A stretch of 64,000 nt of DNA from an uncultured Nitrososphaerota archaeon (GTDB lineage Archaea > Thermoproteota > Nitrososphaeria > Nitrososphaerales > Gagatemarchaeaceae): contig CAVRAG010000007.1 in NCBI GenBank assembly GCA_963718895.1, positions 32,001 to 96,000 of the forward strand, read 5' to 3'. A program made the position numbers and the translations under genes. The notes under the pieces are model-generated. The model was given only the letters and a program-made list of their open reading frames with translations, was not told the origin of the DNA and did not search any database. Below are positions 1 to 64,000 of this stretch, in pieces. Every line of letters starts with the position of its first letter. Within the stretch, counting starts at the first letter, position 1.

Positions 1-196
1 CGGCCGAAGCAGTGTGCCTCAAGGTTTCTCTGAGCGCGGCGAGATTTCCTACGAACTTCTCATCCTGCTCCTCTGCAGCTGTGACCGCGATCCGTAATGC
101 CTCGGCCATGGACTGCACGTTAAGCCGCTTGGCGAGAATGCTAAGGCGCTCCTTGTCGGACTTGGAGACCCTTATCGTGGTGCTCAATGCAGACAT
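1..196 (-). CDS. Ribbon-helix-helix (VapB/CopG-like) antitoxin, truncated by window edge
   Basis: Absent from the ORF track. Manual translation from ATG at 196 gives MSALSTTIRVSKSDKERLSILAKRLNVQSMAEALRIAV..., a TTIxV beta-strand followed by two helices. TATA-like TTAAAT lies ~25 nt upstream. Confidence 0.7.
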   Translation of the reverse strand, partial: MSALSTTIRVSKSDKERLSILAKRLNVQSMAEALRIAVTAAEEQDEKFVGNLAALRETLRHTASA

Positions 197-265
197 GTAG
201 ATATTACACAAGCAGACATTTAAGCCCTATACTGGCAACGTTCATTAGCCGGTGAAAGTCTGCGG

Positions 266-580
266 ATGTTCATGACGAGCATCCTCGCCCCGGACGCCTC
301 CCTGACGTTCCTGGCCGCCATACTAGTGCCGCTCATCCTGGGATTCCTTGTGGGGATAATCGGCAAGGCCGCGATTCGCATCGGGGTCGCAATCGCCATA
401 ATAATCATAATCCTAATCGCGCTCGGATTCTTGACACCCAACCAAGTGCTCCAGCCCCTGGTGCAGCTGATAAGGAGCGGACCCAGCCTGACGACCAAGG
501 TCAGCCAGATCGCAGGATATCTGCCCTACTCCTCGATAACCTTCATCGTAGGGTTCGTAATCGGGTTCTTCAAGGGCTGA
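266..580 (+). CDS. Small membrane protein (about 3 TM helices)
   Basis: Strongly hydrophobic 104-aa ORF. Confidence 0.75.
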   Translation: MFMTSILAPDASLTFLAAILVPLILGFLVGIIGKAAIRIGVAIAIIIIILIALGFLTPNQVLQPLVQLIRSGPSLTTKVSQIAGYLPYSSITFIVGFVIGFFKG

Positions 581-582
581 GT

Positions 583-846
583 CTAGAGCAGCCAGTCCTT
601 CGGTGGGCCGTTCCCGCCGGCGCAGTGCACCTCGCCCGATACCCTGCGGATGAACGAGGGGCAGGCGAAGCAGACGAGGAAGTTCACCTCGCTCTTGACG
701 ATGGGGCAGTCGACCGCCTCCTTCTTCATCCTGGATATCATCTTGGGGCTCGCGCCGCCCTTGAGCTCCGCGCTCACCACCTTCGGTACCTTGTGGGGTT
801 TCTGCGACTGGTAGATCTTCACGACGAACTTGGTGTCAGTGGACAA
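583..846 (-). CDS. Small Cys-rich protein, possible metal binder
   Basis: Likely TTG start at 846; motif VDCP...VCFAC...VHC. Confidence 0.65.
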   Translation of the reverse strand: MSTDTKFVVKIYQSQKPHKVPKVVSAELKGGASPKMISRMKKEAVDCPIVKSEVNFLVCFACPSFIRRVSGEVHCAGGNGPPKDWLL

Positions 847-892
847 GCTGGGGGGTGCCCTCACGTGAGGGATAAAAGACTTGGTGACGGGC

Positions 893-1696
893 CTAGATGG
901 GTAGCCCTGCCGACTGCGAGCCTGATGCCTCCGCTTCCGCCGCCTCCTGAGCCCGGGAGCCATGCCGGAGGACGTTGTTCATGGTATCGCGGCCGTCCCG
1001 CCAGGCGGCCTTCTCCGAGTCCGTCGCCCTTCCGACAACGATCTCACAGAAGCCGTTTCCGAGCGCGAAGCACCTGCTCTCGTACACGTAGTGCTGGAAC
1101 CCGAAGACGGCGTCGGCTATGCCCTTGCAGACTCCCATTATGAAGCGGCAGCTGTCGGTCCGCTCGGCGCTCGGGTTTCTGGTCGCGCAGAAGACGCAGT
1201 CATGCACCCTGACCATGACCCTGGACCCCTTCGTTAAATCTCCAGAGAGGGAGAACTTCCCCCATCCGGCCGACTGGCCTAGGTGCTCGAAGTACGACGC
1301 GAGATGGTCTGGATCGTCCGTGACCAATCGGTAGTCGAGGGCCGTGGCCCGCCCGTAGGAATAGCCCATCTCAAGGAGGAGTGGCGATGCGTCCTTCATG
1401 AAGTAGGCGAGAAGGTCCTGCTCGATGAGCGCCCATGCACGAGCGTTGAGTATGAAGACGCGCCTGTTGGTGGGCGTGAACAGTACGGCGCCCTTCTGCT
1501 CGTCCCACCTGTAGAGCTCGCCCGGGCTTCCTGGCGGACGCCAGGGATGCCTACCCGGCACGGGGCTTCCGGCAAGGTTGCCAGCGACCATTCGCTCGAT
1601 GAGCTCGCTCGGGGAGACACCTTGGTCGGCGGCAATCCTGCTCAGTCTGTCGCGCTCCGCCTCCTCGAGCTCGATGGCGAGCGAGACCCGTGCCAT
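893..1696 (-). CDS. RHH + V4R domain protein
   Basis: Likely ATG at 1696 (MARVSLAIELEEAERDRLSRIAADQGVSPSELI, RHH-like). C-terminal part GWGKF...HDCVFC...SCRFIMGVCKG...ESRCFALGNGFCEI matches V4R. Confidence 0.8.
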   Translation of the reverse strand: MARVSLAIELEEAERDRLSRIAADQGVSPSELIERMVAGNLAGSPVPGRHPWRPPGSPGELYRWDEQKGAVLFTPTNRRVFILNARAWALIEQDLLAYFMKDASPLLLEMGYSYGRATALDYRLVTDDPDHLASYFEHLGQSAGWGKFSLSGDLTKGSRVMVRVHDCVFCATRNPSAERTDSCRFIMGVCKGIADAVFGFQHYVYESRCFALGNGFCEIVVGRATDSEKAAWRDGRDTMNNVLRHGSRAQEAAEAEASGSQSAGLPI

Positions 1697-1753
1697 TTCT
1701 CGACCTTGAGGTCCTCCTCTAATTGCCGTAACGTTTGCACATGAGCTCCAAAG

Positions 1754-1799
1754 GTGTTCTTTCTGCGTTCTTGTGGCACATCCGAACACAGCAGAACAC
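1754..1799. promoter_or_regulatory. Imperfect palindrome, candidate RHH operator between divergent genes
   Basis: GTGTTCT (1754-1760) pairs with AGAACAC (1793-1799); inner CTGCGTTC/GAACACAG pairs 7 of 8; central TGTG-G-CACA. It abuts TATA-like TTTATT at 1801. Confidence 0.55.
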
Positions 1800-1828
1800 A
1801 TTTATTCAAGAAGGCGCCAAGTGGATTC

Positions 1829-2350
1829 ATGCGAAAGAGCGTCACCAGGACGCTTAGAATCGACGAGGTCCTCGACAGGTCAATCCAGCGGATAGCCACC
1901 GACGAGAACCTGACTGTCAACTCCCTCGTTAACAGGACCCTCACGAAGATGATCGAGTGGGATCGGCCTGCGGAGAAGGTCGGGTTCGTCTCCGCGTCAC
2001 CGACCCTCATGGGCAGGCTGCTCTCCGAGAGGGACGGCGAAGCTAGCGAGGAGCTGGGGCGCTGGGCGGCTCGGGAGGTCTTCCTGCCCTTCATACAGTA
2101 CCTCTTCGGTGAGGTCTCCGTCACGACTGTACTCCTCTACTTCAAGAGAGCTTCAGGATACGGACAGTTCGCCTTCGACGAGACCGGCGACTCGGGCAAG
2201 CGCATCCTCATCCTGAAGCAGTCCCTCGGTCCGAATTGGACGCTCTACTATGATGGAGTCATGAAGGAGATATTCAATGAGACGATGGGAAAGGAGCTCG
2301 CCACGGAGTGCACGAGTGATATGCTCGTCGGAAAACTGGCCACCTCCTGA
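1829..2350 (+). CDS. RHH-domain protein with C-terminal alpha/beta domain
   Basis: MRKSVTRTLRIDEVLDRSIQRIATDENLTVNSLVNRTL is an RHH pattern; TATA ~28 nt upstream of ATG 1829. Confidence 0.75.
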   Translation: MRKSVTRTLRIDEVLDRSIQRIATDENLTVNSLVNRTLTKMIEWDRPAEKVGFVSASPTLMGRLLSERDGEASEELGRWAAREVFLPFIQYLFGEVSVTTVLLYFKRASGYGQFAFDETGDSGKRILILKQSLGPNWTLYYDGVMKEIFNETMGKELATECTSDMLVGKLATS

Positions 2351-2353
2351 GGG

Positions 2354-2860
2354 TCAGGAGACGAACGTGGTCGACGGAAAGACGACAACGTCGTGTATCC
2401 GGAAGAGCTCAGCCAAATCCGGAAGCGGCAGGGAGGGAAGACCTCTGTTCCTGAAGCAGCAGACGACGGTCAACTCCTTGTGCTGGTTGATGTTCCTCTC
2501 GGCGCCCATCACGCGGCCGAAGGACCCGTAGCAGAGGTGGGCCCAGTCCCCGATCCAGAGCCATTCGTCGAAGCCACCTGAGATGAATCGGTCCCTCGCA
2601 TCGTCAAAGAGCCCGATGAAGTTCTGCAGGGAATCGGAACCGCTCTTCATGAGCACTCGTGCGTCCGCGACCAGGGTCTCCGCGCTCCGCGACAACCTCT
2701 TCTTGTCCTTGGCAGGATCCGCGCTCAGGACGCTCAGGAAATCCGTGCGGCGATCGCAGGCTTGAAGATAGGGCTGAAGCAGTCTGAAACGCTCGTTCTC
2801 ACTTGCGTACAGCAGGAGAACGTGCGCCCTGTGCGCACCCGGTGACTTGGCGCGAGGCAC
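2354..2860 (-). CDS. MEDS (DcmR-like sensory) domain protein
   Basis: N-terminal HVLLLYASENERF and C-terminal TVVCCF...LAELFRIHDVVV resemble MEDS termini. Confidence 0.6.
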   Translation of the reverse strand: MPRAKSPGAHRAHVLLLYASENERFRLLQPYLQACDRRTDFLSVLSADPAKDKKRLSRSAETLVADARVLMKSGSDSLQNFIGLFDDARDRFISGGFDEWLWIGDWAHLCYGSFGRVMGAERNINQHKELTVVCCFRNRGLPSLPLPDLAELFRIHDVVVFPSTTFVS

Positions 2861-2934
2861 TCTCTCATAATCGTGTGACCTAGCTTTTCAACCTATGCCA
2901 TCGCCCAGACCACGGTGAGATGCGATAGCGCAAT

Positions 2935-3336
2935 TCATCTCGAAGGTTTGGTCTCGGAGGGGCTAAGGCTGATCGAGAGGACCGCATTCATCTGGGGCAT
3001 CCCCTTCATCCGACCTAGGAAACCCACAAGCGAGTATCCGATGAGTCCGTACTCCTTCCGGAAGATGTCGAGGATCATGTCACGCTCCGTCCCCTCGAGA
3101 ACCCTCGCATAGCCCTGCATCCACGGGCTGGCCCATTTGCCGCTCCTGTCGCACTCGATAACCCGGACGTTGGGGTTTGATCGCACCCGCTTCACCTTCC
3201 AGGAGTCGGGGTCGGTACGGACGTAGACCAGACCATCGTGCTCTAGCGAATTCAGCAGCGTCTGCTTCGCCTCCCCGCTGTCGGTGTATGATTCCATGAT
3301 GATGTATCCGCGTCTTGATAGTTGTGCGGTCACCAT
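2935..3336 (-). CDS. PPOX-class F420-dependent oxidoreductase (Rv2061-like)
   Basis: YIIMESY..SGEAKQT, YVRTDPDSWKVKRVRSNPNVRV..CDRSGK. Confidence 0.75.
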   Translation of the reverse strand: MVTAQLSRRGYIIMESYTDSGEAKQTLLNSLEHDGLVYVRTDPDSWKVKRVRSNPNVRVIECDRSGKWASPWMQGYARVLEGTERDMILDIFRKEYGLIGYSLVGFLGRMKGMPQMNAVLSISLSPSETKPSR

Positions 3337-3394
3337 GGTCCGTCACCGCTTCAGCCCCAGCGCGCACGCTGCAGCCCGCATCATGACTGTGCCT

Positions 3395-3673
3395 TCACGG
3401 ACTGGTTCCCCAGTCCATTCCCACCCGTCTCCAACCTCTCCTAAACCCCCAGACGACCCACATCAGCCCGATCAGCAAACCCACTACGAGCAGCGAGGCC
3501 AACGTGACCACTATGTTCTGAAACAGGCTGAAGCGGCCTGACCAGAGGAGGGTGTAGGCTAGGATGAAGACCAGCCAGGCTATGGCGCCGAGGATCGAGG
3601 CCACGATGGGGGCGAGCGGGCCCCTGTAGTTTCCTGGCCTGGAGCTCTCCGGCGAGGCTTGGGAACCAGACAT
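3395..3673 (-). CDS. Small 2-TM membrane protein
   Basis: Two hydrophobic segments in 92 aa. Confidence 0.65.
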   Translation of the reverse strand: MSGSQASPESSRPGNYRGPLAPIVASILGAIAWLVFILAYTLLWSGRFSLFQNIVVTLASLLVVGLLIGLMWVVWGFRRGWRRVGMDWGTSP

Positions 3674-4015
3674 GAGAACGACGACCCCCGGGTCGTATTA
3701 AAACGGCGGACACGATTCTCGGAATTGAGAAACATGTCACGGTTCCTCAACGTCGCAGCGGGCACCCGCGGGTCTCGATCGCCAGGAAGCGGGCACGCGG
3801 CGCACACGGCGAGCGTGGATGAGGAGACCGAAACTCTCGCAGCTCGTTACGCCCTAGGCGGAGGCGTTTCAGACCCGCCGTCCAGTCCCGGCACCGGATC
3901 GGTCGAGAGGGTGGTGGTAACATAGGGAGGCGCGCTTGACCTGTACTCTCCCTACATAGGGTAGTTTCAGTTCACGTTTATAGTGGAGGGTCGGCGGCGT
4001 TCCCTGTGTAAGAGG

Positions 4016-5325
4016 ATGACAGAACATTCGTCTAGAAGATTCATGTTTAGTCTGATAATCGGCCTGCTCTTGGCTGTGACCTGCGTCCCATTCGTTCAGC
4101 GCGCCCTGCGGCGGCGAGCACTCAGACGACCAGCGGGATAATCATACCTCTGTACGTCTACCCTGGGTCCGTCTGGACCACCCTGCTCCAGGAGAAGCAG
4201 GCCAACCCCACCGTCCCGATGACGGTCATCATCAACCCCGGAGACGGCCCCGGCGTGAAGCTCAGCTCAACCTACGCCACATGGGTGGTCAACCTGCGTG
4301 CAGCCGGGATCAACGTCCTTGGCTACGTCTACACCAGCTTCGGCGCGAGGAGCGCAAGCTCGATAAAGACCGACATCGCGACATACAAGAGCTGGTATGG
4401 CATCAACGGCATCTTCGTCGACGAGATGTCGAACAAGGTGGGATATGAGTCGTACTACACCGCCCTCACCGCCTACGCTCACTCCGAGGGCTTCCCACTC
4501 GTGGTCGGGAACCCGGGGACCTCGGTCCCTCGTCCTTCTTCGGGACGACCGACGTGGTGCTCGCCTTCGAGAACCCGGCCCTCCCCACTATGTCTACGCG
4601 ACCACGACGGCGGGCCAGCCCAAGAGCGAGTTCGCGGTCGTTTCATACGCAATCCCGTCCCTCTCGATGTCCTCCGTCAGCATGATGGCCAACTACGCCT
4701 CCTACATCTATGTGACCAACGGGATCAACCCCGACCCGTACACGGCCCTCCCGTCCTACTCTCGACACTGGTCTCTGACGTGAAGACGTTCCTCTCGACG
4801 ACCACCCCCCTCACGGTCCAGGCGGCCGACGTCAATGGGAAGGCTGTGACCGGACTCTGGACGACGGTGAGCCTGAACGGCAACGTGGTCGACGAGGGCT
4901 ACACGCCGCTCTCCTTCCTGGGCACGACGGGCGACAAATACGCCGTCTCCGTCCCCAGCTTCCAGAGCTCAACTTCAAGCACTGGCAGGACGGGAGCACG
5001 ACCCCAACGAAGACGGTCACCCTTTCGGCGTCGACGGCGCTCACCGCGACGTTCTCCGTCGCCTACTCGATCACGGTCAAGTCGGTGACCTCCTCGGGCG
5101 CGGCGCTCACAGGAATGCGGGTCTACGTCAAGTCTGGCGGGAACACCCTCGACGCCCACGTTCACCCCCACGACCTACTCGGGGACCCCCGGAGTGGTGT
5201 ACACGGTCTGCGTCAACAACTACCAGAACCTCGTCTTCAGCCACTGGGACGACGGGACCACGAGCTCCTGCAGGACGCTCACGCTCTCCGAGAACGTCCA
5301 GCTGACGGCAACCTACAACACCTGA
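4016..5325 (+). CDS. Secreted spherulin-4/GH135-like protein with two C-terminal ~85-aa repeats (several frameshifts)
   Basis: Signal peptide from ATG 4016; IIIPLYVYP, IINPGDGPG, LGYVYT, GIFVDEM, VGNPGT. Indels near 4108, 4535, 4590, 4760, 4970, 5150; TGA at 5323-5325. Confidence 0.8.
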
Positions 5326-5389
5326 CGCGGGTCACCCCCTTTCGACTCAGGGACAAGCTTGACCAGCCGATCCAGGGACCGCGCTCCGC

Positions 5390-6840
5390 CTAGCCCGAGG
5401 AGCACCCGTTGGTGCACGTGTACCACACGTCGAGGCTGCTCCCGGCAACGACCTGGATAGGGTCGGTCCGCGTTGCCGTCGCCCCAATGGTCGAAGATGA
5501 CGTCGTGGGTCGAACCGTGGCAGCTGTCGCAGTCGTCAGCTCGAAGGATGTAGGTGGCGCCTGAAGTGAGGCCGGGGAACGTGTACCCGTCCTCGTTGGA
5601 GAACCCGTCGCGGATCAAACATGCCTCCCGAGCTGTAGACGCGAAGTACATCGTCGCTCTCGGGCCCGTCCCGGCCGCGCAGACGGTGGCGAAGCAGGGG
5701 CTCCAGTAGGACGCCGGCACCCTGTGGGCGTAGACCGTTATCGTGGACACGCCGCCGTTGTTGCAGTCGTAGACCGCCGTGAAGGACTGGTTGCCGCTGA
5801 CCGGCGTGAATTGCACGGGCACGTCGGAGTCCGTGCTGGACCAGTTGCTGAAGGTACAGCTCCCTCCCGCGGAGGCCGGACCCATAGGACTGGCCCACGG
5901 TCGTCGGGAAAGTCACGGCCGTCGACCCCGTCGCAACCGTGGTCCCTGCGGAGTCGAGGAGGGCAATCGGGTAGCCGGAGATGGTCCTTCCGTCCTGGTC
6001 GACGGAGACTACGGTGACGTCGGAGGTGCAAGAGTACGTGGCCGTGAAGGTGACCGCCGCGCTCGTCGCGGTGAACGGACGCGGGTCGGTCGTGACGCCG
6101 TCGGACCACCTGCTGAAGGTGCAGCTGCCGTAGCTCTCAGCTAGCACGCTGTACGCCTGTCCCACTGTCGTGGGGAAGGTCGTGGGGGTGAACCCCGAAG
6201 CGACGGCCGTTCCGCCCGAGTCGTAGAGGGCCGCGTAGTAGCCGCTGATCGTCGCCCCGGCCTGGTTGACCGAGTCGATGGTTGCGGTGGATTTCGTCGT
6301 CCGCAGCTGTAGTCGGCCGTGAGAGAAGCCGGGGCGGTCGCGGCCGTGAAGGTGCGAGGGTCGCTGGTCACCCCGTAAGACCAGTTGCTGAAGGTGCAAC
6401 TGCCGTAGCTCTCCACTCGCACTCCGTAGGTCTGGCCGACGGTGGTGGTGAATGCGGCGGGCGTGTACCCTTCACGACGATGGTCCCGTCCGAGGCGTAG
6501 AGAACGGCACGATAGCCGGTTACGGCCGCGCCGTTCTGGTCGACCGAGTCGACCGTGACGCTCGAACTCACCGTGCCGCAGTCGTAGACCGCTGTGATCT
6601 GCGTGTTGCTCGATATAGAGATCGGTCGTTGGGCCGATGTGCTGCTCGTGTCCGCCCAGCGGGCGAAGCCGCAGCTTCCATAGCTTTCGGCCTGGACGAT
6701 GTACGATTGCCCGTCGTCCAGGGTGAAGGTGGCAGGCGTGTAGCCCCTCGAGACCAGGACGTGGGCGGAGCTGTACAGGACAGCCTCGTAGCCCGTTATC
6801 GTCTGGCCCCCGGTGTTCTGGCTGTCCACCGTCAGCGACG
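5390..6840 (-). repeat. Tandem ~260-bp coding repeats (four clear, one degenerate)
   Basis: Recurring T(V/I)xSxxQxGxxxxGY...G(Y/F)TP..F...GQxY...ESYGSCxFxxW...TAxYxC. Confidence 0.8.
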
Positions 6841-8360
6841 ACGTGGTCGTCTGAGATGACGGGTTCAGGGCGTAGATTGTGGCGTTCGCTGCTGCGAAGA
6901 GGAGGCCGTCGCCGGCCGACGGGGTCGTGAAGTGTTCGACGGTGCCCAGTGACGTGCTGTAGAGGAGAGAGCCTGTCTGCGGGTCGAGGGCGTACAGCTT
7001 CCCTCCGGGGACGGACCGTCCAGACGGCTCCGGCGGCTATTATCGGGGGACCGGCGAAGAGCCCCGTGTAGTTCCAGAGCGAGGTAAAGGTCGGATGTGC
7101 CCCCGGATGGAGTTGGAGCGCATCGAGCCCTCCGCCGCACGGTACGTAGATGACGCCGTTGGCGAACGACGTGGCGCCCCAGGCGCCGTAGGGCCACGGG
7201 GCGTTGACCGCACCGCAAACCGGCGCGCTGAAGAGCTGGCCACCTATCCCGCCGAGGTCGGAGGCGTTCAACAGGTAGCCGGTGTTGTACTTGCCCATGG
7301 TGAAGACGAGGTTTCCCGGCAGCAAGGTCGCGCCGGTGTTCCCGAGGTCGAGGTCGTTGGTGTTGGTGTACTGCCAGTTCGTCTGGGCGAAGTAGTTCGC
7401 CGAAGTGTCGACGAAGGAGAGGTGCGGGGTGAGCTTGATCACGGCGTTGCCGAGGTCGAACGTCTGGTTGTCGCTGTCTCCGGTCACCATGTACACGCTT
7501 CCCGACGCTTCCACCGAGACCCCTTCGGGGGCCCAGACGTCGCCCTCGGGCCTGGACGGAACGTTGTACGCGGACTGCTCGCCGGCCCCAGTGGATGACA
7601 TCGCGATGTCCCACCCCGTCGGGCCCTGCGTGAAGCACTCCCACGAGAAGCCCCCGAACGGGACGTACACGAGCCGTCCGCGAGTGCGAGCGCGCCCGTT
7701 CCTCCTGGGGGAGGTAGTTGAATCCCTGGGCGGCTATGGTGGACCGCCAAACCTGCTGCCCGGTGTTCAGGTCGAGCCGAAGAGGATGTAGCCGCTGTTG
7801 CTGACCAGCGCGGCGGCGTCGATCGTGCCCGACGCGGGGTCGATGACCGGGGTCCCGGTGATGCCGATCGTGGGCTTGATGTCGGGCCCGTTCTGGTTGT
7901 TGTTGCAGGCGTAGGGCGGCTCCACGCTGTCGGCGGGGGTGCCGAGATTCGTCGACCAGGCGATCGCGCCGGTCGCCGCGGTCAGCGCGTAAACGTTGTC
8001 GTCCTCGGTCGCCACGTAGACATAGCCGCCGTAGTAGAGAGGCTCCGCGTAGACCGCGCCGACGACCGTCGCCTCCCAGCTGGCCGACGGCGATGAGATT
8101 GCGGGGAGGGAAGCCGGGTACCCATCGGGAGTATTGTCGTAGTGATAGGTGGTCCACCCGTCGCTCGAGGTCGCGGCGCCGGAGGTCGTCAGGTTCGAGA
8201 CCGTCGCACCCTGCGAAGGTCCGGTGTCGGGAGTCTGTCCGCGGCCGGACGCTGCGAGCGCGGCGGGGAGGAGCGAAGGCACGAGGAGCAGGATGGCAGT
8301 CAGGGCGACGACGGCTAGCCCGTAGCTATGGCGGCGATGGAGAGAACGCGCTGACGGCAC
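5390..8360 (-). CDS. Secreted PQQ-like beta-propeller with five C-terminal ~85-aa Cys-containing repeats (several frameshifts)
   Basis: Signal peptide, WTTYHYDN, VYAEPL, GITGTPVID, DLDLGNTG, GPPIIAAGAVW. ORF pieces 7767-8360, 6141-7670, 6368-6829, 5536-6399 and 5313-5885 join into one gene ending at TAG 5390. Confidence 0.8.
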
Positions 8361-9297
8361 CTTTAACGAACAGACGCCGGGCGGGCGAACTTGAGCCTAG
8401 CGGTGGATTCTTCTGTAGATAGCTCAGGCGGAGTCCCTTCGGTGCGCGTGTACCCTGCGTCGCGGTAGGGGGTCGCGGCCGAGAACGCGAGACGGTCGTG
8501 GTGAAGAATGAGGGCACGGACCAGTACGGGTGGGGCGAGACCGCGTTGGTCAGGTAGACGTAGCGGGCGTAGTGGGTGATAGAGCTCAACGTCGCGAGGC
8601 TCGGAGATGAGACGCCGTACGATATGACAGCGAAGTCATCTCGCGTCTGGCCCATTGAGCACGAGCTGAGCCTGGAGGTCGTCGGCAGGCCGGACCGCTC
8701 GTAGATCACCAGGATGCTGACTGTGCCGACGTATGAGATGGGCACGCAGGTGCCGGGGTTGCCGACGACCGTCGCCAGTCCCAGAGACTTCGCATAGCTC
8801 GTCAGCGAAGCGTAGTAGGACTCGTGTCCGACCGTGCTGGGCATCTGGTCGAGGAAGATTCCGTTCACGCCGTACAGGCTCTTGAACTTGGCAATGTCGG
8901 CCCTCACGGAGCTGGCGCTCCTGGCCCCGTAGTCTGTGTAGACGTAGCCGACGACGGTTATGCCCACCGACATCAATCTGTTGATCCACGTGGCGTAGTT
9001 GGACTCGCGGGAGACGCCGGGACCGTTGCCCGGGTTCACTACGGCGATTACCGGCACATGCGGGTTGGCCAGCTTGTCTTGAATCACCACGTTCCAGGAT
9101 GAACTGGGATAGGAGTAGAGCGGTATGATTAGGCCCCCGGGGTTATAGTTCTGGGTCGATGCTGAAGCGGAGGACAGCGCCGGGACCCCGACCAGCAGCA
9201 GTAGTGCCAGCACGAGCAGATAGTGGAACGTTCTGTTAGAAGAAGATGGAAACATATCCTCGTCTCGGGCTTCAACAGAATTGACTATAAAATTCAT
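8326..9297 (-). CDS. Secreted spherulin-4/GH135-like protein (catalytic domain only)
   Basis: LIIPLYSYP, VVNPGNGPG, VGYVYTDYG, GIFLDQM, VGNPGT, YER. The extreme C-terminus may be frameshifted. Confidence 0.85.
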   Translation of the reverse strand: MNFIVNSVEARDEDMFPSSSNRTFHYLLVLALLLLVGVPALSSASASTQNYNPGGLIIPLYSYPSSSWNVVIQDKLANPHVPVIAVVNPGNGPGVSRESNYATWINRLMSVGITVVGYVYTDYGARSASSVRADIAKFKSLYGVNGIFLDQMPSTVGHESYYASLTSYAKSLGLATVVGNPGTCVPISYVGTVSILVIYERSGLPTTSRLSSCSMGQTRDDFAVISYGVSSPSLATLSSITHYARYVYLTNAVSPHPYWSVPSFFTTTVSRSRPRPPTATQGTRAPKGLRLSYLQKNPPLGSSSPARRLFVKGAVSAFSPSPP

Positions 9298-9501
9298 GTG
9301 AAGGCAGATTACGTAGCGCGTCGACTTCGGACGCGGACATCCGGCTAAGCGTTCGCCTGGCGGCGTCCCGCCCAGTCGCTTCGCCGTCTCCGCGCGCCTC
9401 GGACGCTTTCCATCTTAGCGATCGCGGGAGGCTAGGGTGCCGCTGCAGCCTCCTGAGGCGCCCCTCGTAACGATTCACTGTAACACAATTACGCAAGTCA
9501 G

Positions 9502-10743
9502 ATGAACAGAGTGGAGCCCGGTTCAGCAGAGTGGTACGGAGTGCAGGTGGTTCGAAGCCGCCGGCGGGGACTGGCCTATGTTGCCGCAGTCGCCTTCACG
9601 GCGGTGGTTCTCGCGGCAACGCTCTATCAATCGCTGACGTCCGCCGTCGCCGGGCAATCGAGCGGCAGTGAATCGAGTCTACCGGGGCTGACCTCCCCTA
9701 GGTCGACCGGTACGCTCACCACGGCGCTCACCTCGGTCTCCACCCGGGCTTCGGGTTCGACCACGGCAGTCCCGTCCATCCTGGCAGTGAACCAGGAGAG
9801 GTCGGGTCTTGTCGCGTCAGACTCCCTGACCACAGGAGGGACGGGCCAGTGGATATTCTACGGCAGCGCGCCGGTTGAAGGCGGGATCGGAACGTACAGC
9901 GAGAACGGAAGCGGCCTCTATCTCGGGGTACTCGCCCGCACCGCCGGCACATACGCGGGGTTCTACGCGAGAATGTCCGTGAACGCGGATGTCTTCAATG
10001 CTGTCATCTCTCTTCCTGTGAACAGGACCGCAGGCGACGTCAGGTTCAACACGGGCCTCTACGTCCAGACGGGGGGCCCCGGCGTCACATATGTCACCTG
10101 TGACGCGGGAGTGAATTCGAGGGGCTACTCCTGGGTCGTCGACAGGGCCGTGGGGGACGCGAAGCAGGCGGAGACGATTACTCCTCTATGGTTCGAAGCG
10201 AATCAAGACCAGCCGCTCACCAGGGACTGCACCATAGTGACGAACGGACAGAACCTCCTCGAGGTCTATCTCGACCACAAGCTCGTCTACTCCAACTCCT
10301 CCATGGACCTGGGATACCAGTATCCCCTGAGCGCCCGGGTCGAGGTGCAGTCCAACGACAACTCGACGATGCGCTTCGGCCGATACTCGGACTTCTACGC
10401 GGCGACGTCCGACAACGTCACAGTGACCCACGCGCCGGTGGGAGCGGTCGTTGAGCTCGTCAGTCCGTCGGGCCGAGTCTACTTCAGCAAGACCGCGGGG
10501 GCGTCAGGGACAGTCCAGATCGGCCTGGCGGCGTTCGCGATGCCGCTGATCGCCTATGTGCGCGTGGTCTACCTTGGACGCACGCTCGCGACGAGCCGGC
10601 AGCCGGCGGAGGTATGGGGAGGCGATGCCTACACGTTCGGCCCGCTGGGTGTCGTGGCCCTCCACCGGTCAGGGCGCGGCCCCGAAGCCGATCCTAGGGC
10701 AGCCGCACGGGCTCCGCAGAGCTGGAGGAAGAGATCCCCTTAG
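9502..10743 (+). CDS. Membrane-anchored extracellular protein, Ser/Thr linker plus beta-rich domain
   Basis: RSRRR followed by a hydrophobic anchor, an S/T-rich linker and an aromatic/Gly-rich beta-strand pattern. Confidence 0.7.
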   Translation: MNRVEPGSAEWYGVQVVRSRRRGLAYVAAVAFTAVVLAATLYQSLTSAVAGQSSGSESSLPGLTSPRSTGTLTTALTSVSTRASGSTTAVPSILAVNQERSGLVASDSLTTGGTGQWIFYGSAPVEGGIGTYSENGSGLYLGVLARTAGTYAGFYARMSVNADVFNAVISLPVNRTAGDVRFNTGLYVQTGGPGVTYVTCDAGVNSRGYSWVVDRAVGDAKQAETITPLWFEANQDQPLTRDCTIVTNGQNLLEVYLDHKLVYSNSSMDLGYQYPLSARVEVQSNDNSTMRFGRYSDFYAATSDNVTVTHAPVGAVVELVSPSGRVYFSKTAGASGTVQIGLAAFAMPLIAYVRVVYLGRTLATSRQPAEVWGGDAYTFGPLGVVALHRSGRGPEADPRAAARAPQSWRKRSP

Positions 10744-12284
10744 CGGTCCCGTTGACGACGTACGCGTAAAGTGATCGTGTCGTCGATCGGCGACCAGGTT
10801 GATCGCCTGGTTGCTGGTCCCGTTCGCCCACGACGAGAACGTGTAGGTCTTGAAGCTCTGCATGACGATGGTGTAGTTGACCGTACGGGTCGCGACCCAG
10901 GTGAACGGGGTGTACCCCCCGGCGACCATCGTGCCGTTCGTCCACACGGTCGTCCAGATTCCGACGACCGGGATGTTGTTCGTCTCGTTCGTGAGCACCG
11001 TCACCACCGAGGCGTTCGAGCTCGACGTGCTCGAATACGCGACGAGGGTCGTGGCCTGCTTGGGCGAGAGGCTGACCGTCCGCGCCTTGCTCCCGCCGCT
11101 CCAGTGGTCGAAGACGTACCCCCCGTCGTCCCTCACGGTGACCGTGACCTTCGACCCTGAGATGACCTGGAACGTGGCCGGGGCATGGGCCGTGGTGCTC
11201 GTCCCGTCCGGCTGGACGACCGTCACCTGGAATCCCCGGTCCACGGAGGTCCCGTTCGGCGTCAGCGTCTCCACGGTCACGGGGACCAGGGACGAGAGCT
11301 CCGAGGCGAGCTGGTCGAAGTAAGGGGGGAGCGACCCGTAGGGAAAAGGCCTGACCCCGTTCGTGATGAAGAGCGACCCGACGTAGTCGGAGGCCGCTGC
11401 GACGTAGTAGGGATTCGATCGAGGTCTGGTCATAGACGAGAACGCGAAGTTGCTCTTGGTGTAGTTCGAGTGCCATCCCCCACGTATCGAGAGCGCGGGG
11501 AGGTGGGAGTTCTCGAAGTAGCCGATTGTCGTGACGGACCCCATGAAGTAGTAGGGGATGTCAGTACCCGAGTTCCCGAAGTCGGTGGTGTAGCCGAGGG
11601 ACTTGATGTAGGCCGTGAGCGCGGAGTAGTAGGCGGGGATGTACGCACTGGTCGAGCTGTACTCCAGGTTGTACATCTGGTCGAGGTAGATCCCGCTGAC
11701 GCTGTACCACCTGTGCCATGCCAGTATATCGCCCTCGACGGAGGGGACTGGTCTGTCCCCCCACCCCGTGGGGACGTACCCTAGGACCACGACCCCCGCC
11801 GACCGCATCTCGACCAGGCCGGCGCCGTAGGTCGAGTTAGCCACGGGTCTGGGTCCGCCGGACGGGTTGGCCACCACGGTGATCGCGAGGCGGGGTGCGC
11901 GGCCTTCTCCGCGATAATCTGACCCATCTCTGTTAGCGAGTAGTTCGTGAACATAGGGATGATCACCCCCGTCCCGAGCTGCGGGGTGCTGGACGAGCCG
12001 TTGCTCGTCTGGGTGGAGTGGCTCTGGGACCCCGAGGATTGCGTCGAGACGGTCTGGGTCGGCGGCGACCCTCCCTGGCTGGAATGGGAAGAGACCGTGA
12101 CGCCAGTGTCCGAGACGGTCGAGCTCGGCTGCGGGGACGGACCGAAGGCCGAGGTGCTGGAGAGGACGAGGACCGCGATCACCGCCACGGCCAGGGAAGC
12201 CTGGACTGCCCTGTTCCTGAGAGGCCCGGGGACGGTCTTCATACGGCCTTGCCACCCATTGCAGCTGCGGGTGCCGACCGCCAC
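10694..12284 (-). CDS. Anchored spherulin-4/GH135-like protein with S/T linker and two C-terminal repeats (frameshifts)
   Basis: N-part in ORF 11781-12284 (TM, linker, VIIPMF), then VVANPSGGP, LGYVPTGWG, GIYLDQM, GYFEN. Repeats contain FDHW and GGYTPFTW. Confidence 0.8.
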
Positions 12285-14004
12285 CTACTTGCTCGTATCC
12301 AGACCATAGACCGTCTCACCTGCCGCACAGACTATCAGCCCGTCGGCCACAGAGGGCGTAGCGAAGTGGTCGGGCGAGCCCAGGGCCACCTTCGTGACCA
12401 GTTTCCCTGTCTGCGGGTTCAGCGCGTAGAGGGTACCGTTGGAGATGTCGAAGGTCCAGACGGCCCCCCCTGCGACGATGGGGGGCCCGGCGAAGCCCCC
12501 GCTGAAGTTCCAGAGTGAGGTGAAGGTCGGGTCTGCGCCGGCCTTGATCGAAAGCGCGCGCAGGCCGTTGGCGCAGGGCACGTAGACGACGCCCGAAGCG
12601 TACGCGGTCGAACCCCAGGCGCCCGAGGGACAGACCTGCGAGGAGAAGAGCTCACCCCCGACTCCGCCCAGATTCGAGGAGTTGAGCAGGTAGCCCACGC
12701 CCTCCTTCCCGATAGAGAAGAACTAGGTTGCCCGGAAGCAGAGTCGCCCCCGTAGTGCCGAGGTCCATGTCGTTCGCGTTGAGGTAGGTGTAGTTCGCGT
12801 CGCCGAAGTACCCGACGACCTTGAGGTCAGGCGTGAACTTGATCACGGCGTCGGAATAGTCGAACGGAGGAGACGTCTGCTGGCTGTCTGACGTCACGAC
12901 GTAGAGGAACCCCGAGCCATCGACGGAGATCCCCTCCGGAGCCCAGATGTCTGCCTCGACCGTCGCTGGGACTTCGTAGCTGTGCTGAGTGCCGTTGCCG
13001 TTCGCGGAGACGCCGACTATCCAGCCGTGTGGCGGGACACAGGCCCAGGAGAACCCGCCGAAGGGGACGTAGACGAAGCCGTCCGTGAGCGTCAACGCAG
13101 CCCTCTGTTCCTCCCCTGTGGACACGAACCCCGAGGGCGAGATGGGCATGGACCAGCGGATGGCCCCCGTGTTGGTGTCCACCGCGTACAGCTCGTAGCT
13201 GGGCCCGGCGACCATCGCCACGACGTAGAGCGTCCCAGTGGAGGAGTCGATCACCGGCGTTCCCGTAATCCCGATGGTGGGGACGATGTCAGGGCCGTGG
13301 CCGCCGCACTCGAGAGGGGGGACGGTGGCGCTGACCGCTGACCCTAGGTGCCTGGTCCACTGGAGAGCCCCGGTTGCCGCAGAGAACGAGTACTCGGTGT
13401 CGTTCTCGGTCACGACGAAGACAGAGCCGTCGAACGAGAGAGGCTCCGCGTAGACCTGACCGTCGACTTGTGCCTTCCATGCGACTGAGAGCGAGGTCAG
13501 CGTCGGGACCGAGGTGTCGTACCCGTCCCTGGCATTGCTACCATGATAGGTGAGCCAGTATCCGGCCGCGGAGGTCGAGGTGGACGACGTGCTCGTGGTG
13601 CTGGTCGTCGTCGAGGTCGTGCTCGTCGTACTTGTCTCACTCGTCGTGCTAGTTGCGCTAGTAGTGCTAATAGTGCTCGTTACGCTAGTCGTGCTGGTTG
13701 TCCTAGTGGTCGATGTCGTGGATGTCGTGGAGGACTGGATGATCGTCGAGGTTACGTTAGATTCCTGGCTCGATGTCCCGATGGACGAGGTGCTAGAGGT
13801 CGTCGGTGCCGAACCTTGCACGTTGCTCGAGAACTCCGATGATGCGATGACCACGACCGAGAGCACGACCAGAATCGAGACCCCGAGCGCGACGATGTAA
13901 CCCCTCTTCCGTCTGCGCAGGGCTCTATCCCTATCCTCCATCGCAGGCGTACCCTGTCTGAGCCTACCTGCGTTGTGTAAGCTTCCTCGGGTAGAATCAT
14001 CCAT
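12285..14004 (-). CDS. Anchored PQQ-like beta-propeller with Ser/Thr stalk (frameshift ~12715)
   Basis: RRRKR plus TM, T/S stalk, WLTYHGSNARDG, VYAEPL, GITGTPVID, DMDLGTTG; C-part in ORF 12285-12698. Paralog of 5390-8360. Confidence 0.85.
13565..13810 (-). repeat. Low-complexity Ser/Thr-coding 9-nt periodic repeat
   Basis: Encodes TTSTTS... stalk. Confidence 0.75.
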
Positions 14005-14122
14005 AATCGGGCGACGGGAAGGCCGGTAGCCTCTGCCGCCATCGTGATGTTCTAGCTAGAAATATTCTGGTCGAATCGGGTCAAGCCATAAATATCACAG
14101 GTGGTCCTTTTTCCCGTGTACC

Positions 14123-14648
14123 ATGGCTCGGGACCTTCGGGATGTCGTCAACAAGATCATGGTCGCGATGAGCGACAGCGAGCCGACCTCTGAGGAGATC
14201 GCGGGGCTCGCTTCTGACCTCGCAACGTTCTTCGACGCGTCCATCGTCCTCGTCTATCTCGGTTCCATGCCGATGACGATCCCTTCGAGCGAGGGTCCCA
14301 TCGGCCACACGGAGATCGCCGCGGCCGTGGAAGCGGTCGACGAGAAGGGAAGGAAGACGCTTGACAGGATGGCGGAGGATCCTGACAGCTCACGGCGTCC
14401 CCGTCAAGTCGCGCGTCGTGCTGGGGGAAAGGGGGCACGCCATAAAGGAGATAATCGAGCAGGAGAAGTGCGACCTGGTGGTCCTTCCCCATTGGCAGTC
14501 GGGCGCGGCCCAGAGGTTCCTCCGGGTCTTCTCTCCCAGCGTCCTCGAGGACGCGACCTGTCCCGTGTTGGTGCTAAAGGGCAGCAGGTGGCTTACCGAA
14601 TCAAGGGCGCCGAGGGAGGGGCCGGCAAGCCCGGCGCAGGGAAGTTGA
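14123..14648 (+). CDS. uspA: Universal stress protein, UspA family (frameshift ~14378)
   Basis: KIMVAMSDSE, then VVLGERGHAIKEIIEQEKCDLVVL...VLEDATCPVLVLK in the next frame. Confidence 0.85.
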
Positions 14649-14655
14649 CCATCCG

Positions 14656-15080
14656 CTAGGCCCTGCCGCGCTGTTCGTCGACCACGCGGCCAGCGGGGGC
14701 GGGCTTCCTCCCCTCCTGGACCAGCGTGAGGAGCGGGATGGCGAGCGGGACCAAGATGAGGGCCTGCTGGACGCCGTACTTCCTCCGATAGACGTTCCCG
14801 TGGGCCAGTTCGAACGCGACCTCTTCCTTCGCGCTCCCCCTCATGGCTATGGAGACAGAGTAGGCGAGAAGCGGAATATAGTTGAGGCCAAGCAGAATGA
14901 GGTAGGCCCCTATGGAAGTGGTCTCGGCGGTGCGCTGATGGACGAAGAGGAGGAACGCGAGGCCGAGGACGCCCAGAAAGAAGACCCCGAACCCGAACTC
15001 CAGCAGGTCCTGCGCCGCCCGCGGTAGACGATGTCGATCGCGGCCAGCTTCCTGATGTTGATGAACCGCTCGGTCTCCAC
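14656..15080 (-). CDS. Membrane protein (frameshift ~15010)
   Basis: GTG 15080 gives METERFINIRKLAAIDIVYRG, joining the hydrophobic LLEFGFGVFFLG... frame. Confidence 0.6.
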
Positions 15081-15134
15081 GGTGGCGACGCCGCGGCTGG
15101 AGATTTAACGATGGCGGACGGTCCTCGCCCCGCG

Positions 15135-15518
15135 TCACATCTTCCCTGAGATCTCCCGGACCGCCCCGGCGAGCTTCTTGTCACCGGCGAGGTCGGAGTA
15201 GTAGGCGAGAATCTCCAGCTGCTTCTTCATCTCCTTCTGGGAGGCGCCCTTGAGCTTCGCGAGCTCAGTTCGGCCTTTGTTCGAGATGACATAGCGCCTT
15301 GTGGTTCCGGCCGCAGGTGGCAGCTCGACGATGAGGTCTCCCTTCCTCAGCTCCGCGACCATGAAGTAGATGGATCCCGGTCCGGGCTTCCACGCGCCCT
15401 CGCTGGAGCGCCTGATCTGCTCCTGAAGCTCCGACCCCGAGAGCGAGGACTCCGAGAGCAGCTGGAGGGCTATCAGCTTGAGGAGCCCCCTCGGCGCGCT
15501 GGCCATGGGAAGCCTCAC
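15135..15518 (-). CDS. PadR family transcriptional regulator
   Basis: PRGLLKLIAL, WKPGPGSIY, RRYVISNKG. Confidence 0.9.
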   Translation of the reverse strand: MRLPMASAPRGLLKLIALQLLSESSLSGSELQEQIRRSSEGAWKPGPGSIYFMVAELRKGDLIVELPPAAGTTRRYVISNKGRTELAKLKGASQKEMKKQLEILAYYSDLAGDKKLAGAVREISGKM

Positions 15519-15620
15519 CCCTTCGTCGGGTTATATGCGAGCCGGTGCGTCGGGGCCAGCATCAAGCAATCACGGGAGCCCTGCTCTTTTATTACGGACG
15601 AATCCCCGCAGTGGGCGAGC

Positions 15621-16582
15621 TTGGTCAACCACTGCATCTCCCACGTCAAGGACGCGGACGGGCTCTGTTCCGCGGCGCTCACGCTGGCCGCGAAGGGAGG
15701 GACGTTCAGCCTGACCGACTACGACCAGCTCATAGCAGAGCTCGACACGATTCCCAAAGAGGCCACAGAGCTCGTGCTCTGCGACCTCGGCACCGACCCG
15801 TCGCGCTTCCCTGATTTCAGGAACAGGATAGGCGAGCTGACCAAGGAGCTACAGGTCACGTACATCGACCACCACTACCTCTCGCCCGAGATGAAGGCGG
15901 AGCTCGCAGACGCTCGGCATCCACATCGTCCACGACGTCGACGAGTGCTCGAGCATGCTCACCTACTCCACGTTCAAGCCGCTGCTCGCCACTCCGTCGA
16001 AGTATCTCGCGCTCTTCGGCGCGGTAACCGACTACCTCGACTCTTCGCCGCTCGCCGGCAAGATGATGGAGAGGTTCGACCGCCAGTTCGTGCTCCTCGA
16101 GGCGACGCTCCTCTCCTACGCGATATCAAACAAGGGGCAGGGACACGGAATACCTGGAGAGGGCTGGTCAGGGCCCTCTCGAGGATGGAGATCCCGCACA
16201 CCATCAGGGGCGTCAGCGAGGCCGCCCTGAGGCAGGCAGAGACCGTGAGGAAGCTCTCCGGCGAGGTCGGCACGAAGGGCACGGCGCTGGGGAGGCTGGC
16301 CTACATGGAGACCGAGCAGAGCAGCACCGGGAACGTCGCGAAGCTGCTTCTCGGCGCGTTCAACGTCCAGGTCGGCGTCTCCTACAGGGCAAAGGCCGAC
16401 GGAGGGTCGAGATGAGCCTGAGGTGCACCTCCGAGTGCAAGGTCCACCTCGGTCAGACCATAGGCGAGATTGCTGGAAGGCACGGCGGGAACGGCGGTGG
16501 CCACGCAGAGGCCGCGGGCTGCACCGTGAAGAGCGCCGAGGTCCTGCCGGTGCTCCGCGAGCTCGAGGCGCAGCTCGCCTAG
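15621..16582 (+). CDS. DHH/DHHA1 family phosphoesterase (frameshifts)
   Basis: SHxKDADGLCSA, LCDLG, YIDHH, C-terminal GGGHAEAAG; indels near 15912, 16140, 16410. Confidence 0.85.
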
Positions 16583-17262
16583 GCCACGCAGAAGATCGTG
16601 ATCGACCCGCCGAGCTGCCTCTGCCTGAGGTCGACGCTAGAGAAGCGCGTGCCAAGGAGCGCGGAGAGGAAGCCGTTCTTCATCGTGAGCAGGTAGGTGT
16701 CGTAGAGCGAAGCAAAACCAAAACCCAGCCTGCCGCCGGTGATCGCCCCTATCACAGGGACTCCGACCCTGATATACGCCCCGAGCAGGACCGCCTTCGG
16801 GAAGGAGTCGGGTTTTCCCAGGTCGCACAGAGCGAACCGCCCGCCCTCTGCCGTCACCCTCCTCACCTCGCCCACCGCGACGAGGAGGTCCTGCGAATCC
16901 CTCAGCGAGAAGCCGGCGACCACAGCGCCGAACGCTCCGTCGCGGAAGGGCAGCGCCTCGAAGGTCGCTTGCACCATGAGTTCACCACCAGCGACCAGCA
17001 GCATCCTCCTCGAGGCGTCGACCAGAACTGGCGTGCCCCCTTTCCCCGACACGACCCTCGCCAATGTCCCAGGGCCGGACCCGAGGTCGAGGACGAGGCT
17101 CGCCCCGGCTACCGCGAATCCGCCACCTCTTCCCGCATCCTCGCATCCGAGAAGAGCGCGATCCGACTTGAGCCGGTCTCGTAGATGGGGATGATCGCTT
17201 CCAGCGAATCCACGACGTGTCCCCACTTGGACTGCAGCCCGGGCCTTCGCGGACGCGACCAT
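16579..17262 (-). CDS. UbiE/MenG-like class I SAM methyltransferase (N-terminal frameshifts)
   Basis: VLDLGSGPG, LPFRDGAF, GFSLRD. The N-terminal KWGHVVDSLEAIIPIYETGSSRI segment lies in an adjacent frame. Confidence 0.8.
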   Translation of the reverse strand: MVASAKARAAVQVGTRRGFAGSDHPHLRDRLKSDRALLGCEDAGRGGGFAVAGASLVLDLGSGPGTLARVVSGKGGTPVLVDASRRMLLVAGGELMVQATFEALPFRDGAFGAVVAGFSLRDSQDLLVAVGEVRRVTAEGGRFALCDLGKPDSFPKAVLLGAYIRVGVPVIGAITGGRLGFGFASLYDTYLLTMKNGFLSALLGTRFSSVDLRQRQLGGSITIFCVA

Positions 17263-17331
17263 CGCCCGCGACGCTTCGACTGCACTTGTAAGCGTTGGGC
17301 TGACGGGTTTGAGGTTAAGCGAAGGTTCCGA

Positions 17332-17610
17332 TTGCAGGCGAGCGCGGGGGAACCGAGATCGGCGGTGACGTTCGTTGTCGGCGCGGCCCTCCTCGTCATG
17401 GTGGGGCTGCCCTCAATCTTTCTCTTGGTCTTCGCGGTGCGGAAGGTCCAAAAAAAGAGCCGGCGAAGAGCTGACCGAGCGATACGTTCGGCCGATCGAG
17501 GTCCTGAGCCTGACCGAGGTGCCCTGTTGGCGACTAGTGCCATGACCCGTTCCGACGTGACGCCCGGCGTGGTCCCAATCCCCTCGACACAAGCGACCCC
17601 CGCGGCCTGA
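17332..17610 (+). CDS. Possible small single-TM protein
   Basis: TTG after GGTTAAG; hydrophobic stretch followed by a basic tail. Confidence 0.35.
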   Translation: MQASAGEPRSAVTFVVGAALLVMVGLPSIFLLVFAVRKVQKKSRRRADRAIRSADRGPEPDRGALLATSAMTRSDVTPGVVPIPSTQATPAA

Positions 17611-17848
17611 AAGTAGAGAAGAATCTCTGAGATGCCCGCGTCGTCACTCTCGCGGAGAGGCCGTCCCGCGTCCCGCAGCCGACCGAGGCTGGGCGCCGCG
17701 AGTTTTCGCTTTAAACGTTTGGAGGATGGCGCTGGTAGTGCCTCATCATCGGGTGTTTCTGAGGGCGCCTCACTTCCGGTAAGTCGATGGAACTGTTGCA
17801 AAGCGAATTGGCGAAAGGAATTAGGCGTAGTTCCTAAGTCTGGATAGT

Positions 17849-18094
17849 GTGAACAAGACCGAAAAACTTGCGCTCATTGTAGCACTGGCTTTGGTCGCAA
17901 TTTTCGTTCCCGTCATACCCGTGAAAGTGGTCACAAATGTACCCCTTTGGTGCGAGCTGGTAACCGATGTGTGTGCTACTCAGGGCAACGGCAATAATCA
18001 AACTTACAACGGATTCCTTTCATTGACAGCATATCTCATCAGATTCGGCGGAGCATTCTTCTTTGGTCAAGGGTATCATTTCCTGCCATTTTAG
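17849..18094 (+). CDS. Small membrane/secreted protein in an AT-richer patch
   Basis: Hydrophobic N-terminus, Cys pair, hydrophobic C-terminus. Confidence 0.6.
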   Translation: MNKTEKLALIVALALVAIFVPVIPVKVVTNVPLWCELVTDVCATQGNGNNQTYNGFLSLTAYLIRFGGAFFFGQGYHFLPF

Positions 18095-18264
18095 CGTCAT
18101 AGTCCGATGCGGGGCAGTTCTTCAATGATCCACTGATGGGACAATACCCAATCAATGGGAAACTTGAGAGACTGCTCAAAGAGAAGGCGAATTCGGATGC
18201 AAATCACCCGCAATGAAGCGCGGCCAGAAATCTCCCGAAGATGAAGCACCATCATGGCGCCGAC

Positions 18265-19191
18265 CTAGGCCAGCGTCAGAGTCTTCTCGTCTATCTTGAG
18301 CCCGAGCGCCAGCGAGTTCTCTTCGACCTGCTCTGGCGTGGAGGCCCCGACGATGGCGCTCGTCACGACAGAGTCCCGGACTAGCCACGCCAGGGCCAAC
18401 TGACGCAGGGAAACCCCCGCCCTTGCTGCGACGGCCGCGAGCCCCTCGACCCGCTCGAGCTCTCCCCCAGCCTTGACGGCCTCCCAGTAGTCCTGGACCG
18501 CGGCCCCGCGGCTCCCGGGGGGCGGGGCCGTCTGCCCTTGGCTGTACTTGCCGGTGAGGAGCCCGCCGGCGAGCGGGCTGTAGGCGAGCACCGCGATGTT
18601 CTCCTGGCGGCAGTAGGGGAGGAGTGCGGCCTCGGCTTCCCGCCTGAGCATGTTGTACTCGGGCTGGACTGCGACCGGCTTCTCGAGCCCGAGCGATTCG
18701 CAGATCCCGTCGACCTCCCTGAGCTGGTCAGCCGAGAAGTTAGAGCAGGCAACGTACCTCACCTTCTCCTCCTTCACGAGGTTGTCCATGGTTGTCAGCG
18801 TCTCCTCCAGGCTGGTCTCGGGGTCGAACCTGTGGAGGTAGAGGATGTCGACGTAGTCCGTCTGGAGCCGACGCAGGCTGTCGTTGAGCTGCCAGATGAT
18901 GTGCTTGCGCGACAAGCCCGTCGAGTTGGGCTTCGCTTCGTCGAGCGTGAGCCCGACCTTCGTGGCCACGATCAGGTCCTCCCTGTTCCCGCGGATTGCC
19001 CTGCCGATGAGCTCCTCCGAGCGCCCTCCGGTGTAGATGTTCGCCGTGTCGATGATGTTGACGCCGAGGTCGACCGCTTTGCCGATGATGCGCATTGTCG
19101 TCTCCTCGTCGACCTGAGCGCCGAAGTTGTTCGTGCCGAGGCAGAGCCTCGAGACCTTTACGCCTGCCCGGCCGAGACGCCTGTATTCCAT
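18265..19191 (-). CDS. Aldo/keto reductase
   Basis: LCLGT, IDTANIY, VATKVG, SLRRLQTDYVD..YLH, YSPLAGG. Confidence 0.95.
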   Translation of the reverse strand: MEYRRLGRAGVKVSRLCLGTNNFGAQVDEETTMRIIGKAVDLGVNIIDTANIYTGGRSEELIGRAIRGNREDLIVATKVGLTLDEAKPNSTGLSRKHIIWQLNDSLRRLQTDYVDILYLHRFDPETSLEETLTTMDNLVKEEKVRYVACSNFSADQLREVDGICESLGLEKPVAVQPEYNMLRREAEAALLPYCRQENIAVLAYSPLAGGLLTGKYSQGQTAPPPGSRGAAVQDYWEAVKAGGELERVEGLAAVAARAGVSLRQLALAWLVRDSVVTSAIVGASTPEQVEENSLALGLKIDEKTLTLA

Positions 19192-19238
19192 TAGCCTCCG
19201 TTCTGAGAGGTCTTAGTAAAGTTCTAGCCCGAGCAGCC

Positions 19239-20201
19239 TCAGAGAAGAAAGGACTTGTCGGTCTGGGTCGCCCCGGAGAAAGCCTCCCGGAGCGCTCTGG
19301 CGGCATCGCTCCTCCCCTTCGCGCCGAAAGGCAGCGTGAAGAAGCCGTGTATGGTGCCGTCGTAGCGTAGGACCTGGACCGGGACGCCGGCGTCCTTCAG
19401 CCGCGCCCCGTAGGCCTCGCCCTCGTCCCTGAGGGGGTCGTACTCGGCGGTGAGGACGATCGCGGGGGGAAGCCCGGTCAGGACCTTCGCCCTTAGGGGA
19501 GACGCGTATCCGTTCTCTCCTTCGCTCGGCGAGATCAGGTAGTGGTTCCAGAACCACATCATCTCCTCGGTCGCCAGCCCGTATCCCTCCCCGCAGGTCA
19601 GGTAGGACTTTGTGTCGAAGGAGTGGTCCGCGACCGGGTACACCAGGACCTGGAAGGCTATCGAGGGGCCCCTGCGGTCCCGTGCCATGAGGCAGACCAC
19701 CGCGGCGAGGTTGCCGCCAGCGCTGTCGCCAGCGACCGCTATCCGCGTGGGGTCGACGTCGAGCTGGGCGGAGTTCTCCGCGACCCAGAGGAGCGAGGCG
19801 TAGGCGTCCTCGATAGCTGCCGGGAACTTGCTCTCGGGCGCGAGTCTGTACCCAACCGAGACGACGACGCACCCCGCCGCGCTAGCGAGGGTCGCGCACG
19901 TGCGGGCGATGTCGGGCTCGTCGTGGCTGCCGAGGACCCACCCGCCTCCGTGAAAGTAAATCAAGACTGGAAGGCTCGCCCACTCCCTCGCCGCGGGCGT
20001 GAAGACGCGGACCGGGATCAGCCCTGCGGGTCCCGGGAAGGTGAGGTCCCTCGTCTGCACCCCCGCCGGCGGCTCCCACGGGAACATGTTCTCGTAGACC
20101 TTCGAGACGTCCCGGGCGCCCTGCGGCGTGAGGCCGGCGAGGGGAGGGGTGTTCACCTCGGCGACCCGCCGGAGGAACTCCTTCGAGCTCTGGTCGAGCA
20201 T
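19239..20201 (-). CDS. HSL-family alpha/beta hydrolase (esterase)
   Basis: YFHGGGWV, GDSAGG, DPLRDEG, HGF. Confidence 0.95.
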   Translation of the reverse strand: MLDQSSKEFLRRVAEVNTPPLAGLTPQGARDVSKVYENMFPWEPPAGVQTRDLTFPGPAGLIPVRVFTPAAREWASLPVLIYFHGGGWVLGSHDEPDIARTCATLASAAGCVVVSVGYRLAPESKFPAAIEDAYASLLWVAENSAQLDVDPTRIAVAGDSAGGNLAAVVCLMARDRRGPSIAFQVLVYPVADHSFDTKSYLTCGEGYGLATEEMMWFWNHYLISPSEGENGYASPLRAKVLTGLPPAIVLTAEYDPLRDEGEAYGARLKDAGVPVQVLRYDGTIHGFFTLPFGAKGRSDAARALREAFSGATQTDKSFLL

Positions 20202-20207
20202 CGATGA

Positions 20208-21249
20208 TCAGGCCCCGGACGCGGCCACACCGGACGTGACGCGGCGCTCGACGACGATGTCGGCGGTCTTCTCCTTGAAGTGGCATGCGACCAGGTGCCC
20301 CGGGGTGACCTCCTCGAGGGGCGGGTCGACCTTGGTGCAAACGTCCTCCATGTAGGGGCACCTTGGGTTGAACCTGCAGCCCGTCGGCGGGTTGATCGCG
20401 CTTGCGACCTCGCCCTTGATCTCGATGTTCAGTAGGTTCCTCTTCCACGGGTTGGCGACGGGCGCGGCGCTCATCAGCGTGATGGTGTAGGGGTGCCTGG
20501 GCCCCGCCATGACCGTCTTGGTGGGGCCGTACTCTACGAGGTGCCCGGCGTACATCACGGCGACGACGTCGGAGAGGTACTGGGCGACCGCGATGTTGTG
20601 GGTGATCAGCATGTAGGAGAGGCCGAACTGGTTCTGCAGCTCGATCAGGAGCCGCAGTATCTGTGCCTGGACAGAGGCGTCGAGGGCGCTGGTCGGCTCG
20701 TCGAGTATCAGGAGCTGCGGCGAGGGGGCTATGGCGCCGCGCTATTGCGACCCTCTGCCTCTGGCCTCCGCTGAGCTGCTTGGGGATGCGGTAGGCCTGC
20801 TCCTCCGAGAGGCCCACGGCGGACAGGCTCCGGGAGACCCTCTCTTCGATGGCCCGCCGGTCCCCGCCGAGCAGACCCCGGACCGGCTCGCCGACGGTGT
20901 CGGCTATGGTCTTCCTCGGGTCGAGGGACGAGTCCGGGTCCTGGAAGACTATCTGGACCTTCTTGTAGACCTCCTTGCGACCAATCTTCGCCATGTCCTG
21001 TCCGTCGAGAAGGATCTCGCCCGAGGTCGGCTCGATAAGCTGCGCCACGGTCCTCGCCAGGGTGGTCTTACCGCACCCTGATTCCCCCACGATGGCGACC
21101 GTCTTGCCCCTCGGGATGCTGATCGAGACCCCGTCGACCGCCTTCACGACCCTGCGCTCGGCCTTGCTGAATGGGTTGAGGCTACGCCTGAGCGGGTAGT
21201 ACTTCTTCAGGTCCCTGGTGACCAGGACGTCTTTGGTCTCATTCGCCAT
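20208..21249 (-). CDS. oppF: Peptide ABC transporter ATPase OppF/DppF (frameshift ~20735)
   Basis: GESGCGKT, LSGGQRQR; C-part ITHN, HPYT, GCRFNPRC. Confidence 0.9.
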
Positions 21250-22300
21250 ATAGAAAACACGATACCTTGTGTCCTGGGCTGACCTCGAGCAGCTTCGGCG
21301 CCTTGCCCCTGCAGATGTCCATGGCGGAGGGGCACCTTTCCGCGTAGCGGCATCCCGGGGGCGGGTGGACCAGGTCGGGGACCGAACCCGGTATGGGCAT
21401 GAGCTTGGTGTCGTCCTTGGACCCGGTGGGGATGCACGAGAGCAGCCCCTTGGTGTAGGGATGGAGCGGCTTGGAGAAGAGGTCGAAGACCCCGGCGTCC
21501 TCGACGACGTCGCCCGCGTACATCACGACCACCCTGTCGGCGACCTGGCTCGCCACGGCCAGGTCGTGCGTGATCAGCATTATGCTGGTGTTCACCTCGG
21601 TGATCAGCTCCTTCATCAGCTTCAGGACCTGCGCCTGGGTCGTCACGTCGAGCGCCGTCGTCGGCTCGTCGGCGACGAGGAGCTTTGGGCGCTGCGAGAG
21701 CGCCATGGCTATCATAACCCTCTGGCGCATGCCCCCGGAGAGCTCGAACGGGTACCTGTCGAGGACCTGCTCCGGGTCGGCTATCCTCACAAGCTTCAGG
21801 GCCTCCACCGCCTCGGCCCTGAGCTCGGGGGTGAGCTTCCTCTTGGGGCGGACCACCTTGGGCGCGCCCTTCGCGTCCTTCTTGTGGAGCTCCTGTATCG
21901 CCTCGGGGTCGGAGACGTCCAGGCCGGCGGACCTGCTCTCCCGGATCAGGATCGCCTCGGCCATCTGTGAGCCCACCTTGTAGACCGGGTTCAGGCTGGT
22001 GAGCGGCTCCTGGAAGATCATGGCGATCTCGGTCCCCCTGTAGCTTCTGAGGTGCTTCGGGTCGAGCTTGACCAGGTCGGTCCCCTTGTAGACTATCGAG
22101 CCCCCGAGGACCTTCGCCGGAGGGCTCTGGAGGAGGCCTATCATCGAGAGCGCCAGGGTGGACTTGCCGCACCCGGACTCGCCGACGACGGCCAGGAACT
22201 CCCTCTCGCCGATGTCGAGGTCGATGCCGTTGAGCGCGACGAGCCTCCACTCGTGGAACTCGTAGGCTATCTTCAGGTCGTCGATCTTGATGAGGCTCAT
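21239..22300 (-). CDS. oppD: Peptide ABC transporter ATPase OppD/DppD
   Basis: ATG 22300; GESGCGKS, LSGGMRQR, DEPTTALD, HPYT. Confidence 0.95.
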   Translation of the reverse strand: MSLIKIDDLKIAYEFHEWRLVALNGIDLDIGEREFLAVVGESGCGKSTLALSMIGLLQSPPAKVLGGSIVYKGTDLVKLDPKHLRSYRGTEIAMIFQEPLTSLNPVYKVGSQMAEAILIRESRSAGLDVSDPEAIQELHKKDAKGAPKVVRPKRKLTPELRAEAVEALKLVRIADPEQVLDRYPFELSGGMRQRVMIAMALSQRPKLLVADEPTTALDVTTQAQVLKLMKELITEVNTSIMLITHDLAVASQVADRVVVMYAGDVVEDAGVFDLFSKPLHPYTKGLLSCIPTGSKDDTKLMPIPGSVPDLVHPPPGCRYAERCPSAMDICRGKAPKLLEVSPGHKVSCFLYGE

Positions 22301-23214
22301 GCCGAGCTCTCCTCCAGCGCGTCGCGGAAGCCGTCCCCGAAGACGCTGAACCCGACGACGGCCATGGCGATGGTGAGGCCGGGGATCACCGGCAGCCAGG
22401 GCGCGGAGATCAGGTAGTCCTGGTAGTTGCTGACCATGTACCCCCAGTCGGGCGCGGGAGGAGGGATCGAGAGGCCGAGGTAGCTCAGGCCCGAGTAGAC
22501 GAGGACGACCGTGCCGAGGTCTAGGGTCGCGTAGACCACCAGGGTGAGGAAGATGTTGGGGATGACGTGGCGGACGACTATCCTGAAGGTCCCGAACCCG
22601 GAGGTCTTTGCGGCCTCGATGTAGTTCTGGTGGGCGACCTTGAGCGTCTCGCCCCGTGAGAGGCGGGCGTAGGCGGGCCACCAGACCATCATGAGCGCGA
22701 ACGCCATGGTGAGGATCCCCGGTCCGAGCCTCGAGACGATGGCGATGGCGAGGATGAGGGCGGGTATTGCGAAGAAGATGTCCGTGACCCTCATCAGGGC
22801 CTCATCGAAGAGCCCTCCCCGGAACCCCGCGAAGCACCCGACGGCGATGCCCACGATGAGGGCCACGCCGACGACCGCGAACCCGATCGAGAACCCGTTG
22901 GGGGTCGCGGCGATGATCCTGCTGAAGACGTCCCTCCCCAGCTGGTCGGTCCCGAAGAGGTACTTCGCCGAGGGTCCCAGGAGAGGCGGCCCCACCGGCT
23001 CGATGGGGTTGTAGGGGGTTATCTGGATGTGGAGGAGCTGGGTCACCTCGACGACCAGGGCGACGACCACGAAGGCCATGATGATCGCGCCGCCGATCAT
23101 CATCTCCTTGTTCCTGCGCAACCGGACTCCGCCGGTGATGAAGCCGAGGCGTCCGACGTTCTTCCGGACCGGCCTGTTCGGCTTGACCGGTTCTGGGGGT
23201 TCCTGGGTCGCCAT
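22297..23214 (-). CDS. oppC: Peptide ABC permease OppC/DppC
   Basis: FGTDQLGRD, EAAK, LSYLGL, PDWG. Confidence 0.95.
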   Translation of the reverse strand: MATQEPPEPVKPNRPVRKNVGRLGFITGGVRLRRNKEMMIGGAIIMAFVVVALVVEVTQLLHIQITPYNPIEPVGPPLLGPSAKYLFGTDQLGRDVFSRIIAATPNGFSIGFAVVGVALIVGIAVGCFAGFRGGLFDEALMRVTDIFFAIPALILAIAIVSRLGPGILTMAFALMMVWWPAYARLSRGETLKVAHQNYIEAAKTSGFGTFRIVVRHVIPNIFLTLVVYATLDLGTVVLVYSGLSYLGLSIPPPAPDWGYMVSNYQDYLISAPWLPVIPGLTIAMAVVGFSVFGDGFRDALEESSA

Positions 23215-23215
23215 T

Positions 23216-24235
23216 TTAGCTGTACCTGATCTGGGGGTCCACGACGACGTACAGGATGTCAGCGGAGAGGTTCGTAAGCACGATGAGCGAGGCGAATATC
23301 AGCGTGGTCGCGAGTATCCCGGGGTAGTCCGAGGCCAGCAGCGCCTGGACGACGTACTGTCCCATACCCGGATAGGCGAAGATGTTCTCCACGAAGACCG
23401 TCCCGGTCAGGAGGTAGGTCACCACGAGTGAGGAGACCGTGACGACGGGTATCAGCCCGTTCCGCAGGCCGTGGCTCAGGAAGACGGTTCTCTCGTCCAC
23501 TCCCTTGGCGCGGGCCGTCCGGATGAAGTTTGAGTGCATCACGTCGAGCACCGAGGCTCTGAGTATTCTGGTCACCACGCCGAAGGTGGTCACGGCGAGG
23601 GTGAGGCTCGGGAGGATGACGTGGATGAGGGCGCTCCTCAGGTAGGCAAAGTTCCCCTCGATCAGCGAGTCCAGCATGGGTATCCCCGTGATCGCGTGCG
23701 GGGCGATAATCGAGACGTCCGCGGCGCCACCGCTCGGGAGCAAGTGGAGATAGTAGACGAGGATTATCAGCAGCACCAGCCCGATGAAGAATGGGGGAGA
23801 GGAGTATCCGGCGAGGTAGAACCCCCGGATGCCTGCGTCGAGGGGCTTCTTGTGGTAGAACGAGGCAAGGATACCGAAGGCGATCCCCATCAGCAGAGTC
23901 AGGATGATCCCGAAGAACGCTATCTGGAGCGTGTACGGCAGCGTCTGCTGGATGACCGTGATGACGGGGGTGAACCCGCGGGACGGCGAGACCCCGAGGT
24001 TCCCCTGGGATAGCCCGAGCACATAGTAGTAGAACTGGGTGTAGATGGGCGCGTCCAGGTGGTACTTGGCCACGTAGAGCTTGACCAGGTTGGGGTGGAG
24101 AGCCGCGGACTTGCCGAGCCACGCGTAGATCGGGTTCCCGAAGCTGTGCGAGATGGTGAACGTTATCACCAGCACACCTAGGAGGACAAATATCGCGAGA
24201 AGCAGACGGCGAGCGATATAACGCCCTATATCCAC
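23216..24235 (-). CDS. oppB: Peptide ABC permease OppB/DppB
   Basis: GTG 24235; YIARRLL, RTARAKG, ENIFAYPGMG, DPQIR. Confidence 0.95.
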   Translation of the reverse strand: MDIGRYIARRLLLAIFVLLGVLVITFTISHSFGNPIYAWLGKSAALHPNLVKLYVAKYHLDAPIYTQFYYYVLGLSQGNLGVSPSRGFTPVITVIQQTLPYTLQIAFFGIILTLLMGIAFGILASFYHKKPLDAGIRGFYLAGYSSPPFFIGLVLLIILVYYLHLLPSGGAADVSIIAPHAITGIPMLDSLIEGNFAYLRSALIHVILPSLTLAVTTFGVVTRILRASVLDVMHSNFIRTARAKGVDERTVFLSHGLRNGLIPVVTVSSLVVTYLLTGTVFVENIFAYPGMGQYVVQALLASDYPGILATTLIFASLIVLTNLSADILYVVVDPQIRYS

Positions 24236-24397
24236 GGGGCTAAAGTTGCGTTCTGAGTTATTTATCGATATTGGTGCAAATTTAAACTCGCGCGGGACCC
24301 CGCAGACGCCTGCGAAATCTCCTCTGGGGGTGAGCGGACCGGACCCAAGCTGGGTCGCCGGAGGTCTGGACTCGCGCCTCGGAAGGCGCTGCAAATC

Positions 24398-24403
24398 TTA
24401 TAA
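24398..24403 (+). promoter_or_regulatory. TATA box
   Basis: TTATAA ~30 nt before the SDR start. Confidence 0.5.
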
Positions 24404-24431
24404 CGAGTCGGCCCCTATGCTCGAGTGACAA

Positions 24432-25193
24432 ATGGGATCGAGCCTGCAGGACAAGGTCACGATAGTGACGGGAGCGGCCTCCGGCATAGGGAGGGGCTCA
24501 GCCATGGTCTTCGCGGCCAACGGGGCGAAGGTCGTGGTGGCGGACATAGACGAGGAAGGAGGAAAGAAGACGGTCGAGGAGATAGGAAGGCGCGGCGGGA
24601 CGGCGATCTTCGTGAGGACGGACGTCTCCAGCGCCTCGGACGCCAAGAACTGCGTCGAGAGGGCCGTGAAGGAGTACGGGAGGCTCGATTGTCTCTTCAG
24701 CAACGCCGGCTTCAACCCCACGGGCACCGTCGTCGACACGACGGAGGAGCTCTGGGACCGGCTCATCGATGTGAACCTTAAGGGCATGTTCCTGATGTGC
24801 AAGTACTCTATCCCCGAGATGAAAAAGGCCGGAAGGGGCTCGATCGTCTGCACCGCGAGCGTCGACGGAGTCATCGCCATAAGGAACGAGGCCGCCTACA
24901 TCGCCTCCAAGGGCGGGATCATCTCGCTGGTGAAGGCTATGGCCCTGGACCACGCCCCGGACAACGTCAGGGTCAACTGCATCCTCCCCGGTGCCATCAG
25001 GACCGCGCTCTACGAGAAGTTCATCCGGGAGAATCCGGGCATAGAGGACCAAGCGAAGGAGCACGCAATGGGGAGGATAGGCGAGCCGGAGGAGGTCGGA
25101 GAGGTCGCGATGTTCCTCCTCTCGGACGCTCCCAGCTTCGTAACCGGGGCGATTATCCCCGTGGACGGGGGATACTCGGCGGTCAAGACCTGA
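24432..25193 (+). CDS. Short-chain dehydrogenase/reductase
   Basis: TGAASGIG, NAG, YIASK, VDGG. Confidence 0.95.
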   Translation: MGSSLQDKVTIVTGAASGIGRGSAMVFAANGAKVVVADIDEEGGKKTVEEIGRRGGTAIFVRTDVSSASDAKNCVERAVKEYGRLDCLFSNAGFNPTGTVVDTTEELWDRLIDVNLKGMFLMCKYSIPEMKKAGRGSIVCTASVDGVIAIRNEAAYIASKGGIISLVKAMALDHAPDNVRVNCILPGAIRTALYEKFIRENPGIEDQAKEHAMGRIGEPEEVGEVAMFLLSDAPSFVTGAIIPVDGGYSAVKT

Positions 25194-25232
25194 CCGGCCG
25201 CATGCACGCCCAGAGGCAGGCGCCGGGGACGC

Positions 25233-26411
25233 TCAGACGATGCTTCCGAGCCCCTTGTAGCTCGTGCCTCCCGCGGGCAGTCGGTCGAACCTAGACATAG
25301 AAAACTCCGACCTGTCGAAGGTGGGAGAGTCGGCGCCCCCCAGCATCTCCGTGACCATCAGGCCGAACGCGGGGCACATTTTGAAGCCGTGTCCGCTCAG
25401 CCCGACGCACGCGTACACGCCAGGGAAGCCCAGGCCGGCGAGGCTGTCCACCACGGGCAGTTCGTCGGGGGTCGTGTCGTACATCCCGTAGTATGTGCTG
25501 TGGACGGTGCCTTCCTTCATGGGCGGAATCCTTTCCATCATCGACTCGGAGAACCTCGAGACGTAATCGTCCGGGGCCTCCCTGGGGCAGTCCTCGGGCG
25601 CTACCGAGACCTTGTCGAGCTCGGCGTCGATGCTCCCCCCGTAGAGTAGCGACCGGCCCTCGGGCTTGTAGTAGGCCTTCTTGGCATAGTCTGATACTAT
25701 CACCTTGGGGCCGAGATACCTTTCCGGCCTGCGGTAAACGACGATCGGGTGGGGGACGACCCTTAGCGGAGGCCGGATCTCGACCGGGACATCGCTCCGG
25801 GAGAGGATGTCGTTGGTCCAGATGTTGGTGCAGAGTACCACCCTGGAAAACTCGAGCCTCCTCCCGTCCCCGAGAAGGAGAGAGGTCGCGCTCCGCGAAT
25901 TCTCGATTCGCTCCACGCGGGTGTTAACAAGAACGCGGGCGCCCAGGGACTCAGCCATCGAAGAGTATGTCCTAGCAGTCGAGACCGGGTCGGCGTAGCC
26001 GCTCTCGGGCTCGTACACGAAGTGGTCGACATCGTCGACCTGTAGCTCTGGGAATTGGCGGGCAGCGTCGTTCCTGTCGAGGACCTCCTCCGCGACGCCC
26101 ACGGACCTAAGCATCGAGACGTTCGCCTGCGCCGCGGGCCAGTGCTCCTCCGGGACGAGGAACAGCATGCCCGACCTGACGAACCCCGCGCCGTCCATGC
26201 CTCGGAGCACCCCGAGCGAGTAGAGCGCCATCCTTGCCAGGGTCTCGTTGCTGTAGTGGGTCCTGACGTTCGCGGTCGAGCGGCTCGTCATCCCTCCCCC
26301 GATCTGGTCCATCTCGATGAGGGTCACTGGGTGCCCGGCCTTGGCGAGGTGGTACGCGACGCTCGACCCCGTCGACCCTGCGCCGACCACTGCGACGTCC
26401 TCGGTCTTCAA
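25233..26411 (-). CDS. FAD-dependent oxidoreductase (DadA / sarcosine oxidase beta family)
   Basis: VVGAGSTG, GMTSRS, GYADP, YDTTPD, GLSGHGFK. Confidence 0.9.
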   Translation of the reverse strand: MKTEDVAVVGAGSTGSSVAYHLAKAGHPVTLIEMDQIGGGMTSRSTANVRTHYSNETLARMALYSLGVLRGMDGAGFVRSGMLFLVPEEHWPAAQANVSMLRSVGVAEEVLDRNDAARQFPELQVDDVDHFVYEPESGYADPVSTARTYSSMAESLGARVLVNTRVERIENSRSATSLLLGDGRRLEFSRVVLCTNIWTNDILSRSDVPVEIRPPLRVVPHPIVVYRRPERYLGPKVIVSDYAKKAYYKPEGRSLLYGGSIDAELDKVSVAPEDCPREAPDDYVSRFSESMMERIPPMKEGTVHSTYYGMYDTTPDELPVVDSLAGLGFPGVYACVGLSGHGFKMCPAFGLMVTEMLGGADSPTFDRSEFSMSRFDRLPAGGTSYKGLGSIV

Positions 26412-26524
26412 ACGCCCGTCGGGGCCACTGGGCGGATATGAGTTTTTGGAAGCAGCTCCGCGTCAGATCCGCGGGGAACGTCGGGCGATAAGGCTTAAGT
26501 AAAAAACAGAGCCGGCAACCGTCG

Positions 26525-28588
26525 TTGTCGGAATTCAAGCACCTGTTCACGCCGATAGAGATCGGTCCCATCACGCTCAGGAACCGGATCTACATGACTC
26601 CGCACGCCACGATGTTCACGTCTGACGCCCGGGACAACCTTCCGGGAGAAACCATAGCGACCTACCTCGCCGAGAGGGCAAAGGGCGGCGCGGCCCTCGT
26701 CGAGGTCTCGATGGCGATCATCGGTCAGGAGGTCGGGCAGACCTCGCCCGACACGGACGCCCACTTCAGCCCGCTCGCCGGCGGCCACCCCATGACGCTG
26801 ACGGGGCGGTGGCCCCTGAGGGCTAACGATCCCCGCATCGTCGACGGCTACTCGCGAATGGCCAGGGCGGTGCACGACCACGGTGGCAGGTGCTTCATCG
26901 AGCTGGCCTCTGGTGGGACGAATGTCGGGAACGAAAAAGGGGTCTCGCGTTTCCCTTGGCCCTCGCACCCCCTGCACGTGCTCCCCTTCACGCCCATGGA
27001 GCTCACCGACGAGGAGATCGAGGGCCAGGTCGCGGCCTACGGGAGCGCCGCGGCGCTGGTCAAGAAGTCGGGGCTCGACGGAGTCGACATCCACGGGACC
27101 CACGGGGCGATAGTCTCCGAGTTCCTCTCGGCCGTCATGAACCAGAGGAAGGACAGGTGGGGCGGCCCGCTCGAGAACAGGATGAGGTTCCTCGAAGAGG
27201 TCATCAAGAGCATCAGGGAGAACGTTGGCACCGATATCGCCGTCGGCATGCGCCTCATGGGAGACGAGAGGTTCGAGGGAGGGAACGGTCCCGCCGAGGC
27301 GGCCGAGATGGTCAGGCGTCTCGACGGCAAGCTCGACTGGGTGACCGCCGACAGGGGCTACTCCCCCCAGCAGGAGGACTGGCAGGCCGTCCCGATGTAC
27401 GTGGAGAGCGGCTACAACCTAAGGATAACGAACCCGGTCAAGCAGGCAGCGAAGAAGACGAAGGTGGGCGTGGTAGGGAAGTACGTCGACCCGGTCTACG
27501 CCGAGCACCTCCTGGCCACCGGCGAGGCGGACATGGTCGCCATGACGAGGGCGCTCATCGCCGACCCTGAGCTGCCCAACAAGGCGCTGCAGGGCCGGGT
27601 GAACGAGATACGCCCCTGCATCGGCGTGCTCCAGGAGTGCTGGGGACGGATGATAAGGGGCCTGCCGATCTCCTGCACGGTCAACCCGGCCGCCGGCAGG
27701 GAGAAGGAGTGGGGTATGGGGACGGAGACGGCGCCCTCCCGTCCGAAGAAGGTCCTCGTGATCGGAGGGGGGCCCGCCGGGCTGGAGGTAGCGAGGGTGC
27801 TAGCCGAACGCGGCCACAAGCCGGTGATCTACGAGAGGTCCAGGAACCTGGGAGGCCAGCTCCTCACGGCGGCGAAGCTGCCCGGTAGGGAGAACCTCCG
27901 GGCCATAGTCCAGTGGCAGATAGAGCGCATCTCGGAGATGGGGGTCGAGGTGAGGTTCGGCATGGAGGTCTCCGCCGACACGGCCGTGGTCGACTTCATC
28001 CTCGAGGAGGAGAGGCCCGACGCGGTCGTGATCTCGACGGGCTCGTCCCCGATACGGACGGGATTCCAGCCCTACACGATGCACGAGGTACGAGGCTGGG
28101 ACCAGCCGGTCGTCTCGACCGATCGGGACATCTGGGAAGGGAGGGTCAAGGCGGGAAAGAAGGTCATCATCGCGGACACGCTTAGCTTCGTGGAGGCGCC
28201 CGGACTGGGCGAGCACCTGGCCCGCCAGGGGAGCGACGTGGAGGTAGTGACGCCCCTCGCCAACATCGCCATGGAGGCTAACCTCTACAACCACTGGGAC
28301 CACATGCTGCCGAGGGTCTTCTCGTCGGGCGTCAGGGTCTCACCCTTCAACTGGGTGAGGAAGGTCGAAGGGAACAGGGTCACGCTCTACAACATCCACA
28401 CCCCCAGGACAGAGCGCGTGGAGGAGGTCGACAACCTGGTCCTCATCACCGGCAGCATTCAGAACGACTCGCTGTCCGCCGCGTTCAGAGGCCGCGCCGA
28501 GGTCCACGTCATCGGCGACGCCAGAATAGGAGGGGCGAGGATCGGGAACGCCATGTACGATGCCGGGAAGCTCGCGAGAGAGCTCTGA
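26525..28588 (+). CDS. OYE-type FMN + FeS + FAD oxidoreductase (TMADH/DgcA/StcD-like)
   Basis: TLRNRI, NQRKDRWGG..ENRMRF, RALIADP, PCIG..C...CTVNP, IGGGPAGLE. Confidence 0.9.
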   Translation: MSEFKHLFTPIEIGPITLRNRIYMTPHATMFTSDARDNLPGETIATYLAERAKGGAALVEVSMAIIGQEVGQTSPDTDAHFSPLAGGHPMTLTGRWPLRANDPRIVDGYSRMARAVHDHGGRCFIELASGGTNVGNEKGVSRFPWPSHPLHVLPFTPMELTDEEIEGQVAAYGSAAALVKKSGLDGVDIHGTHGAIVSEFLSAVMNQRKDRWGGPLENRMRFLEEVIKSIRENVGTDIAVGMRLMGDERFEGGNGPAEAAEMVRRLDGKLDWVTADRGYSPQQEDWQAVPMYVESGYNLRITNPVKQAAKKTKVGVVGKYVDPVYAEHLLATGEADMVAMTRALIADPELPNKALQGRVNEIRPCIGVLQECWGRMIRGLPISCTVNPAAGREKEWGMGTETAPSRPKKVLVIGGGPAGLEVARVLAERGHKPVIYERSRNLGGQLLTAAKLPGRENLRAIVQWQIERISEMGVEVRFGMEVSADTAVVDFILEEERPDAVVISTGSSPIRTGFQPYTMHEVRGWDQPVVSTDRDIWEGRVKAGKKVIIADTLSFVEAPGLGEHLARQGSDVEVVTPLANIAMEANLYNHWDHMLPRVFSSGVRVSPFNWVRKVEGNRVTLYNIHTPRTERVEEVDNLVLITGSIQNDSLSAAFRGRAEVHVIGDARIGGARIGNAMYDAGKLAREL

Positions 28589-28640
28589 CTAGAAAGTACC
28601 GAAAGGGAAGGGGAGGGCGGCGGAGGGCCGCCCGATTCGC

Positions 28641-30557
28641 TTATCCGAACGTCACTGTGTTGAAGATGGGCTCCGTCGACTCTCCGGTCCAGACCGGATC
28701 GACATAGAAGTGGCTGACGACTCCCGCCTTCCATACGAGTGACCCTCCGTAGGGCAGCCACAGGCTGAAGGTCCCCAGCCATGCGTAAGGTGCCTGCTGG
28801 TAGATCACCTTCTGGGCTGCGGCACAGAGCGACTGTATCGTCGAGATGACGCTCGTCGAGGTGAAGGCGTTCACGCAGGCCTGGACTGTTGGGTTCGAGT
28901 ATCCGGGCCAGTTGCCCCAGAGGGAAGTGTTGCTCACGAATGTCACCCAGTAGTCTGCGGGGGTCAGTGTGGCAGGACCCCAGCCGAAGCCGGAGTTCAC
29001 GAATGCCAGCTGCCCTATCTGGGACGCGTCCGCCACGTTGGTGGAGTAGGTACCGTAGGGCACGTAGTAGGCGGAGGTGGACTGGACCTGGATGTTCACG
29101 TTGATGCCTATCTGGGCCAGGTCGGACTTCACGACAGCCACTGCGCTCGAGCAGTCCTGGCAGCCTGACTGGATGTCCAAGGTGAAGGCAGGGAAGTTCG
29201 CCGTGTTGATGCTTGCGTTGGCCAGTATCTGCTTCGCCATGGCTATGTTGTACTGGTACGCCGTGTAGTTGCCCAGGTCATAGAACTGGGACCAAGCCGG
29301 GTACTCCGGACCGACGTAGGGCTTGAGCTCGCCCTGGTATGCGGTGTCGGAGAGCTGCGTGTAGTTGATCGCATGGACTATGGCCTGCCTCACCGCCGTG
29401 ATGTTCGTGGGATAGATGTTCGGGTTGAGGCCTATCAGCGCGACCTCTCCGTTCCACGGAGGCTGGGTGAGGTACTGGTACTGCGAGTTCCCGGTCACCG
29501 AGGACCAGTCGCTCGCCTGGATCTCGGAGATCTGCGCCGCACCGGTGCTCAGGTCGGTGAACCTGGAGAGGTCGTCGGCCTTGACCTGGACGATCACATT
29601 GGCTGCGTGGCCTGGGTCCAGGAGTGGCTGGGCCTTGATCTGGCTCGCCGTGAGGGTACTGCCCCAGTAGGACGAGCTCTGCGCGAACTGCACGTAGGCG
29701 TTGTCGGACTCTCCGGTCACGACGTAGGGCCCGGTGCCGGGTATCGGGCTTAGGTTGAAGTTCTGGTTGAACTGGGTCGGAGTGCCGAACCCGCCGTTCT
29801 GGAGCAGGTAGTTCACGTCGTACATCAGACCGTCATAGACGACCAGGGCGCCTGGGAACCAAAGGAACGGGCTCTGAAGGTGGAAGACTATCTGGGTCGA
29901 GTTGGTGACGTATATCGGCCAGTTCTGGTTCTCCATCATGGCGAGGACCTGCGAGCTCGGGCTGTTCAGTCCGCTCGAGGTCAGGGTCGCTATCGTCGAC
30001 GGGCCGAAGTTGACGTTCGTCATGTTGAAGAAGTCATAGGACTCCATCCAGGTGGAGCTGTTTCCCGAGAGGTAGTAGAAGCCGTACTCCTCCGCCCACA
30101 CGTTGTAGGCGTTGAACGAGTCGCCGTTCGAGAACTTGATGTCCGGCCTCAGGTTGAACGTGTAGGTCTTCCCGTCGGTGGAGACCGTCCAGCCGCTGGC
30201 GAGGCCGGGGAGATACTGTATGGTCCCGGTCTGCTGCTCTGCCGTCTCGTTGGCAAAGACCAGAGGCTGGTACACGGTGTACGTCAGCCAGTTGGGCCAC
30301 GGTAGCTCGGAGAGCGCGTAGAGCTGGTTCAGGTTATCGATCGGCCACGATGAGGCGTCGATGGTAAGGGTCTGAACTGAAGACTGCGAGGAGGTCGCCG
30401 AGGAGCTTGTAGTCTGCGTGGTGGAACTCGAAGAAAGTGTGGAGTAGTACACCACCCCTGCGGCAGCAGCGATCACGAGTACGATTACGATAGCTATACT
30501 TACCGTCCTTGTTATTGCGGTTGATTGCCGTCTGAACAAGTGCCGGTCCCTGTGCAC
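28641..30557 (-). CDS. Family-5 ABC substrate-binding protein (OppA/DppA)
   Basis: N-terminal anchor, PGLASGW..S.DGKTYTFNLR...FSNG, GTGPY, VRQAI. Confidence 0.9.
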   Translation of the reverse strand: MHRDRHLFRRQSTAITRTVSIAIVIVLVIAAAAGVVYYSTLSSSSTTQTTSSSATSSQSSVQTLTIDASSWPIDNLNQLYALSELPWPNWLTYTVYQPLVFANETAEQQTGTIQYLPGLASGWTVSTDGKTYTFNLRPDIKFSNGDSFNAYNVWAEEYGFYYLSGNSSTWMESYDFFNMTNVNFGPSTIATLTSSGLNSPSSQVLAMMENQNWPIYVTNSTQIVFHLQSPFLWFPGALVVYDGLMYDVNYLLQNGGFGTPTQFNQNFNLSPIPGTGPYVVTGESDNAYVQFAQSSSYWGSTLTASQIKAQPLLDPGHAANVIVQVKADDLSRFTDLSTGAAQISEIQASDWSSVTGNSQYQYLTQPPWNGEVALIGLNPNIYPTNITAVRQAIVHAINYTQLSDTAYQGELKPYVGPEYPAWSQFYDLGNYTAYQYNIAMAKQILANASINTANFPAFTLDIQSGCQDCSSAVAVVKSDLAQIGINVNIQVQSTSAYYVPYGTYSTNVADASQIGQLAFVNSGFGWGPATLTPADYWVTFVSNTSLWGNWPGYSNPTVQACVNAFTSTSVISTIQSLCAAAQKVIYQQAPYAWLGTFSLWLPYGGSLVWKAGVVSHFYVDPVWTGESTEPIFNTVTFG

Positions 30558-30841
30558 GTTACAGGATATTTAAGTTTTGAGTAGATTGTTCCTCCAATTT
30601 TTGCTGCTTTATCTAGGCTCTTCCCCGGGCAACCCGGACCTGGTTCGTCTGCCTCTCCGAGAAGAGGACCACCTGATTGGGGGCAGGGGTCAAGGACGGA
30701 TTTCCCCCCACCGAGGTCGCAGAAAAGCACCTTGCACTTCCATCAAAGAGCGCCTCGTTAGGGTCCACGCGAGGGACATAGGGGTGAGGAAGGAACCGAC
30801 GATACAGAGGGAAGGTCCGGAGGATCCGTAGAATGGAGGAT

Positions 30842-30869
30842 GTGCGCCCCTCCCCGAGGAAGGGGGCAC
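30842..30869 (-). terminator. GC-rich hairpin just downstream of the 30871-32817 gene
   Basis: GTGCGCCCCTCC-CCGA-GGAAGGGGGCAC imperfect stem. Confidence 0.3.
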
Positions 30870-30870
30870 T

Positions 30871-32817
30871 CTACTGGCCGTTGACGAACTGGACTGTGTT
30901 GAAGATCGCCGTCGAGGACTGGCCGCTGAAGACCGGGTCTCCCAGGAAGCTCTTGACGATCTGGTTGTTGAAGACGATCGATCCGCCACCGAAGAACAGC
31001 TTTACGCTGCCCAGCCAGACGTAGGGCACATCGTGGGCGACCTGCGCCTGCGCTGCCGTGCACGCTGTCGTGATCGTGGAGGCAGGAGATCCGTTCGTGA
31101 GGTCGTTGACGCACGTCTGGACTATCGGGTTGGAGTAGATTGCGTAGTTGTTGGCCGACGTCGAGTTGCTCACCCATGTCAGCCATGAGTCTGCAGGGGT
31201 GGGCTCGTCGGGAGCGAAGGTCGCCGACCCGAACCACATTATCTGGGCGATGGTCTGGGACTCGTTGACCTCCTGCTGGTATGTTCCTGCGCCGGCGACG
31301 AGCGGGGGCGCGTACTGCGACGGAGGTGTCACCTCGATGTTCACCGGGATTCCGATTGCCGAGAGGTCATTCTGGACCACCTGTGCGGTGGTCAGGCAGA
31401 CCCCGCACCCCTGGAGGATGCGGAATTCGAGTGGCTGGAGACTCGCGGTATTCACGCCGCTGGCCGTGAGATCCGCTTTGGCTGTCGCCAGGTTGTAGCT
31501 GTAAGGAGGTATGTTCCCGAGGTCGTAGAGCTGCGTGTAGGGCGGATATCCTGGCCCCATCATTGGGTTCACTCCACCTCCCTGCTGGCCGAGGAACGCC
31601 TTGTTCGAGACGTCGGTGTAGTTGATCGCGTTCGCGATCGCCTGGCGGAAGAGGGTGATGTTGGTCGGGTAGCGCTGGGTGTTCAGTGCGATTGCGACTA
31701 TGTTGGCAGCCGTGCTGGGCTGGGTGAAGTACGAGAACTTCGCGTTGTTGATGATGTTCGACCAGTCAGCCTGGAGGATCGGCGCGATGTCCGCTCCGCC
31801 CGAGGTCAGGTCCGTGTACCTTGCCAGGTCGTCGGTCTTGGTCGTGATCACGACGTTCTTGACGTGTCCCGGGTCCATGTACGGGTTCGCCGCTATCTGT
31901 GCCGCAGTCCAGCCCTTTGCCCAGTATGTGGGGTTCTGCGTGAACTGCACGTAGGAGTTCACGGCGACGTTGGTGACCGTGTAGGGGCCCGTACCGGGGA
32001 TCGGTACAGAGTTGAAGGCAGGGTTGAAAGCGACCGGGGTACCGAAGCCCCCGTTGTTCATGACGTACTGCGTGTCGAAGATCAGGCCCGTGAACTGGAC
32101 CCACATCTGCGGGAAGTACGGGAACGGTCCGAGGAGGTTGAATCCGATCTCGTTCTGGTTCACCACATAGATCGGCCAGTTCTTGTTCGTCATGATGCTC
32201 ATCAGCTGAGCGTTGGGGCTGATCAGCTGGTTCTTCGTCGAGCTCATGAGTGCGAGGGTGCTCGGGCCGAAGTCAGCGTTGTTCATGTTGAAGACAGAGT
32301 AGCCCACTGCCCAACCGGAGTTGTTCCCTGAGAGATAGTAGTCACCGTAGAGAGCTCCCCAGACCTGGTAGGCGTTGAACTGGTCGCCGTTGGAGAAGGT
32401 GACGCCCTGCTGGAGTTGGAAGGTCCATGTGTCGCCGCTCGCAGAGGAGTTCCAGCTAGCAGCGAGCATCGGGAGGAGCTTGAGGGTGCCGTTGGAGTAC
32501 AGGACGTTGCCGTTGGCAGTCACGAGAGACTGGTACACGGTGTAGTCCAACCAGTTGGGATAGGGGATGGCACCTATCGAGTAGAGCTGGTTGAGGTTAC
32601 CGTTGGGCCAGGTCTCGTCGTCGATCGTAAGCGTGCTGACCTGCGCGCCCGTCCCTGAAGAGGTCGAAGATGTCGAGCCGGTCGAGGTATTCGAGGTACT
32701 ACTGGCGGTCAGGAAGTAGACCGCACCCGCGGCAGCGACTATCAGTACCACCACAATAATAGCAGCTATAATCGTCCGTCCAATTGCCGTCCGTTTCTCG
32801 GATGCTACAAGCATCAA
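30871..32817 (-). CDS. Family-5 ABC substrate-binding protein, paralog
   Basis: Same architecture; LAASW, FSNG, PGTGPY, FRQAI. Confidence 0.9.
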   Translation of the reverse strand: MMLVASEKRTAIGRTIIAAIIVVVLIVAAAGAVYFLTASSTSNTSTGSTSSTSSGTGAQVSTLTIDDETWPNGNLNQLYSIGAIPYPNWLDYTVYQSLVTANGNVLYSNGTLKLLPMLAASWNSSASGDTWTFQLQQGVTFSNGDQFNAYQVWGALYGDYYLSGNNSGWAVGYSVFNMNNADFGPSTLALMSSTKNQLISPNAQLMSIMTNKNWPIYVVNQNEIGFNLLGPFPYFPQMWVQFTGLIFDTQYVMNNGGFGTPVAFNPAFNSVPIPGTGPYTVTNVAVNSYVQFTQNPTYWAKGWTAAQIAANPYMDPGHVKNVVITTKTDDLARYTDLTSGGADIAPILQADWSNIINNAKFSYFTQPSTAANIVAIALNTQRYPTNITLFRQAIANAINYTDVSNKAFLGQQGGGVNPMMGPGYPPYTQLYDLGNIPPYSYNLATAKADLTASGVNTASLQPLEFRILQGCGVCLTTAQVVQNDLSAIGIPVNIEVTPPSQYAPPLVAGAGTYQQEVNESQTIAQIMWFGSATFAPDEPTPADSWLTWVSNSTSANNYAIYSNPIVQTCVNDLTNGSPASTITTACTAAQAQVAHDVPYVWLGSVKLFFGGGSIVFNNQIVKSFLGDPVFSGQSSTAIFNTVQFVNGQ

Positions 32818-32838
32818 GGCGCTATAGAATCACATTGG

Positions 32839-32846
32839 TTATATAA
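32839..32846 (-). promoter_or_regulatory. TATA box (leaderless transcript)
   Basis: TTATATAA ~22 nt upstream of the 32817 start. Confidence 0.6.
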
Positions 32847-33032
32847 TCTTAGCGATTGGTTGTGCATTCTCGGAATTAACACCGGATTATTGCAACATCC
32901 CTGGCATAAATCCTAAGTTCTCGGGGTGACCCTTTGAGGCTCTCCGCCCGGGCGCGTTCTGCAGATGAGAACGGCCGTTTCCCTGCGTAGTATTAAGACC
33001 CCTGGCTCACATTGGTACCTCAGTGAAAACAG

Positions 33033-34286
33033 ATGTCAAGTTCAAGAGGAAACAAAGCGAATCGCGTCAAGGCAACGGCACTGGCCGCAGGGCTTTCACT
33101 TGTGGCCATCATGCTGGTAGGAGCGGCGCCCAGTTGGGCGGCGACGTCAAGTCCGACCTTTGACAACGTCCAGATCTTCGTCCACACCGCCAACAGCACC
33201 TTCACGGGGACGTACACCGTGACGGCATACAACTCGACAGGGGACGCCGTCATCACGTACCAGACGCCATACCCTGCGGCTTCTTTCGAGCTCCCTAGCG
33301 CGAGCTACATTTTCTCCGTGAGCGCGGACTCGCAGTATCAGGGGTACTGTTATCCGGTGACCCCCGTGACGACCGCGACCGGCGTGAGCAGCCCGCCCGT
33401 CTCGACCGCGACCGCCTCGTCAGGGTCGTCGAGCGGAGGCGCGGCGATAAAGCTCCCCCCATGCTACTTGGGGTACCCCCAGTCTGAGTACGGTTTCGTT
33501 GCCCAGCAGGTCACGGGTCCCACGAGCATAACCGTCTCGACGGTGCCCATCCAGAACTTCCCCACCACCACTGTCAGCGTGCACGTGACATACGCCAACG
33601 GTACGGCCGCCTCGGGCGCAAGCGTCTATGCCAATGTACTTGGAGGGAACTGGTACAGTATAGACGGCAATTCCGTCCTGAACACCTCGGGACAAGTCGG
33701 GAACGACGGAAACGCCAAGCTGGTCGTCCCAACAGCCCCCGTGCAAGTCACGGCTTGGAACTGGGTCCCAGTCAACCTCCCCAAGAGCCCCGGTACCACG
33801 CAGGTTACAGTCGGAGGCGAGAAGGTGAACGTCTCCGTGACGTGGCAGCCGGCCTACGTGGGCTTCGCGGGCTCCGTGCTCATAGTCCCGCCCCAGACCA
33901 GCGCCAGCATAGTCCTGAAGCTCCAGCAGCCGCAGTTCTGGGCCACGCCACTTGGAGTCGCGAACCAAGGCTCCCTGAGCTCGGCGACGTCGACCGGAGC
34001 AGCGGCAGTGTCCGGAGCCGCGGGGACGGTGTCCAGCACTCCTAACCTGGTGCCGGCGAGTCTCACTTCGGCGCAGAGCACCGGTCAGGCCTCGACCCAG
34101 ACCGTCGTCCAGACATCCACTGTCACGGAACCCAGATCTTCCCCACCCGTGACGACAGCGACAACCACCTCGACAACACCTGCGGCAACCAACTACGACA
34201 CGGTCCTCTTCACGGTGGTCGGGGCACTCGCGTTGGGGATCGCCTCCGCGAGTCTCATCATAGTCAGGAGAAGGCCCGACGCCTAA
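33033..34286 (+). CDS. Cell-surface protein with signal peptide, S/T-rich region and C-terminal TM anchor
   Basis: Signal peptide ending SWA, beta-rich body, T/S tail, hydrophobic helix followed by RRR. Confidence 0.8.
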   Translation: MSSSRGNKANRVKATALAAGLSLVAIMLVGAAPSWAATSSPTFDNVQIFVHTANSTFTGTYTVTAYNSTGDAVITYQTPYPAASFELPSASYIFSVSADSQYQGYCYPVTPVTTATGVSSPPVSTATASSGSSSGGAAIKLPPCYLGYPQSEYGFVAQQVTGPTSITVSTVPIQNFPTTTVSVHVTYANGTAASGASVYANVLGGNWYSIDGNSVLNTSGQVGNDGNAKLVVPTAPVQVTAWNWVPVNLPKSPGTTQVTVGGEKVNVSVTWQPAYVGFAGSVLIVPPQTSASIVLKLQQPQFWATPLGVANQGSLSSATSTGAAAVSGAAGTVSSTPNLVPASLTSAQSTGQASTQTVVQTSTVTEPRSSPPVTTATTTSTTPAATNYDTVLFTVVGALALGIASASLIIVRRRPDA

Positions 34287-34493
34287 GAACTCCAGCCTCC
34301 TCCGATTCGAGGGTGTCTCCTCGCCCTCGAATCGAGTTGCTGACTGTGCTCTCTCCATTTGGTCACGACAACGATCAACGGCCAGACGCAGAGTGAAGGG
34401 GTCACGGTCGGCGCACTGGATAGCTGAGAAACGAATGGGAACGTAATGCGCGCGTTATCGTTAAATGCAGATTCTCATAAGATTGATGCGAAA

Positions 34494-34727
34494 ATGGAGA
34501 CAGTCGTTGACGGGCGTGGAAGGATCCTGATACCTCAGGAGTTGAGGAGAGAGCTTGGACTTGCCGAAGGCACGGTCGTGGATGTGGAGAGAGCCGAAGG
34601 CGGCATAATGCTGACTCCCGCTGGAAAGAAGCGGCCCTCGTGGAGAGAATTGAACGGGATGAAGCCCAAGAGGACAGGGGAACCTGAATGGCCCACTCCA
34701 GAAGAGATCAAGCGTATCTGGGCATAG
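34494..34727 (+). CDS. vapB: AbrB/MazE/SpoVT-family antitoxin
   Basis: VVDGRGRILIPQELRRELGLAEG. Confidence 0.9.
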   Translation: METVVDGRGRILIPQELRRELGLAEGTVVDVERAEGGIMLTPAGKKRPSWRELNGMKPKRTGEPEWPTPEEIKRIWA

Positions 34728-35121
34728 ACACCAATGTCCTCGTCGCGTATCTGGACGGAGACCACCCAGCACACCGCCGAGCCGAATGGCTTTCGGGGGA
34801 AGCAGTGGTGCTCAATCCGACTGTGATCCACGAAGCATATCACACGCTCGTCTTCGAGAGGGGGTGGCTCAAGGAGGATGCCTCAGAAGCCCTCGTAAAA
34901 TCTGCAACCGATGAACGGAATCTCTTCGTCATCAGACATTGATGACAACGAGAATGGGGCTTCATCTCGCCAGAAAGTACTCGCTGGGCGGAAGAGATGC
35001 GCTAGTCCTCGGAAATCTTCTCGCCGCCGGGATACGGGTGCTCGTGACCCTCGATGGGGAGTTGATGGAGCTAAAGAGGGCGGAGTATGGAAAAGGGGTA
35101 CTTTCAGTTCGATCTCTTTGA
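34688..35121 (+). CDS. vapC: PIN-domain toxin (frameshift ~34935)
   Basis: IDTNVLVA, VIHE, then RDAL and VTLD in the next frame; overlaps the antitoxin gene. Confidence 0.85.
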
Positions 35122-35172
35122 GAGGGGGTAGACGACGAGGACCCTTGAAACCCTGCGAAACCCCAGACGGCG

Positions 35173-36186
35173 CTACTCTGTTTCACCGGGTCGGAAGTGG
35201 GGGAGAACCTTCTTCTCGAAGAGGTTGAACGCCTTCTCGTCGTCGAACGTGTTGATCTGGACGTAGGCGTGGTCGAAGCCGCACTTGAAGTACTGCTCGA
35301 TCCTCTTGATGATCTCGTTCTCGTCGGTCGCGACGGGGAACACCTCGGCGAGCTGTTCGTCGGTAACCGCCTTCCCCCTCTCCTCTATCTGTCGGGGGTC
35401 TGAGATGTCTGTCGTGAACATCTCGTTGATCAGGGTCGCGGCCCACTTCCTCAGCGTCTTGACCGCGCGGTCGTAGTCCTCGTCGTAGGCCAGGTCTATC
35501 TCGACGACCTTCACGAGGTCGGCCAGCGTCCGACCGGTCTTCTTCGCGCCCTCGGCCACGTTCGGGAAGATGACCTCGTTGATGTACTGGGGCGTCTTCG
35601 CAGAAGTGATTATCCCGTCCCCGTACTCCCCGACGATCTTGGACATCTTCGGTCCCATGGCCGACATGATGATCGGCACGTCGGACTTCATGTAGATGTT
35701 CGCACCCTTGAGCTGGTAGTACTCTCCCTCGAAGTCGACGAACCCGCCCCTCCAGAGCGCCTTCATCATCTTCACCGACTCGATCAGCCTGTCCCTCCTC
35801 TCGGCGTACTTCGGCCAGGGATAGCCTAGGGGGACCTCGTTCATCGCCTCGCCGGTCCCGATGCCCAGCATCACCCTGTGGCCGAATAGCGCCTCCATCG
35901 TTGCGAAGGCCTGGGCGGTTATCGCCGGGTGGTACCTGAAGATCGGAGCCGTGACGGCCGTGCCGAAGGGTATCTTGACCTGCTCCATCGCCGCGCCCAT
36001 CCACACCCAAGTATTGTATTCGGTCGCGCCGGTGTGAAACCAGGGATGGAAATGGTCGCTCACCCAGATTGCATCGAATCCTGCCCTTTCCGCGCGCTGG
36101 CAGAGCTGGACAAGCCTCTTGGGCTCCACCATGTCGGGGCACGCGTTGAAACCTATCGAACCCCTTTCCAGAATCGGTAGCGGCAT
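35173..36186 (-). CDS. F420-dependent LLM oxidoreductase, G6PDH (Fgd)-like
   Basis: WVSDHFHPW, TAPIFRYHPA..AQAFAT, GIGTGEAMNE. Confidence 0.9.
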   Translation of the reverse strand: MPLPILERGSIGFNACPDMVEPKRLVQLCQRAERAGFDAIWVSDHFHPWFHTGATEYNTWVWMGAAMEQVKIPFGTAVTAPIFRYHPAITAQAFATMEALFGHRVMLGIGTGEAMNEVPLGYPWPKYAERRDRLIESVKMMKALWRGGFVDFEGEYYQLKGANIYMKSDVPIIMSAMGPKMSKIVGEYGDGIITSAKTPQYINEVIFPNVAEGAKKTGRTLADLVKVVEIDLAYDEDYDRAVKTLRKWAATLINEMFTTDISDPRQIEERGKAVTDEQLAEVFPVATDENEIIKRIEQYFKCGFDHAYVQINTFDDEKAFNLFEKKVLPHFRPGETE

Positions 36187-36287
36187 GTTCAGGAGCGAGG
36201 TCGGACGGTAGATAAGTCTAGGGGGCCCGCGGGGCTCCGCGTCGAGCCCCGCTAAGTTCTAAAGGCAGACGAAACGGTCAGTGCGAG

Positions 36288-37313
36288 ATGACGCGCGCCA
36301 AGTTCAATGCTTTCGAGTACCTGCCGGACAGCGCCTACAACCGGATCACAGATCTCAGGGTGAACGACCCAGACCTCCCCAAGCGCGAAGCGCGCAGGCG
36401 CGTGAGGAGGGACACGCTGACCGACGACGGGAGGCTTGTGCTCCTAGCGGCAGACCACCCCGCGAGGATGACCACCTCAATCCGGGACGATCCCGTCAGG
36501 ATGGGCCGGAGGCAGGAGCTGCTCTCGAGGATCCTGAGGGTCGTCGCCGACTCTCCGTTCGACGGGGTACTCGGGACAGCGGACATCGTCGACGAGCTGC
36601 TGATGATCTCGCACATGGCCGGGAGAGCCTCGCCGTCCAGGTTCCTCAACAAGAAGGTGATCATAGGGAGCGTCAACAGGGGCGGCCTCAGCGGCAGCGC
36701 CTTCGAGCTCGACGACAAGCCGACGGGCTACGACGTCGACGGGATAGTCTCCATGAACCTGGACGGCGCGAAGTTCCTGCTCAGGGTCGACCTCGCGGAC
36801 CGGGACTCGGCCGAGACGATCGGCTACTGCGTCCAGACCGTCGCCGAGTGCAACCGTCAGAACCTCCCGGTCTTCGTGGAACCGCTCCCCATTTCGCTGC
36901 AGGACAAGAAGAAGAGGCTCGACGCGGACCCCCAGAAGCTCATCAAGCTCGTCGGGGTCGCGTCGGCGCTGGGCAGTTCTTCGACGAGGATCTGGCTGAA
37001 GCTGCCGTACTCGGAGAGGTTCGCCGAAGTGGCGAAGGCCACGACCCTTCCGATCCTGCTCCTGGGCGGCGAAGCGAACAAGGACGTGCGCGGCCTTCTC
37101 CGTGAGATCGAAGCGGCGATGAGCGCGGGGCCCAACGTCAGGGGAGTCCTGCTCGGCAGGAGCCTCCTCTATCCCCCCGACGAGGACCCGCTCCCCGTCG
37201 CGTTCGCCATTCACTCCATCGTGCACCACGGGATGACGGCCGCGGAGGCCGAGGCGCGGATGGAGGGTTGGGAGAAGAAGGAGGCCGCGCCCCTGTTTCG
37301 CGGTAACGATTAA
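36288..37313 (+). CDS. Cgl0159-type class I aldolase-like TIM barrel (putative IolJ substitute)
   Basis: AADHPAR, DGVLGT.DI, GSVNRGGL.G..FELDD, WLKLP, LLLGG; lies directly upstream of iolD. Confidence 0.8.
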   Translation: MTRAKFNAFEYLPDSAYNRITDLRVNDPDLPKREARRRVRRDTLTDDGRLVLLAADHPARMTTSIRDDPVRMGRRQELLSRILRVVADSPFDGVLGTADIVDELLMISHMAGRASPSRFLNKKVIIGSVNRGGLSGSAFELDDKPTGYDVDGIVSMNLDGAKFLLRVDLADRDSAETIGYCVQTVAECNRQNLPVFVEPLPISLQDKKKRLDADPQKLIKLVGVASALGSSSTRIWLKLPYSERFAEVAKATTLPILLLGGEANKDVRGLLREIEAAMSAGPNVRGVLLGRSLLYPPDEDPLPVAFAIHSIVHHGMTAAEAEARMEGWEKKEAAPLFRGND

Positions 37314-37317
37314 AATA
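37310..37317 (+). promoter_or_regulatory. Internal TATA box overlapping the aldolase stop codon
   Basis: TTAAAATA ~21-28 nt before the iolD start. Confidence 0.45.
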
Positions 37318-37337
37318 CCTCGCACGGGCCTGTCTTC

Positions 37338-39104
37338 GTGATGGCGTCCGAACAGCGGACAGGGGCTCAGTACGTCGTCGAGTCGCTGAAGAAGGCGGGA
37401 GTGAGGTACATCTTCGGAATCCCGGGGCACGGCAACGTCTCAATATTTGATGCGGCGCGTGACCTGGCGCCCGACCTCAACGTGGTCCAGGTCAAGCACG
37501 AGCAGTGGGGCGGTCACATGGCCGACGGCTACTTCAGGGCGAACAGGCGCGTCCCCGCTGCGGTCACGACCTCAGTCGGGCCGGGTGCGACCAACCTCGC
37601 CACGGCTTTCGCGACGGCCTACGTCGACTCGTCGACGTTCATCGCGATCACGGGGCAGATCCAGACCTATCTTTTCGGGATGGGGATATTCCAGGAGATA
37701 GAGAGGCAGCGCTGGGTGGACTACTGGAACTCCATGAACCACCTGATCAAGGGGTCCTGGCAGGTCACGACCGGCCGGCAGCTCCCGAAGGTGATGGCCG
37801 ACGCGATGCGGACCGCGCTCACTGGGAGGCCCGGACCGGTTCTCATCGACCTCCCCATGGACATTCAGGTCGAGAAGGTCTCCTACGGGCTTCCAGATCT
37901 GGCGCTTCACATGGCGGACGGGAGGGTCCGGCCCAGCTCGGAGTCCGTCAGAAAGGCGGCGGAACTGCTCCTCTCGGCTCAGAGGCCGGTGATCCTGATA
38001 GGCGGGGGCGTCGTGATGGCGGGGGCCACGAAGGAGCTGGTGGAGCTCGCGGAGTTCGTCGGGGCACCGGTGGTCTGCACGTTCAGGGGCGACTCCAAGG
38101 GCGGCTTCCCCGAGGACCACGAGCTGTACGCCTTCCACCCCGGGAACGTGGGGACGGCCGTCTCGAACGAGATAACGAAGGGGGCCGACGTGCTGCTTGC
38201 GGTGGGGACTACCTTCAGCGACGAGACGACGAGCTCGTACGTGCCCGGAGTCACTTTCAACATCCCGCCCACGAAGCTCATACACATCGACATCGACGCC
38301 CACGAGATAGGGAAGAACTACCCGACCACTGTCGGCATCGTCGCCGACGCCCGCGCAGCTCTCCAAGACCTTCTCGCCGCCGCGATGTCCCTGGGAACAA
38401 AGAGACGGTACCAAGAGTCGGCCTGGTTCGCCCGCCTGAAGGAGCTCAAGGCGGTGTGGGCGGAGGACCTCACCAAGCTGAGGCACGACGTGCCCATGGG
38501 GATCCCGAACCTCGTAGCGATAATGAGGGAGAGGCTCCCGAGGGACGCGATAATCACGCTCAGCGCAGGCCTTCCACAGGAGATACTGTCGCAGCAGTGG
38601 GTGGCCTACAGGCCGGGCACCTTCATCAGCTCCGGGGGATTCTCGACCATGGGGTTCGCCCTCCCGGCCGCCATAGGGGCCAAGCTCGCCCAGCCCAGGA
38701 CCAGCGTCGTGGCGATCGAAGGCGACGGGTCGTTCATGATGAACAGCGTCGAGCTCTCGACCGCGGTCCAGCTCCAGATGCCTCTGGTCGTCGTCCTGCT
38801 CAACAACAGGGGCTGGGTCTCGATAAGGGACCTGCAGATCCGCTCCTTCAGGAACAGGCTCATCAGCACGGAGTTCAACATGGCGGACGGCTCGGCCTAC
38901 GCGATCGATTTCGAGAAGCTCACGAGGGCCTACGGCGCCGAGTACCTCCATGCTGCCGACCCAGAGGGCTTCGGAAAGGCGCTCGACAAGGCGCTCGGGA
39001 TGCAGGTCCCGACCGTGGTCGAGGCGGCGGTTGAGCGGGTCTTCCCGAAGAGCGGCACGAAGTCGTTCGGATTCTGGGACATACCCTCGCCCTACGGGAA
39101 GTGA
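37338..39104 (+). CDS. iolD: TPP-dependent enzyme, IolD-like trihydroxycyclohexanedione hydrolase
   Basis: FGIPGHGNV, TSVGPGATN, GFSTMGF, GDGSFMM...NN; gene context. Confidence 0.75.
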   Translation: MMASEQRTGAQYVVESLKKAGVRYIFGIPGHGNVSIFDAARDLAPDLNVVQVKHEQWGGHMADGYFRANRRVPAAVTTSVGPGATNLATAFATAYVDSSTFIAITGQIQTYLFGMGIFQEIERQRWVDYWNSMNHLIKGSWQVTTGRQLPKVMADAMRTALTGRPGPVLIDLPMDIQVEKVSYGLPDLALHMADGRVRPSSESVRKAAELLLSAQRPVILIGGGVVMAGATKELVELAEFVGAPVVCTFRGDSKGGFPEDHELYAFHPGNVGTAVSNEITKGADVLLAVGTTFSDETTSSYVPGVTFNIPPTKLIHIDIDAHEIGKNYPTTVGIVADARAALQDLLAAAMSLGTKRRYQESAWFARLKELKAVWAEDLTKLRHDVPMGIPNLVAIMRERLPRDAIITLSAGLPQEILSQQWVAYRPGTFISSGGFSTMGFALPAAIGAKLAQPRTSVVAIEGDGSFMMNSVELSTAVQLQMPLVVVLLNNRGWVSIRDLQIRSFRNRLISTEFNMADGSAYAIDFEKLTRAYGAEYLHAADPEGFGKALDKALGMQVPTVVEAAVERVFPKSGTKSFGFWDIPSPYGK

Positions 39105-39110
39105 CCTGGC

Positions 39111-40088
39111 GTGTACGACATAGTCGCGCTGGGCCGCGCCGGTGTGGACCTATACTCGCTCGACTTCGGCGTCCCGTTCAGTGAGATCCGGAAGTTCGCC
39201 AAGTACGTGGGGGGGACCTCAGCCAACGTCATGGTCGGCGCGTCGAGGCTCGGGCTGAAGTGCGCGCTCCTCACGAGAGTCAGCAAGGACGTGCTGGGGG
39301 ACTACGTCATCCAGTACCTCGCAAAGGAAGGCGTCGAGACCAGGTACATCAAACAGGAACGGGACGGAAAGACCGGGATCGTCTTCGCCGAGGTATACCC
39401 GGGCAAGGACTCCATGTTCATCTTCTACCGTGAGAACGCGGCCGACCTGCACATCACGAGGGCCGACGTGCCTCGGACCCTGATCGAGCAGACGCGCTCG
39501 GTCATCGTGACGGGGACCGGCCTCTCGAAGGAGCCGTCCTTCGGGTCGAACCTGCACGCGGCGAGGCTCGGAAAGGAGCTGGGGAAGCTGGTGGTCTTCA
39601 ACCTCGACTGGCGACCCTCGCTTTGGCGCGCGAGCGAGCGCGTACGGACGTCGCGCTACAAGAGGGTCTTCGCCGAGTCGGCCGTCGTCGTGGGGAACGA
39701 GGGGGAGTACCTCGCCGCCACGGGCTCGGGCACGCTCTCCGAGGCCATATCCTCGATTCCGGGGCACGCGATGAAGGTGCTGGTGGTCACCCACGGCGGG
39801 CACGGCGTCTCGGTCATCGAGGGAGCGAGGAGGACGGAGGTCCCGGGCATACCCGTGCGCCTGGTGAAGGGGCTGGGCGGCGGGGACGGGTTCCTCGCAG
39901 GCTTCATGTTCGGATACATTAAGGGATGGAAGGCCGTCCGGGCCGCCAGCCTCGGAAACGCGGTCGGGGCGATGGTCGTGAGGGGCCACGCCTGCTCTGA
40001 GTCGATGCCCAGGCCGAGCGAGCTAAGGGAGTTCCTGAGGGGCAGGAAGATGGCCTTCGACCTGGAGACGCGCCCCTCCAAAGCCTAA
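39111..40088 (+). CDS. iolC: 5-dehydro-2-deoxygluconokinase (PfkB family)
   Basis: GRAGVDLY, FAKYVGGTSAN, FYRENAAD, LDWRPSLW, GLGGGDGF. Confidence 0.9.
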   Translation: MYDIVALGRAGVDLYSLDFGVPFSEIRKFAKYVGGTSANVMVGASRLGLKCALLTRVSKDVLGDYVIQYLAKEGVETRYIKQERDGKTGIVFAEVYPGKDSMFIFYRENAADLHITRADVPRTLIEQTRSVIVTGTGLSKEPSFGSNLHAARLGKELGKLVVFNLDWRPSLWRASERVRTSRYKRVFAESAVVVGNEGEYLAATGSGTLSEAISSIPGHAMKVLVVTHGGHGVSVIEGARRTEVPGIPVRLVKGLGGGDGFLAGFMFGYIKGWKAVRAASLGNAVGAMVVRGHACSESMPRPSELREFLRGRKMAFDLETRPSKA

Positions 40089-40129
40089 TATCGCCCTCGA
40101 GGCCGGCGCGGTCCAGGTGCAGCTAGCGC

Positions 40130-40879
40130 TTGATGCACAGAGATGAAGGAAAACTAGACGAGTTCGAGGAGGTCTGTTCCGTCTCCAACCTCAGGGTGAG
40201 GAGACTGAGGATGAGGAAGGCGAAAGACCTCAGCAGGCTGGGCACGGGATCGACGGAGTCGCTGCTCGTCGTGCTCAACGGCGCCTTGCAAGTCAGGACG
40301 AAGGGGGCGAAGAAGGCGTTCTCCCTGGGAGAGAAGGACACACTCTATCTGCCCAGGCAGTCAGAGTTCTCGGTCGAGGCCACGCTGCCGACGGACCTGA
40401 TATGGGCCCAGGCTCCGGCCGAGAAGTCTTACGCCACCTATGTGAAGCGCTACGCAGAGGCCAAGGTGATCGAGTCGGGCGTCGCCCCGTACAGCAGGCG
40501 GGTGATAACCACCGTGGGGGAGGGCGACCCAGCCAACAGGTTCATCGCGGGCTTCGTCGAGGGATATCAGGGAAACTGGACGAGTTTCCCGCCCCACAAG
40601 CACGACGGGAAGCCGGAGGTCTACATCTACTTCGGCATGGGCAAGCGGTTCGGGGTCCAGGTGGTGGGGGGTACGGGCGAGGAGGAGGCCTTCGTCGTCA
40701 GGGACGGAGACGCGGTCGCCTTCGAGCGCGGCTACCACCCCAACGTCGCGACGCCGGGCGTCGGGATGAGCTTCTTGTGGATAATCAGCGCGGACCCCAA
40801 GGCAAGGACCCTGGCGGTCGAGTTCCATCCCGACTACAAGGACATGCCGATCGGAAAGACGCACCTCTCGTTGAGGTAG
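40130..40879 (+). CDS. iolB: 5-deoxy-glucuronate isomerase (KduI/IolB cupin)
   Basis: GNWTSFPPHKHD, EVYIYF, GYHP. Confidence 0.9.
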   Translation: MMHRDEGKLDEFEEVCSVSNLRVRRLRMRKAKDLSRLGTGSTESLLVVLNGALQVRTKGAKKAFSLGEKDTLYLPRQSEFSVEATLPTDLIWAQAPAEKSYATYVKRYAEAKVIESGVAPYSRRVITTVGEGDPANRFIAGFVEGYQGNWTSFPPHKHDGKPEVYIYFGMGKRFGVQVVGGTGEEEAFVVRDGDAVAFERGYHPNVATPGVGMSFLWIISADPKARTLAVEFHPDYKDMPIGKTHLSLR

Positions 40880-41129
40880 TCGCGGCACTCGGCAGCTATC
40901 CCGATCCTCCGCCGAGGCGACGGACGGGGATGCCCATCGGCTCGACCTAGAGCCCGCTGTGCGATATGACTACGCAGGCGGGGCTGGGGCACGTGGGAAC
41001 GGTCGCAACGGCGGCGTTGACCATGCCGAGGGCGCCGGTTGTGGACCCAACCACGGGCCGAATCCGCAAACCGTGAAGGGGCTCACACGATTGAATAGAC
41101 GTATGTAACGGCCACTTCCTATCCCTGCC

Positions 41130-41606
41130 ATGCAAGCGAGAAGAAAGCGCATTCTCGCGGTAGCAGCGGTCGCGGTGATCGCGGTTCTAGTCGTGGTAGT
41201 GGTCTCCTTGGCCGAGTATCCGCAGGGTGGATCCCTCTCCAACAACCCCTGTCTGGGACCAGGCAGCTGTCTCTTCGCCGTGACCGGTGAGGTCGCCATC
41301 GATTCGGACCAAGGGGGAGGAATGGTAATCCTGACCGTCGTCAACCACGCGAACCTCCCGTTCATCAACATCACGCTAGTTGACGCCAGTCCCACCCTGC
41401 CCGGGCTGACAGGGTTCACACCATTCACCTACGATGGGAGGGTCGTCAATGCGCTCCACGTGCTGGACATAGGGAACAACTCGACGGGCTACTACTCTTT
41501 CAGATACGGCGGGACTAGCGCGACGTCTTACACCTTCACCCTGGCGGCGATTATGTCAAACGGTCAAATCATCACAGAGGAAGCGAGCATAGTGTCGGAT
41601 TCCTAG
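41130..41606 (+). CDS. Membrane-anchored extracellular protein
   Basis: RRKR plus TM, Cys pair, beta-rich domain. Confidence 0.7.
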   Translation: MQARRKRILAVAAVAVIAVLVVVVVSLAEYPQGGSLSNNPCLGPGSCLFAVTGEVAIDSDQGGGMVILTVVNHANLPFINITLVDASPTLPGLTGFTPFTYDGRVVNALHVLDIGNNSTGYYSFRYGGTSATSYTFTLAAIMSNGQIITEEASIVSDS

Positions 41607-41706
41607 GCTCGCGAGGGCGGGCTTCCTTCGGCCAGTCAGACCTCCAGGGCCGGGACGATGCCACCGGACGCGGTGGGCAATATCTTTAAGCCCGCAACAT
41701 GCCCGA

Positions 41707-42963
41707 ATGCGCGCGTATCGCTTGGCGAACAAATCTTCATTGGCAATGAACGGCGGAAAGCCGGTAAGGGACGGCCCTCTACCCGTGATGCATCCGGGCG
41801 CGGGGTACGTGGGTAAGGAGGAGATCGAGGCGGTCACCAACGTCCTCAAGGCGAAGTCGATGTACCGCTTCTATGGGCCGAAGTTCCTGAACATCACCGG
41901 CCAGTTCGAGGACGACATGAAGGCCTACTTCGGACGGAAGTACGCCCTCGCGGTCACCTCCGGAACCGCGGCGCTACACACGGCGCTCGTCGCGATGAGC
42001 ATAGGACCCGGCGACGAAGTGATCATCCCGACCTACGCCTGGGTCGCGTGCCCGGACGCCGTCGTCGCCGCAGGGGCCACGCCCGTCCTCGCCGACGTCG
42101 ACGACTCCCTGACCCTCGACCCCGCGGACGTCGAGAGGAGGATAACGAACAGGACCAAGGCAATCATGGCCGTGCACATCCGTGGGACGCCCGCGAACCT
42201 GGACGGGCTCTCGAAGGTCGCCAAGGCCTACGGCATAGACCTGGTCGAGGACGTAGCCCAGGCTGCAGGCGCCACCTACCGCGGCAAGAAGCTCGGGACC
42301 TTCGGCAGGGTGGCCTCGTACAGCTTCCAGCTCAACAAGATGATCTCGGCGGGAGAGGGCGGCGCGATCCTCACCGACGACAAGCTCATCTATCAGCGCT
42401 CCGTCATGTTCCACGACGTAGGGACACCCTATAGGTCCTGGGACGACCCGAGCCTCAAGTTCGACTTCGAGGCATTCCCGGGGGTCAACTACAGGATGAA
42501 CGAGATCTCGGCGGCGATCCTCAAGGAGCAGCTCAAGAAGATCGACTGGATCATCAAGGACATCAAGAAGAACAAGGCGAAGATCAAGAAGGGAATCTCC
42601 GACATCCCCGAGATCACGTTCAGACGCCTCAACGACCCAGGAGAGGCCGGGATCTCCCTGGTCTTCTTCACGAAGAAGCCGTCACAGGCTCTGATCTTCA
42701 AGAGGGCCCTTCGCGCCGAGAACATCTGGACGACCTCGGGCTCCTATCCCGGGGTGGTCTACGACCCGTCGATCAACGACGGCCACGTCTTCATGCACTG
42801 GGGGCACATCTTCAAGGGCATACAGCGGGTCAGCAAGAGGTACCAGGCGAGCATCGACCTCCTGAGCCGAGCGGTCCACCTCGACATCAGCCCGCTCCTC
42901 TCGGACTCGGACATGGACGACATCGTCACGGCCGTCCACAAGGTCGCAGATGCGATCCTCTGA
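41707..42963 (+). CDS. DegT/DnrJ/EryC1/StrS PLP aminotransferase
   Basis: SGTAALH, GPGDEVI.P, EDVAQA.G, SFQLNK..SAGEGG, NYRMNE. Confidence 0.95.
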   Translation: MRAYRLANKSSLAMNGGKPVRDGPLPVMHPGAGYVGKEEIEAVTNVLKAKSMYRFYGPKFLNITGQFEDDMKAYFGRKYALAVTSGTAALHTALVAMSIGPGDEVIIPTYAWVACPDAVVAAGATPVLADVDDSLTLDPADVERRITNRTKAIMAVHIRGTPANLDGLSKVAKAYGIDLVEDVAQAAGATYRGKKLGTFGRVASYSFQLNKMISAGEGGAILTDDKLIYQRSVMFHDVGTPYRSWDDPSLKFDFEAFPGVNYRMNEISAAILKEQLKKIDWIIKDIKKNKAKIKKGISDIPEITFRRLNDPGEAGISLVFFTKKPSQALIFKRALRAENIWTTSGSYPGVVYDPSINDGHVFMHWGHIFKGIQRVSKRYQASIDLLSRAVHLDISPLLSDSDMDDIVTAVHKVADAIL

Positions 42964-42971
42964 GTGAGACG

Positions 42972-43989
42972 ATGAAGAATATCGGCGTAGGCGTGATCGG
43001 GGTCGGAGCCATAGGGCGCCTCCACTCCGAGAACTATGCGACGAAGGTCCCCGGGGCGTCGCTCGTCGGGATAGCCGACGTGAACACGGCCGCAGCCAAC
43101 GAGCTCGCCTCGAAGCTGGGGGTCAAGACCGTGTACTCCGACTACTATCAGCTCCTCGTGGACCCGAGCGTCGACGCCGTCGTCGTCGCGACCCCGCCGT
43201 TCCTGAAGAAGGACATCACCGTCGCCGCGGCGGAGAGGCACAAGCACGTCTTCTGCGAGAAGCCGATGACCCTCTCGCTCAGGGATGCGGACGAGATGAT
43301 ATCCGCAGTGCAGAGGTCGGGCATAAAGTTCCAGGTCGGGTACCAGAAGCGGTCGGACACTTCGTTCATGCACGCGAGGCAGGCGATCGAGACCGGCGAG
43401 ATAGGGAATGTCATCCTCGCCAGGGCGCACAACAGGGACCCGCCGACCACGATCGGAGGATGGTCGGCCGACCCCAAGAAGTCTGGGTCGGTCTTCCTCG
43501 ACACCTCGAGCCACGATTTCGACGCGCTCGAGGTACCTGACGGGGAGCGAGGTCACGAGGATCTACGCCGACGGCAACGCCATGATGTATGAGGAGATGA
43601 GGAAGAACGGCGACTACGACACGGTGGTCGTCGACATGAGGCTCGCCAGCGGCGCCATGGCCCAGGTCGACGCCTGCGCCTACACCCCCTACGGGTTCGA
43701 CTCGAGGGCGGAGTTGATCGGGAGCGAGGGCGGGATCATGATAGGGATGGGCGAGAACAGCTTCACGCACATCTACAAGAACGGGAAGATCAGCAACCAG
43801 CGGCAGGAGTACTGGGGGACCAGGTGGGCTCAGGCGTACCGCGACGAGATGGCGGCCTTCGTGGAGTGCATCGTCAAGGACGGGACCCCGAGGGCGACCA
43901 TCCATGACGGCAGAGCGGCGCTCGAGATCGGGCTCGCTGCGTGGCAGTCGATCAAGAGCGAGAGGCCGGTAAGCCTGCCCCTGGCCTAG
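42972..43989 (+). CDS. iolG: Inositol 2-dehydrogenase-like Gfo/Idh/MocA (frameshift ~43530)
   Basis: GVGAIGRLH, FCEKP, GYQKRSD, RDP, FLD..SHDFD, YGFDSRAE. Confidence 0.85.
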
Positions 43990-45143
43990 GCCTTCATCCG
44001 GCCCACGACGACCTTCATCGAATCGAGGCCCATAGAGACTTCCATCGCCTCTTGGGCATCCTCTTGTCCGAACACGTGAGTCACGAGCTTCTCGAAGTGT
44101 AGTGAGTCCCTGTAGCTCTCCATCATCTTGAGGGCGCGGGCGTAAGCTTGGTAGGGCATACCCGATACGCCGATGATCTTGGCGTTCTTGGCGAGGATCT
44201 GCCTCGAAGGAGAGATCTTCGTCCCTCCGGCCTCCGAGTACGCCCCTTCGACGAGGTATGTCCCACCGTTCCTCATGATGTCCAGACCCTCGGAGATGAT
44301 GTGCGGGAACCCGGTGCACTCTATCACCGTGTCCGCCCCGAGCCGGTCCGTCATCGAGAGCACGGCCTCGACCCTGTCCTCGGGCCTGGGATGATCCGCG
44401 AGGTCGATCGTCTTGGCCCCGCAGAGAGACCTGGCCATTTTCAGCCGGAAGGGCGACTTGTCTATGGCTATTATCTTCGATGCGCCGAGCATGCGCGCCA
44501 TCAGGGCGTTGCACATGCCGAGGGGACCTACCCCCTGCACGACCACGGTGTCCGCCGGGGCGTATCCTTCCTTGGGGTTGGGATTCTGGAACGCCCGTCC
44601 GAAGGCGCCGTAGGCGACCGCCATCTGCTCCGTTAGCGCCGCGACCTTGTCGGACATCCGCTTCGGGACCCTGAACATGAACGTCCCTGGGACGACGAAC
44701 ATCTTCTCGCCCATCCCTCCGAAGAGGTGGGGAGGGTCCTTGCAGCTCATCACGTCGCCATAGCTCCTGTGGTTGAGGCACCAAGGGAACCCGTAGTAGT
44801 TCCTGCAGTAGTAGCAAGTTCCGCAGACGATGTCGGCGGAGATGACAACCCTCTCGCCCACCTCAAGGGCGTCGCCCTCGGTGACCATCGCGACCGAGGC
44901 CTCGCCCCCTATCTCCTCGATCACACCTACGTTCTCGTGTCCGAGGATGACGGGGAGCTTGACCACATCGCCGGGGAGGCCGAGCCGAATCTCCCCCTGG
45001 GTGAAGACGTGCTTATCCGTGCCGCAGATCGCGGCACCCGACATCCTGACGAGAGACTCCCTCGGCCCAGCGCGGGGACTAGGGAACTTCTGAGTCTTGA
45101 ACTTCTTTCGCGCCACGAGTACGGGCGCTATCACCTGTTCCAA
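43986..45143 (-). CDS. Zn-dependent alcohol dehydrogenase (MDR)
   Basis: ICGTD, GHE, CGTCYYC...C, GVGPLG. Confidence 0.92.
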   Translation of the reverse strand: MEQVIAPVLVARKKFKTQKFPSPRAGPRESLVRMSGAAICGTDKHVFTQGEIRLGLPGDVVKLPVILGHENVGVIEEIGGEASVAMVTEGDALEVGERVVISADIVCGTCYYCRNYYGFPWCLNHRSYGDVMSCKDPPHLFGGMGEKMFVVPGTFMFRVPKRMSDKVAALTEQMAVAYGAFGRAFQNPNPKEGYAPADTVVVQGVGPLGMCNALMARMLGASKIIAIDKSPFRLKMARSLCGAKTIDLADHPRPEDRVEAVLSMTDRLGADTVIECTGFPHIISEGLDIMRNGGTYLVEGAYSEAGGTKISPSRQILAKNAKIIGVSGMPYQAYARALKMMESYRDSLHFEKLVTHVFGQEDAQEAMEVSMGLDSMKVVVGRMKA

Positions 45144-45207
45144 TCTCCATCAGGTCGTCTCGCCAGCTAAAGAACTCTTGGGTATGGTCGGGCCCCGTCT
45201 CGTTGGG

Positions 45208-46068
45208 CTAATGACCCCAACGCCGCTCGCCCCTCACGGTCCTTGAGGCCAGTCTCCTGAGTGCAGGATAGACCGTCGCCAGCGCGAACACCCCGATGCA
45301 GAGATAGAGAAGCAGAGCGTTGGAGAACCAGGACAGCCCCAGCCTGTCGATGACCGTGGCGAAGAACGTGTTGAACTCTATCCGGTCGAAGAGAAAGACC
45401 ATCATCGGGAGCGGGATCACCGAGAGAGCCCCGATCTGGAGAACCCTCCTCACCGAGGCGAACCGGTAGAGCGACGCCGCAAGTACGGCGAGGAAGAGCA
45501 CGAGAAAGTAGTAGTCCTGCTCTGCGGCCGAGGCGAGCCCAAAGGGGCCGAGAGGTCCCATCACCAGACCCCTGACGGCGGGGTCCGCGCCCACCTGGAG
45601 CGAGAGCAGGAGGTTGAGACGCGCCAGCCCCATGAGTCCACCGTAGAGGAGCAGCCCGGCCTCGAGCAGGGCGAGCGGCAGGACAAGGGTCGCCGTCTTG
45701 AACCTTGGCGACTTCGCACGGAGGCTGGAGGCCATTCTGTGCAGCGGCCTGAAGACAGACAGGCGCTCTACCCGGGGGAACATCAGGGCAGCCGACGCTA
45801 CGCCGAACGCGAGGGCGCTGACCTTCCAGCAGACCTCGAAGTTCGTCTCGGTCTGGAAGTAGTTCTGGGCGTACGCGAAGTAGTCGAAGGTGATGGGGAA
45901 GGAGTGGGTGATAGGATTCTCCATGCCCAGGAAGACCTGGTGATAGTAGATGGCCAGCAGTGCGGTGACAACACCGAGCGAGACGAAGGCGCCCGCCACA
46001 TGCCACTCGGGCCGCTTCCTCCACCCCACCCCGGGCAGGCACGCGCCCACGTCTTCCTTCCGTTTCAT
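45208..46068 (-). CDS. Multi-pass membrane protein of unknown function
   Basis: About 6 hydrophobic segments. Confidence 0.65.
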   Translation of the reverse strand: MKRKEDVGACLPGVGWRKRPEWHVAGAFVSLGVVTALLAIYYHQVFLGMENPITHSFPITFDYFAYAQNYFQTETNFEVCWKVSALAFGVASAALMFPRVERLSVFRPLHRMASSLRAKSPRFKTATLVLPLALLEAGLLLYGGLMGLARLNLLLSLQVGADPAVRGLVMGPLGPFGLASAAEQDYYFLVLFLAVLAASLYRFASVRRVLQIGALSVIPLPMMVFLFDRIEFNTFFATVIDRLGLSWFSNALLLYLCIGVFALATVYPALRRLASRTVRGERRWGH

Positions 46069-46141
46069 CGGTTAGTATCGGCCGAGAGTTTCTGCAAGCT
46101 TCCGAATAAGGCTTTTATCGGTTCGGAGGACTATCGCGACC

Positions 46142-47290
46142 ATGGCAAAGGAGATAGGCGTAGGGGTTCTCGGCTATTCCATCGGGCGCGTTCACGCGCA
46201 CGCATGGCGGGACGTCGCTGAGGTCTACCACCCCATGGACCTCGTCCCGCGGCTGGTCGCCATCGCCGGAAGGACCAAGAAGGTCGTGGATTTTGAGGCC
46301 GCGAAGTACGGATACGCCAAGACCTACGGAGACTGGGAGAAGGTCGTGAACGACGAGGACGTCGAGATAGTCGACAACTGCCTCCCGGTGGTGCTCCACC
46401 CGGCACCCATGATCATGGCCGCAAAGCTGGGTAAGAGCCTCTTCTGCGAGAAGCCGCTGGCCAGGAGGGCCAGGGACGCGAAGCGGATGCTCGACGCGGC
46501 CGAGAGGGCCAAGGTCAAGCACATGGTCGGCTACAACTACCGTTTCATGCCAGCGATAACCCTGGCGAGGCAGATGATCAAGGAGGGGAAGCTCGGGAAG
46601 ATCTCGTTCTTCAGAGGGTCATACCTCACCACCAACACCAACTACGACGACCCGAGGACCCCCATGAGATGGCAGTTCGAGTCCTCGTCATCGGGGTATG
46701 GCGCGCTCTCGGACCTGGGGACCCACGCCCTCGACCTCGCAAGGTACCTCGTGGGAGAGGTGGCGGCGGTGGCCGGAGCCCAGTCGCACATAATCAGGGA
46801 GAGGCCCGTGGCTGAGGGTTCGCGCAAGAAGAAGCGGGTGAACGTCGACGACCTCACGGTCGCCACGATGAAGTTCAGGAACGGGGCTCTCGGGACTCTC
46901 GAGACATCGTGGGTGAACCCCGGGAGGATGGACTACCTCAGCTTTGAGGTGTACGGCACGGTCGGCTCGCTCCGGTTCAGCCTTGAGCGGATCAACGAGC
47001 TCGAGATCTTCCTCAGCGAGAGGGACAGGGGGACCAGTGGGTTCCGGACTCTCAACGTCCTCGCCAAGGACCACCCGTACATGAGCAAGTACTGGGTCAA
47101 CCAGGGAGGAGGCTTCGGCTGGGACCACTCGTTCGTCAACGAGTTCCACCACTTCCTGACCTCCATCTCGGATGGCAGCCCGGTCGCGCCGCAGGGAGCG
47201 ACCTTCCTCGACGGGTACCGCAACTGCCAGATCATGGACGCCATCACCGACTCCGCCAAGAGCGAGAGCTGGGTCCACATCCAGGAGTAG
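46142..47290 (+). CDS. Gfo/Idh/MocA oxidoreductase
   Basis: FCEKPLA, VGYNYRFMPA, GALSDLGTHALD; TTTTAT at 46113. Confidence 0.92.
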   Translation: MAKEIGVGVLGYSIGRVHAHAWRDVAEVYHPMDLVPRLVAIAGRTKKVVDFEAAKYGYAKTYGDWEKVVNDEDVEIVDNCLPVVLHPAPMIMAAKLGKSLFCEKPLARRARDAKRMLDAAERAKVKHMVGYNYRFMPAITLARQMIKEGKLGKISFFRGSYLTTNTNYDDPRTPMRWQFESSSSGYGALSDLGTHALDLARYLVGEVAAVAGAQSHIIRERPVAEGSRKKKRVNVDDLTVATMKFRNGALGTLETSWVNPGRMDYLSFEVYGTVGSLRFSLERINELEIFLSERDRGTSGFRTLNVLAKDHPYMSKYWVNQGGGFGWDHSFVNEFHHFLTSISDGSPVAPQGATFLDGYRNCQIMDAITDSAKSESWVHIQE

Positions 47291-47307
47291 GACGCGGGCG
47301 TGGTCAA

Positions 47308-48462
47308 ATGACGACCCCAACGGTGCGGGCCGCGGTCATGGACGGGCCAGGTGCGATGAGGCTTCAGGACTTCCCCGACCCGGCGGTCCCTGCTGACGCG
47401 GCGCTGATAGACGTCTCGCTCTGCGGAATCTGCGGCACTGACAAGCACATCTACAAGGACGAAGTGAAGTCGCATCCGTTTGGGGTTCCTACGAAGTTTC
47501 CCATCATCCCGGGCCACGAGATAGTCGGGACCATCGAGAGGATCGGCCCCAAAGCTGCCACCAGGATGAGCCTCACGGGAGGGCCCCTGCGCCCCGGAGA
47601 CAGGGTCGTCCCTGTCGTCGACCTGAGGTGCGAGGAGTGCGTCGGGTGCAAGACGCATCCAGGGTGGCCTTCGTGCGAGCGCGGCGAGACCTACGGCTGG
47701 GGAATCTCTTGCAGGGACGCGCCGCACCTCTTCGGTGGGTTCGCGGAGAAGATGTACCTCCTCCCGCAGACGAAGCTCGCCAAGGTCCCCGACTCGGTCC
47801 CTGACCAGGCGGCGGTCTTCGCCGAGGTCCTTGCTGTGGGCTACACGTCGGTGGCGCGCATGCTCCACTCGCTGCAGCTCTCCGGCGACGGGAGCAGCTA
47901 CGTCGGGGACGTCGTGGTGCAAGGGAGCGGTCCCCTGGCGCTCGCCCACGTGATCGCCGCTAGGATCGCGGGCGCGCACCGGATAGTCGTCGTGGGGATG
48001 CCGGAGTACAGGACGAAATTCATGGGACAGTTCGGGGTCGACCTTTCCCTCGACGCGACCAAGCTGACGAGGGAGGAGAGGACCGAGAGGGTTCTCCACG
48101 GGCTCCAAACGGATGGCGCGGACGTGGTCTTCGAATGCACCGGGGACCCGAGCGTCGTGGAGGAAGGGCTCTCCTACCTGAAACCCTTCGGCTACTATCT
48201 CGTCGCCGGGATCTACAGCGACAGCGGCAAGACGACGACCCTCAACGTCCAGAAGTACGTCTCGGGCAGGTACGCGACCGTCGTCGGGAACGGAGGCCAG
48301 ACCGAACTGTCGTACGCGAAGGCCCTCAGCATGATGGAGTCATTCGCGCACGCCATCCCGTTCGAGGAGGTGGTGACGCACAGGTTCCCGCTGGACAGAC
48401 ACAAGGAGGCGATGGAGACCGCGATAAGCGAGCAGTCGATGAAGGTCGCCTTCGAGCCTTGA
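47308..48462 (+). CDS. Zn-dependent alcohol dehydrogenase, paralog of 43986-45143
   Basis: GICGTD, GHE, CEECVGC...C, PHLFGG. Confidence 0.92.
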   Translation: MTTPTVRAAVMDGPGAMRLQDFPDPAVPADAALIDVSLCGICGTDKHIYKDEVKSHPFGVPTKFPIIPGHEIVGTIERIGPKAATRMSLTGGPLRPGDRVVPVVDLRCEECVGCKTHPGWPSCERGETYGWGISCRDAPHLFGGFAEKMYLLPQTKLAKVPDSVPDQAAVFAEVLAVGYTSVARMLHSLQLSGDGSSYVGDVVVQGSGPLALAHVIAARIAGAHRIVVVGMPEYRTKFMGQFGVDLSLDATKLTREERTERVLHGLQTDGADVVFECTGDPSVVEEGLSYLKPFGYYLVAGIYSDSGKTTTLNVQKYVSGRYATVVGNGGQTELSYAKALSMMESFAHAIPFEEVVTHRFPLDRHKEAMETAISEQSMKVAFEP

Positions 48463-48564
48463 TCTGTCCAACAGGTCACGGGTTGGTCGTCTGTGAGCTT
48501 AACGGTTTAAATCGCCTGTCTCACCCGCTCAGCCCGAGAATGTGCTCGAAGGAGATACTCTGAG

Positions 48565-49587
48565 ATGAAGGCCGTAGTCTTCAAAGAAGTGGGGAAGGGG
48601 GTCACCGTCGATGAGGTCGGACCCCCCAAAGTCGAAGACGATCGCACCGTCCTGATCAGGGTGAGGGAATGCGGCATCTGCGGGAGCGACCTCGCGATAC
48701 TCGAGGGGAGGCACCCCTCCAAACCCCCGGTCATACTCGGCCACGAGCTCTCGGGCGAGGTCGTCGAGACCGGGGCCAGGGTCTCGGGAATCGGCGTCGG
48801 GGACCACGTGGTGGTCGACCCCAACGTGAGCTGTGGTCTGTGCGAGAACTGCAGGCTGGGAAGGAGGAACATGTGTCTGAACATGATAGAGCTCGGCATC
48901 ACGCGGAACGGCGCCTTCGCGGAGCTCATGGCTGCACCTGAACAGTTCGTCTACAAGATTGATCCGCGCCTCTCCTGGAAGGAGGGGGCGCTCGTGGAGC
49001 CGCTGGCGTGCGTGGTCCACGGCTTCGCCAGGAGCAGGGTGAAGCCGGACGAGACGGCGGTGGTCTACGGGGCGGGACCCATGGGCCTGCTCTGGGTGAG
49101 CATGCTGAAGCGCGCGGGAGTGAGGAAAATCATGTCCGTCGACCTGGCGGAGAAGAGGCGGGCCGTGGCGGGCAAGCTGGGAGCGGACGTGACCATCGAC
49201 CCGGCCGCAGAGGAACCGGTCGCCAGGGTCGAGCGAGAGACCGGTGGCATGGGCGCCGACGTGGCGGTCGAGATGATCGGAAGGGCCGAGACCGTCGAGA
49301 GCGCGGTGAGGTCGGTGGGCCCAGGGGGACGGGTCGTGATCATGGGAGTGGCAAGAAAGGAGGCGAGAGCTCAGGTCGCGCCCTTCGAGCTCATGGCGCG
49401 CGAGGTCGAGATCCTCGGTTCCAACGCCAACGCGACCGACTTCATCCCGGCGATCCGGCTGATCGAGGGTGGCGCGATACCCGTCGATGATATCGTCAGC
49501 CACGAGCTCGACATATCGGAGGCGCTGAAGGGGTTCGAGCTCTGCAGGACGGGCCAGGGCATGAAGGTCATGATCCGGCCTTCTTGA
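48565..49587 (+). CDS. Zn-dependent dehydrogenase (sorbitol/threonine DH-like)
   Basis: GICGSD, GHE, CGLCENC...C, EPLAC, GAGPMG. Confidence 0.93.
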   Translation: MKAVVFKEVGKGVTVDEVGPPKVEDDRTVLIRVRECGICGSDLAILEGRHPSKPPVILGHELSGEVVETGARVSGIGVGDHVVVDPNVSCGLCENCRLGRRNMCLNMIELGITRNGAFAELMAAPEQFVYKIDPRLSWKEGALVEPLACVVHGFARSRVKPDETAVVYGAGPMGLLWVSMLKRAGVRKIMSVDLAEKRRAVAGKLGADVTIDPAAEEPVARVERETGGMGADVAVEMIGRAETVESAVRSVGPGGRVVIMGVARKEARAQVAPFELMAREVEILGSNANATDFIPAIRLIEGGAIPVDDIVSHELDISEALKGFELCRTGQGMKVMIRPS

Positions 49588-49625
49588 GGCAACCGTTTTA
49601 ACGGCGGGGACGGCGAGACTGCCCG

Positions 49626-50645
49626 TTGTATTCCAAGACAGTCGGCGTGGGCCTGATCGGGGCGGGCCAGATCGGCAAGGTCCACGCACAGAACCTGGCG
49701 CGGCGGGTCCCCAACGCCCGGCTCAAGGGGATAGCCGACTCGTACATCGAGGCCGCGAAGGCCGTCGCCTCGCTGACCGGCGTGGACGCGATCTACAAGG
49801 ACTACGGCGACCTCCTGAAGGACAAGGAAGTGGAGGCGGTCGTCGTGGCCACTCCCACGTTCATGAAGAAGGAGGTCGTGAGGGCCGCCATCGAGGCGGG
49901 CAAGCACGTCTTCTGCGAGAAGCCGATGGCTCTGACGCTCCCCGAGGCCGACGAGTTCATTGCCATGGCCGAGCGCGGAGGGACGAAGTTCCAGGTCGGC
50001 TACCAGAGGCGCTTCGACCCCTCGTACATGAGGATGAAGAGCGCCGTCGACTCCGGCGAGCTGGGCAAGATGCTGCTTCTCAGGTCGAACACGAGGGACC
50101 CGCCCCAGAAGGTCGCGGGCTGGGCAGACCCCAAGGTGAGCGGTGGGATCTTCCTCGACACGTCCAGCCACGACTACGACGTGATCAGGTGGCTCAGCGG
50201 CTCCGAGGCCGTGAGCGTAATGGCCGACGGCGTCACCGCGGCCTATCCTGAGCTCGAGGGGCTCGGTGACAAGGACACGACCATGACGATAATCCGGCTG
50301 GCAAACGGGGCGCTCGCCCACGTCGACGCCTGCAGGGTGAGCGTCTACGGCTACGACATCCGCGCCGAGGTCATCGGGACCGAAGGGGCAGCGTTCATGG
50401 ACATAGGGAAGAGCTCCGAGGCTCATGTGATGAAGAAGTCCTGGGAGTCCAACGAGTTCTCCTACTGGTACACCGAGAGGTTCGACGAGGCCTACCGCGC
50501 TGAGCTCGAGGGGTTCGCGGCCGCGATCATAGGCGACACGGCCACCAAGGTGACCGCGAGGGACGGCAAGGCCGCGGTCGAGATCGGGCTGGCGGCGAGG
50601 AAGTCGATGCAGGAGAGGAAGGCGGTCTCGCTCCCCCTGGTGTGA
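49626..50645 (+). CDS. iolG: Inositol 2-dehydrogenase-like Gfo/Idh/MocA
   Basis: GAGQIGKVH, FCEKP, GYQRRFD, RDP, FLD..SHDYD, YGYDIRAE. Confidence 0.9.
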   Translation: MYSKTVGVGLIGAGQIGKVHAQNLARRVPNARLKGIADSYIEAAKAVASLTGVDAIYKDYGDLLKDKEVEAVVVATPTFMKKEVVRAAIEAGKHVFCEKPMALTLPEADEFIAMAERGGTKFQVGYQRRFDPSYMRMKSAVDSGELGKMLLLRSNTRDPPQKVAGWADPKVSGGIFLDTSSHDYDVIRWLSGSEAVSVMADGVTAAYPELEGLGDKDTTMTIIRLANGALAHVDACRVSVYGYDIRAEVIGTEGAAFMDIGKSSEAHVMKKSWESNEFSYWYTERFDEAYRAELEGFAAAIIGDTATKVTARDGKAAVEIGLAARKSMQERKAVSLPLV

Positions 50646-51773
50646 GCGGCCACGACCCGATACAGCGTAGGATTCGTCGGCGCGGGCCAGGTCGCGAGGT
50701 CTCACTCAATAGGCTTCGGGAACGTCCCGCTCTTCTTCGGGCCCTCGGAGTCGGTCGAACTGAAGGTAATCGCCGAGGCGACGGACGACCTGGCCCGTAG
50801 CGCGGCGAAGAGGCTGGGCTTCCCCGAGTGGACCTCGGACTGGCGGCACGTGACCTCAGACCCCTCCGTCCAGATAGTGGACGTGATGACCCCCACCTAC
50901 CTCCACAAGGAACCCGCCATCGACGCGCTCGAGCACGGGAAGTCGGTAATCTGCGAGAAGCCGCTCGCCGCGAACGAGCGCGACGCCCGGGAGATGTACG
51001 AGGTGGCGAAGCGGACGAACGCGAAGACGCTGGTCGGCTTCAACTACAGGCGAGTCCCGGCTGTCACCCTCGCAAAGCACATGATTGCCAAAGGAGAGCT
51101 GGGGAGGATCAACCACGTCCGCTCGCACTTCATGGAAGACTGGGGAGGCCCCCGGTTTCCGCTCAGCTGGAGGTTCCGTCCTGAGCAGGCGGGAGCCGGG
51201 GCGCTCGCCGACCTGGGCTCGCACGCCATCGACATGGTAAGGTACCTCGTCGGAGAGCCGAAGGAGGTCTGCGGAGCTGTGGCCAACTTCATCCCCGAGA
51301 GGACTGTCCCCGGAGGAGATGCCAAGGAGCCCTCGAGGGTCGACGACGTGACGATGACGCTGATGCGGCTGGAGGGAGGGGCGGTCGCGGAGGTGGGGGC
51401 CTCCTGGATCGCGACGGGGAGGAAGGTCCAGCTCGACTTCGAGGTGCAGGGGAGCGACGGCACGCTCTGCTTCACGATGGAGAGGCCGAACGAGCTCCAG
51501 TTCTACTCGGCCCGCGACCCCAAGGAGGCGAGCGGGTTCAGGACGATCTATTTCGGGCCGGCTCACAAGTACGGGGAGACGCTCCTCTTCAGTTCGGCGA
51601 CGATGGGGACGGGGTACGTCGACTCGGTCACGAACCAGATGCACGACTTCCTCCTCGCGCTCGGCGGAGGAGAGGAGTACTCGCCCTCGTTCTACGACGG
51701 ATGGAAGGTGAACCAGCTGATCGCGGCAATCCTCGAGTCCTCGGAGAAGAAAGCCTGGGTCAGCGTAGCCTGA
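50642..51773 (+). CDS. Gfo/Idh/MocA oxidoreductase, levoglucosan-dehydrogenase-like clade (start codon out of frame)
   Basis: Rossmann segment RYSVGFVGAGQVARSH starts ~50658, upstream of the called ORF; FNYRRVPA, PLSWRF, GFRTIYFGPAH.YGE. Confidence 0.88.
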
Positions 51774-51808
51774 GAGCGACCGCCGGAAGCTCGCAGATCT
51801 GGCGGCAC

Positions 51809-52573
51809 TCAGCGGACTATCGAGGCGAGGTACTCGTAGTTCTTCTTGGCCGAGGCTTCGACCTCTCCTTTCGGGGGGTTGTCCACTTCCACCATGATCG
51901 CCCCTGAGTACCCGATCGCCCGGAGTGCCTTGAGAGAGCCTTTCAGGTCGGCCACGCCATCCCCGAGGTCGACGAAGTCCTTGTTGTAATCGACCTCCTC
52001 CTGGGGTATCTTGGCGCGCAGGTCTTTGAAATGGACGAGTGAGATTGACTTCTTGTAGCGGTTGATGAACTTGGGCACGTCGATGTCCAGCGCCGTGAGG
52101 TGCGCTGTGTCGACGCAGACCGAGGTCCGGTTGGGCGCGCACGCCTTCATGATACGGTCAAGATCCTCGGTGGTGAGAATGTTGGACCTGACGTGGGGAT
52201 GCAGCGACACGTCGACCCCTGCCTTCGCGCACGCCGCGCTGAGAGTCTTCGTCTTCTCGATGGCTTCGTCGATGTCTGTCTCGAAGAGGCAGAGCCACCC
52301 CACGGACGACCCGAACGCCCTGACGATCTTGGCCATCGTCGGCGAGGTGTCTATGGCGACGGCCGCGACCGTCAGCCCTGCCTTCTTGGCGGCCGCGCCT
52401 CCGAGCTCGACGTGCTCCCTCAGTGAGGTTGACAGCATAGGATACTCAATCCCCGCGTCCGAGTAGCCCAGCCTCTTTATCGACGCGAGCGCCCTCTCGA
52501 ACTCTTTCATCCCCTTGAGCTCACCCCAGGTTATCGTGCTGCAGGATAGAATCATCTGTCGTTTGTCTCCCAA
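51809..52573 (-). CDS. Sugar phosphate isomerase/epimerase TIM barrel (IolE/MocC-like)
   Basis: TITWG, LHPH, VDTAH, VHFKD, LGDG.AD, GYSG..MVE. Confidence 0.8.
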   Translation of the reverse strand: MGDKRQMILSCSTITWGELKGMKEFERALASIKRLGYSDAGIEYPMLSTSLREHVELGGAAAKKAGLTVAAVAIDTSPTMAKIVRAFGSSVGWLCLFETDIDEAIEKTKTLSAACAKAGVDVSLHPHVRSNILTTEDLDRIMKACAPNRTSVCVDTAHLTALDIDVPKFINRYKKSISLVHFKDLRAKIPQEEVDYNKDFVDLGDGVADLKGSLKALRAIGYSGAIMVEVDNPPKGEVEASAKKNYEYLASIVR

Positions 52574-52802
52574 CGGTTAACCCCCGTGGCTTATAATCAA
52601 TCTGCGTCCCGAGTCGTGGTGCCAACGGCTCGGGCCGGCGTGGTCGCCCGCTCCAATGAGGCCTCGCAGAGTGAGGTCGCCCGTGGATAGCAGCGCGGAC
52701 AGCCAGCTTAGACGCAGTCGTACCCGGAGACTGAGGAGGATGGCCGGCAGCGAGAGAGTAGCACTCGATCTGCTTTTATGACCCGTTGCGTCATCGAACA
52801 TC

Positions 52803-53315
52803 ATGCGACCGGCGGTACGGCGAAAGCTGCCGGCGGTGAAGATGGTCTCTGATTGGCGCAGGTCGTTCGTAGAGATTCTGGACAGGCCTGCGTCAGAGCT
52901 TCAGGGCCATCAAGCCTTCAAGCCTAACCAGAAACTCCTGGCGCTCTGGGCTGCGGACTGCGCCGAGCACGTGCTTCCATACTTTGAGGAGAAGCATCCG
53001 AAGGACGACAGGCCCCGAATAGCGATTGAAGCATGCCGAAGATGGGTGCATACCGGCGTGTTCAAGATGGCTGTCATACGCAAGGCCTCGCTGGACTCGC
53101 ATGCCGCAGCCCGTGAAGCGAAAGAGAATGATGCGATTGCTGCCGCCCGCGCGGCGGGCCACGCGGTCGCCACCGCGCACGTCCCCGACCATTCCATAGG
53201 TGCTGCTGTGTACGCCGCCAAAGCCGCCGCCGCCCATTCTGGCAGTGTGGATGACGGCCTCGTGAGGGAACGCAATTGGCAGCTCCGACGGTTGCGTCGC
53301 TTGGCTAACGCGTGA
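52803..53315 (+). CDS. Imm5-like putative immunity protein
   Basis: LALWAADCAEHVLPYFE...DDRPR.AI, AARAAGHAVATAHV. Confidence 0.75.
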   Translation: MRPAVRRKLPAVKMVSDWRRSFVEILDRPASELQGHQAFKPNQKLLALWAADCAEHVLPYFEEKHPKDDRPRIAIEACRRWVHTGVFKMAVIRKASLDSHAAAREAKENDAIAAARAAGHAVATAHVPDHSIGAAVYAAKAAAAHSGSVDDGLVRERNWQLRRLRRLANA

Positions 53316-53459
53316 CGGTCTCGACGAGTAGGCGCGGCCACCTGGAGATGTCGCCGGCCTCAGCGCAGCCAGCTGCGCGCTCTCTTTCGGGATGGGGTAG
53401 CCGGACCCTCCGGCGTCTCCCAACCCATTTAAGGCGAGGCCGCCATCGGTCGGAGTCAG

Positions 53460-54443
53460 ATGCCAAAGCCACTCATCTCGCTGGACATAGGGGAGAACTA
53501 CTACGACCCGAGGGACTTCGTCGAAGCTACGGTCTACGGAGAGGAGCTGGGTTTCAAGAGGTTGTGGTTCGGTGACCACTTCATGCCCTGGTTCCACAGG
53601 AGCGACAGGTCGTCGTTCGTCTGGTCCGTCATGGCCGCTGCGCTCGAGAGGACGAAGAAGGTGGAGCTCGGCCCGCTGGTGACAACGCCCATAGGGGCGC
53701 GCTACCACCCGGCCCTGATAGCGCAGGCCGCGGCCACCCTCGACAACATGTATCCTGGGAGGTTCCTGGTCTCCGTAGGCTCCGGCGAGGCCGTGAACGA
53801 GGTACCCTTCTGGAACGACCGCTGGCCAGGGTGGAAGGAGAGGATGGACCGTCTCTGCGAGGGCATCACCTTGATGCGGAAGATGTGGAACAGCACCAAG
53901 CCCTTCTCGTTCAAGGGGAAGTACTTCTCCTCCGAGTTCCTTCTGATGTACACCAAGCCGCGTACGAAGATGGATATCTACTTCTCCGCCGTCGGCGAGA
54001 AGGCCGCATACAGGGCGGGGAAGTACGGGGACCACTTCGTGACGCTAAGTCCCGGGAACAGCGCGGAGAGGATACGCGACGTCCTGCTCCCCAAGTTCAG
54101 GGAAGGTCAGAAGGACTCAGGGAAGAAGGGAGGCAGGGTGGTGGTGCACGTCGACTATTCGTTCAAGAAGCCCGCTCAGATAATCAAAGATTCGGGCTGG
54201 GAGCTCTCGGCTTTCGTCGAGAACGCAGTGGACATCAGAACGCCCATCGCCCTGGAGAAGGCGGCGATGTCAATCACCCCCGAGCGCCTAAGCAAGTTCG
54301 TTCACTCGTGCAAGAACTGGGACGACGTTATCAAGAAGCTAGACGAGTACGTGAAGGTCGGCGCCTCCGAACTCATCCTCTTCAGCGCGCCGGTGAAGAA
54401 GGAGATGGAGGCCGTCGCGAAGAATGTCCTCCCCGTTTTCTAG
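53460..54443 (+). CDS. F420-dependent LLM oxidoreductase, Fgd-like
   Basis: DHFMPW, RYHPALIAQAAAT, GSGEAVNE; TTTAAG at 53428. Confidence 0.9.
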   Translation: MPKPLISLDIGENYYDPRDFVEATVYGEELGFKRLWFGDHFMPWFHRSDRSSFVWSVMAAALERTKKVELGPLVTTPIGARYHPALIAQAAATLDNMYPGRFLVSVGSGEAVNEVPFWNDRWPGWKERMDRLCEGITLMRKMWNSTKPFSFKGKYFSSEFLLMYTKPRTKMDIYFSAVGEKAAYRAGKYGDHFVTLSPGNSAERIRDVLLPKFREGQKDSGKKGGRVVVHVDYSFKKPAQIIKDSGWELSAFVENAVDIRTPIALEKAAMSITPERLSKFVHSCKNWDDVIKKLDEYVKVGASELILFSAPVKKEMEAVAKNVLPVF

Positions 54444-55434
54444 GATCAAGGTAGACTACCGGGGGATCGAGGAGGCCCTCCGCGACCTCGAGGACTACGC
54501 GGTCTTCACGGTCGAGCCTCCGTGGTCGAGCGTGCGGGGACTCCTGGCCCATCCCCCAGCAGTGACCGTGATGGTGGGCGAGGTCGACCGGGAGACGCTC
54601 GACGCGAACACGTCCAGGGTCCATCACGCCCGCACAGCGGTCGGGCTGGGCGGCGGGAGGGCGATAGACGCCGCGAAGTACTTCGCCCTGAAGACGGGGT
54701 GCAGGTTCGTCTCTGTGCCCACCATCCTGGCGGCCGACGCGTACCTGACCCCGAAGGCGGGGGTGCGGATTGACGGCGTGGTGAACTACATCGGGGACAA
54801 GTTCGCCGACGAGATCGTGGTTGATCAGAGGATAATCAGGGGCGCGCCAAAGAGGCTGAACAGGGCGGCGATAGGAGACATCTACTCGGCGCGGATATCG
54901 CTGATGGACTGGCGGAAGGCGAGGGACGAGTCAGGCGAGGAGTACGACGAGGACGTCGCGGCCAAGGCAGAGGAGGTGCTCTCGAGGCTCATGTCTCTGG
55001 CTCCAGAGATCAAGGAAGTCACCGAGAAAGCAATCCGCCCCATCGTCGAGATGCACATGACGCTCAACTCGCTCCAGTTCCCCTACCTCGGGCGCGGCAG
55101 GTTCTGGCCGCAGGAGGGGACCGAGCACCTCTTCTTCTACGCCCTCGAGAAGCTCGTCGGTCGGCCCTTCGTGCACGGCGACGTCATCAGCACTGGGGCC
55201 GTGGTGGCGACCTATCTCCACGGCGGGGACCCGGAGAGGACCAAGAGGGACCTGGAGTCGTTCGGCGTCGACTTCACAGCCGGCGCGATCGGCATAAGCC
55301 GCGACGAGTTCGGGAGGACGATAAGGTCGATGAAGCAGGTCGGGAGGGAGGCGGGCGCCGAGTACCTCGTGGTCCAGAAGGGCACCCCCTCCGACTCGCA
55401 GATCGATGAGATGTGGCGCCTCGTCTCTCAGTAG
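54424..55434 (+). CDS. Glycerol-1-phosphate-dehydrogenase-like (EgsA/AraM, iron-ADH/DHQS superfamily)
   Basis: GLGGGRAIDAAK, VSVPT, GD, EH and HG ligands. Confidence 0.8.
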   Translation: MSSPFSRIKVDYRGIEEALRDLEDYAVFTVEPPWSSVRGLLAHPPAVTVMVGEVDRETLDANTSRVHHARTAVGLGGGRAIDAAKYFALKTGCRFVSVPTILAADAYLTPKAGVRIDGVVNYIGDKFADEIVVDQRIIRGAPKRLNRAAIGDIYSARISLMDWRKARDESGEEYDEDVAAKAEEVLSRLMSLAPEIKEVTEKAIRPIVEMHMTLNSLQFPYLGRGRFWPQEGTEHLFFYALEKLVGRPFVHGDVISTGAVVATYLHGGDPERTKRDLESFGVDFTAGAIGISRDEFGRTIRSMKQVGREAGAEYLVVQKGTPSDSQIDEMWRLVSQ

Positions 55435-56459
55435 GACGGCGGCCCCAGTCTGGCGCCGGCGGCGATCTCTTCGAGGCGGCCCATGTCGTCGCCCGTGAGC
55501 CTTACGTCGAGCGCACCCACGTTGTCCTCGAGGTGCGCGACCTTGGTTATGCCCAGAATCGGGATTATGGTCAGCCCGAGGTCGCCCTGCTTGTGCAGCA
55601 TCCAGGCGAGCGAGAGCTGCGGGAGGGTGATGCCCTTCTCCTTGGCGATGTCGAGCAGACCGCTGACCGCGTCGGCGGTCTCCTGGTTGAGGTACTGGCC
55701 CACGACCTGGGTGATGTAGGAGGCCCTGCTCCCTGCCTCGACGCCCGACAGATACTTCCCGGAGAGGACTCCCTGGGCTAGGGGGACGTAGGCCATGACG
55801 GCCATCCCGTACTTCTTGGCGACAGGCAGCGTCTCGCCCTCTACTCGCCTTTCGAGCAGGTTGTAGGGCTCCTGCATCGAGGCGAACCCCTCTATCTGCA
55901 GCCGCTTGGCGGTCTCCATGAACTCCACCACGTTGGCCGGCGAGTGGTTGCTCTCACCAAGATAGTGGACTAGTCCGCGGTCCACGAGGTTGTTCAGGGC
56001 CTTCAGCGTCTCCGCGTTCGGGGTGGTGTTGTCCTCCCAGTGGATCTGGTAGAGGTCGACGTACTCTAGGTCGAGCCGCCTAAGCGACTCTCTAATCTGC
56101 CACATGATGTGCTTCCTCGAAAGACCCTGGCCGTTCGGCCAGGAAGCCATCGGGCCCCTCACCTTCGTCGCGATCACCCAGGACTCCCTGTCGTAGCCCT
56201 TCAGGATGGCGCCCAGGATCTTCTCTGAGTTACCTACGTGGTTCAGGTCGGCGGTCGACATCCTACCGTGGTACCTGTTCGCGCCGTCGATGAAGTTGAT
56301 ACCTAGGTCGTAGGCCTTCCTCACGATCCTCTCGAACGTCTCTGTGTCTACCTTCTCCACACCGAACTCGTCGTTTTCCCCCGCTCCAGGGAGGTGCCAG
56401 GCGCCCAGGCAGAACTGGGAGACGGTGAGGCCTGTCTCGCCGAATCTGACGTATTTCAA
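55428..56459 (-). CDS. Aldo/keto reductase
   Basis: FIDGANRY, IATKV, SLRRL..EYVDLYQIH, PLAQG. Confidence 0.93.
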   Translation of the reverse strand: MKYVRFGETGLTVSQFCLGAWHLPGAGENDEFGVEKVDTETFERIVRKAYDLGINFIDGANRYHGRMSTADLNHVGNSEKILGAILKGYDRESWVIATKVRGPMASWPNGQGLSRKHIMWQIRESLRRLDLEYVDLYQIHWEDNTTPNAETLKALNNLVDRGLVHYLGESNHSPANVVEFMETAKRLQIEGFASMQEPYNLLERRVEGETLPVAKKYGMAVMAYVPLAQGVLSGKYLSGVEAGSRASYITQVVGQYLNQETADAVSGLLDIAKEKGITLPQLSLAWMLHKQGDLGLTIIPILGITKVAHLEDNVGALDVRLTGDDMGRLEEIAAGARLGPPSY

Positions 56460-56520
56460 GCGGCCGATATCATCCTACTTGATACTAAAACCTTGCAGGT
56501 CTCAGCAGGACCGGCGCGGG

Positions 56521-57696
56521 TTAGGGAAGAGCCTTCGAGCTCTTCTTCAGGTGGCTCTCAAACTCCTCCTCGTCGAGCTCTATCCCGAGTCCTGGACCGG
56601 TGGGCAGAGCGATTCGGCCGTTCTTCACGACCGGGCGCCCTTTGGCCTTGACGAGCTTGCCCCACCAGGGGATGTCGTTCGCATGGAACTCGAGCACGAG
56701 GAAGTTGGGGATGGACGCGCACGCATGGACGGCCGCCATCGTGCCGACGGGGCTTGCGATGTTGTGCGGCGCAAGCGGGATGTAGTACTGGTCCGCGTAG
56801 TCGGCTATCTTCTTGGTCTCGAGGATCCCTCCCGCCTTCTGGACGTCGGGCGAGAGGACGTCGGCGGCCTGGTACTCGACCAGCTCCCGGAAGCCGTGGC
56901 GCCCGACCTTGTGCTCCCCGGTGCAGATGGGGACAGGGCTCCTCTTCGAGACCTTCGCCATCGCCCTGGCGTTCTCAGAGTGGATGGGGTCCTCGAGCCA
57001 GAGCAGGTCGTAGGGCTCGAGCTTGTCGGCGAGCCTGATCGCGTCCTTCACGCTGTACTGCCAATGGCAGTCGAAGGCCACGTCGACGTTCTCGCCCACC
57101 GCCTCCCTCACGCTCTCGACCAGCCTGACCCTGTACCTGAGGTCCTCGTTTCCCATGCACCCGTTGTACCTGTCCTGCTTGTAGCGGTCGGGAAGGTCGA
57201 GGTCGAACTTGATGGCGTCGTATCCCTGGGCCTTCACCTTTCGGGCCTTCGCCGCGTAGGCCTCGGGGGTGTGGACTCCCTTGAGGACGACCGGCCCCAA
57301 CCTGATCTCCTCTTCGTGGCCCTCCCCCTCGCCGGCCGCGCAGTCGGCGTACACCCTGATCTCGTCCCTGTACTTCCCGCCCAGGAGCCTGTAGACCGGG
57401 ACCTTCATCGCCTTCCCGGCTATGTCCCAGAGCGCGGTCTCGACGCCGCTTATTGCGGCCATCAGAGACGCGCCGTTCTCCCTCTGGAAGGCAGAGTACA
57501 GCTTCCAGTAGAGCCTGTCGACGTCGAGCGGGTCCTCCCCGACGAGGAACGGTTTGAGAAGACGGAGCATGTCGCCCCCAATCGTTCCCGCGTAGATCTC
57601 CCCGAGACCGGATATCCCCTCGTCGGTGTACACCCTGACGACTATCCAGTCGAAGTTCCCCTCGATCGTCGTCGCGCGGACGTCGGTGATCTTCAT
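56521..57696 (-). CDS. Mandelate racemase/MLE-family sugar-acid dehydratase
   Basis: ATG 57696; ALWDIAGK, KFD, DCH, WLEDP, TGE, APHN. Confidence 0.92.
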   Translation of the reverse strand: MKITDVRATTIEGNFDWIVVRVYTDEGISGLGEIYAGTIGGDMLRLLKPFLVGEDPLDVDRLYWKLYSAFQRENGASLMAAISGVETALWDIAGKAMKVPVYRLLGGKYRDEIRVYADCAAGEGEGHEEEIRLGPVVLKGVHTPEAYAAKARKVKAQGYDAIKFDLDLPDRYKQDRYNGCMGNEDLRYRVRLVESVREAVGENVDVAFDCHWQYSVKDAIRLADKLEPYDLLWLEDPIHSENARAMAKVSKRSPVPICTGEHKVGRHGFRELVEYQAADVLSPDVQKAGGILETKKIADYADQYYIPLAPHNIASPVGTMAAVHACASIPNFLVLEFHANDIPWWGKLVKAKGRPVVKNGRIALPTGPGLGIELDEEEFESHLKKSSKALP

Positions 57697-57822
57697 CAGG
57701 GACGGTCTGCGGCCCCGTTTGATACTTAAGGCTCTAGCGGAATCTCCCAGAAGTCGGAGAGGCAAACGCCGGGCGAGGGACGAGCCAAGAGTTATCAATA
57801 TCCATCGGAATGCGACGGTCCG

Positions 57823-58881
57823 TTGAGATCCACCCAAACTCGTCTCAGATTCGGTCTGGCAGAGATAAGCGCGGAGCCGCAGCAGGCGGTGGAGGACGGA
57901 GTCCTCGCAGAGAAGGCCGGCTTCGACTCGCTCTGGGTCCCCGATCACATAGTGGACGTGAACGGTGACAAGCTCGAGCCCTGGACCGTGCTCTCGGCCG
58001 TCGCGGTGCAGACCAAGAAGATCGAGCTAGGGCCGGCTGTCACCGACACGCAGCGCGCCCACCCCTCGCGGACCGCCCACGTGGCGACGACCCTGAACCA
58101 CATCTCGAAGGGGAGGGTCCTGCTCGGGATAGGCGCGGGAGAGGCCATGAACGTAGTGCCCTACGGGCTACCCTGGGGCGAGCCTGCGGAGCGGGCCGCC
58201 CGGCTGGAGGAGGCGGTGAAGGTCATCAAGCTGCTCTGGTCGAGCAGCAGGGAGCAGACGGTCTCCTTCTCGGGCGCTTACTACTCGCTCAACAAGGCCT
58301 TCATCAGCCTAGGGCAGTACGGGGGCGCTCCCCCTCCCGTTTACGTCGGCGCCATGAACGCCCGGACAACGCTGGAGCTGACCGGGAGGATGGGCGAGGG
58401 ATGGTTCTGCTGGTTCAACACCCCGGAGACCTTCGCGAAGAAGTGGAAGGTCGTCTCCGAGGCCGCCAGGACGGCTGGGAGGGACCCGAGGAAGATAGAC
58501 ACTTGCTCCCACCTCATGATAGCGTTGCCTCGCAACTCGGAGGAGAGGAAGTCCGCCATGCTCGGGGCGAAGGCCACGCTGCTCATGGAGCGAAGGACCC
58601 TCGCGAGCATGGGCTACGAGGTGCCTGCTGACTTGCTCCAGTACCAGAATTTCACCATCTCCAAGGACTACGTCGCCGCCATAATGGAGAGGGCCTCGGA
58701 AATTCCCGAGGAGTACGTCCACCGGTGCATGGCCATCGGGACGCTCGAAGACGTCGACCGGCTGGTGGAACAGTTCGCAAAGGCCGGCATCAAGCACATA
58801 GTGATCGCGGACTTCCTGGCCCCCAAGACCACAAAGAAGACCATCCAAAGCCTTAGGAAACTGATAGCTTCGCATCACTGA
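57823..58881 (+). CDS. LLM-class (probably F420-dependent) oxidoreductase
   Basis: LWVPDH, VTDTQRAHP, GIGAGEAMN. Confidence 0.9.
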   Translation: MRSTQTRLRFGLAEISAEPQQAVEDGVLAEKAGFDSLWVPDHIVDVNGDKLEPWTVLSAVAVQTKKIELGPAVTDTQRAHPSRTAHVATTLNHISKGRVLLGIGAGEAMNVVPYGLPWGEPAERAARLEEAVKVIKLLWSSSREQTVSFSGAYYSLNKAFISLGQYGGAPPPVYVGAMNARTTLELTGRMGEGWFCWFNTPETFAKKWKVVSEAARTAGRDPRKIDTCSHLMIALPRNSEERKSAMLGAKATLLMERRTLASMGYEVPADLLQYQNFTISKDYVAAIMERASEIPEEYVHRCMAIGTLEDVDRLVEQFAKAGIKHIVIADFLAPKTTKKTIQSLRKLIASHH

Positions 58882-59130
58882 GCGCTCCTCCTCGATGGGC
58901 AACACGTGTGATGGACAGGAAGGGGTTAGCCATCTCTTAGGGTCCATGTCACAACCCGCTTGCAAGTCATGTCTCTCCGGTGACGAAGTCAAGGACTTGT
59001 TTGGCAATGATGGCTCTAGGGCGCCGAGAATCCAGGGAGACGATTCGCGGTCAGGCAACAGGCAGAGAGACGGCTCTCTCGGCGCCTACAGGTTTGCAAG
59101 CCCGATTAAGTTCAAATTCCCCCGAAGCAA

Positions 59131-60174
59131 TTGGCCTGCGAGGTCTCACATCAACACTTGAGCAGGACGGCCAACTCAGATTCCATCAATTCAGAACAGC
59201 GCGTCATAGCGTGGCTGCTCGAGGAAGATCAGCCCTCAGTCCGATATCGAACGCTAGTTGACATCCTGGGGCGCAAGGAATCCGATCCGGAAGCAAGAGA
59301 AGCCCGTTCAATGATTCCCAAGAAAGGCTGGGCCAACGACATCCTGAGGCTCCAGAAACCAAAGGGATTCTTTGAACCACGAGAGCCCAAGAGTGTCCGC
59401 AGTTGGGTGAGATTCCTGCACTTCCCGGAGTACCGTTCTACAGTTTGGCGAGCCTTGGTTCTCTCAGACCTTGGGCTCACTTCGGAAGACCCTAGGATAG
59501 GAAAGATCGCGGAAGTCCTCTTCGAGTACAAGCTTCAGCTGGGGACGCCGGTCAACTTCTTCACCGAAGAGGTTTGCATCGTCGGGAATACAGCGCGGAT
59601 GATGGCGCGCTTCGGATACGGCGACGACTACAGGGTCAGGAAGTTGTATGATAGGCTGCTTGAGGACCAGAAGGAAGACGGCGGCTGGAACTGTAATCAG
59701 AGCGAGCGCGGCGGTACTCTGGACAGCTGGGAAGCCCTGGCCGCCTTTGCCGCGCTGCCAAAGTCGAAGCGGTCCAGGAGGATCCAGCAGTCCATTTCGC
59801 GCGGAGCCGAATTCTATTTGGAAAGAAACCTGTTCGAGGAGGGCGAAGGAAAATACCTGCCCTGGTTTAGGTTCCACTATCCTGTTCACTACTTCTATGA
59901 CGTATTGGTCGGGTTCGACATGATCACGGCGCTGGGATATGCGGACGATCCGCGGCTCAAGCCCGCCCTCAAAGTGCTCAATGACAAACGCAGAAGGAAC
60001 GGAACTTGGCTTCTCGACAAAGTGCACCCCGACCTGGACACAGGCGCGAACGATGACCTTGTGAAGAGGGTGAAGAAGCTCAGGCCCTTTGCGTTGGAAA
60101 GGCCGGGCGAGCCGAGCAAGTGGATTACGCTCTTGGCCCTTCGAGCCCAGAAAAGAGTCGAGGACGCCAACTAG
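59131..60174 (+). CDS. Prenyltransferase/squalene-cyclase-repeat alpha/alpha-barrel protein
   Basis: WLLEEDQPSVRY, QKEDGGWNC, FHYP..Y.YD, SKWITL. The start codon is uncertain. Confidence 0.7.
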   Translation: MACEVSHQHLSRTANSDSINSEQRVIAWLLEEDQPSVRYRTLVDILGRKESDPEAREARSMIPKKGWANDILRLQKPKGFFEPREPKSVRSWVRFLHFPEYRSTVWRALVLSDLGLTSEDPRIGKIAEVLFEYKLQLGTPVNFFTEEVCIVGNTARMMARFGYGDDYRVRKLYDRLLEDQKEDGGWNCNQSERGGTLDSWEALAAFAALPKSKRSRRIQQSISRGAEFYLERNLFEEGEGKYLPWFRFHYPVHYFYDVLVGFDMITALGYADDPRLKPALKVLNDKRRRNGTWLLDKVHPDLDTGANDDLVKRVKKLRPFALERPGEPSKWITLLALRAQKRVEDAN

Positions 60175-60477
60175 AGAAGGAACGCACCGTTTGCAGAGTG
60201 TCGAGCGAAGAGGCGCATGTCGTCGCGGCTTACAAGAGGAACGTGGACTTCTTCCAGCGCGCTAGTCTCCCGGACGCACAAGAGGCCTTCAACGCGGGGC
60301 TTGAGGCAGGAATACCTAGACGACCGATCCTCATCAGAAGGATGAAATGAACGAGGATGCGCTGAAAGTTCTCGGCGGCGCTGGGTCAAGAGAACAGTCG
60401 GCAGGTGTGGATCCGTCCCTTCCGCGTCACCCTTTGCTCAACATGACGCGTGACCCTGCCGCTAATCCGTTGACCGG

Positions 60478-61641
60478 TCACCCAACCCTTAGCTTCTTGA
60501 TGACTTTCTCGTCTAGGTCGATGCCCAGTCCGGGGCCATCGGGGACCTGCAGCTTACCGTTCTTCACCACGAACTTCTGCTTCACGAGGTCGTGGACGAG
60601 CGGGTTGGGCTCCTGCTTGTACTCGCAGAGGAACCCGTCCGGAGAGGAGACGGCCAGGTGAAGAGACGCCGCGGTGTTCACGGCCGTCGACCAGTTGTGC
60701 GGGACCCACATGATGTTGTTGATGTGCGCCAGCTCCGTCACCCTCTTCATCTCCGAGATCCCCCCGACCTTGCTCGCGTCGGGCTGGAGGACGTCTGCGG
60801 CCCTCCGCTTTATCACCTCGTTGAAGTCGTAGACCGTATAGAGCTCCTCTCCGAAGGCAACCGGCACGTCGAGGGCCCTTGCGAGCTCCGCGTAGCCTTC
60901 CAGGTCGTCCTGTGGGAGCGCCTCCTCGAACCAGAACGCGTCGTACTTCTCGACCATCTTCCCCATCTTCACGGCGTATGGGACCCTCCAGTTGACGTAC
61001 CTGCCTACGTCGATCATCAGCCAGGTCTTGGGTCCGATCCCCTCCCGGATAATGGCCACCATCTCCTCGTCCTTTCGAAAGTCGGCGCCGAAGGGCTTCG
61101 AGGGGACCATGCCCCAGCCGAACTTCGTCCCTGCATAGCCCATCCGCGCGTACTTTGCCCCCTTCTTGGCGGTCCCCTCCGGGTCCTCCATGTCGAAGAG
61201 GAGGCTCGCGTAGAGGGGGATCTCAGTCTTGTACTGGCCTCCGAGGAGCTGGCACGCCCGGACGTTGAGGGCCTTCCCGGCGATGTCGACCAGCGCGGTG
61301 TCTATCCCGCTCAGCGCGAAGGTCGCAAGCCCCCTCAGGCCGTACCAGTACGTCGCCTCGTAGAGCCTCTCCCATATCTTCCGGAACTCGACGGGGTTCT
61401 CGCCCTTCACCCGCGGAGCAATCCCCCTCTCGATGAGCTCCTTCACGGCGTAGGCGGCCTCCCCGTTCTCGCTCCCCACGCAAGCCTCGCCCCACCCGTG
61501 TATCCCCTCGTCCGTGTCGACCCTCACGACGACCTGATACCCGGTGTACCCTCCTACGTTGGCCTCACCCTCATAGCTATCGTCCTGGGCGTAGAGGATT
61601 ATCGGCTCCACGTTAGTGATCTTCATGCTGACGCCGGTCAC
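60478..61641 (-). CDS. Mandelate racemase/MLE-family enzyme
   Basis: GWGE, DIAGK, KFGWG, WFEE, GE, QPD, PHNW. Confidence 0.92.
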   Translation of the reverse strand: MTGVSMKITNVEPIILYAQDDSYEGEANVGGYTGYQVVVRVDTDEGIHGWGEACVGSENGEAAYAVKELIERGIAPRVKGENPVEFRKIWERLYEATYWYGLRGLATFALSGIDTALVDIAGKALNVRACQLLGGQYKTEIPLYASLLFDMEDPEGTAKKGAKYARMGYAGTKFGWGMVPSKPFGADFRKDEEMVAIIREGIGPKTWLMIDVGRYVNWRVPYAVKMGKMVEKYDAFWFEEALPQDDLEGYAELARALDVPVAFGEELYTVYDFNEVIKRRAADVLQPDASKVGGISEMKRVTELAHINNIMWVPHNWSTAVNTAASLHLAVSSPDGFLCEYKQEPNPLVHDLVKQKFVVKNGKLQVPDGPGLGIDLDEKVIKKLRVG

Positions 61642-61773
61642 GGCGCCGGTCTCTATATCTCTAGCCCGTCCTCCGGCCGGGAAGCACCAGAGATCAGCCG
61701 ATTGGTCGGACCCCTTTGGCGACGTCGACCCGCGCGCCTTTTTCGCACAATCCTTGAATAGCCGTTTTGAGCG

Positions 61774-62571
61774 ATGCTAGCTGTGAATAGTGGAAGGCTC
61801 TCGGGGAAGGTGGCCGTAGTCACGGGGTCCGGGTCAGGGATAGGCAGAGGCATAGCGAGGCTCTTCGCCAGAGAGGGTGCGAGGACCGTCATCGTCGACA
61901 TCAGGCCGGAGGGCGGCGAAGAGACGCTTCGGCTCGTCAGGGAGGACGGCGGGGAGGGGATGTTCGTGCGCGCGAGCGTGCTCAGCTCGGATGAGATCAA
62001 GTCCATGGTTGACCAGGTAGTGAAGGCCTACGGAAGGATCGACGTCCTGCACAACAACGCAGGCGGGTGGCAGCTCGAGCAGCACGACACCGTGCTCGAC
62101 AACACCGAGGCTGAGTGGGACAAGCTCGTCGACCTTAACCTCAAGAGCATCTTCATCGTCTCGAAGCAGGTCATACCCCAGATGGTCAAGCAGGGAGGGG
62201 GCGCGATCGTGAACACCATAACGATAAACGCGTTCCTGACACAGCCCGGGACGGCGGGCTACAGCGCGGCCAAGGCGGGGGCCTACACCCTTACCAAGGC
62301 GATGGCGCTCGACTACGCAAAGAACAAGATCCGGGTCAACGGGATAGCGCCAGGCGAGATACTCACCCCTCTGTGGGAGAACAGCTACAACGGCCTTCCG
62401 AACTCAGAGGAGGTGAAGGCGTCGGTCCTCAGGAGGATACCTCTGGGGAGGTTCGGCACCCCCTCCGATGTGGCCTTCGCCGCGCTCTGGCTCGCATCGG
62501 ATGAGGCGCGGTACATCACGGGGCAGGTCATAACGGTCGATGGCGGGATCTCTGCGGGCGTCTACCCCTAG
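61774..62571 (+). CDS. Short-chain dehydrogenase/reductase
   Basis: TGSGSGIG, NNAG, YSAAK, VDGG. Confidence 0.95.
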   Translation: MLAVNSGRLSGKVAVVTGSGSGIGRGIARLFAREGARTVIVDIRPEGGEETLRLVREDGGEGMFVRASVLSSDEIKSMVDQVVKAYGRIDVLHNNAGGWQLEQHDTVLDNTEAEWDKLVDLNLKSIFIVSKQVIPQMVKQGGGAIVNTITINAFLTQPGTAGYSAAKAGAYTLTKAMALDYAKNKIRVNGIAPGEILTPLWENSYNGLPNSEEVKASVLRRIPLGRFGTPSDVAFAALWLASDEARYITGQVITVDGGISAGVYP

Positions 62572-62684
62572 CCCCAGGTCGGCTCCGTCCGATCCTCGAG
62601 CGTGCGCGGGGTCCTCCTGGGCGACGCCAGCCGAGACACATCAGGTCAGGGTCTAAATAGGATGGGGACCTTTCAGGAGGGCCG

Positions 62685-63929
62685 ATGAACGGAATGATAG
62701 CCAACATCGCGCGGGCCCGAGACTACATGGAGGAGTTCGGCATACGGGCGCTCCTCGCCTCTTCGCCCACCAACGTAGCCTACCTCACGGGGTTCGACTG
62801 CTGGCTCTACGAGAAGTACACCGAGGACATGCTCGTGCTCGGCGCACCGAGGGCCAGAAAGGAATCCTTCGCCATCCTGGCCGAGAAGGGCGGTCCTGTC
62901 CTGGTGACAGACTCCTACTCCTCGCTCTTCGCGTGGGAGCTAAAGGGCGTAGAGCTGAGCTGCTACGGGTCGCCCCTGGCCGTGTCCGAGAGGGGGGCCG
63001 GCTCGCGTCACGCCATGTTCTTCGAGAAGGCCGTTGCCTCACAGAAGGCAACGCCGGCCGATGCGGTGATAGCTGCGCTCAAGGAAAGCGGGGTCAGCGG
63101 CGGCAAGGTCGCGGTCGAGGCCGCGGCGATGCGACCCGAGACGCTGAGGGCCCTCAAGAGGGCATACCCGCGGATAGAGTTTCTCGACGGCTGGCTCCTC
63201 CTCTGCCTGATCAGGATGGCAAAGTCCGAGACCGAGACCGGTCTGCTCACGACAGCGGCGAGGGTCAACGAGAAGGCGCTCTACAAGAGCCTCGAGTCCG
63301 CCGGGACTGGAGCGCGGATCTCCGACCTCGCGAGAAGGTACATGGTGGAGATGGCCAGAGGGGGCGCGGTCCTCGACCACTACTTCAACTCCCCCGACGG
63401 GCTCTGGCTCTCCGGCGCCGGGGGATACCGACTGAGACGGGGCGAGTACACGATCATGGACTCTGGATGCACGTTCGAACGCTATTTCGCGGACATGGGG
63501 ACGACTATACTCGTTGGGAAGAGGCGCCAGGGCGTGGAGAGACGGTACAGGGACATCTGGGAGACGGTGGACGAGGTCGCCGATTTCGTCGAGCCGGGCA
63601 CGACGCCCTCGGCCGCGATGGAGCGATTCAGGCGGGCCTACGAGCGGAGGAACATCCCCGGAGTCGACTACTCCGGACACGGTATAGGACTCGAGCCCAG
63701 GGAGTACCCGATAATGGGCCTCGGCGGTGCCAAGAAGATCCGCGACGGCATAGTCACGACCACCACGGAGCTGCCCTTCGAGCGAGGCATGGTGATCAGC
63801 CTCGAGACGAGCCTCTACGAGCCGGGCGAGGGGTCCTACGAGGTGGAGAGGACGTTCCTGGTCGGCAAGGGGAAGCTCCGTGAGTTGACGACGAAGAAGG
63901 ACTCTGCCATCTTCGTGACCGAGAACTAG
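62685..63929 (+). CDS. M24 family (Xaa-Pro peptidase/creatinase-fold) metallohydrolase
   Basis: NVAYLTGF, D..D, GHGIGLE..EYP, E, E ligands. Confidence 0.88.
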   Translation: MNGMIANIARARDYMEEFGIRALLASSPTNVAYLTGFDCWLYEKYTEDMLVLGAPRARKESFAILAEKGGPVLVTDSYSSLFAWELKGVELSCYGSPLAVSERGAGSRHAMFFEKAVASQKATPADAVIAALKESGVSGGKVAVEAAAMRPETLRALKRAYPRIEFLDGWLLLCLIRMAKSETETGLLTTAARVNEKALYKSLESAGTGARISDLARRYMVEMARGGAVLDHYFNSPDGLWLSGAGGYRLRRGEYTIMDSGCTFERYFADMGTTILVGKRRQGVERRYRDIWETVDEVADFVEPGTTPSAAMERFRRAYERRNIPGVDYSGHGIGLEPREYPIMGLGGAKKIRDGIVTTTTELPFERGMVISLETSLYEPGEGSYEVERTFLVGKGKLRELTTKKDSAIFVTEN

Positions 63930-64000
63930 TCGGTGAGGATTACCTTCACGTTGCCCGTCCGCTGGCTCGCGAGGTCTATGGCCTCCCTTGCGCTCCCGAG
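63926..64000 (-). CDS. C-terminus of a probable Zn-dependent dehydrogenase (partial)
   Basis: ...LGSAREAIDLASQRTGNVKVILTD* resembles an MDR C-terminus. Confidence 0.55.
   Translation of the reverse strand, partial: LGSAREAIDLASQRTGNVKVILTD

Follow-up and report, generated by a model that had tools for sequence, protein, structure and literature searches.

Three GH135/Spherulin4-like proteins encoded beside two PQQ_2-type propellers in a Nitrososphaerales archaeon

Sph3 of Aspergillus (GH135; PDB 5c5g, 5d6t) is the endo-alpha-1,4-N-acetylgalactosaminidase of galactosaminogalactan biosynthesis, and shares the Pfam family PF12138 with the archaeal proteins described here. The D166A variant of Sph3 is inactive according to the accessible part of a preprint (bioRxiv 10.1101/113696), and the accessible text of PMC12054363 names an Asp and Glu222 as the catalytic pair; the Asp is printed there as 'Asp196' and is taken here as D166. 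An N-terminal membrane anchor followed by an extracellular catalytic domain, as described for Sph3 in the portion of PMC9860509 that is available, is also the arrangement of the archaeal proteins. The archaeal genes differ from Sph3 in their host, in their number (six in this genome, three of which lie within 10 kb) and in the C-terminal beta repeats and Ser/Thr stalks of their products. They also lack a synthase, epimerase or deacetylase nearby, and their activity is a prediction from sequence.

Secreted GH135 and PF13360 proteins have already been published for the Gagatemarchaeaceae (Sheridan et al. 2023, PMC10640624). As far as the accessible sections of that paper go, these are non-ammonia-oxidising, high-GC Nitrososphaerales of soil and peat with multiple signal-peptide GH135 genes and with several, frequently adjacent, PF13360 genes in each genome; the same sections make no mention of GH135 beside PF13360, of common repeats, of a ConA-like protein or of a PelF link. 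The host of the present locus is likewise a high-GC Nitrososphaerales archaeon of peat or acid soil, and the cluster is a local variant of gene content already reported for its relatives.

The window, a stretch of 64,000 nucleotides, carries at 4016-14004 six genes, A to F (Table 1), encoding three Spherulin4/GH135 proteins, two paralogous propellers of PQQ_2 type, predicted to be eight-bladed, and one exported beta protein. The gene models come from frameshift-aware alignment to the intact orthologues of another Nitrososphaerales MAG, L001. Identity to these is 251/434 for gene A (446-aa orthologue), 450/823 for gene B (820 aa), 148/262 for gene C (267 aa, no indel), 209/401 for gene D (no indel) and 246/493 for gene F against the L001 propeller, and the propeller of gene F is 49-64% identical to propeller 1 of gene B over the pieces compared. 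The position of the 3' end of gene B is uncertain, its Cys-rich C-terminal tail has no Pfam match, and the assembly probably shows the C-terminal tail of gene C in a wrong frame. All six proteins have an N-terminal hydrophobic segment (19-residue Kyte-Doolittle mean 2.1-2.9).

Table 1. Genes, domains, repeats and inferred indels of the island, in window coordinates
Feature	Position	Strand	Content or basis
Gene A	4016-5325	+	signal peptide, GH135/Spherulin4, two ~90-aa beta repeats
Gene A repeats	about 4810-5054, 5155-5319	+	repeat HMM
Gene B	8360 to ~5313	-	N-terminal anchor, PQQ_2/BamB-type 8-bladed propeller (predicted), repeats, Cys-rich C-terminal piece
Gene B propeller	about 8180-6870	-	
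Gene B repeats	four clear ~90-aa 6841-5760; weak fifth 5672-5460	-	repeat HMM
Gene C	frame 9297-8326, likely start 9255 to ~8470	-	signal peptide and plain GH135
Gene C GH135/Spherulin4 domain	9162-8476	-	PF12138
Gene D	9502-10743	+	N-terminal membrane anchor, Ser/Thr-rich stalk, ConA-like jelly roll (predicted), small C-terminal beta-sandwich
Gene E	frame 12284-10669, likely start 12242	-	anchor/signal, ~70-aa Ser/Thr stalk, GH135, two beta repeats
Gene E beta repeats	11280-11041, 11010-10789	-	repeat HMM
Gene F	14004 to ~12288	-	N-terminal membrane anchor, ~100-aa Ser/Thr stalk, second propeller
Gene F propeller	13560-12288	-	
Gene A indels	near 4106, 4532, 4600, 4761, 4973, 5130	+	alignment to L001
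Gene B indels	7777, 7697, 7671, 7013, 6474, 6302	-	alignment to L001
Gene E indel	near 11890	-	alignment to L001
Gene F indel	near 12720	-	alignment to L001
Sites corrected in contigs	at or near 4600, 5130, 7013, 7671, 7697		

An earlier note on this DNA had described six neighbouring exported or anchored proteins, among them three spherulin-4-like proteins (one plain, one with repeats, one with stalk and repeats), two paralogous propellers, a beta-rich anchored sixth protein and two same-strand tandems of a propeller gene with a GH135 gene. This gene content stands, and both tandems are real (C to B and F to E, the latter with ~40 nt between the end of gene F and gene E). The note is to be corrected in that 14 inferred indels of 1-2 bases break up the reading frames within ~10 kb and that the restored propeller 1 is a protein of ~1000 aa that bears the same repeats as two of the GH135 proteins. 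Repeat arrays of the same kind lie at four other places in the genome. The InlB B-repeat family PF18998 (Flg_new_2) was considered for these ~90-aa repeats and rejected, as it reached only 19.3 bits against a cut-off of 23.6, in gene E alone, and had no match at E<=1 on the L001 proteins; the resemblance is no more than a lead.

The frame breaks reflect errors in the assembly, not decay of the genes, because independent contigs carry the missing or extra bases. Contigs from peat and soil metagenomes of two other studies, near-identical to the window (mostly 95-100%), have frame-restoring bases at five of the 14 inferred sites, and none crosses an inferred indel site ungapped. Their corrections fall at 4596 and 5158 in gene A and, as inserted bases, at 7011/7013, 7673 and 7694 in gene B; in the region of gene C they differ by +1, -1 and -1 at 8452, 8481 and 8484. 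That the cluster is nevertheless decaying into pseudogenes is extremely unlikely. The density of the indels, with 12 in genes A and B alone, would fit such decay, as would the contrast with the long aminoacyl-tRNA synthetase genes of the genome, three of four of which are open over more than 850 aa. However, nearly all events involve 1-2 bases, GC3 is coding-like throughout every piece, the sole credible in-frame stop (7767-7769) falls where two indels put a short stretch out of frame, and the second in-frame stop listed sits in a non-homologous stalk. A genome 80.5% complete in just 11 contigs also fits a noisy long-read assembly.

The GH135-like identity of the three proteins, also claimed in the earlier note, is borne out. 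PF12138 scores 87.3 bits on gene A (4219-5088, +), 139.2 on gene C, where it spans model positions 2-237 of 239, and 81 on gene E (10669-12255, -), against a gathering score of 30.2; the L001 orthologues score 146.5 and 130.2 bits, and one of them matches the Sph3 chains 5d6t/5c5g directly at E 2e-13. In this L001 protein D141 and E191 align with D166 and E222 of Sph3. Among the 29 aligned Nitrososphaerales copies the Asp is invariant (29/29) and at least 90% retain the Glu. Both equivalents are present in genes C and E, and the pieces of gene A show ..FVDE.. and ..AFEN... Genes C and E have Gln right after the catalytic Asp, at a position occupied by Glu in Sph3. In the GH135 tree, gene C is sister to the L001 copy with support 100/97. 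To our knowledge, no archaeal GH135 has a known enzyme activity or substrate.

The propellers match PQQ_2 (PF13360, cut-off 27.6) with 32.8 bits at 7767-8360(-) and 37.1 bits at 12652-14004(-), and a further piece, 12285-12698(-), falls just below the cut-off with 26.5 bits. The AlphaFold2 model (pLDDT 93.4) predicts an eight-bladed quinoprotein/BamB fold, which Foldseek matches to quinoproteins and BamB alike (E 1e-16 to 1e-19), with query-normalised TM-scores of 0.69-0.73 to quinoprotein alcohol and methanol dehydrogenases. The family is large and exported; at E<=1e-30 it comprises 423 representative clusters, the majority from bacteria. The best PDB matches of its profile are BamB chains, but the archaeal host has no outer membrane and the domain has ~430 aa, against ~350 aa in BamB. 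Assignment as a BamB equivalog is rejected, with TIGR03300 at 40.2 bits against 285.2 and NF008351 at 36.6 against 423; only PF13360 passed.

The earlier note had also cast the propellers as possible oxidases. They would then be PQQ-dependent dehydrogenases oxidising sugars or oligosaccharides freed by GH135, a hydrolase-oxidase couple for which the predicted fold speaks, as does the accessible part of PMC10640624, where PF13360 proteins are counted as PQQ-dependent dehydrogenases. Invariant Arg, Lys, Trp and Cys in the family, with Asp/Asn near-invariant, point the same way. At locus L033 (G125:C17), in one other genome, the gene of a protein with a cupredoxin domain and PF01011 at 155.8 bits stops 184 nt short of a same-strand GH135 gene. 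The many invariant polar residues of the propeller family (including R155, K286, D175, N227 and D265/D267) speak against a plain co-located surface protein, as they hint at a specific site, perhaps that of an enzyme, rather than a mere scaffold. Yet a canonical quinoprotein identity is rejected for the propellers themselves, on which PF01011 stays below its cut-off of 26.7 (21.3 bits on a gene B piece, 18.4 in L001) and covers ~50 of 595 model positions. The family profile matches BamB chains at E 4e-22 but reaches just 1e-10 to 1e-5 for quinoproteins, in each case by way of the repeat motif, and the domain is short beside the quinoprotein targets of 509-723 aa. The fusion partners found in relatives of the propellers are Ig-like, TIG, CWB2 and CBM-like modules and not redox domains. 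The genome, at its 80.5% completeness, has no match to pqqC (TIGR02111), and its pqqE-like TIGR02109 matches score no higher than 69 bits (cut-off 381); this is a weak point, as the pqqC model was silent in every control genome too. With the scarcity of GH135-propeller pairs elsewhere (below), the oxidase claim is not upheld, and the hydrolase-oxidase couple appears very improbable.

The gene D product is predicted to contain a ConA-like jelly roll (AlphaFold2 pLDDT 93.7). Its top Foldseek matches, with probability 1.0, are to GH16, L-type lectins and CBM66, at target-normalised TM-scores mostly of 0.36-0.60. The beta-jelly-roll fold would thus be common to this domain and to GH16 laminarinases, Emp46/47 L-type lectins and CBM66, but identity to these is just 7-15%. 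Gene D matches no Pfam family at cut-off and no PDB entry by sequence profile; its 35 homologues, whose names include Nitrosotalea and Nitrosotenuis, are restricted to Nitrososphaeria as far as seen. Assignment to GH16 is rejected: no Glu occupies an invariant or near-invariant column among 30 homologues, so the catalytic motif Glu-x-Asp-x(x)-Glu is missing. The predicted fold fits a glycan-directed role.

A conserved GH135-propeller apparatus, as the earlier note envisaged, is not supported by related genomes, and the link between the two is weak. The pairing recurs in a single related MAG, L001; in other Nitrososphaerales, 14 propeller loci and 20 GH135 loci were compared and all lack it. 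Two of the three propellers of this family in the genome lie within 3 kb of one of its six GH135 genes, for which random placement gives a chance of ~4e-4, a value that is approximate, since the one pair is not independent of the other. An island that simply gathers fast-evolving surface-protein genes, the proteins having no functional coupling and a different substrate such as the envelope glycans of the cell itself, would explain the generic surface traits of its products (anchors, Ser/Thr stalks, repeats), the repeat arrays elsewhere in the genome, the differences in gene order and orientation between the window and L001, and the frequency of GH135 with repeats in one reading frame but without propellers (13 frames at 12 of the 20 GH135 loci). 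Against this, L001 has retained genes A, C, B and D as a set even though the genes that flank them there map elsewhere in this genome (61-73% identity), the family is GalNAc-specific and its catalytic pair is conserved, and the tie to a GalNAc-polymer synthase of PelF type across the order is strong. An uncoupled island is therefore considered quite unlikely.

Across this order, GH135 has its conserved partner in a PelF/PelG-like exopolysaccharide block and not in the propeller. In a survey of 201 genomes of the order, a strong DUF3492-GT4 match was found in 17, all within the 23 GH135-positive genomes, and in 11 of the 17 (families f1, f4, f7, f12 and f15) no more than 6 kb separates it from a GH135 match. 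The GT4 protein passes the NCBIfam PelF equivalog (159.9 bits, cut-off 100), and its neighbours are an ATP-grasp protein, a GalE-like epimerase and a membrane protein of 547 aa that looks PelG-like by Atlas features. The block thus resembles the Pel loci of bacteria (glycosyltransferase PelF, PelG, and the hydrolase/deacetylase PelA) in placing a PelF-equivalog GT4, a PelG-like protein and an epimerase beside a GalNAc-polymer hydrolase, but the hydrolase is GH135 rather than PelA and the block includes an ATP-grasp gene. GH135 copies that adjoin it form no separate clade and the tree is largely unresolved, and therefore nothing splits 'biosynthetic' from 'free' GH135 paralogues.

The block lies outside this window, where, as the earlier note had it, no glycosyltransferase, deacetylase or exporter occurs (45 further reading frames scanned). 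Nor did the genome (G000) yield a PF11997 (PelF/DUF3492) match or a PelG-like or ATP-grasp orthologue; tblastn with the block proteins of G148 found only generic GT4 proteins at 23-24% identity and a 95-aa stretch at 34%. As the genome is just 80.5% complete, non-detection of the synthase is not absence, and a self-made polymer is unproven here. Of the two alternatives that the note had offered, remodelling of the cell's own matrix gains ground from the block that GH135 accompanies and often adjoins, over attack on foreign exopolysaccharide.

Feeding on a fungal cell-wall polymer is the role proposed for the GH135 proteins of Gagatemarchaeaceae in the accessible text of PMC10640624. It could draw on the six GH135 matches of the genome, on the non-detection of both amoA and a PelF-type synthase, on the peat and soil origin of the near-identical contigs, and on an Opp/Dpp-type ABC importer (20.2-32.8 kb) and sugar/inositol catabolic genes in the window. 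The importer, however, is 6 kb away with unrelated genes between. Ammonia oxidisers are generally chemolithoautotrophs, and GH135 is as abundant or more so in genomes of this order that carry amoA (3-10 matches each in G148, G121, G161 and G094; amoA in 4/4 tested GH135-rich genomes of f12/f15), so it is not solely a trait of heterotrophs. Its presence in all 17 PelF-like genomes argues instead for a self-made polymer in the order. Fungal feeding is thus judged unlikely.

The data show the domain content, the kept catalytic pair, the export signals, the assembly origin of the frame breaks and the synteny counts. Activity, substrate and any role of the propellers are what we infer, and we give the whole of the following proposal about an even chance. 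The locus would be an island peculiar to this lineage, and its six products would be cell-surface proteins that are secreted or anchored in the membrane. Its three GH135 proteins are probably active hydrolases of the retaining endo-alpha-1,4-N-acetylgalactosaminidase type, judged by their sequences, and would cut a GalNAc polymer of the Pel/galactosaminogalactan type outside the cell, with Ser/Thr stalks that may keep their domains off the membrane. The propellers and the ConA-like protein may most simply be co-located surface proteins, probably glycan-binding and not obligate partners of the hydrolases. The polymer would most likely be a Pel-like exopolysaccharide made by Nitrososphaerales through the PelF/PelG-like block, in this cell or in its neighbours, and the set would serve to remodel or to harvest that matrix.

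The reading frames of the cluster are much broken, and in a GC3 plot the coding frame jumps again and again along one strand. The genome to which it belongs (G000; the window is G000:C7:32001-96000) amounts to 3.13 Mb in 11 contigs, with a G+C content of 57-61% per contig, and is 80.5% complete and 5.4% contaminated. In the cluster, Pfam places Spherulin4 (PF12138), its counterpart of CAZy GH135, in three frames and PQQ_2 (PF13360) in pieces of two more genes. Intact counterparts of four of the cluster genes lie in a row in L001, a locus from a MAG titled Nitrososphaerales archaeon, and frameshift-aware alignment of the L001 proteins to the window yields six gene models, A to F, with 14 inferred small indels, of which A and B have six apiece and E and F one apiece; C and D contain none. 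Repeat units of ~90 aa, found with a repeat profile, number two in A, two in E and four in B, with a weak fifth. All six proteins start with a basic stretch and a hydrophobic segment, followed in D, E and F by Ser/Thr-rich stalks; Ser and Thr make up 50% of the first 150 residues of F. The earlier note had described three exported GH135 proteins, two propellers and a sixth exported beta protein, and this description is borne out by Pfam, the frame-corrected models and the N-terminal segments; its gene picture needed repair, and propeller 1 (B) proves to be a long protein with the hydrolases' own repeats.

Several Cys residues lie in the C-terminal piece of B, for example in SPCFATVCAAGTGP and DDCDSCHGS; Pfam gives no match to this piece, and the L001 orthologue lacks a counterpart of it. 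More arrays of the ~90-aa beta repeat are present elsewhere in the genome, one of them fused to another GH135 copy, and in this organism the repeat seems to be a module used generally in surface proteins.

Positions of the cluster genes, of their counterparts in L001 and of other features (window coordinates unless a contig is named)
Feature	Position	Strand	Length	Content
Gene A	4016-5325	+		GH135
Gene B	5313-8360	-		propeller 1
Gene B, C-terminal piece	5313-5885	-		Cys-containing motifs
Gene C	8326-9297	-		GH135
Gene D	9502-10743	+		exported beta protein
Gene E	10669-12284	-		GH135
Gene F	12285-14004	-		propeller
L001 counterpart			446 aa	GH135 + two repeats
L001 counterpart			267 aa	plain GH135
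L001 counterpart			820 aa	propeller + three repeats
L001 counterpart			458 aa	gene D-type protein
Importer	20211-32829	-		Opp/Dpp-type ABC importer
Gene run	36222-64000			sugar/inositol catabolism-type genes
Repeat array	G000:C8:800864-801301			~90-aa beta repeats
Repeat array	G000:C8:1060724-1061299			~90-aa beta repeats
Repeat array	G000:C8:1112122-1112730			~90-aa beta repeats
Repeat array	G000:C8:1333650-1334198			~90-aa beta repeats
Repeat array	G000:C4:172309-172569			~90-aa beta repeats, fused to GH135
L033 (G125:C17)	6561-9341	+	927 aa	cupredoxin + PF01011 protein
L033 (G125:C17)	9525-10715	+		very divergent GH135
L036	G148:C1 ~1285-1292.5 kb			Pel-like block locus, outside the window

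The frame breaks could reflect either assembly error or decay. Of four long aminoacyl-tRNA synthetase genes in the same genome, three are uninterrupted for >850 aa; the error rate is therefore uneven, and decay has to be weighed. The indels were checked against Logan contigs from three runs of two studies, peat and soil metagenomes, at low depth. On the cluster these contigs are mostly 95-100% identical (21 of 45 at 99% or more, 12 of 45 at 90-95%), and they have bases added or missing at 4596, 5158, 7011/7013, 7673 and 7694, on or beside five of the 14 inferred sites. Further differences fall at 5365/5368 and, within the anomalous tail of gene C, at 8452/8481/8484. None of the listed contigs passes ungapped over an inferred indel site, nine of the 14 sites being uncovered or unlisted. 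On the Logan evidence we reject a pseudogene reading of the cluster and take the indels to be consensus errors of long-read assembly in genes that are probably intact in nature. The indels are crowded, with 12 in the ~4.4 kb of genes A and B (window 4000-8400) against two in the next 5.6 kb, which may be due to strain mixture or low coverage over variable surface-protein genes. Beyond 18 kb of the window, most genes are open.

The closest characterised guide to the hydrolases is Sph3, the Aspergillus GH135 enzyme, described in the portion of PMC9860509 consulted as a membrane-anchored retaining endo-alpha-1,4-N-acetylgalactosaminidase. The plain GH135 protein of L001 matches two Sph3 crystal chains (E 2e-13 and 1e-12), and counting along this alignment makes Sph3 D166 the Asp of '..IFLDQ..' and Sph3 E222 the Glu of '..VFEN..'. 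D166A appears as an inactive Sph3 variant in an extract of bioRxiv 10.1101/113696. The nucleophile and acid/base are printed as 'Asp196/Glu222' in an extract of PMC12054363, where we take 'Asp196' for a misprint of 166, the number that agrees with the 56-residue spacing. Across 29 aligned GH135 domains of Nitrososphaerales, every copy has the catalytic Asp and at least 90% have the Glu; both are present in genes C and E, and the pieces of gene A show the same two motifs. Directly after the catalytic Asp, Sph3 and gene A have Glu, and genes C and E have Gln. The GH135 copies of this peat archaeon are taken to be intact and are plausibly active. A tree of 32 GH135 domains is mostly unresolved, though it groups gene C as sister to the L001 copy and gene E as sister to a copy from G088, another genome of the order.

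The AlphaFold2 model of the propeller, built from an alignment of 62 homologues, is 8-bladed (pLDDT 93.4). By fold, BamB and the quinoprotein alcohol/methanol dehydrogenases are alike, ranking together in Foldseek (E 1e-16 to 1e-19), but sequence tells them apart. PF01011 scores 18-21 bits on the propellers, below its cut-off of 26.7 and over ~50 of 595 positions, compared with 155.8 bits for a true PF01011 protein of genome G125, and the family profile finds BamB chains at E 4e-22 and quinoproteins at 1e-10 or weaker, always via the repeat motif. In G000 no match to pqqC was found and pqqE gave radical-SAM-level matches only, a weak search because the pqqC control was silent everywhere. PF13360 propellers should not be read straight as PQQ dehydrogenases. 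The family is large (7081 representatives at E<=1e-3, 423 at E<=1e-30) and, by Atlas taxa, mostly bacterial; in the sources its members are called 'BamB', 'hypothetical' or, in one case, 'polyvinyl alcohol dehydrogenase' and nothing else, and their fusion partners are Big_3_5, TIG, CWB2, DUF5719 and agarase-CBM-like modules. Trp, Cys, Arg and Lys residues are invariant and Asp and Asn residues near-invariant, and this conservation would leave room for a specific site, possibly even for catalysis. Among the profile matches is tetrathionate hydrolase, an example of how such propellers can be cofactor-free enzymes.

The sixth protein, gene D, has 35 homologues, with names only from Nitrosotalea and Nitrosotenuis, some fused to FN3 or cadherin-like domains. 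Its model (pLDDT 93.7) shows a ConA-like jelly roll with a small beta-sandwich after it, and Foldseek matches it best to GH16 enzymes, L-type lectins and CBM66 (7-15% identity). The homologue alignment has no conserved Glu, and the profile matched no PDB chain. A lectin-like role would be the simplest reading of the model.

The earlier note made its reading depend on conserved co-localisation of GH135 and propeller, and the survey, covering 201 genomes of the order Nitrososphaerales, speaks against such conservation. GH135 is found in 23 of these genomes, the cluster's propeller family (E<=1e-10) in 17, including G108, which later comparisons leave out, and PQQ_2 of any kind in 97. Fourteen propeller loci were compared, 13 from 12 other genomes together with the third copy of G000 (on C8), with flanks of up to ~9 kb and several contigs shorter; the comparison leaves out G063:C140 (full-length, E 2.6e-88), G158 (two loci, several pieces) and the weak or partial matches of G108, G036 and G034. 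None of the 14 contains GH135, a repeat array or a gene D-type protein, and none of 20 GH135 loci from 12 other genomes contains the propeller family or a gene D-type protein. Across 15 propeller loci, no other neighbour is common beyond close relatives. Fusions of GH135 to the repeat are common (13 frames in 12 of the 20 GH135 loci). L033 is the only one of those 20 in which a true PQQ-dehydrogenase-type gene adjoins GH135, ending 184 nt upstream on the same strand.

Among the loci compared, the gene set is thus common to the window and L001 only. The genes flanking it in L001 match G000 at 61-73% identity but at scattered places, and therefore the four genes stayed together while their surroundings changed, which is some evidence for linkage in this one lineage. 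A complex prediction that paired the propeller and the plain GH135 of L001, with an alignment for each, scored 0.00 in two runs without controls and counts neither way.

A different partner of GH135 emerges from the order. Pfam finds ATP-grasp (7), NAD-dependent epimerase (4) and GT4 with DUF3492 (3) among 96 neighbour frames in the 20 GH135 loci. These form a block of GT4-DUF3492, epimerase, a 547-aa multi-pass membrane protein and ATP-grasp, which adjoins GH135, whole or in part, in L018/L038, L021, L026, L029, L032, L034, L036 and L040. The epimerase is GalE-like, and the GT4 passes the NCBIfam PelF equivalog (159.9 bits against a cut-off of 100). No Pfam family matches the membrane protein, and 25 of its 30 Atlas feature matches fall in the PelG set, a lead only that it may be PelG-like. 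Strong DUF3492 matches occur in 17 of the 201 genomes, all 17 GH135-positive, and lie within 6 kb of GH135 in 11 of them, across five families. Six genomes have GH135 without DUF3492 (G198, G044, G063, G143, G173 and G000). In the GH135 tree, adjoining the block takes five changes against a shuffled-label mean of 5.2, that is, no extra clustering. The block looks like an archaeal Pel-like exopolysaccharide locus, in which GH135 would take the place that PelA holds in Pel loci.

In G000, 80.5% complete, neither DUF3492 nor orthologues of the other block genes were found; the genome of L001 has two DUF3492 matches, on other contigs. A contig of the same genus that has the block (G186:C29) shows no synteny with G000, and the block's absence from G000 may be either loss or an assembly gap. 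Given the completeness of the genome, the producer of the polymer may be this cell or others.

In our reading the island would encode stalked hydrolases of the cell surface that act on a GalNAc polymer of the Pel/GAG type, accompanied by propellers and a lectin-like protein, whose coupling to the hydrolases is putative. Because of the order-wide PelF link, the substrate is most likely a polymer made by Nitrososphaerales. Feeding on fungal galactosaminogalactan, the reading published in PMC10640624 (as far as the consulted portion goes), is a fair rival, and the organism of G000 is without amoA, in its favour. The gene was likewise not found in G186, while each of the four GH135-rich genomes tested from families f12 and f15 has it. 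The rest of the window encodes an Opp/Dpp-type importer, oxidoreductases and an inositol-catabolism-like set, and the 45 other window frames scanned contain no glycosyltransferase, deacetylase or exporter, as the earlier note had also observed. The importer comprises two ATPase pieces, two permeases and two large family-5 solute-binding proteins, apparently separated by frame breaks and flanked by an aldo/keto reductase, an esterase and flavin oxidoreductases. The later run holds a Cgl0159-like protein, three GFO/IDH/MocA oxidoreductases, a TPP enzyme, KduI/IolB, a PfkB kinase, a xylose-isomerase-like barrel, two enolase-superfamily proteins and a DegT aminotransferase. No Rfam family reaches gathering score anywhere in the window.

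Returning to a polymer of the order's own, a fuller reading can be put forward, although taken whole it is rather unlikely. Nitrososphaerales, ammonia oxidisers included, would make a Pel-like alpha-1,4-GalNAc matrix through a PelF/PelG-type synthase, with GH135 replacing PelA, and the island would be its extracellular arm. This arm would combine the stalked GH135 hydrolases, a cofactor-less propeller from a large uncharacterised exported family, acting as a new glycan-active module, and a ConA-like lectin; its parts would have one repeat module in common and would act together in binding, trimming or dispersing the matrix of the archaea.

For Gagatemarchaeaceae, genes for secreted GH135 proteins and clusters of PF13360 genes are already in print, as the consulted portion of PMC10640624 attests. 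This particular island, of which one MAG (L001) has a set of four genes, is a further case of that published kind; going by search listings, no description of an archaeal GH135-PelF locus or GH135-propeller cluster was found in the literature. For the window itself the gain is modest: repaired gene models for a MAG of noisy sequence. Of wider interest is the set of genomes compared, where GH135 travels with the PelF/PelG-like block, in amoA-carrying genomes too. If true, a cationic matrix of Pel/GAG-like type may be built by ammonia oxidisers of the soil as well as by their heterotrophic relatives, and the GH135 expansions would bear on the making, remodelling or eating of archaeal biofilms in acid soils and peat.
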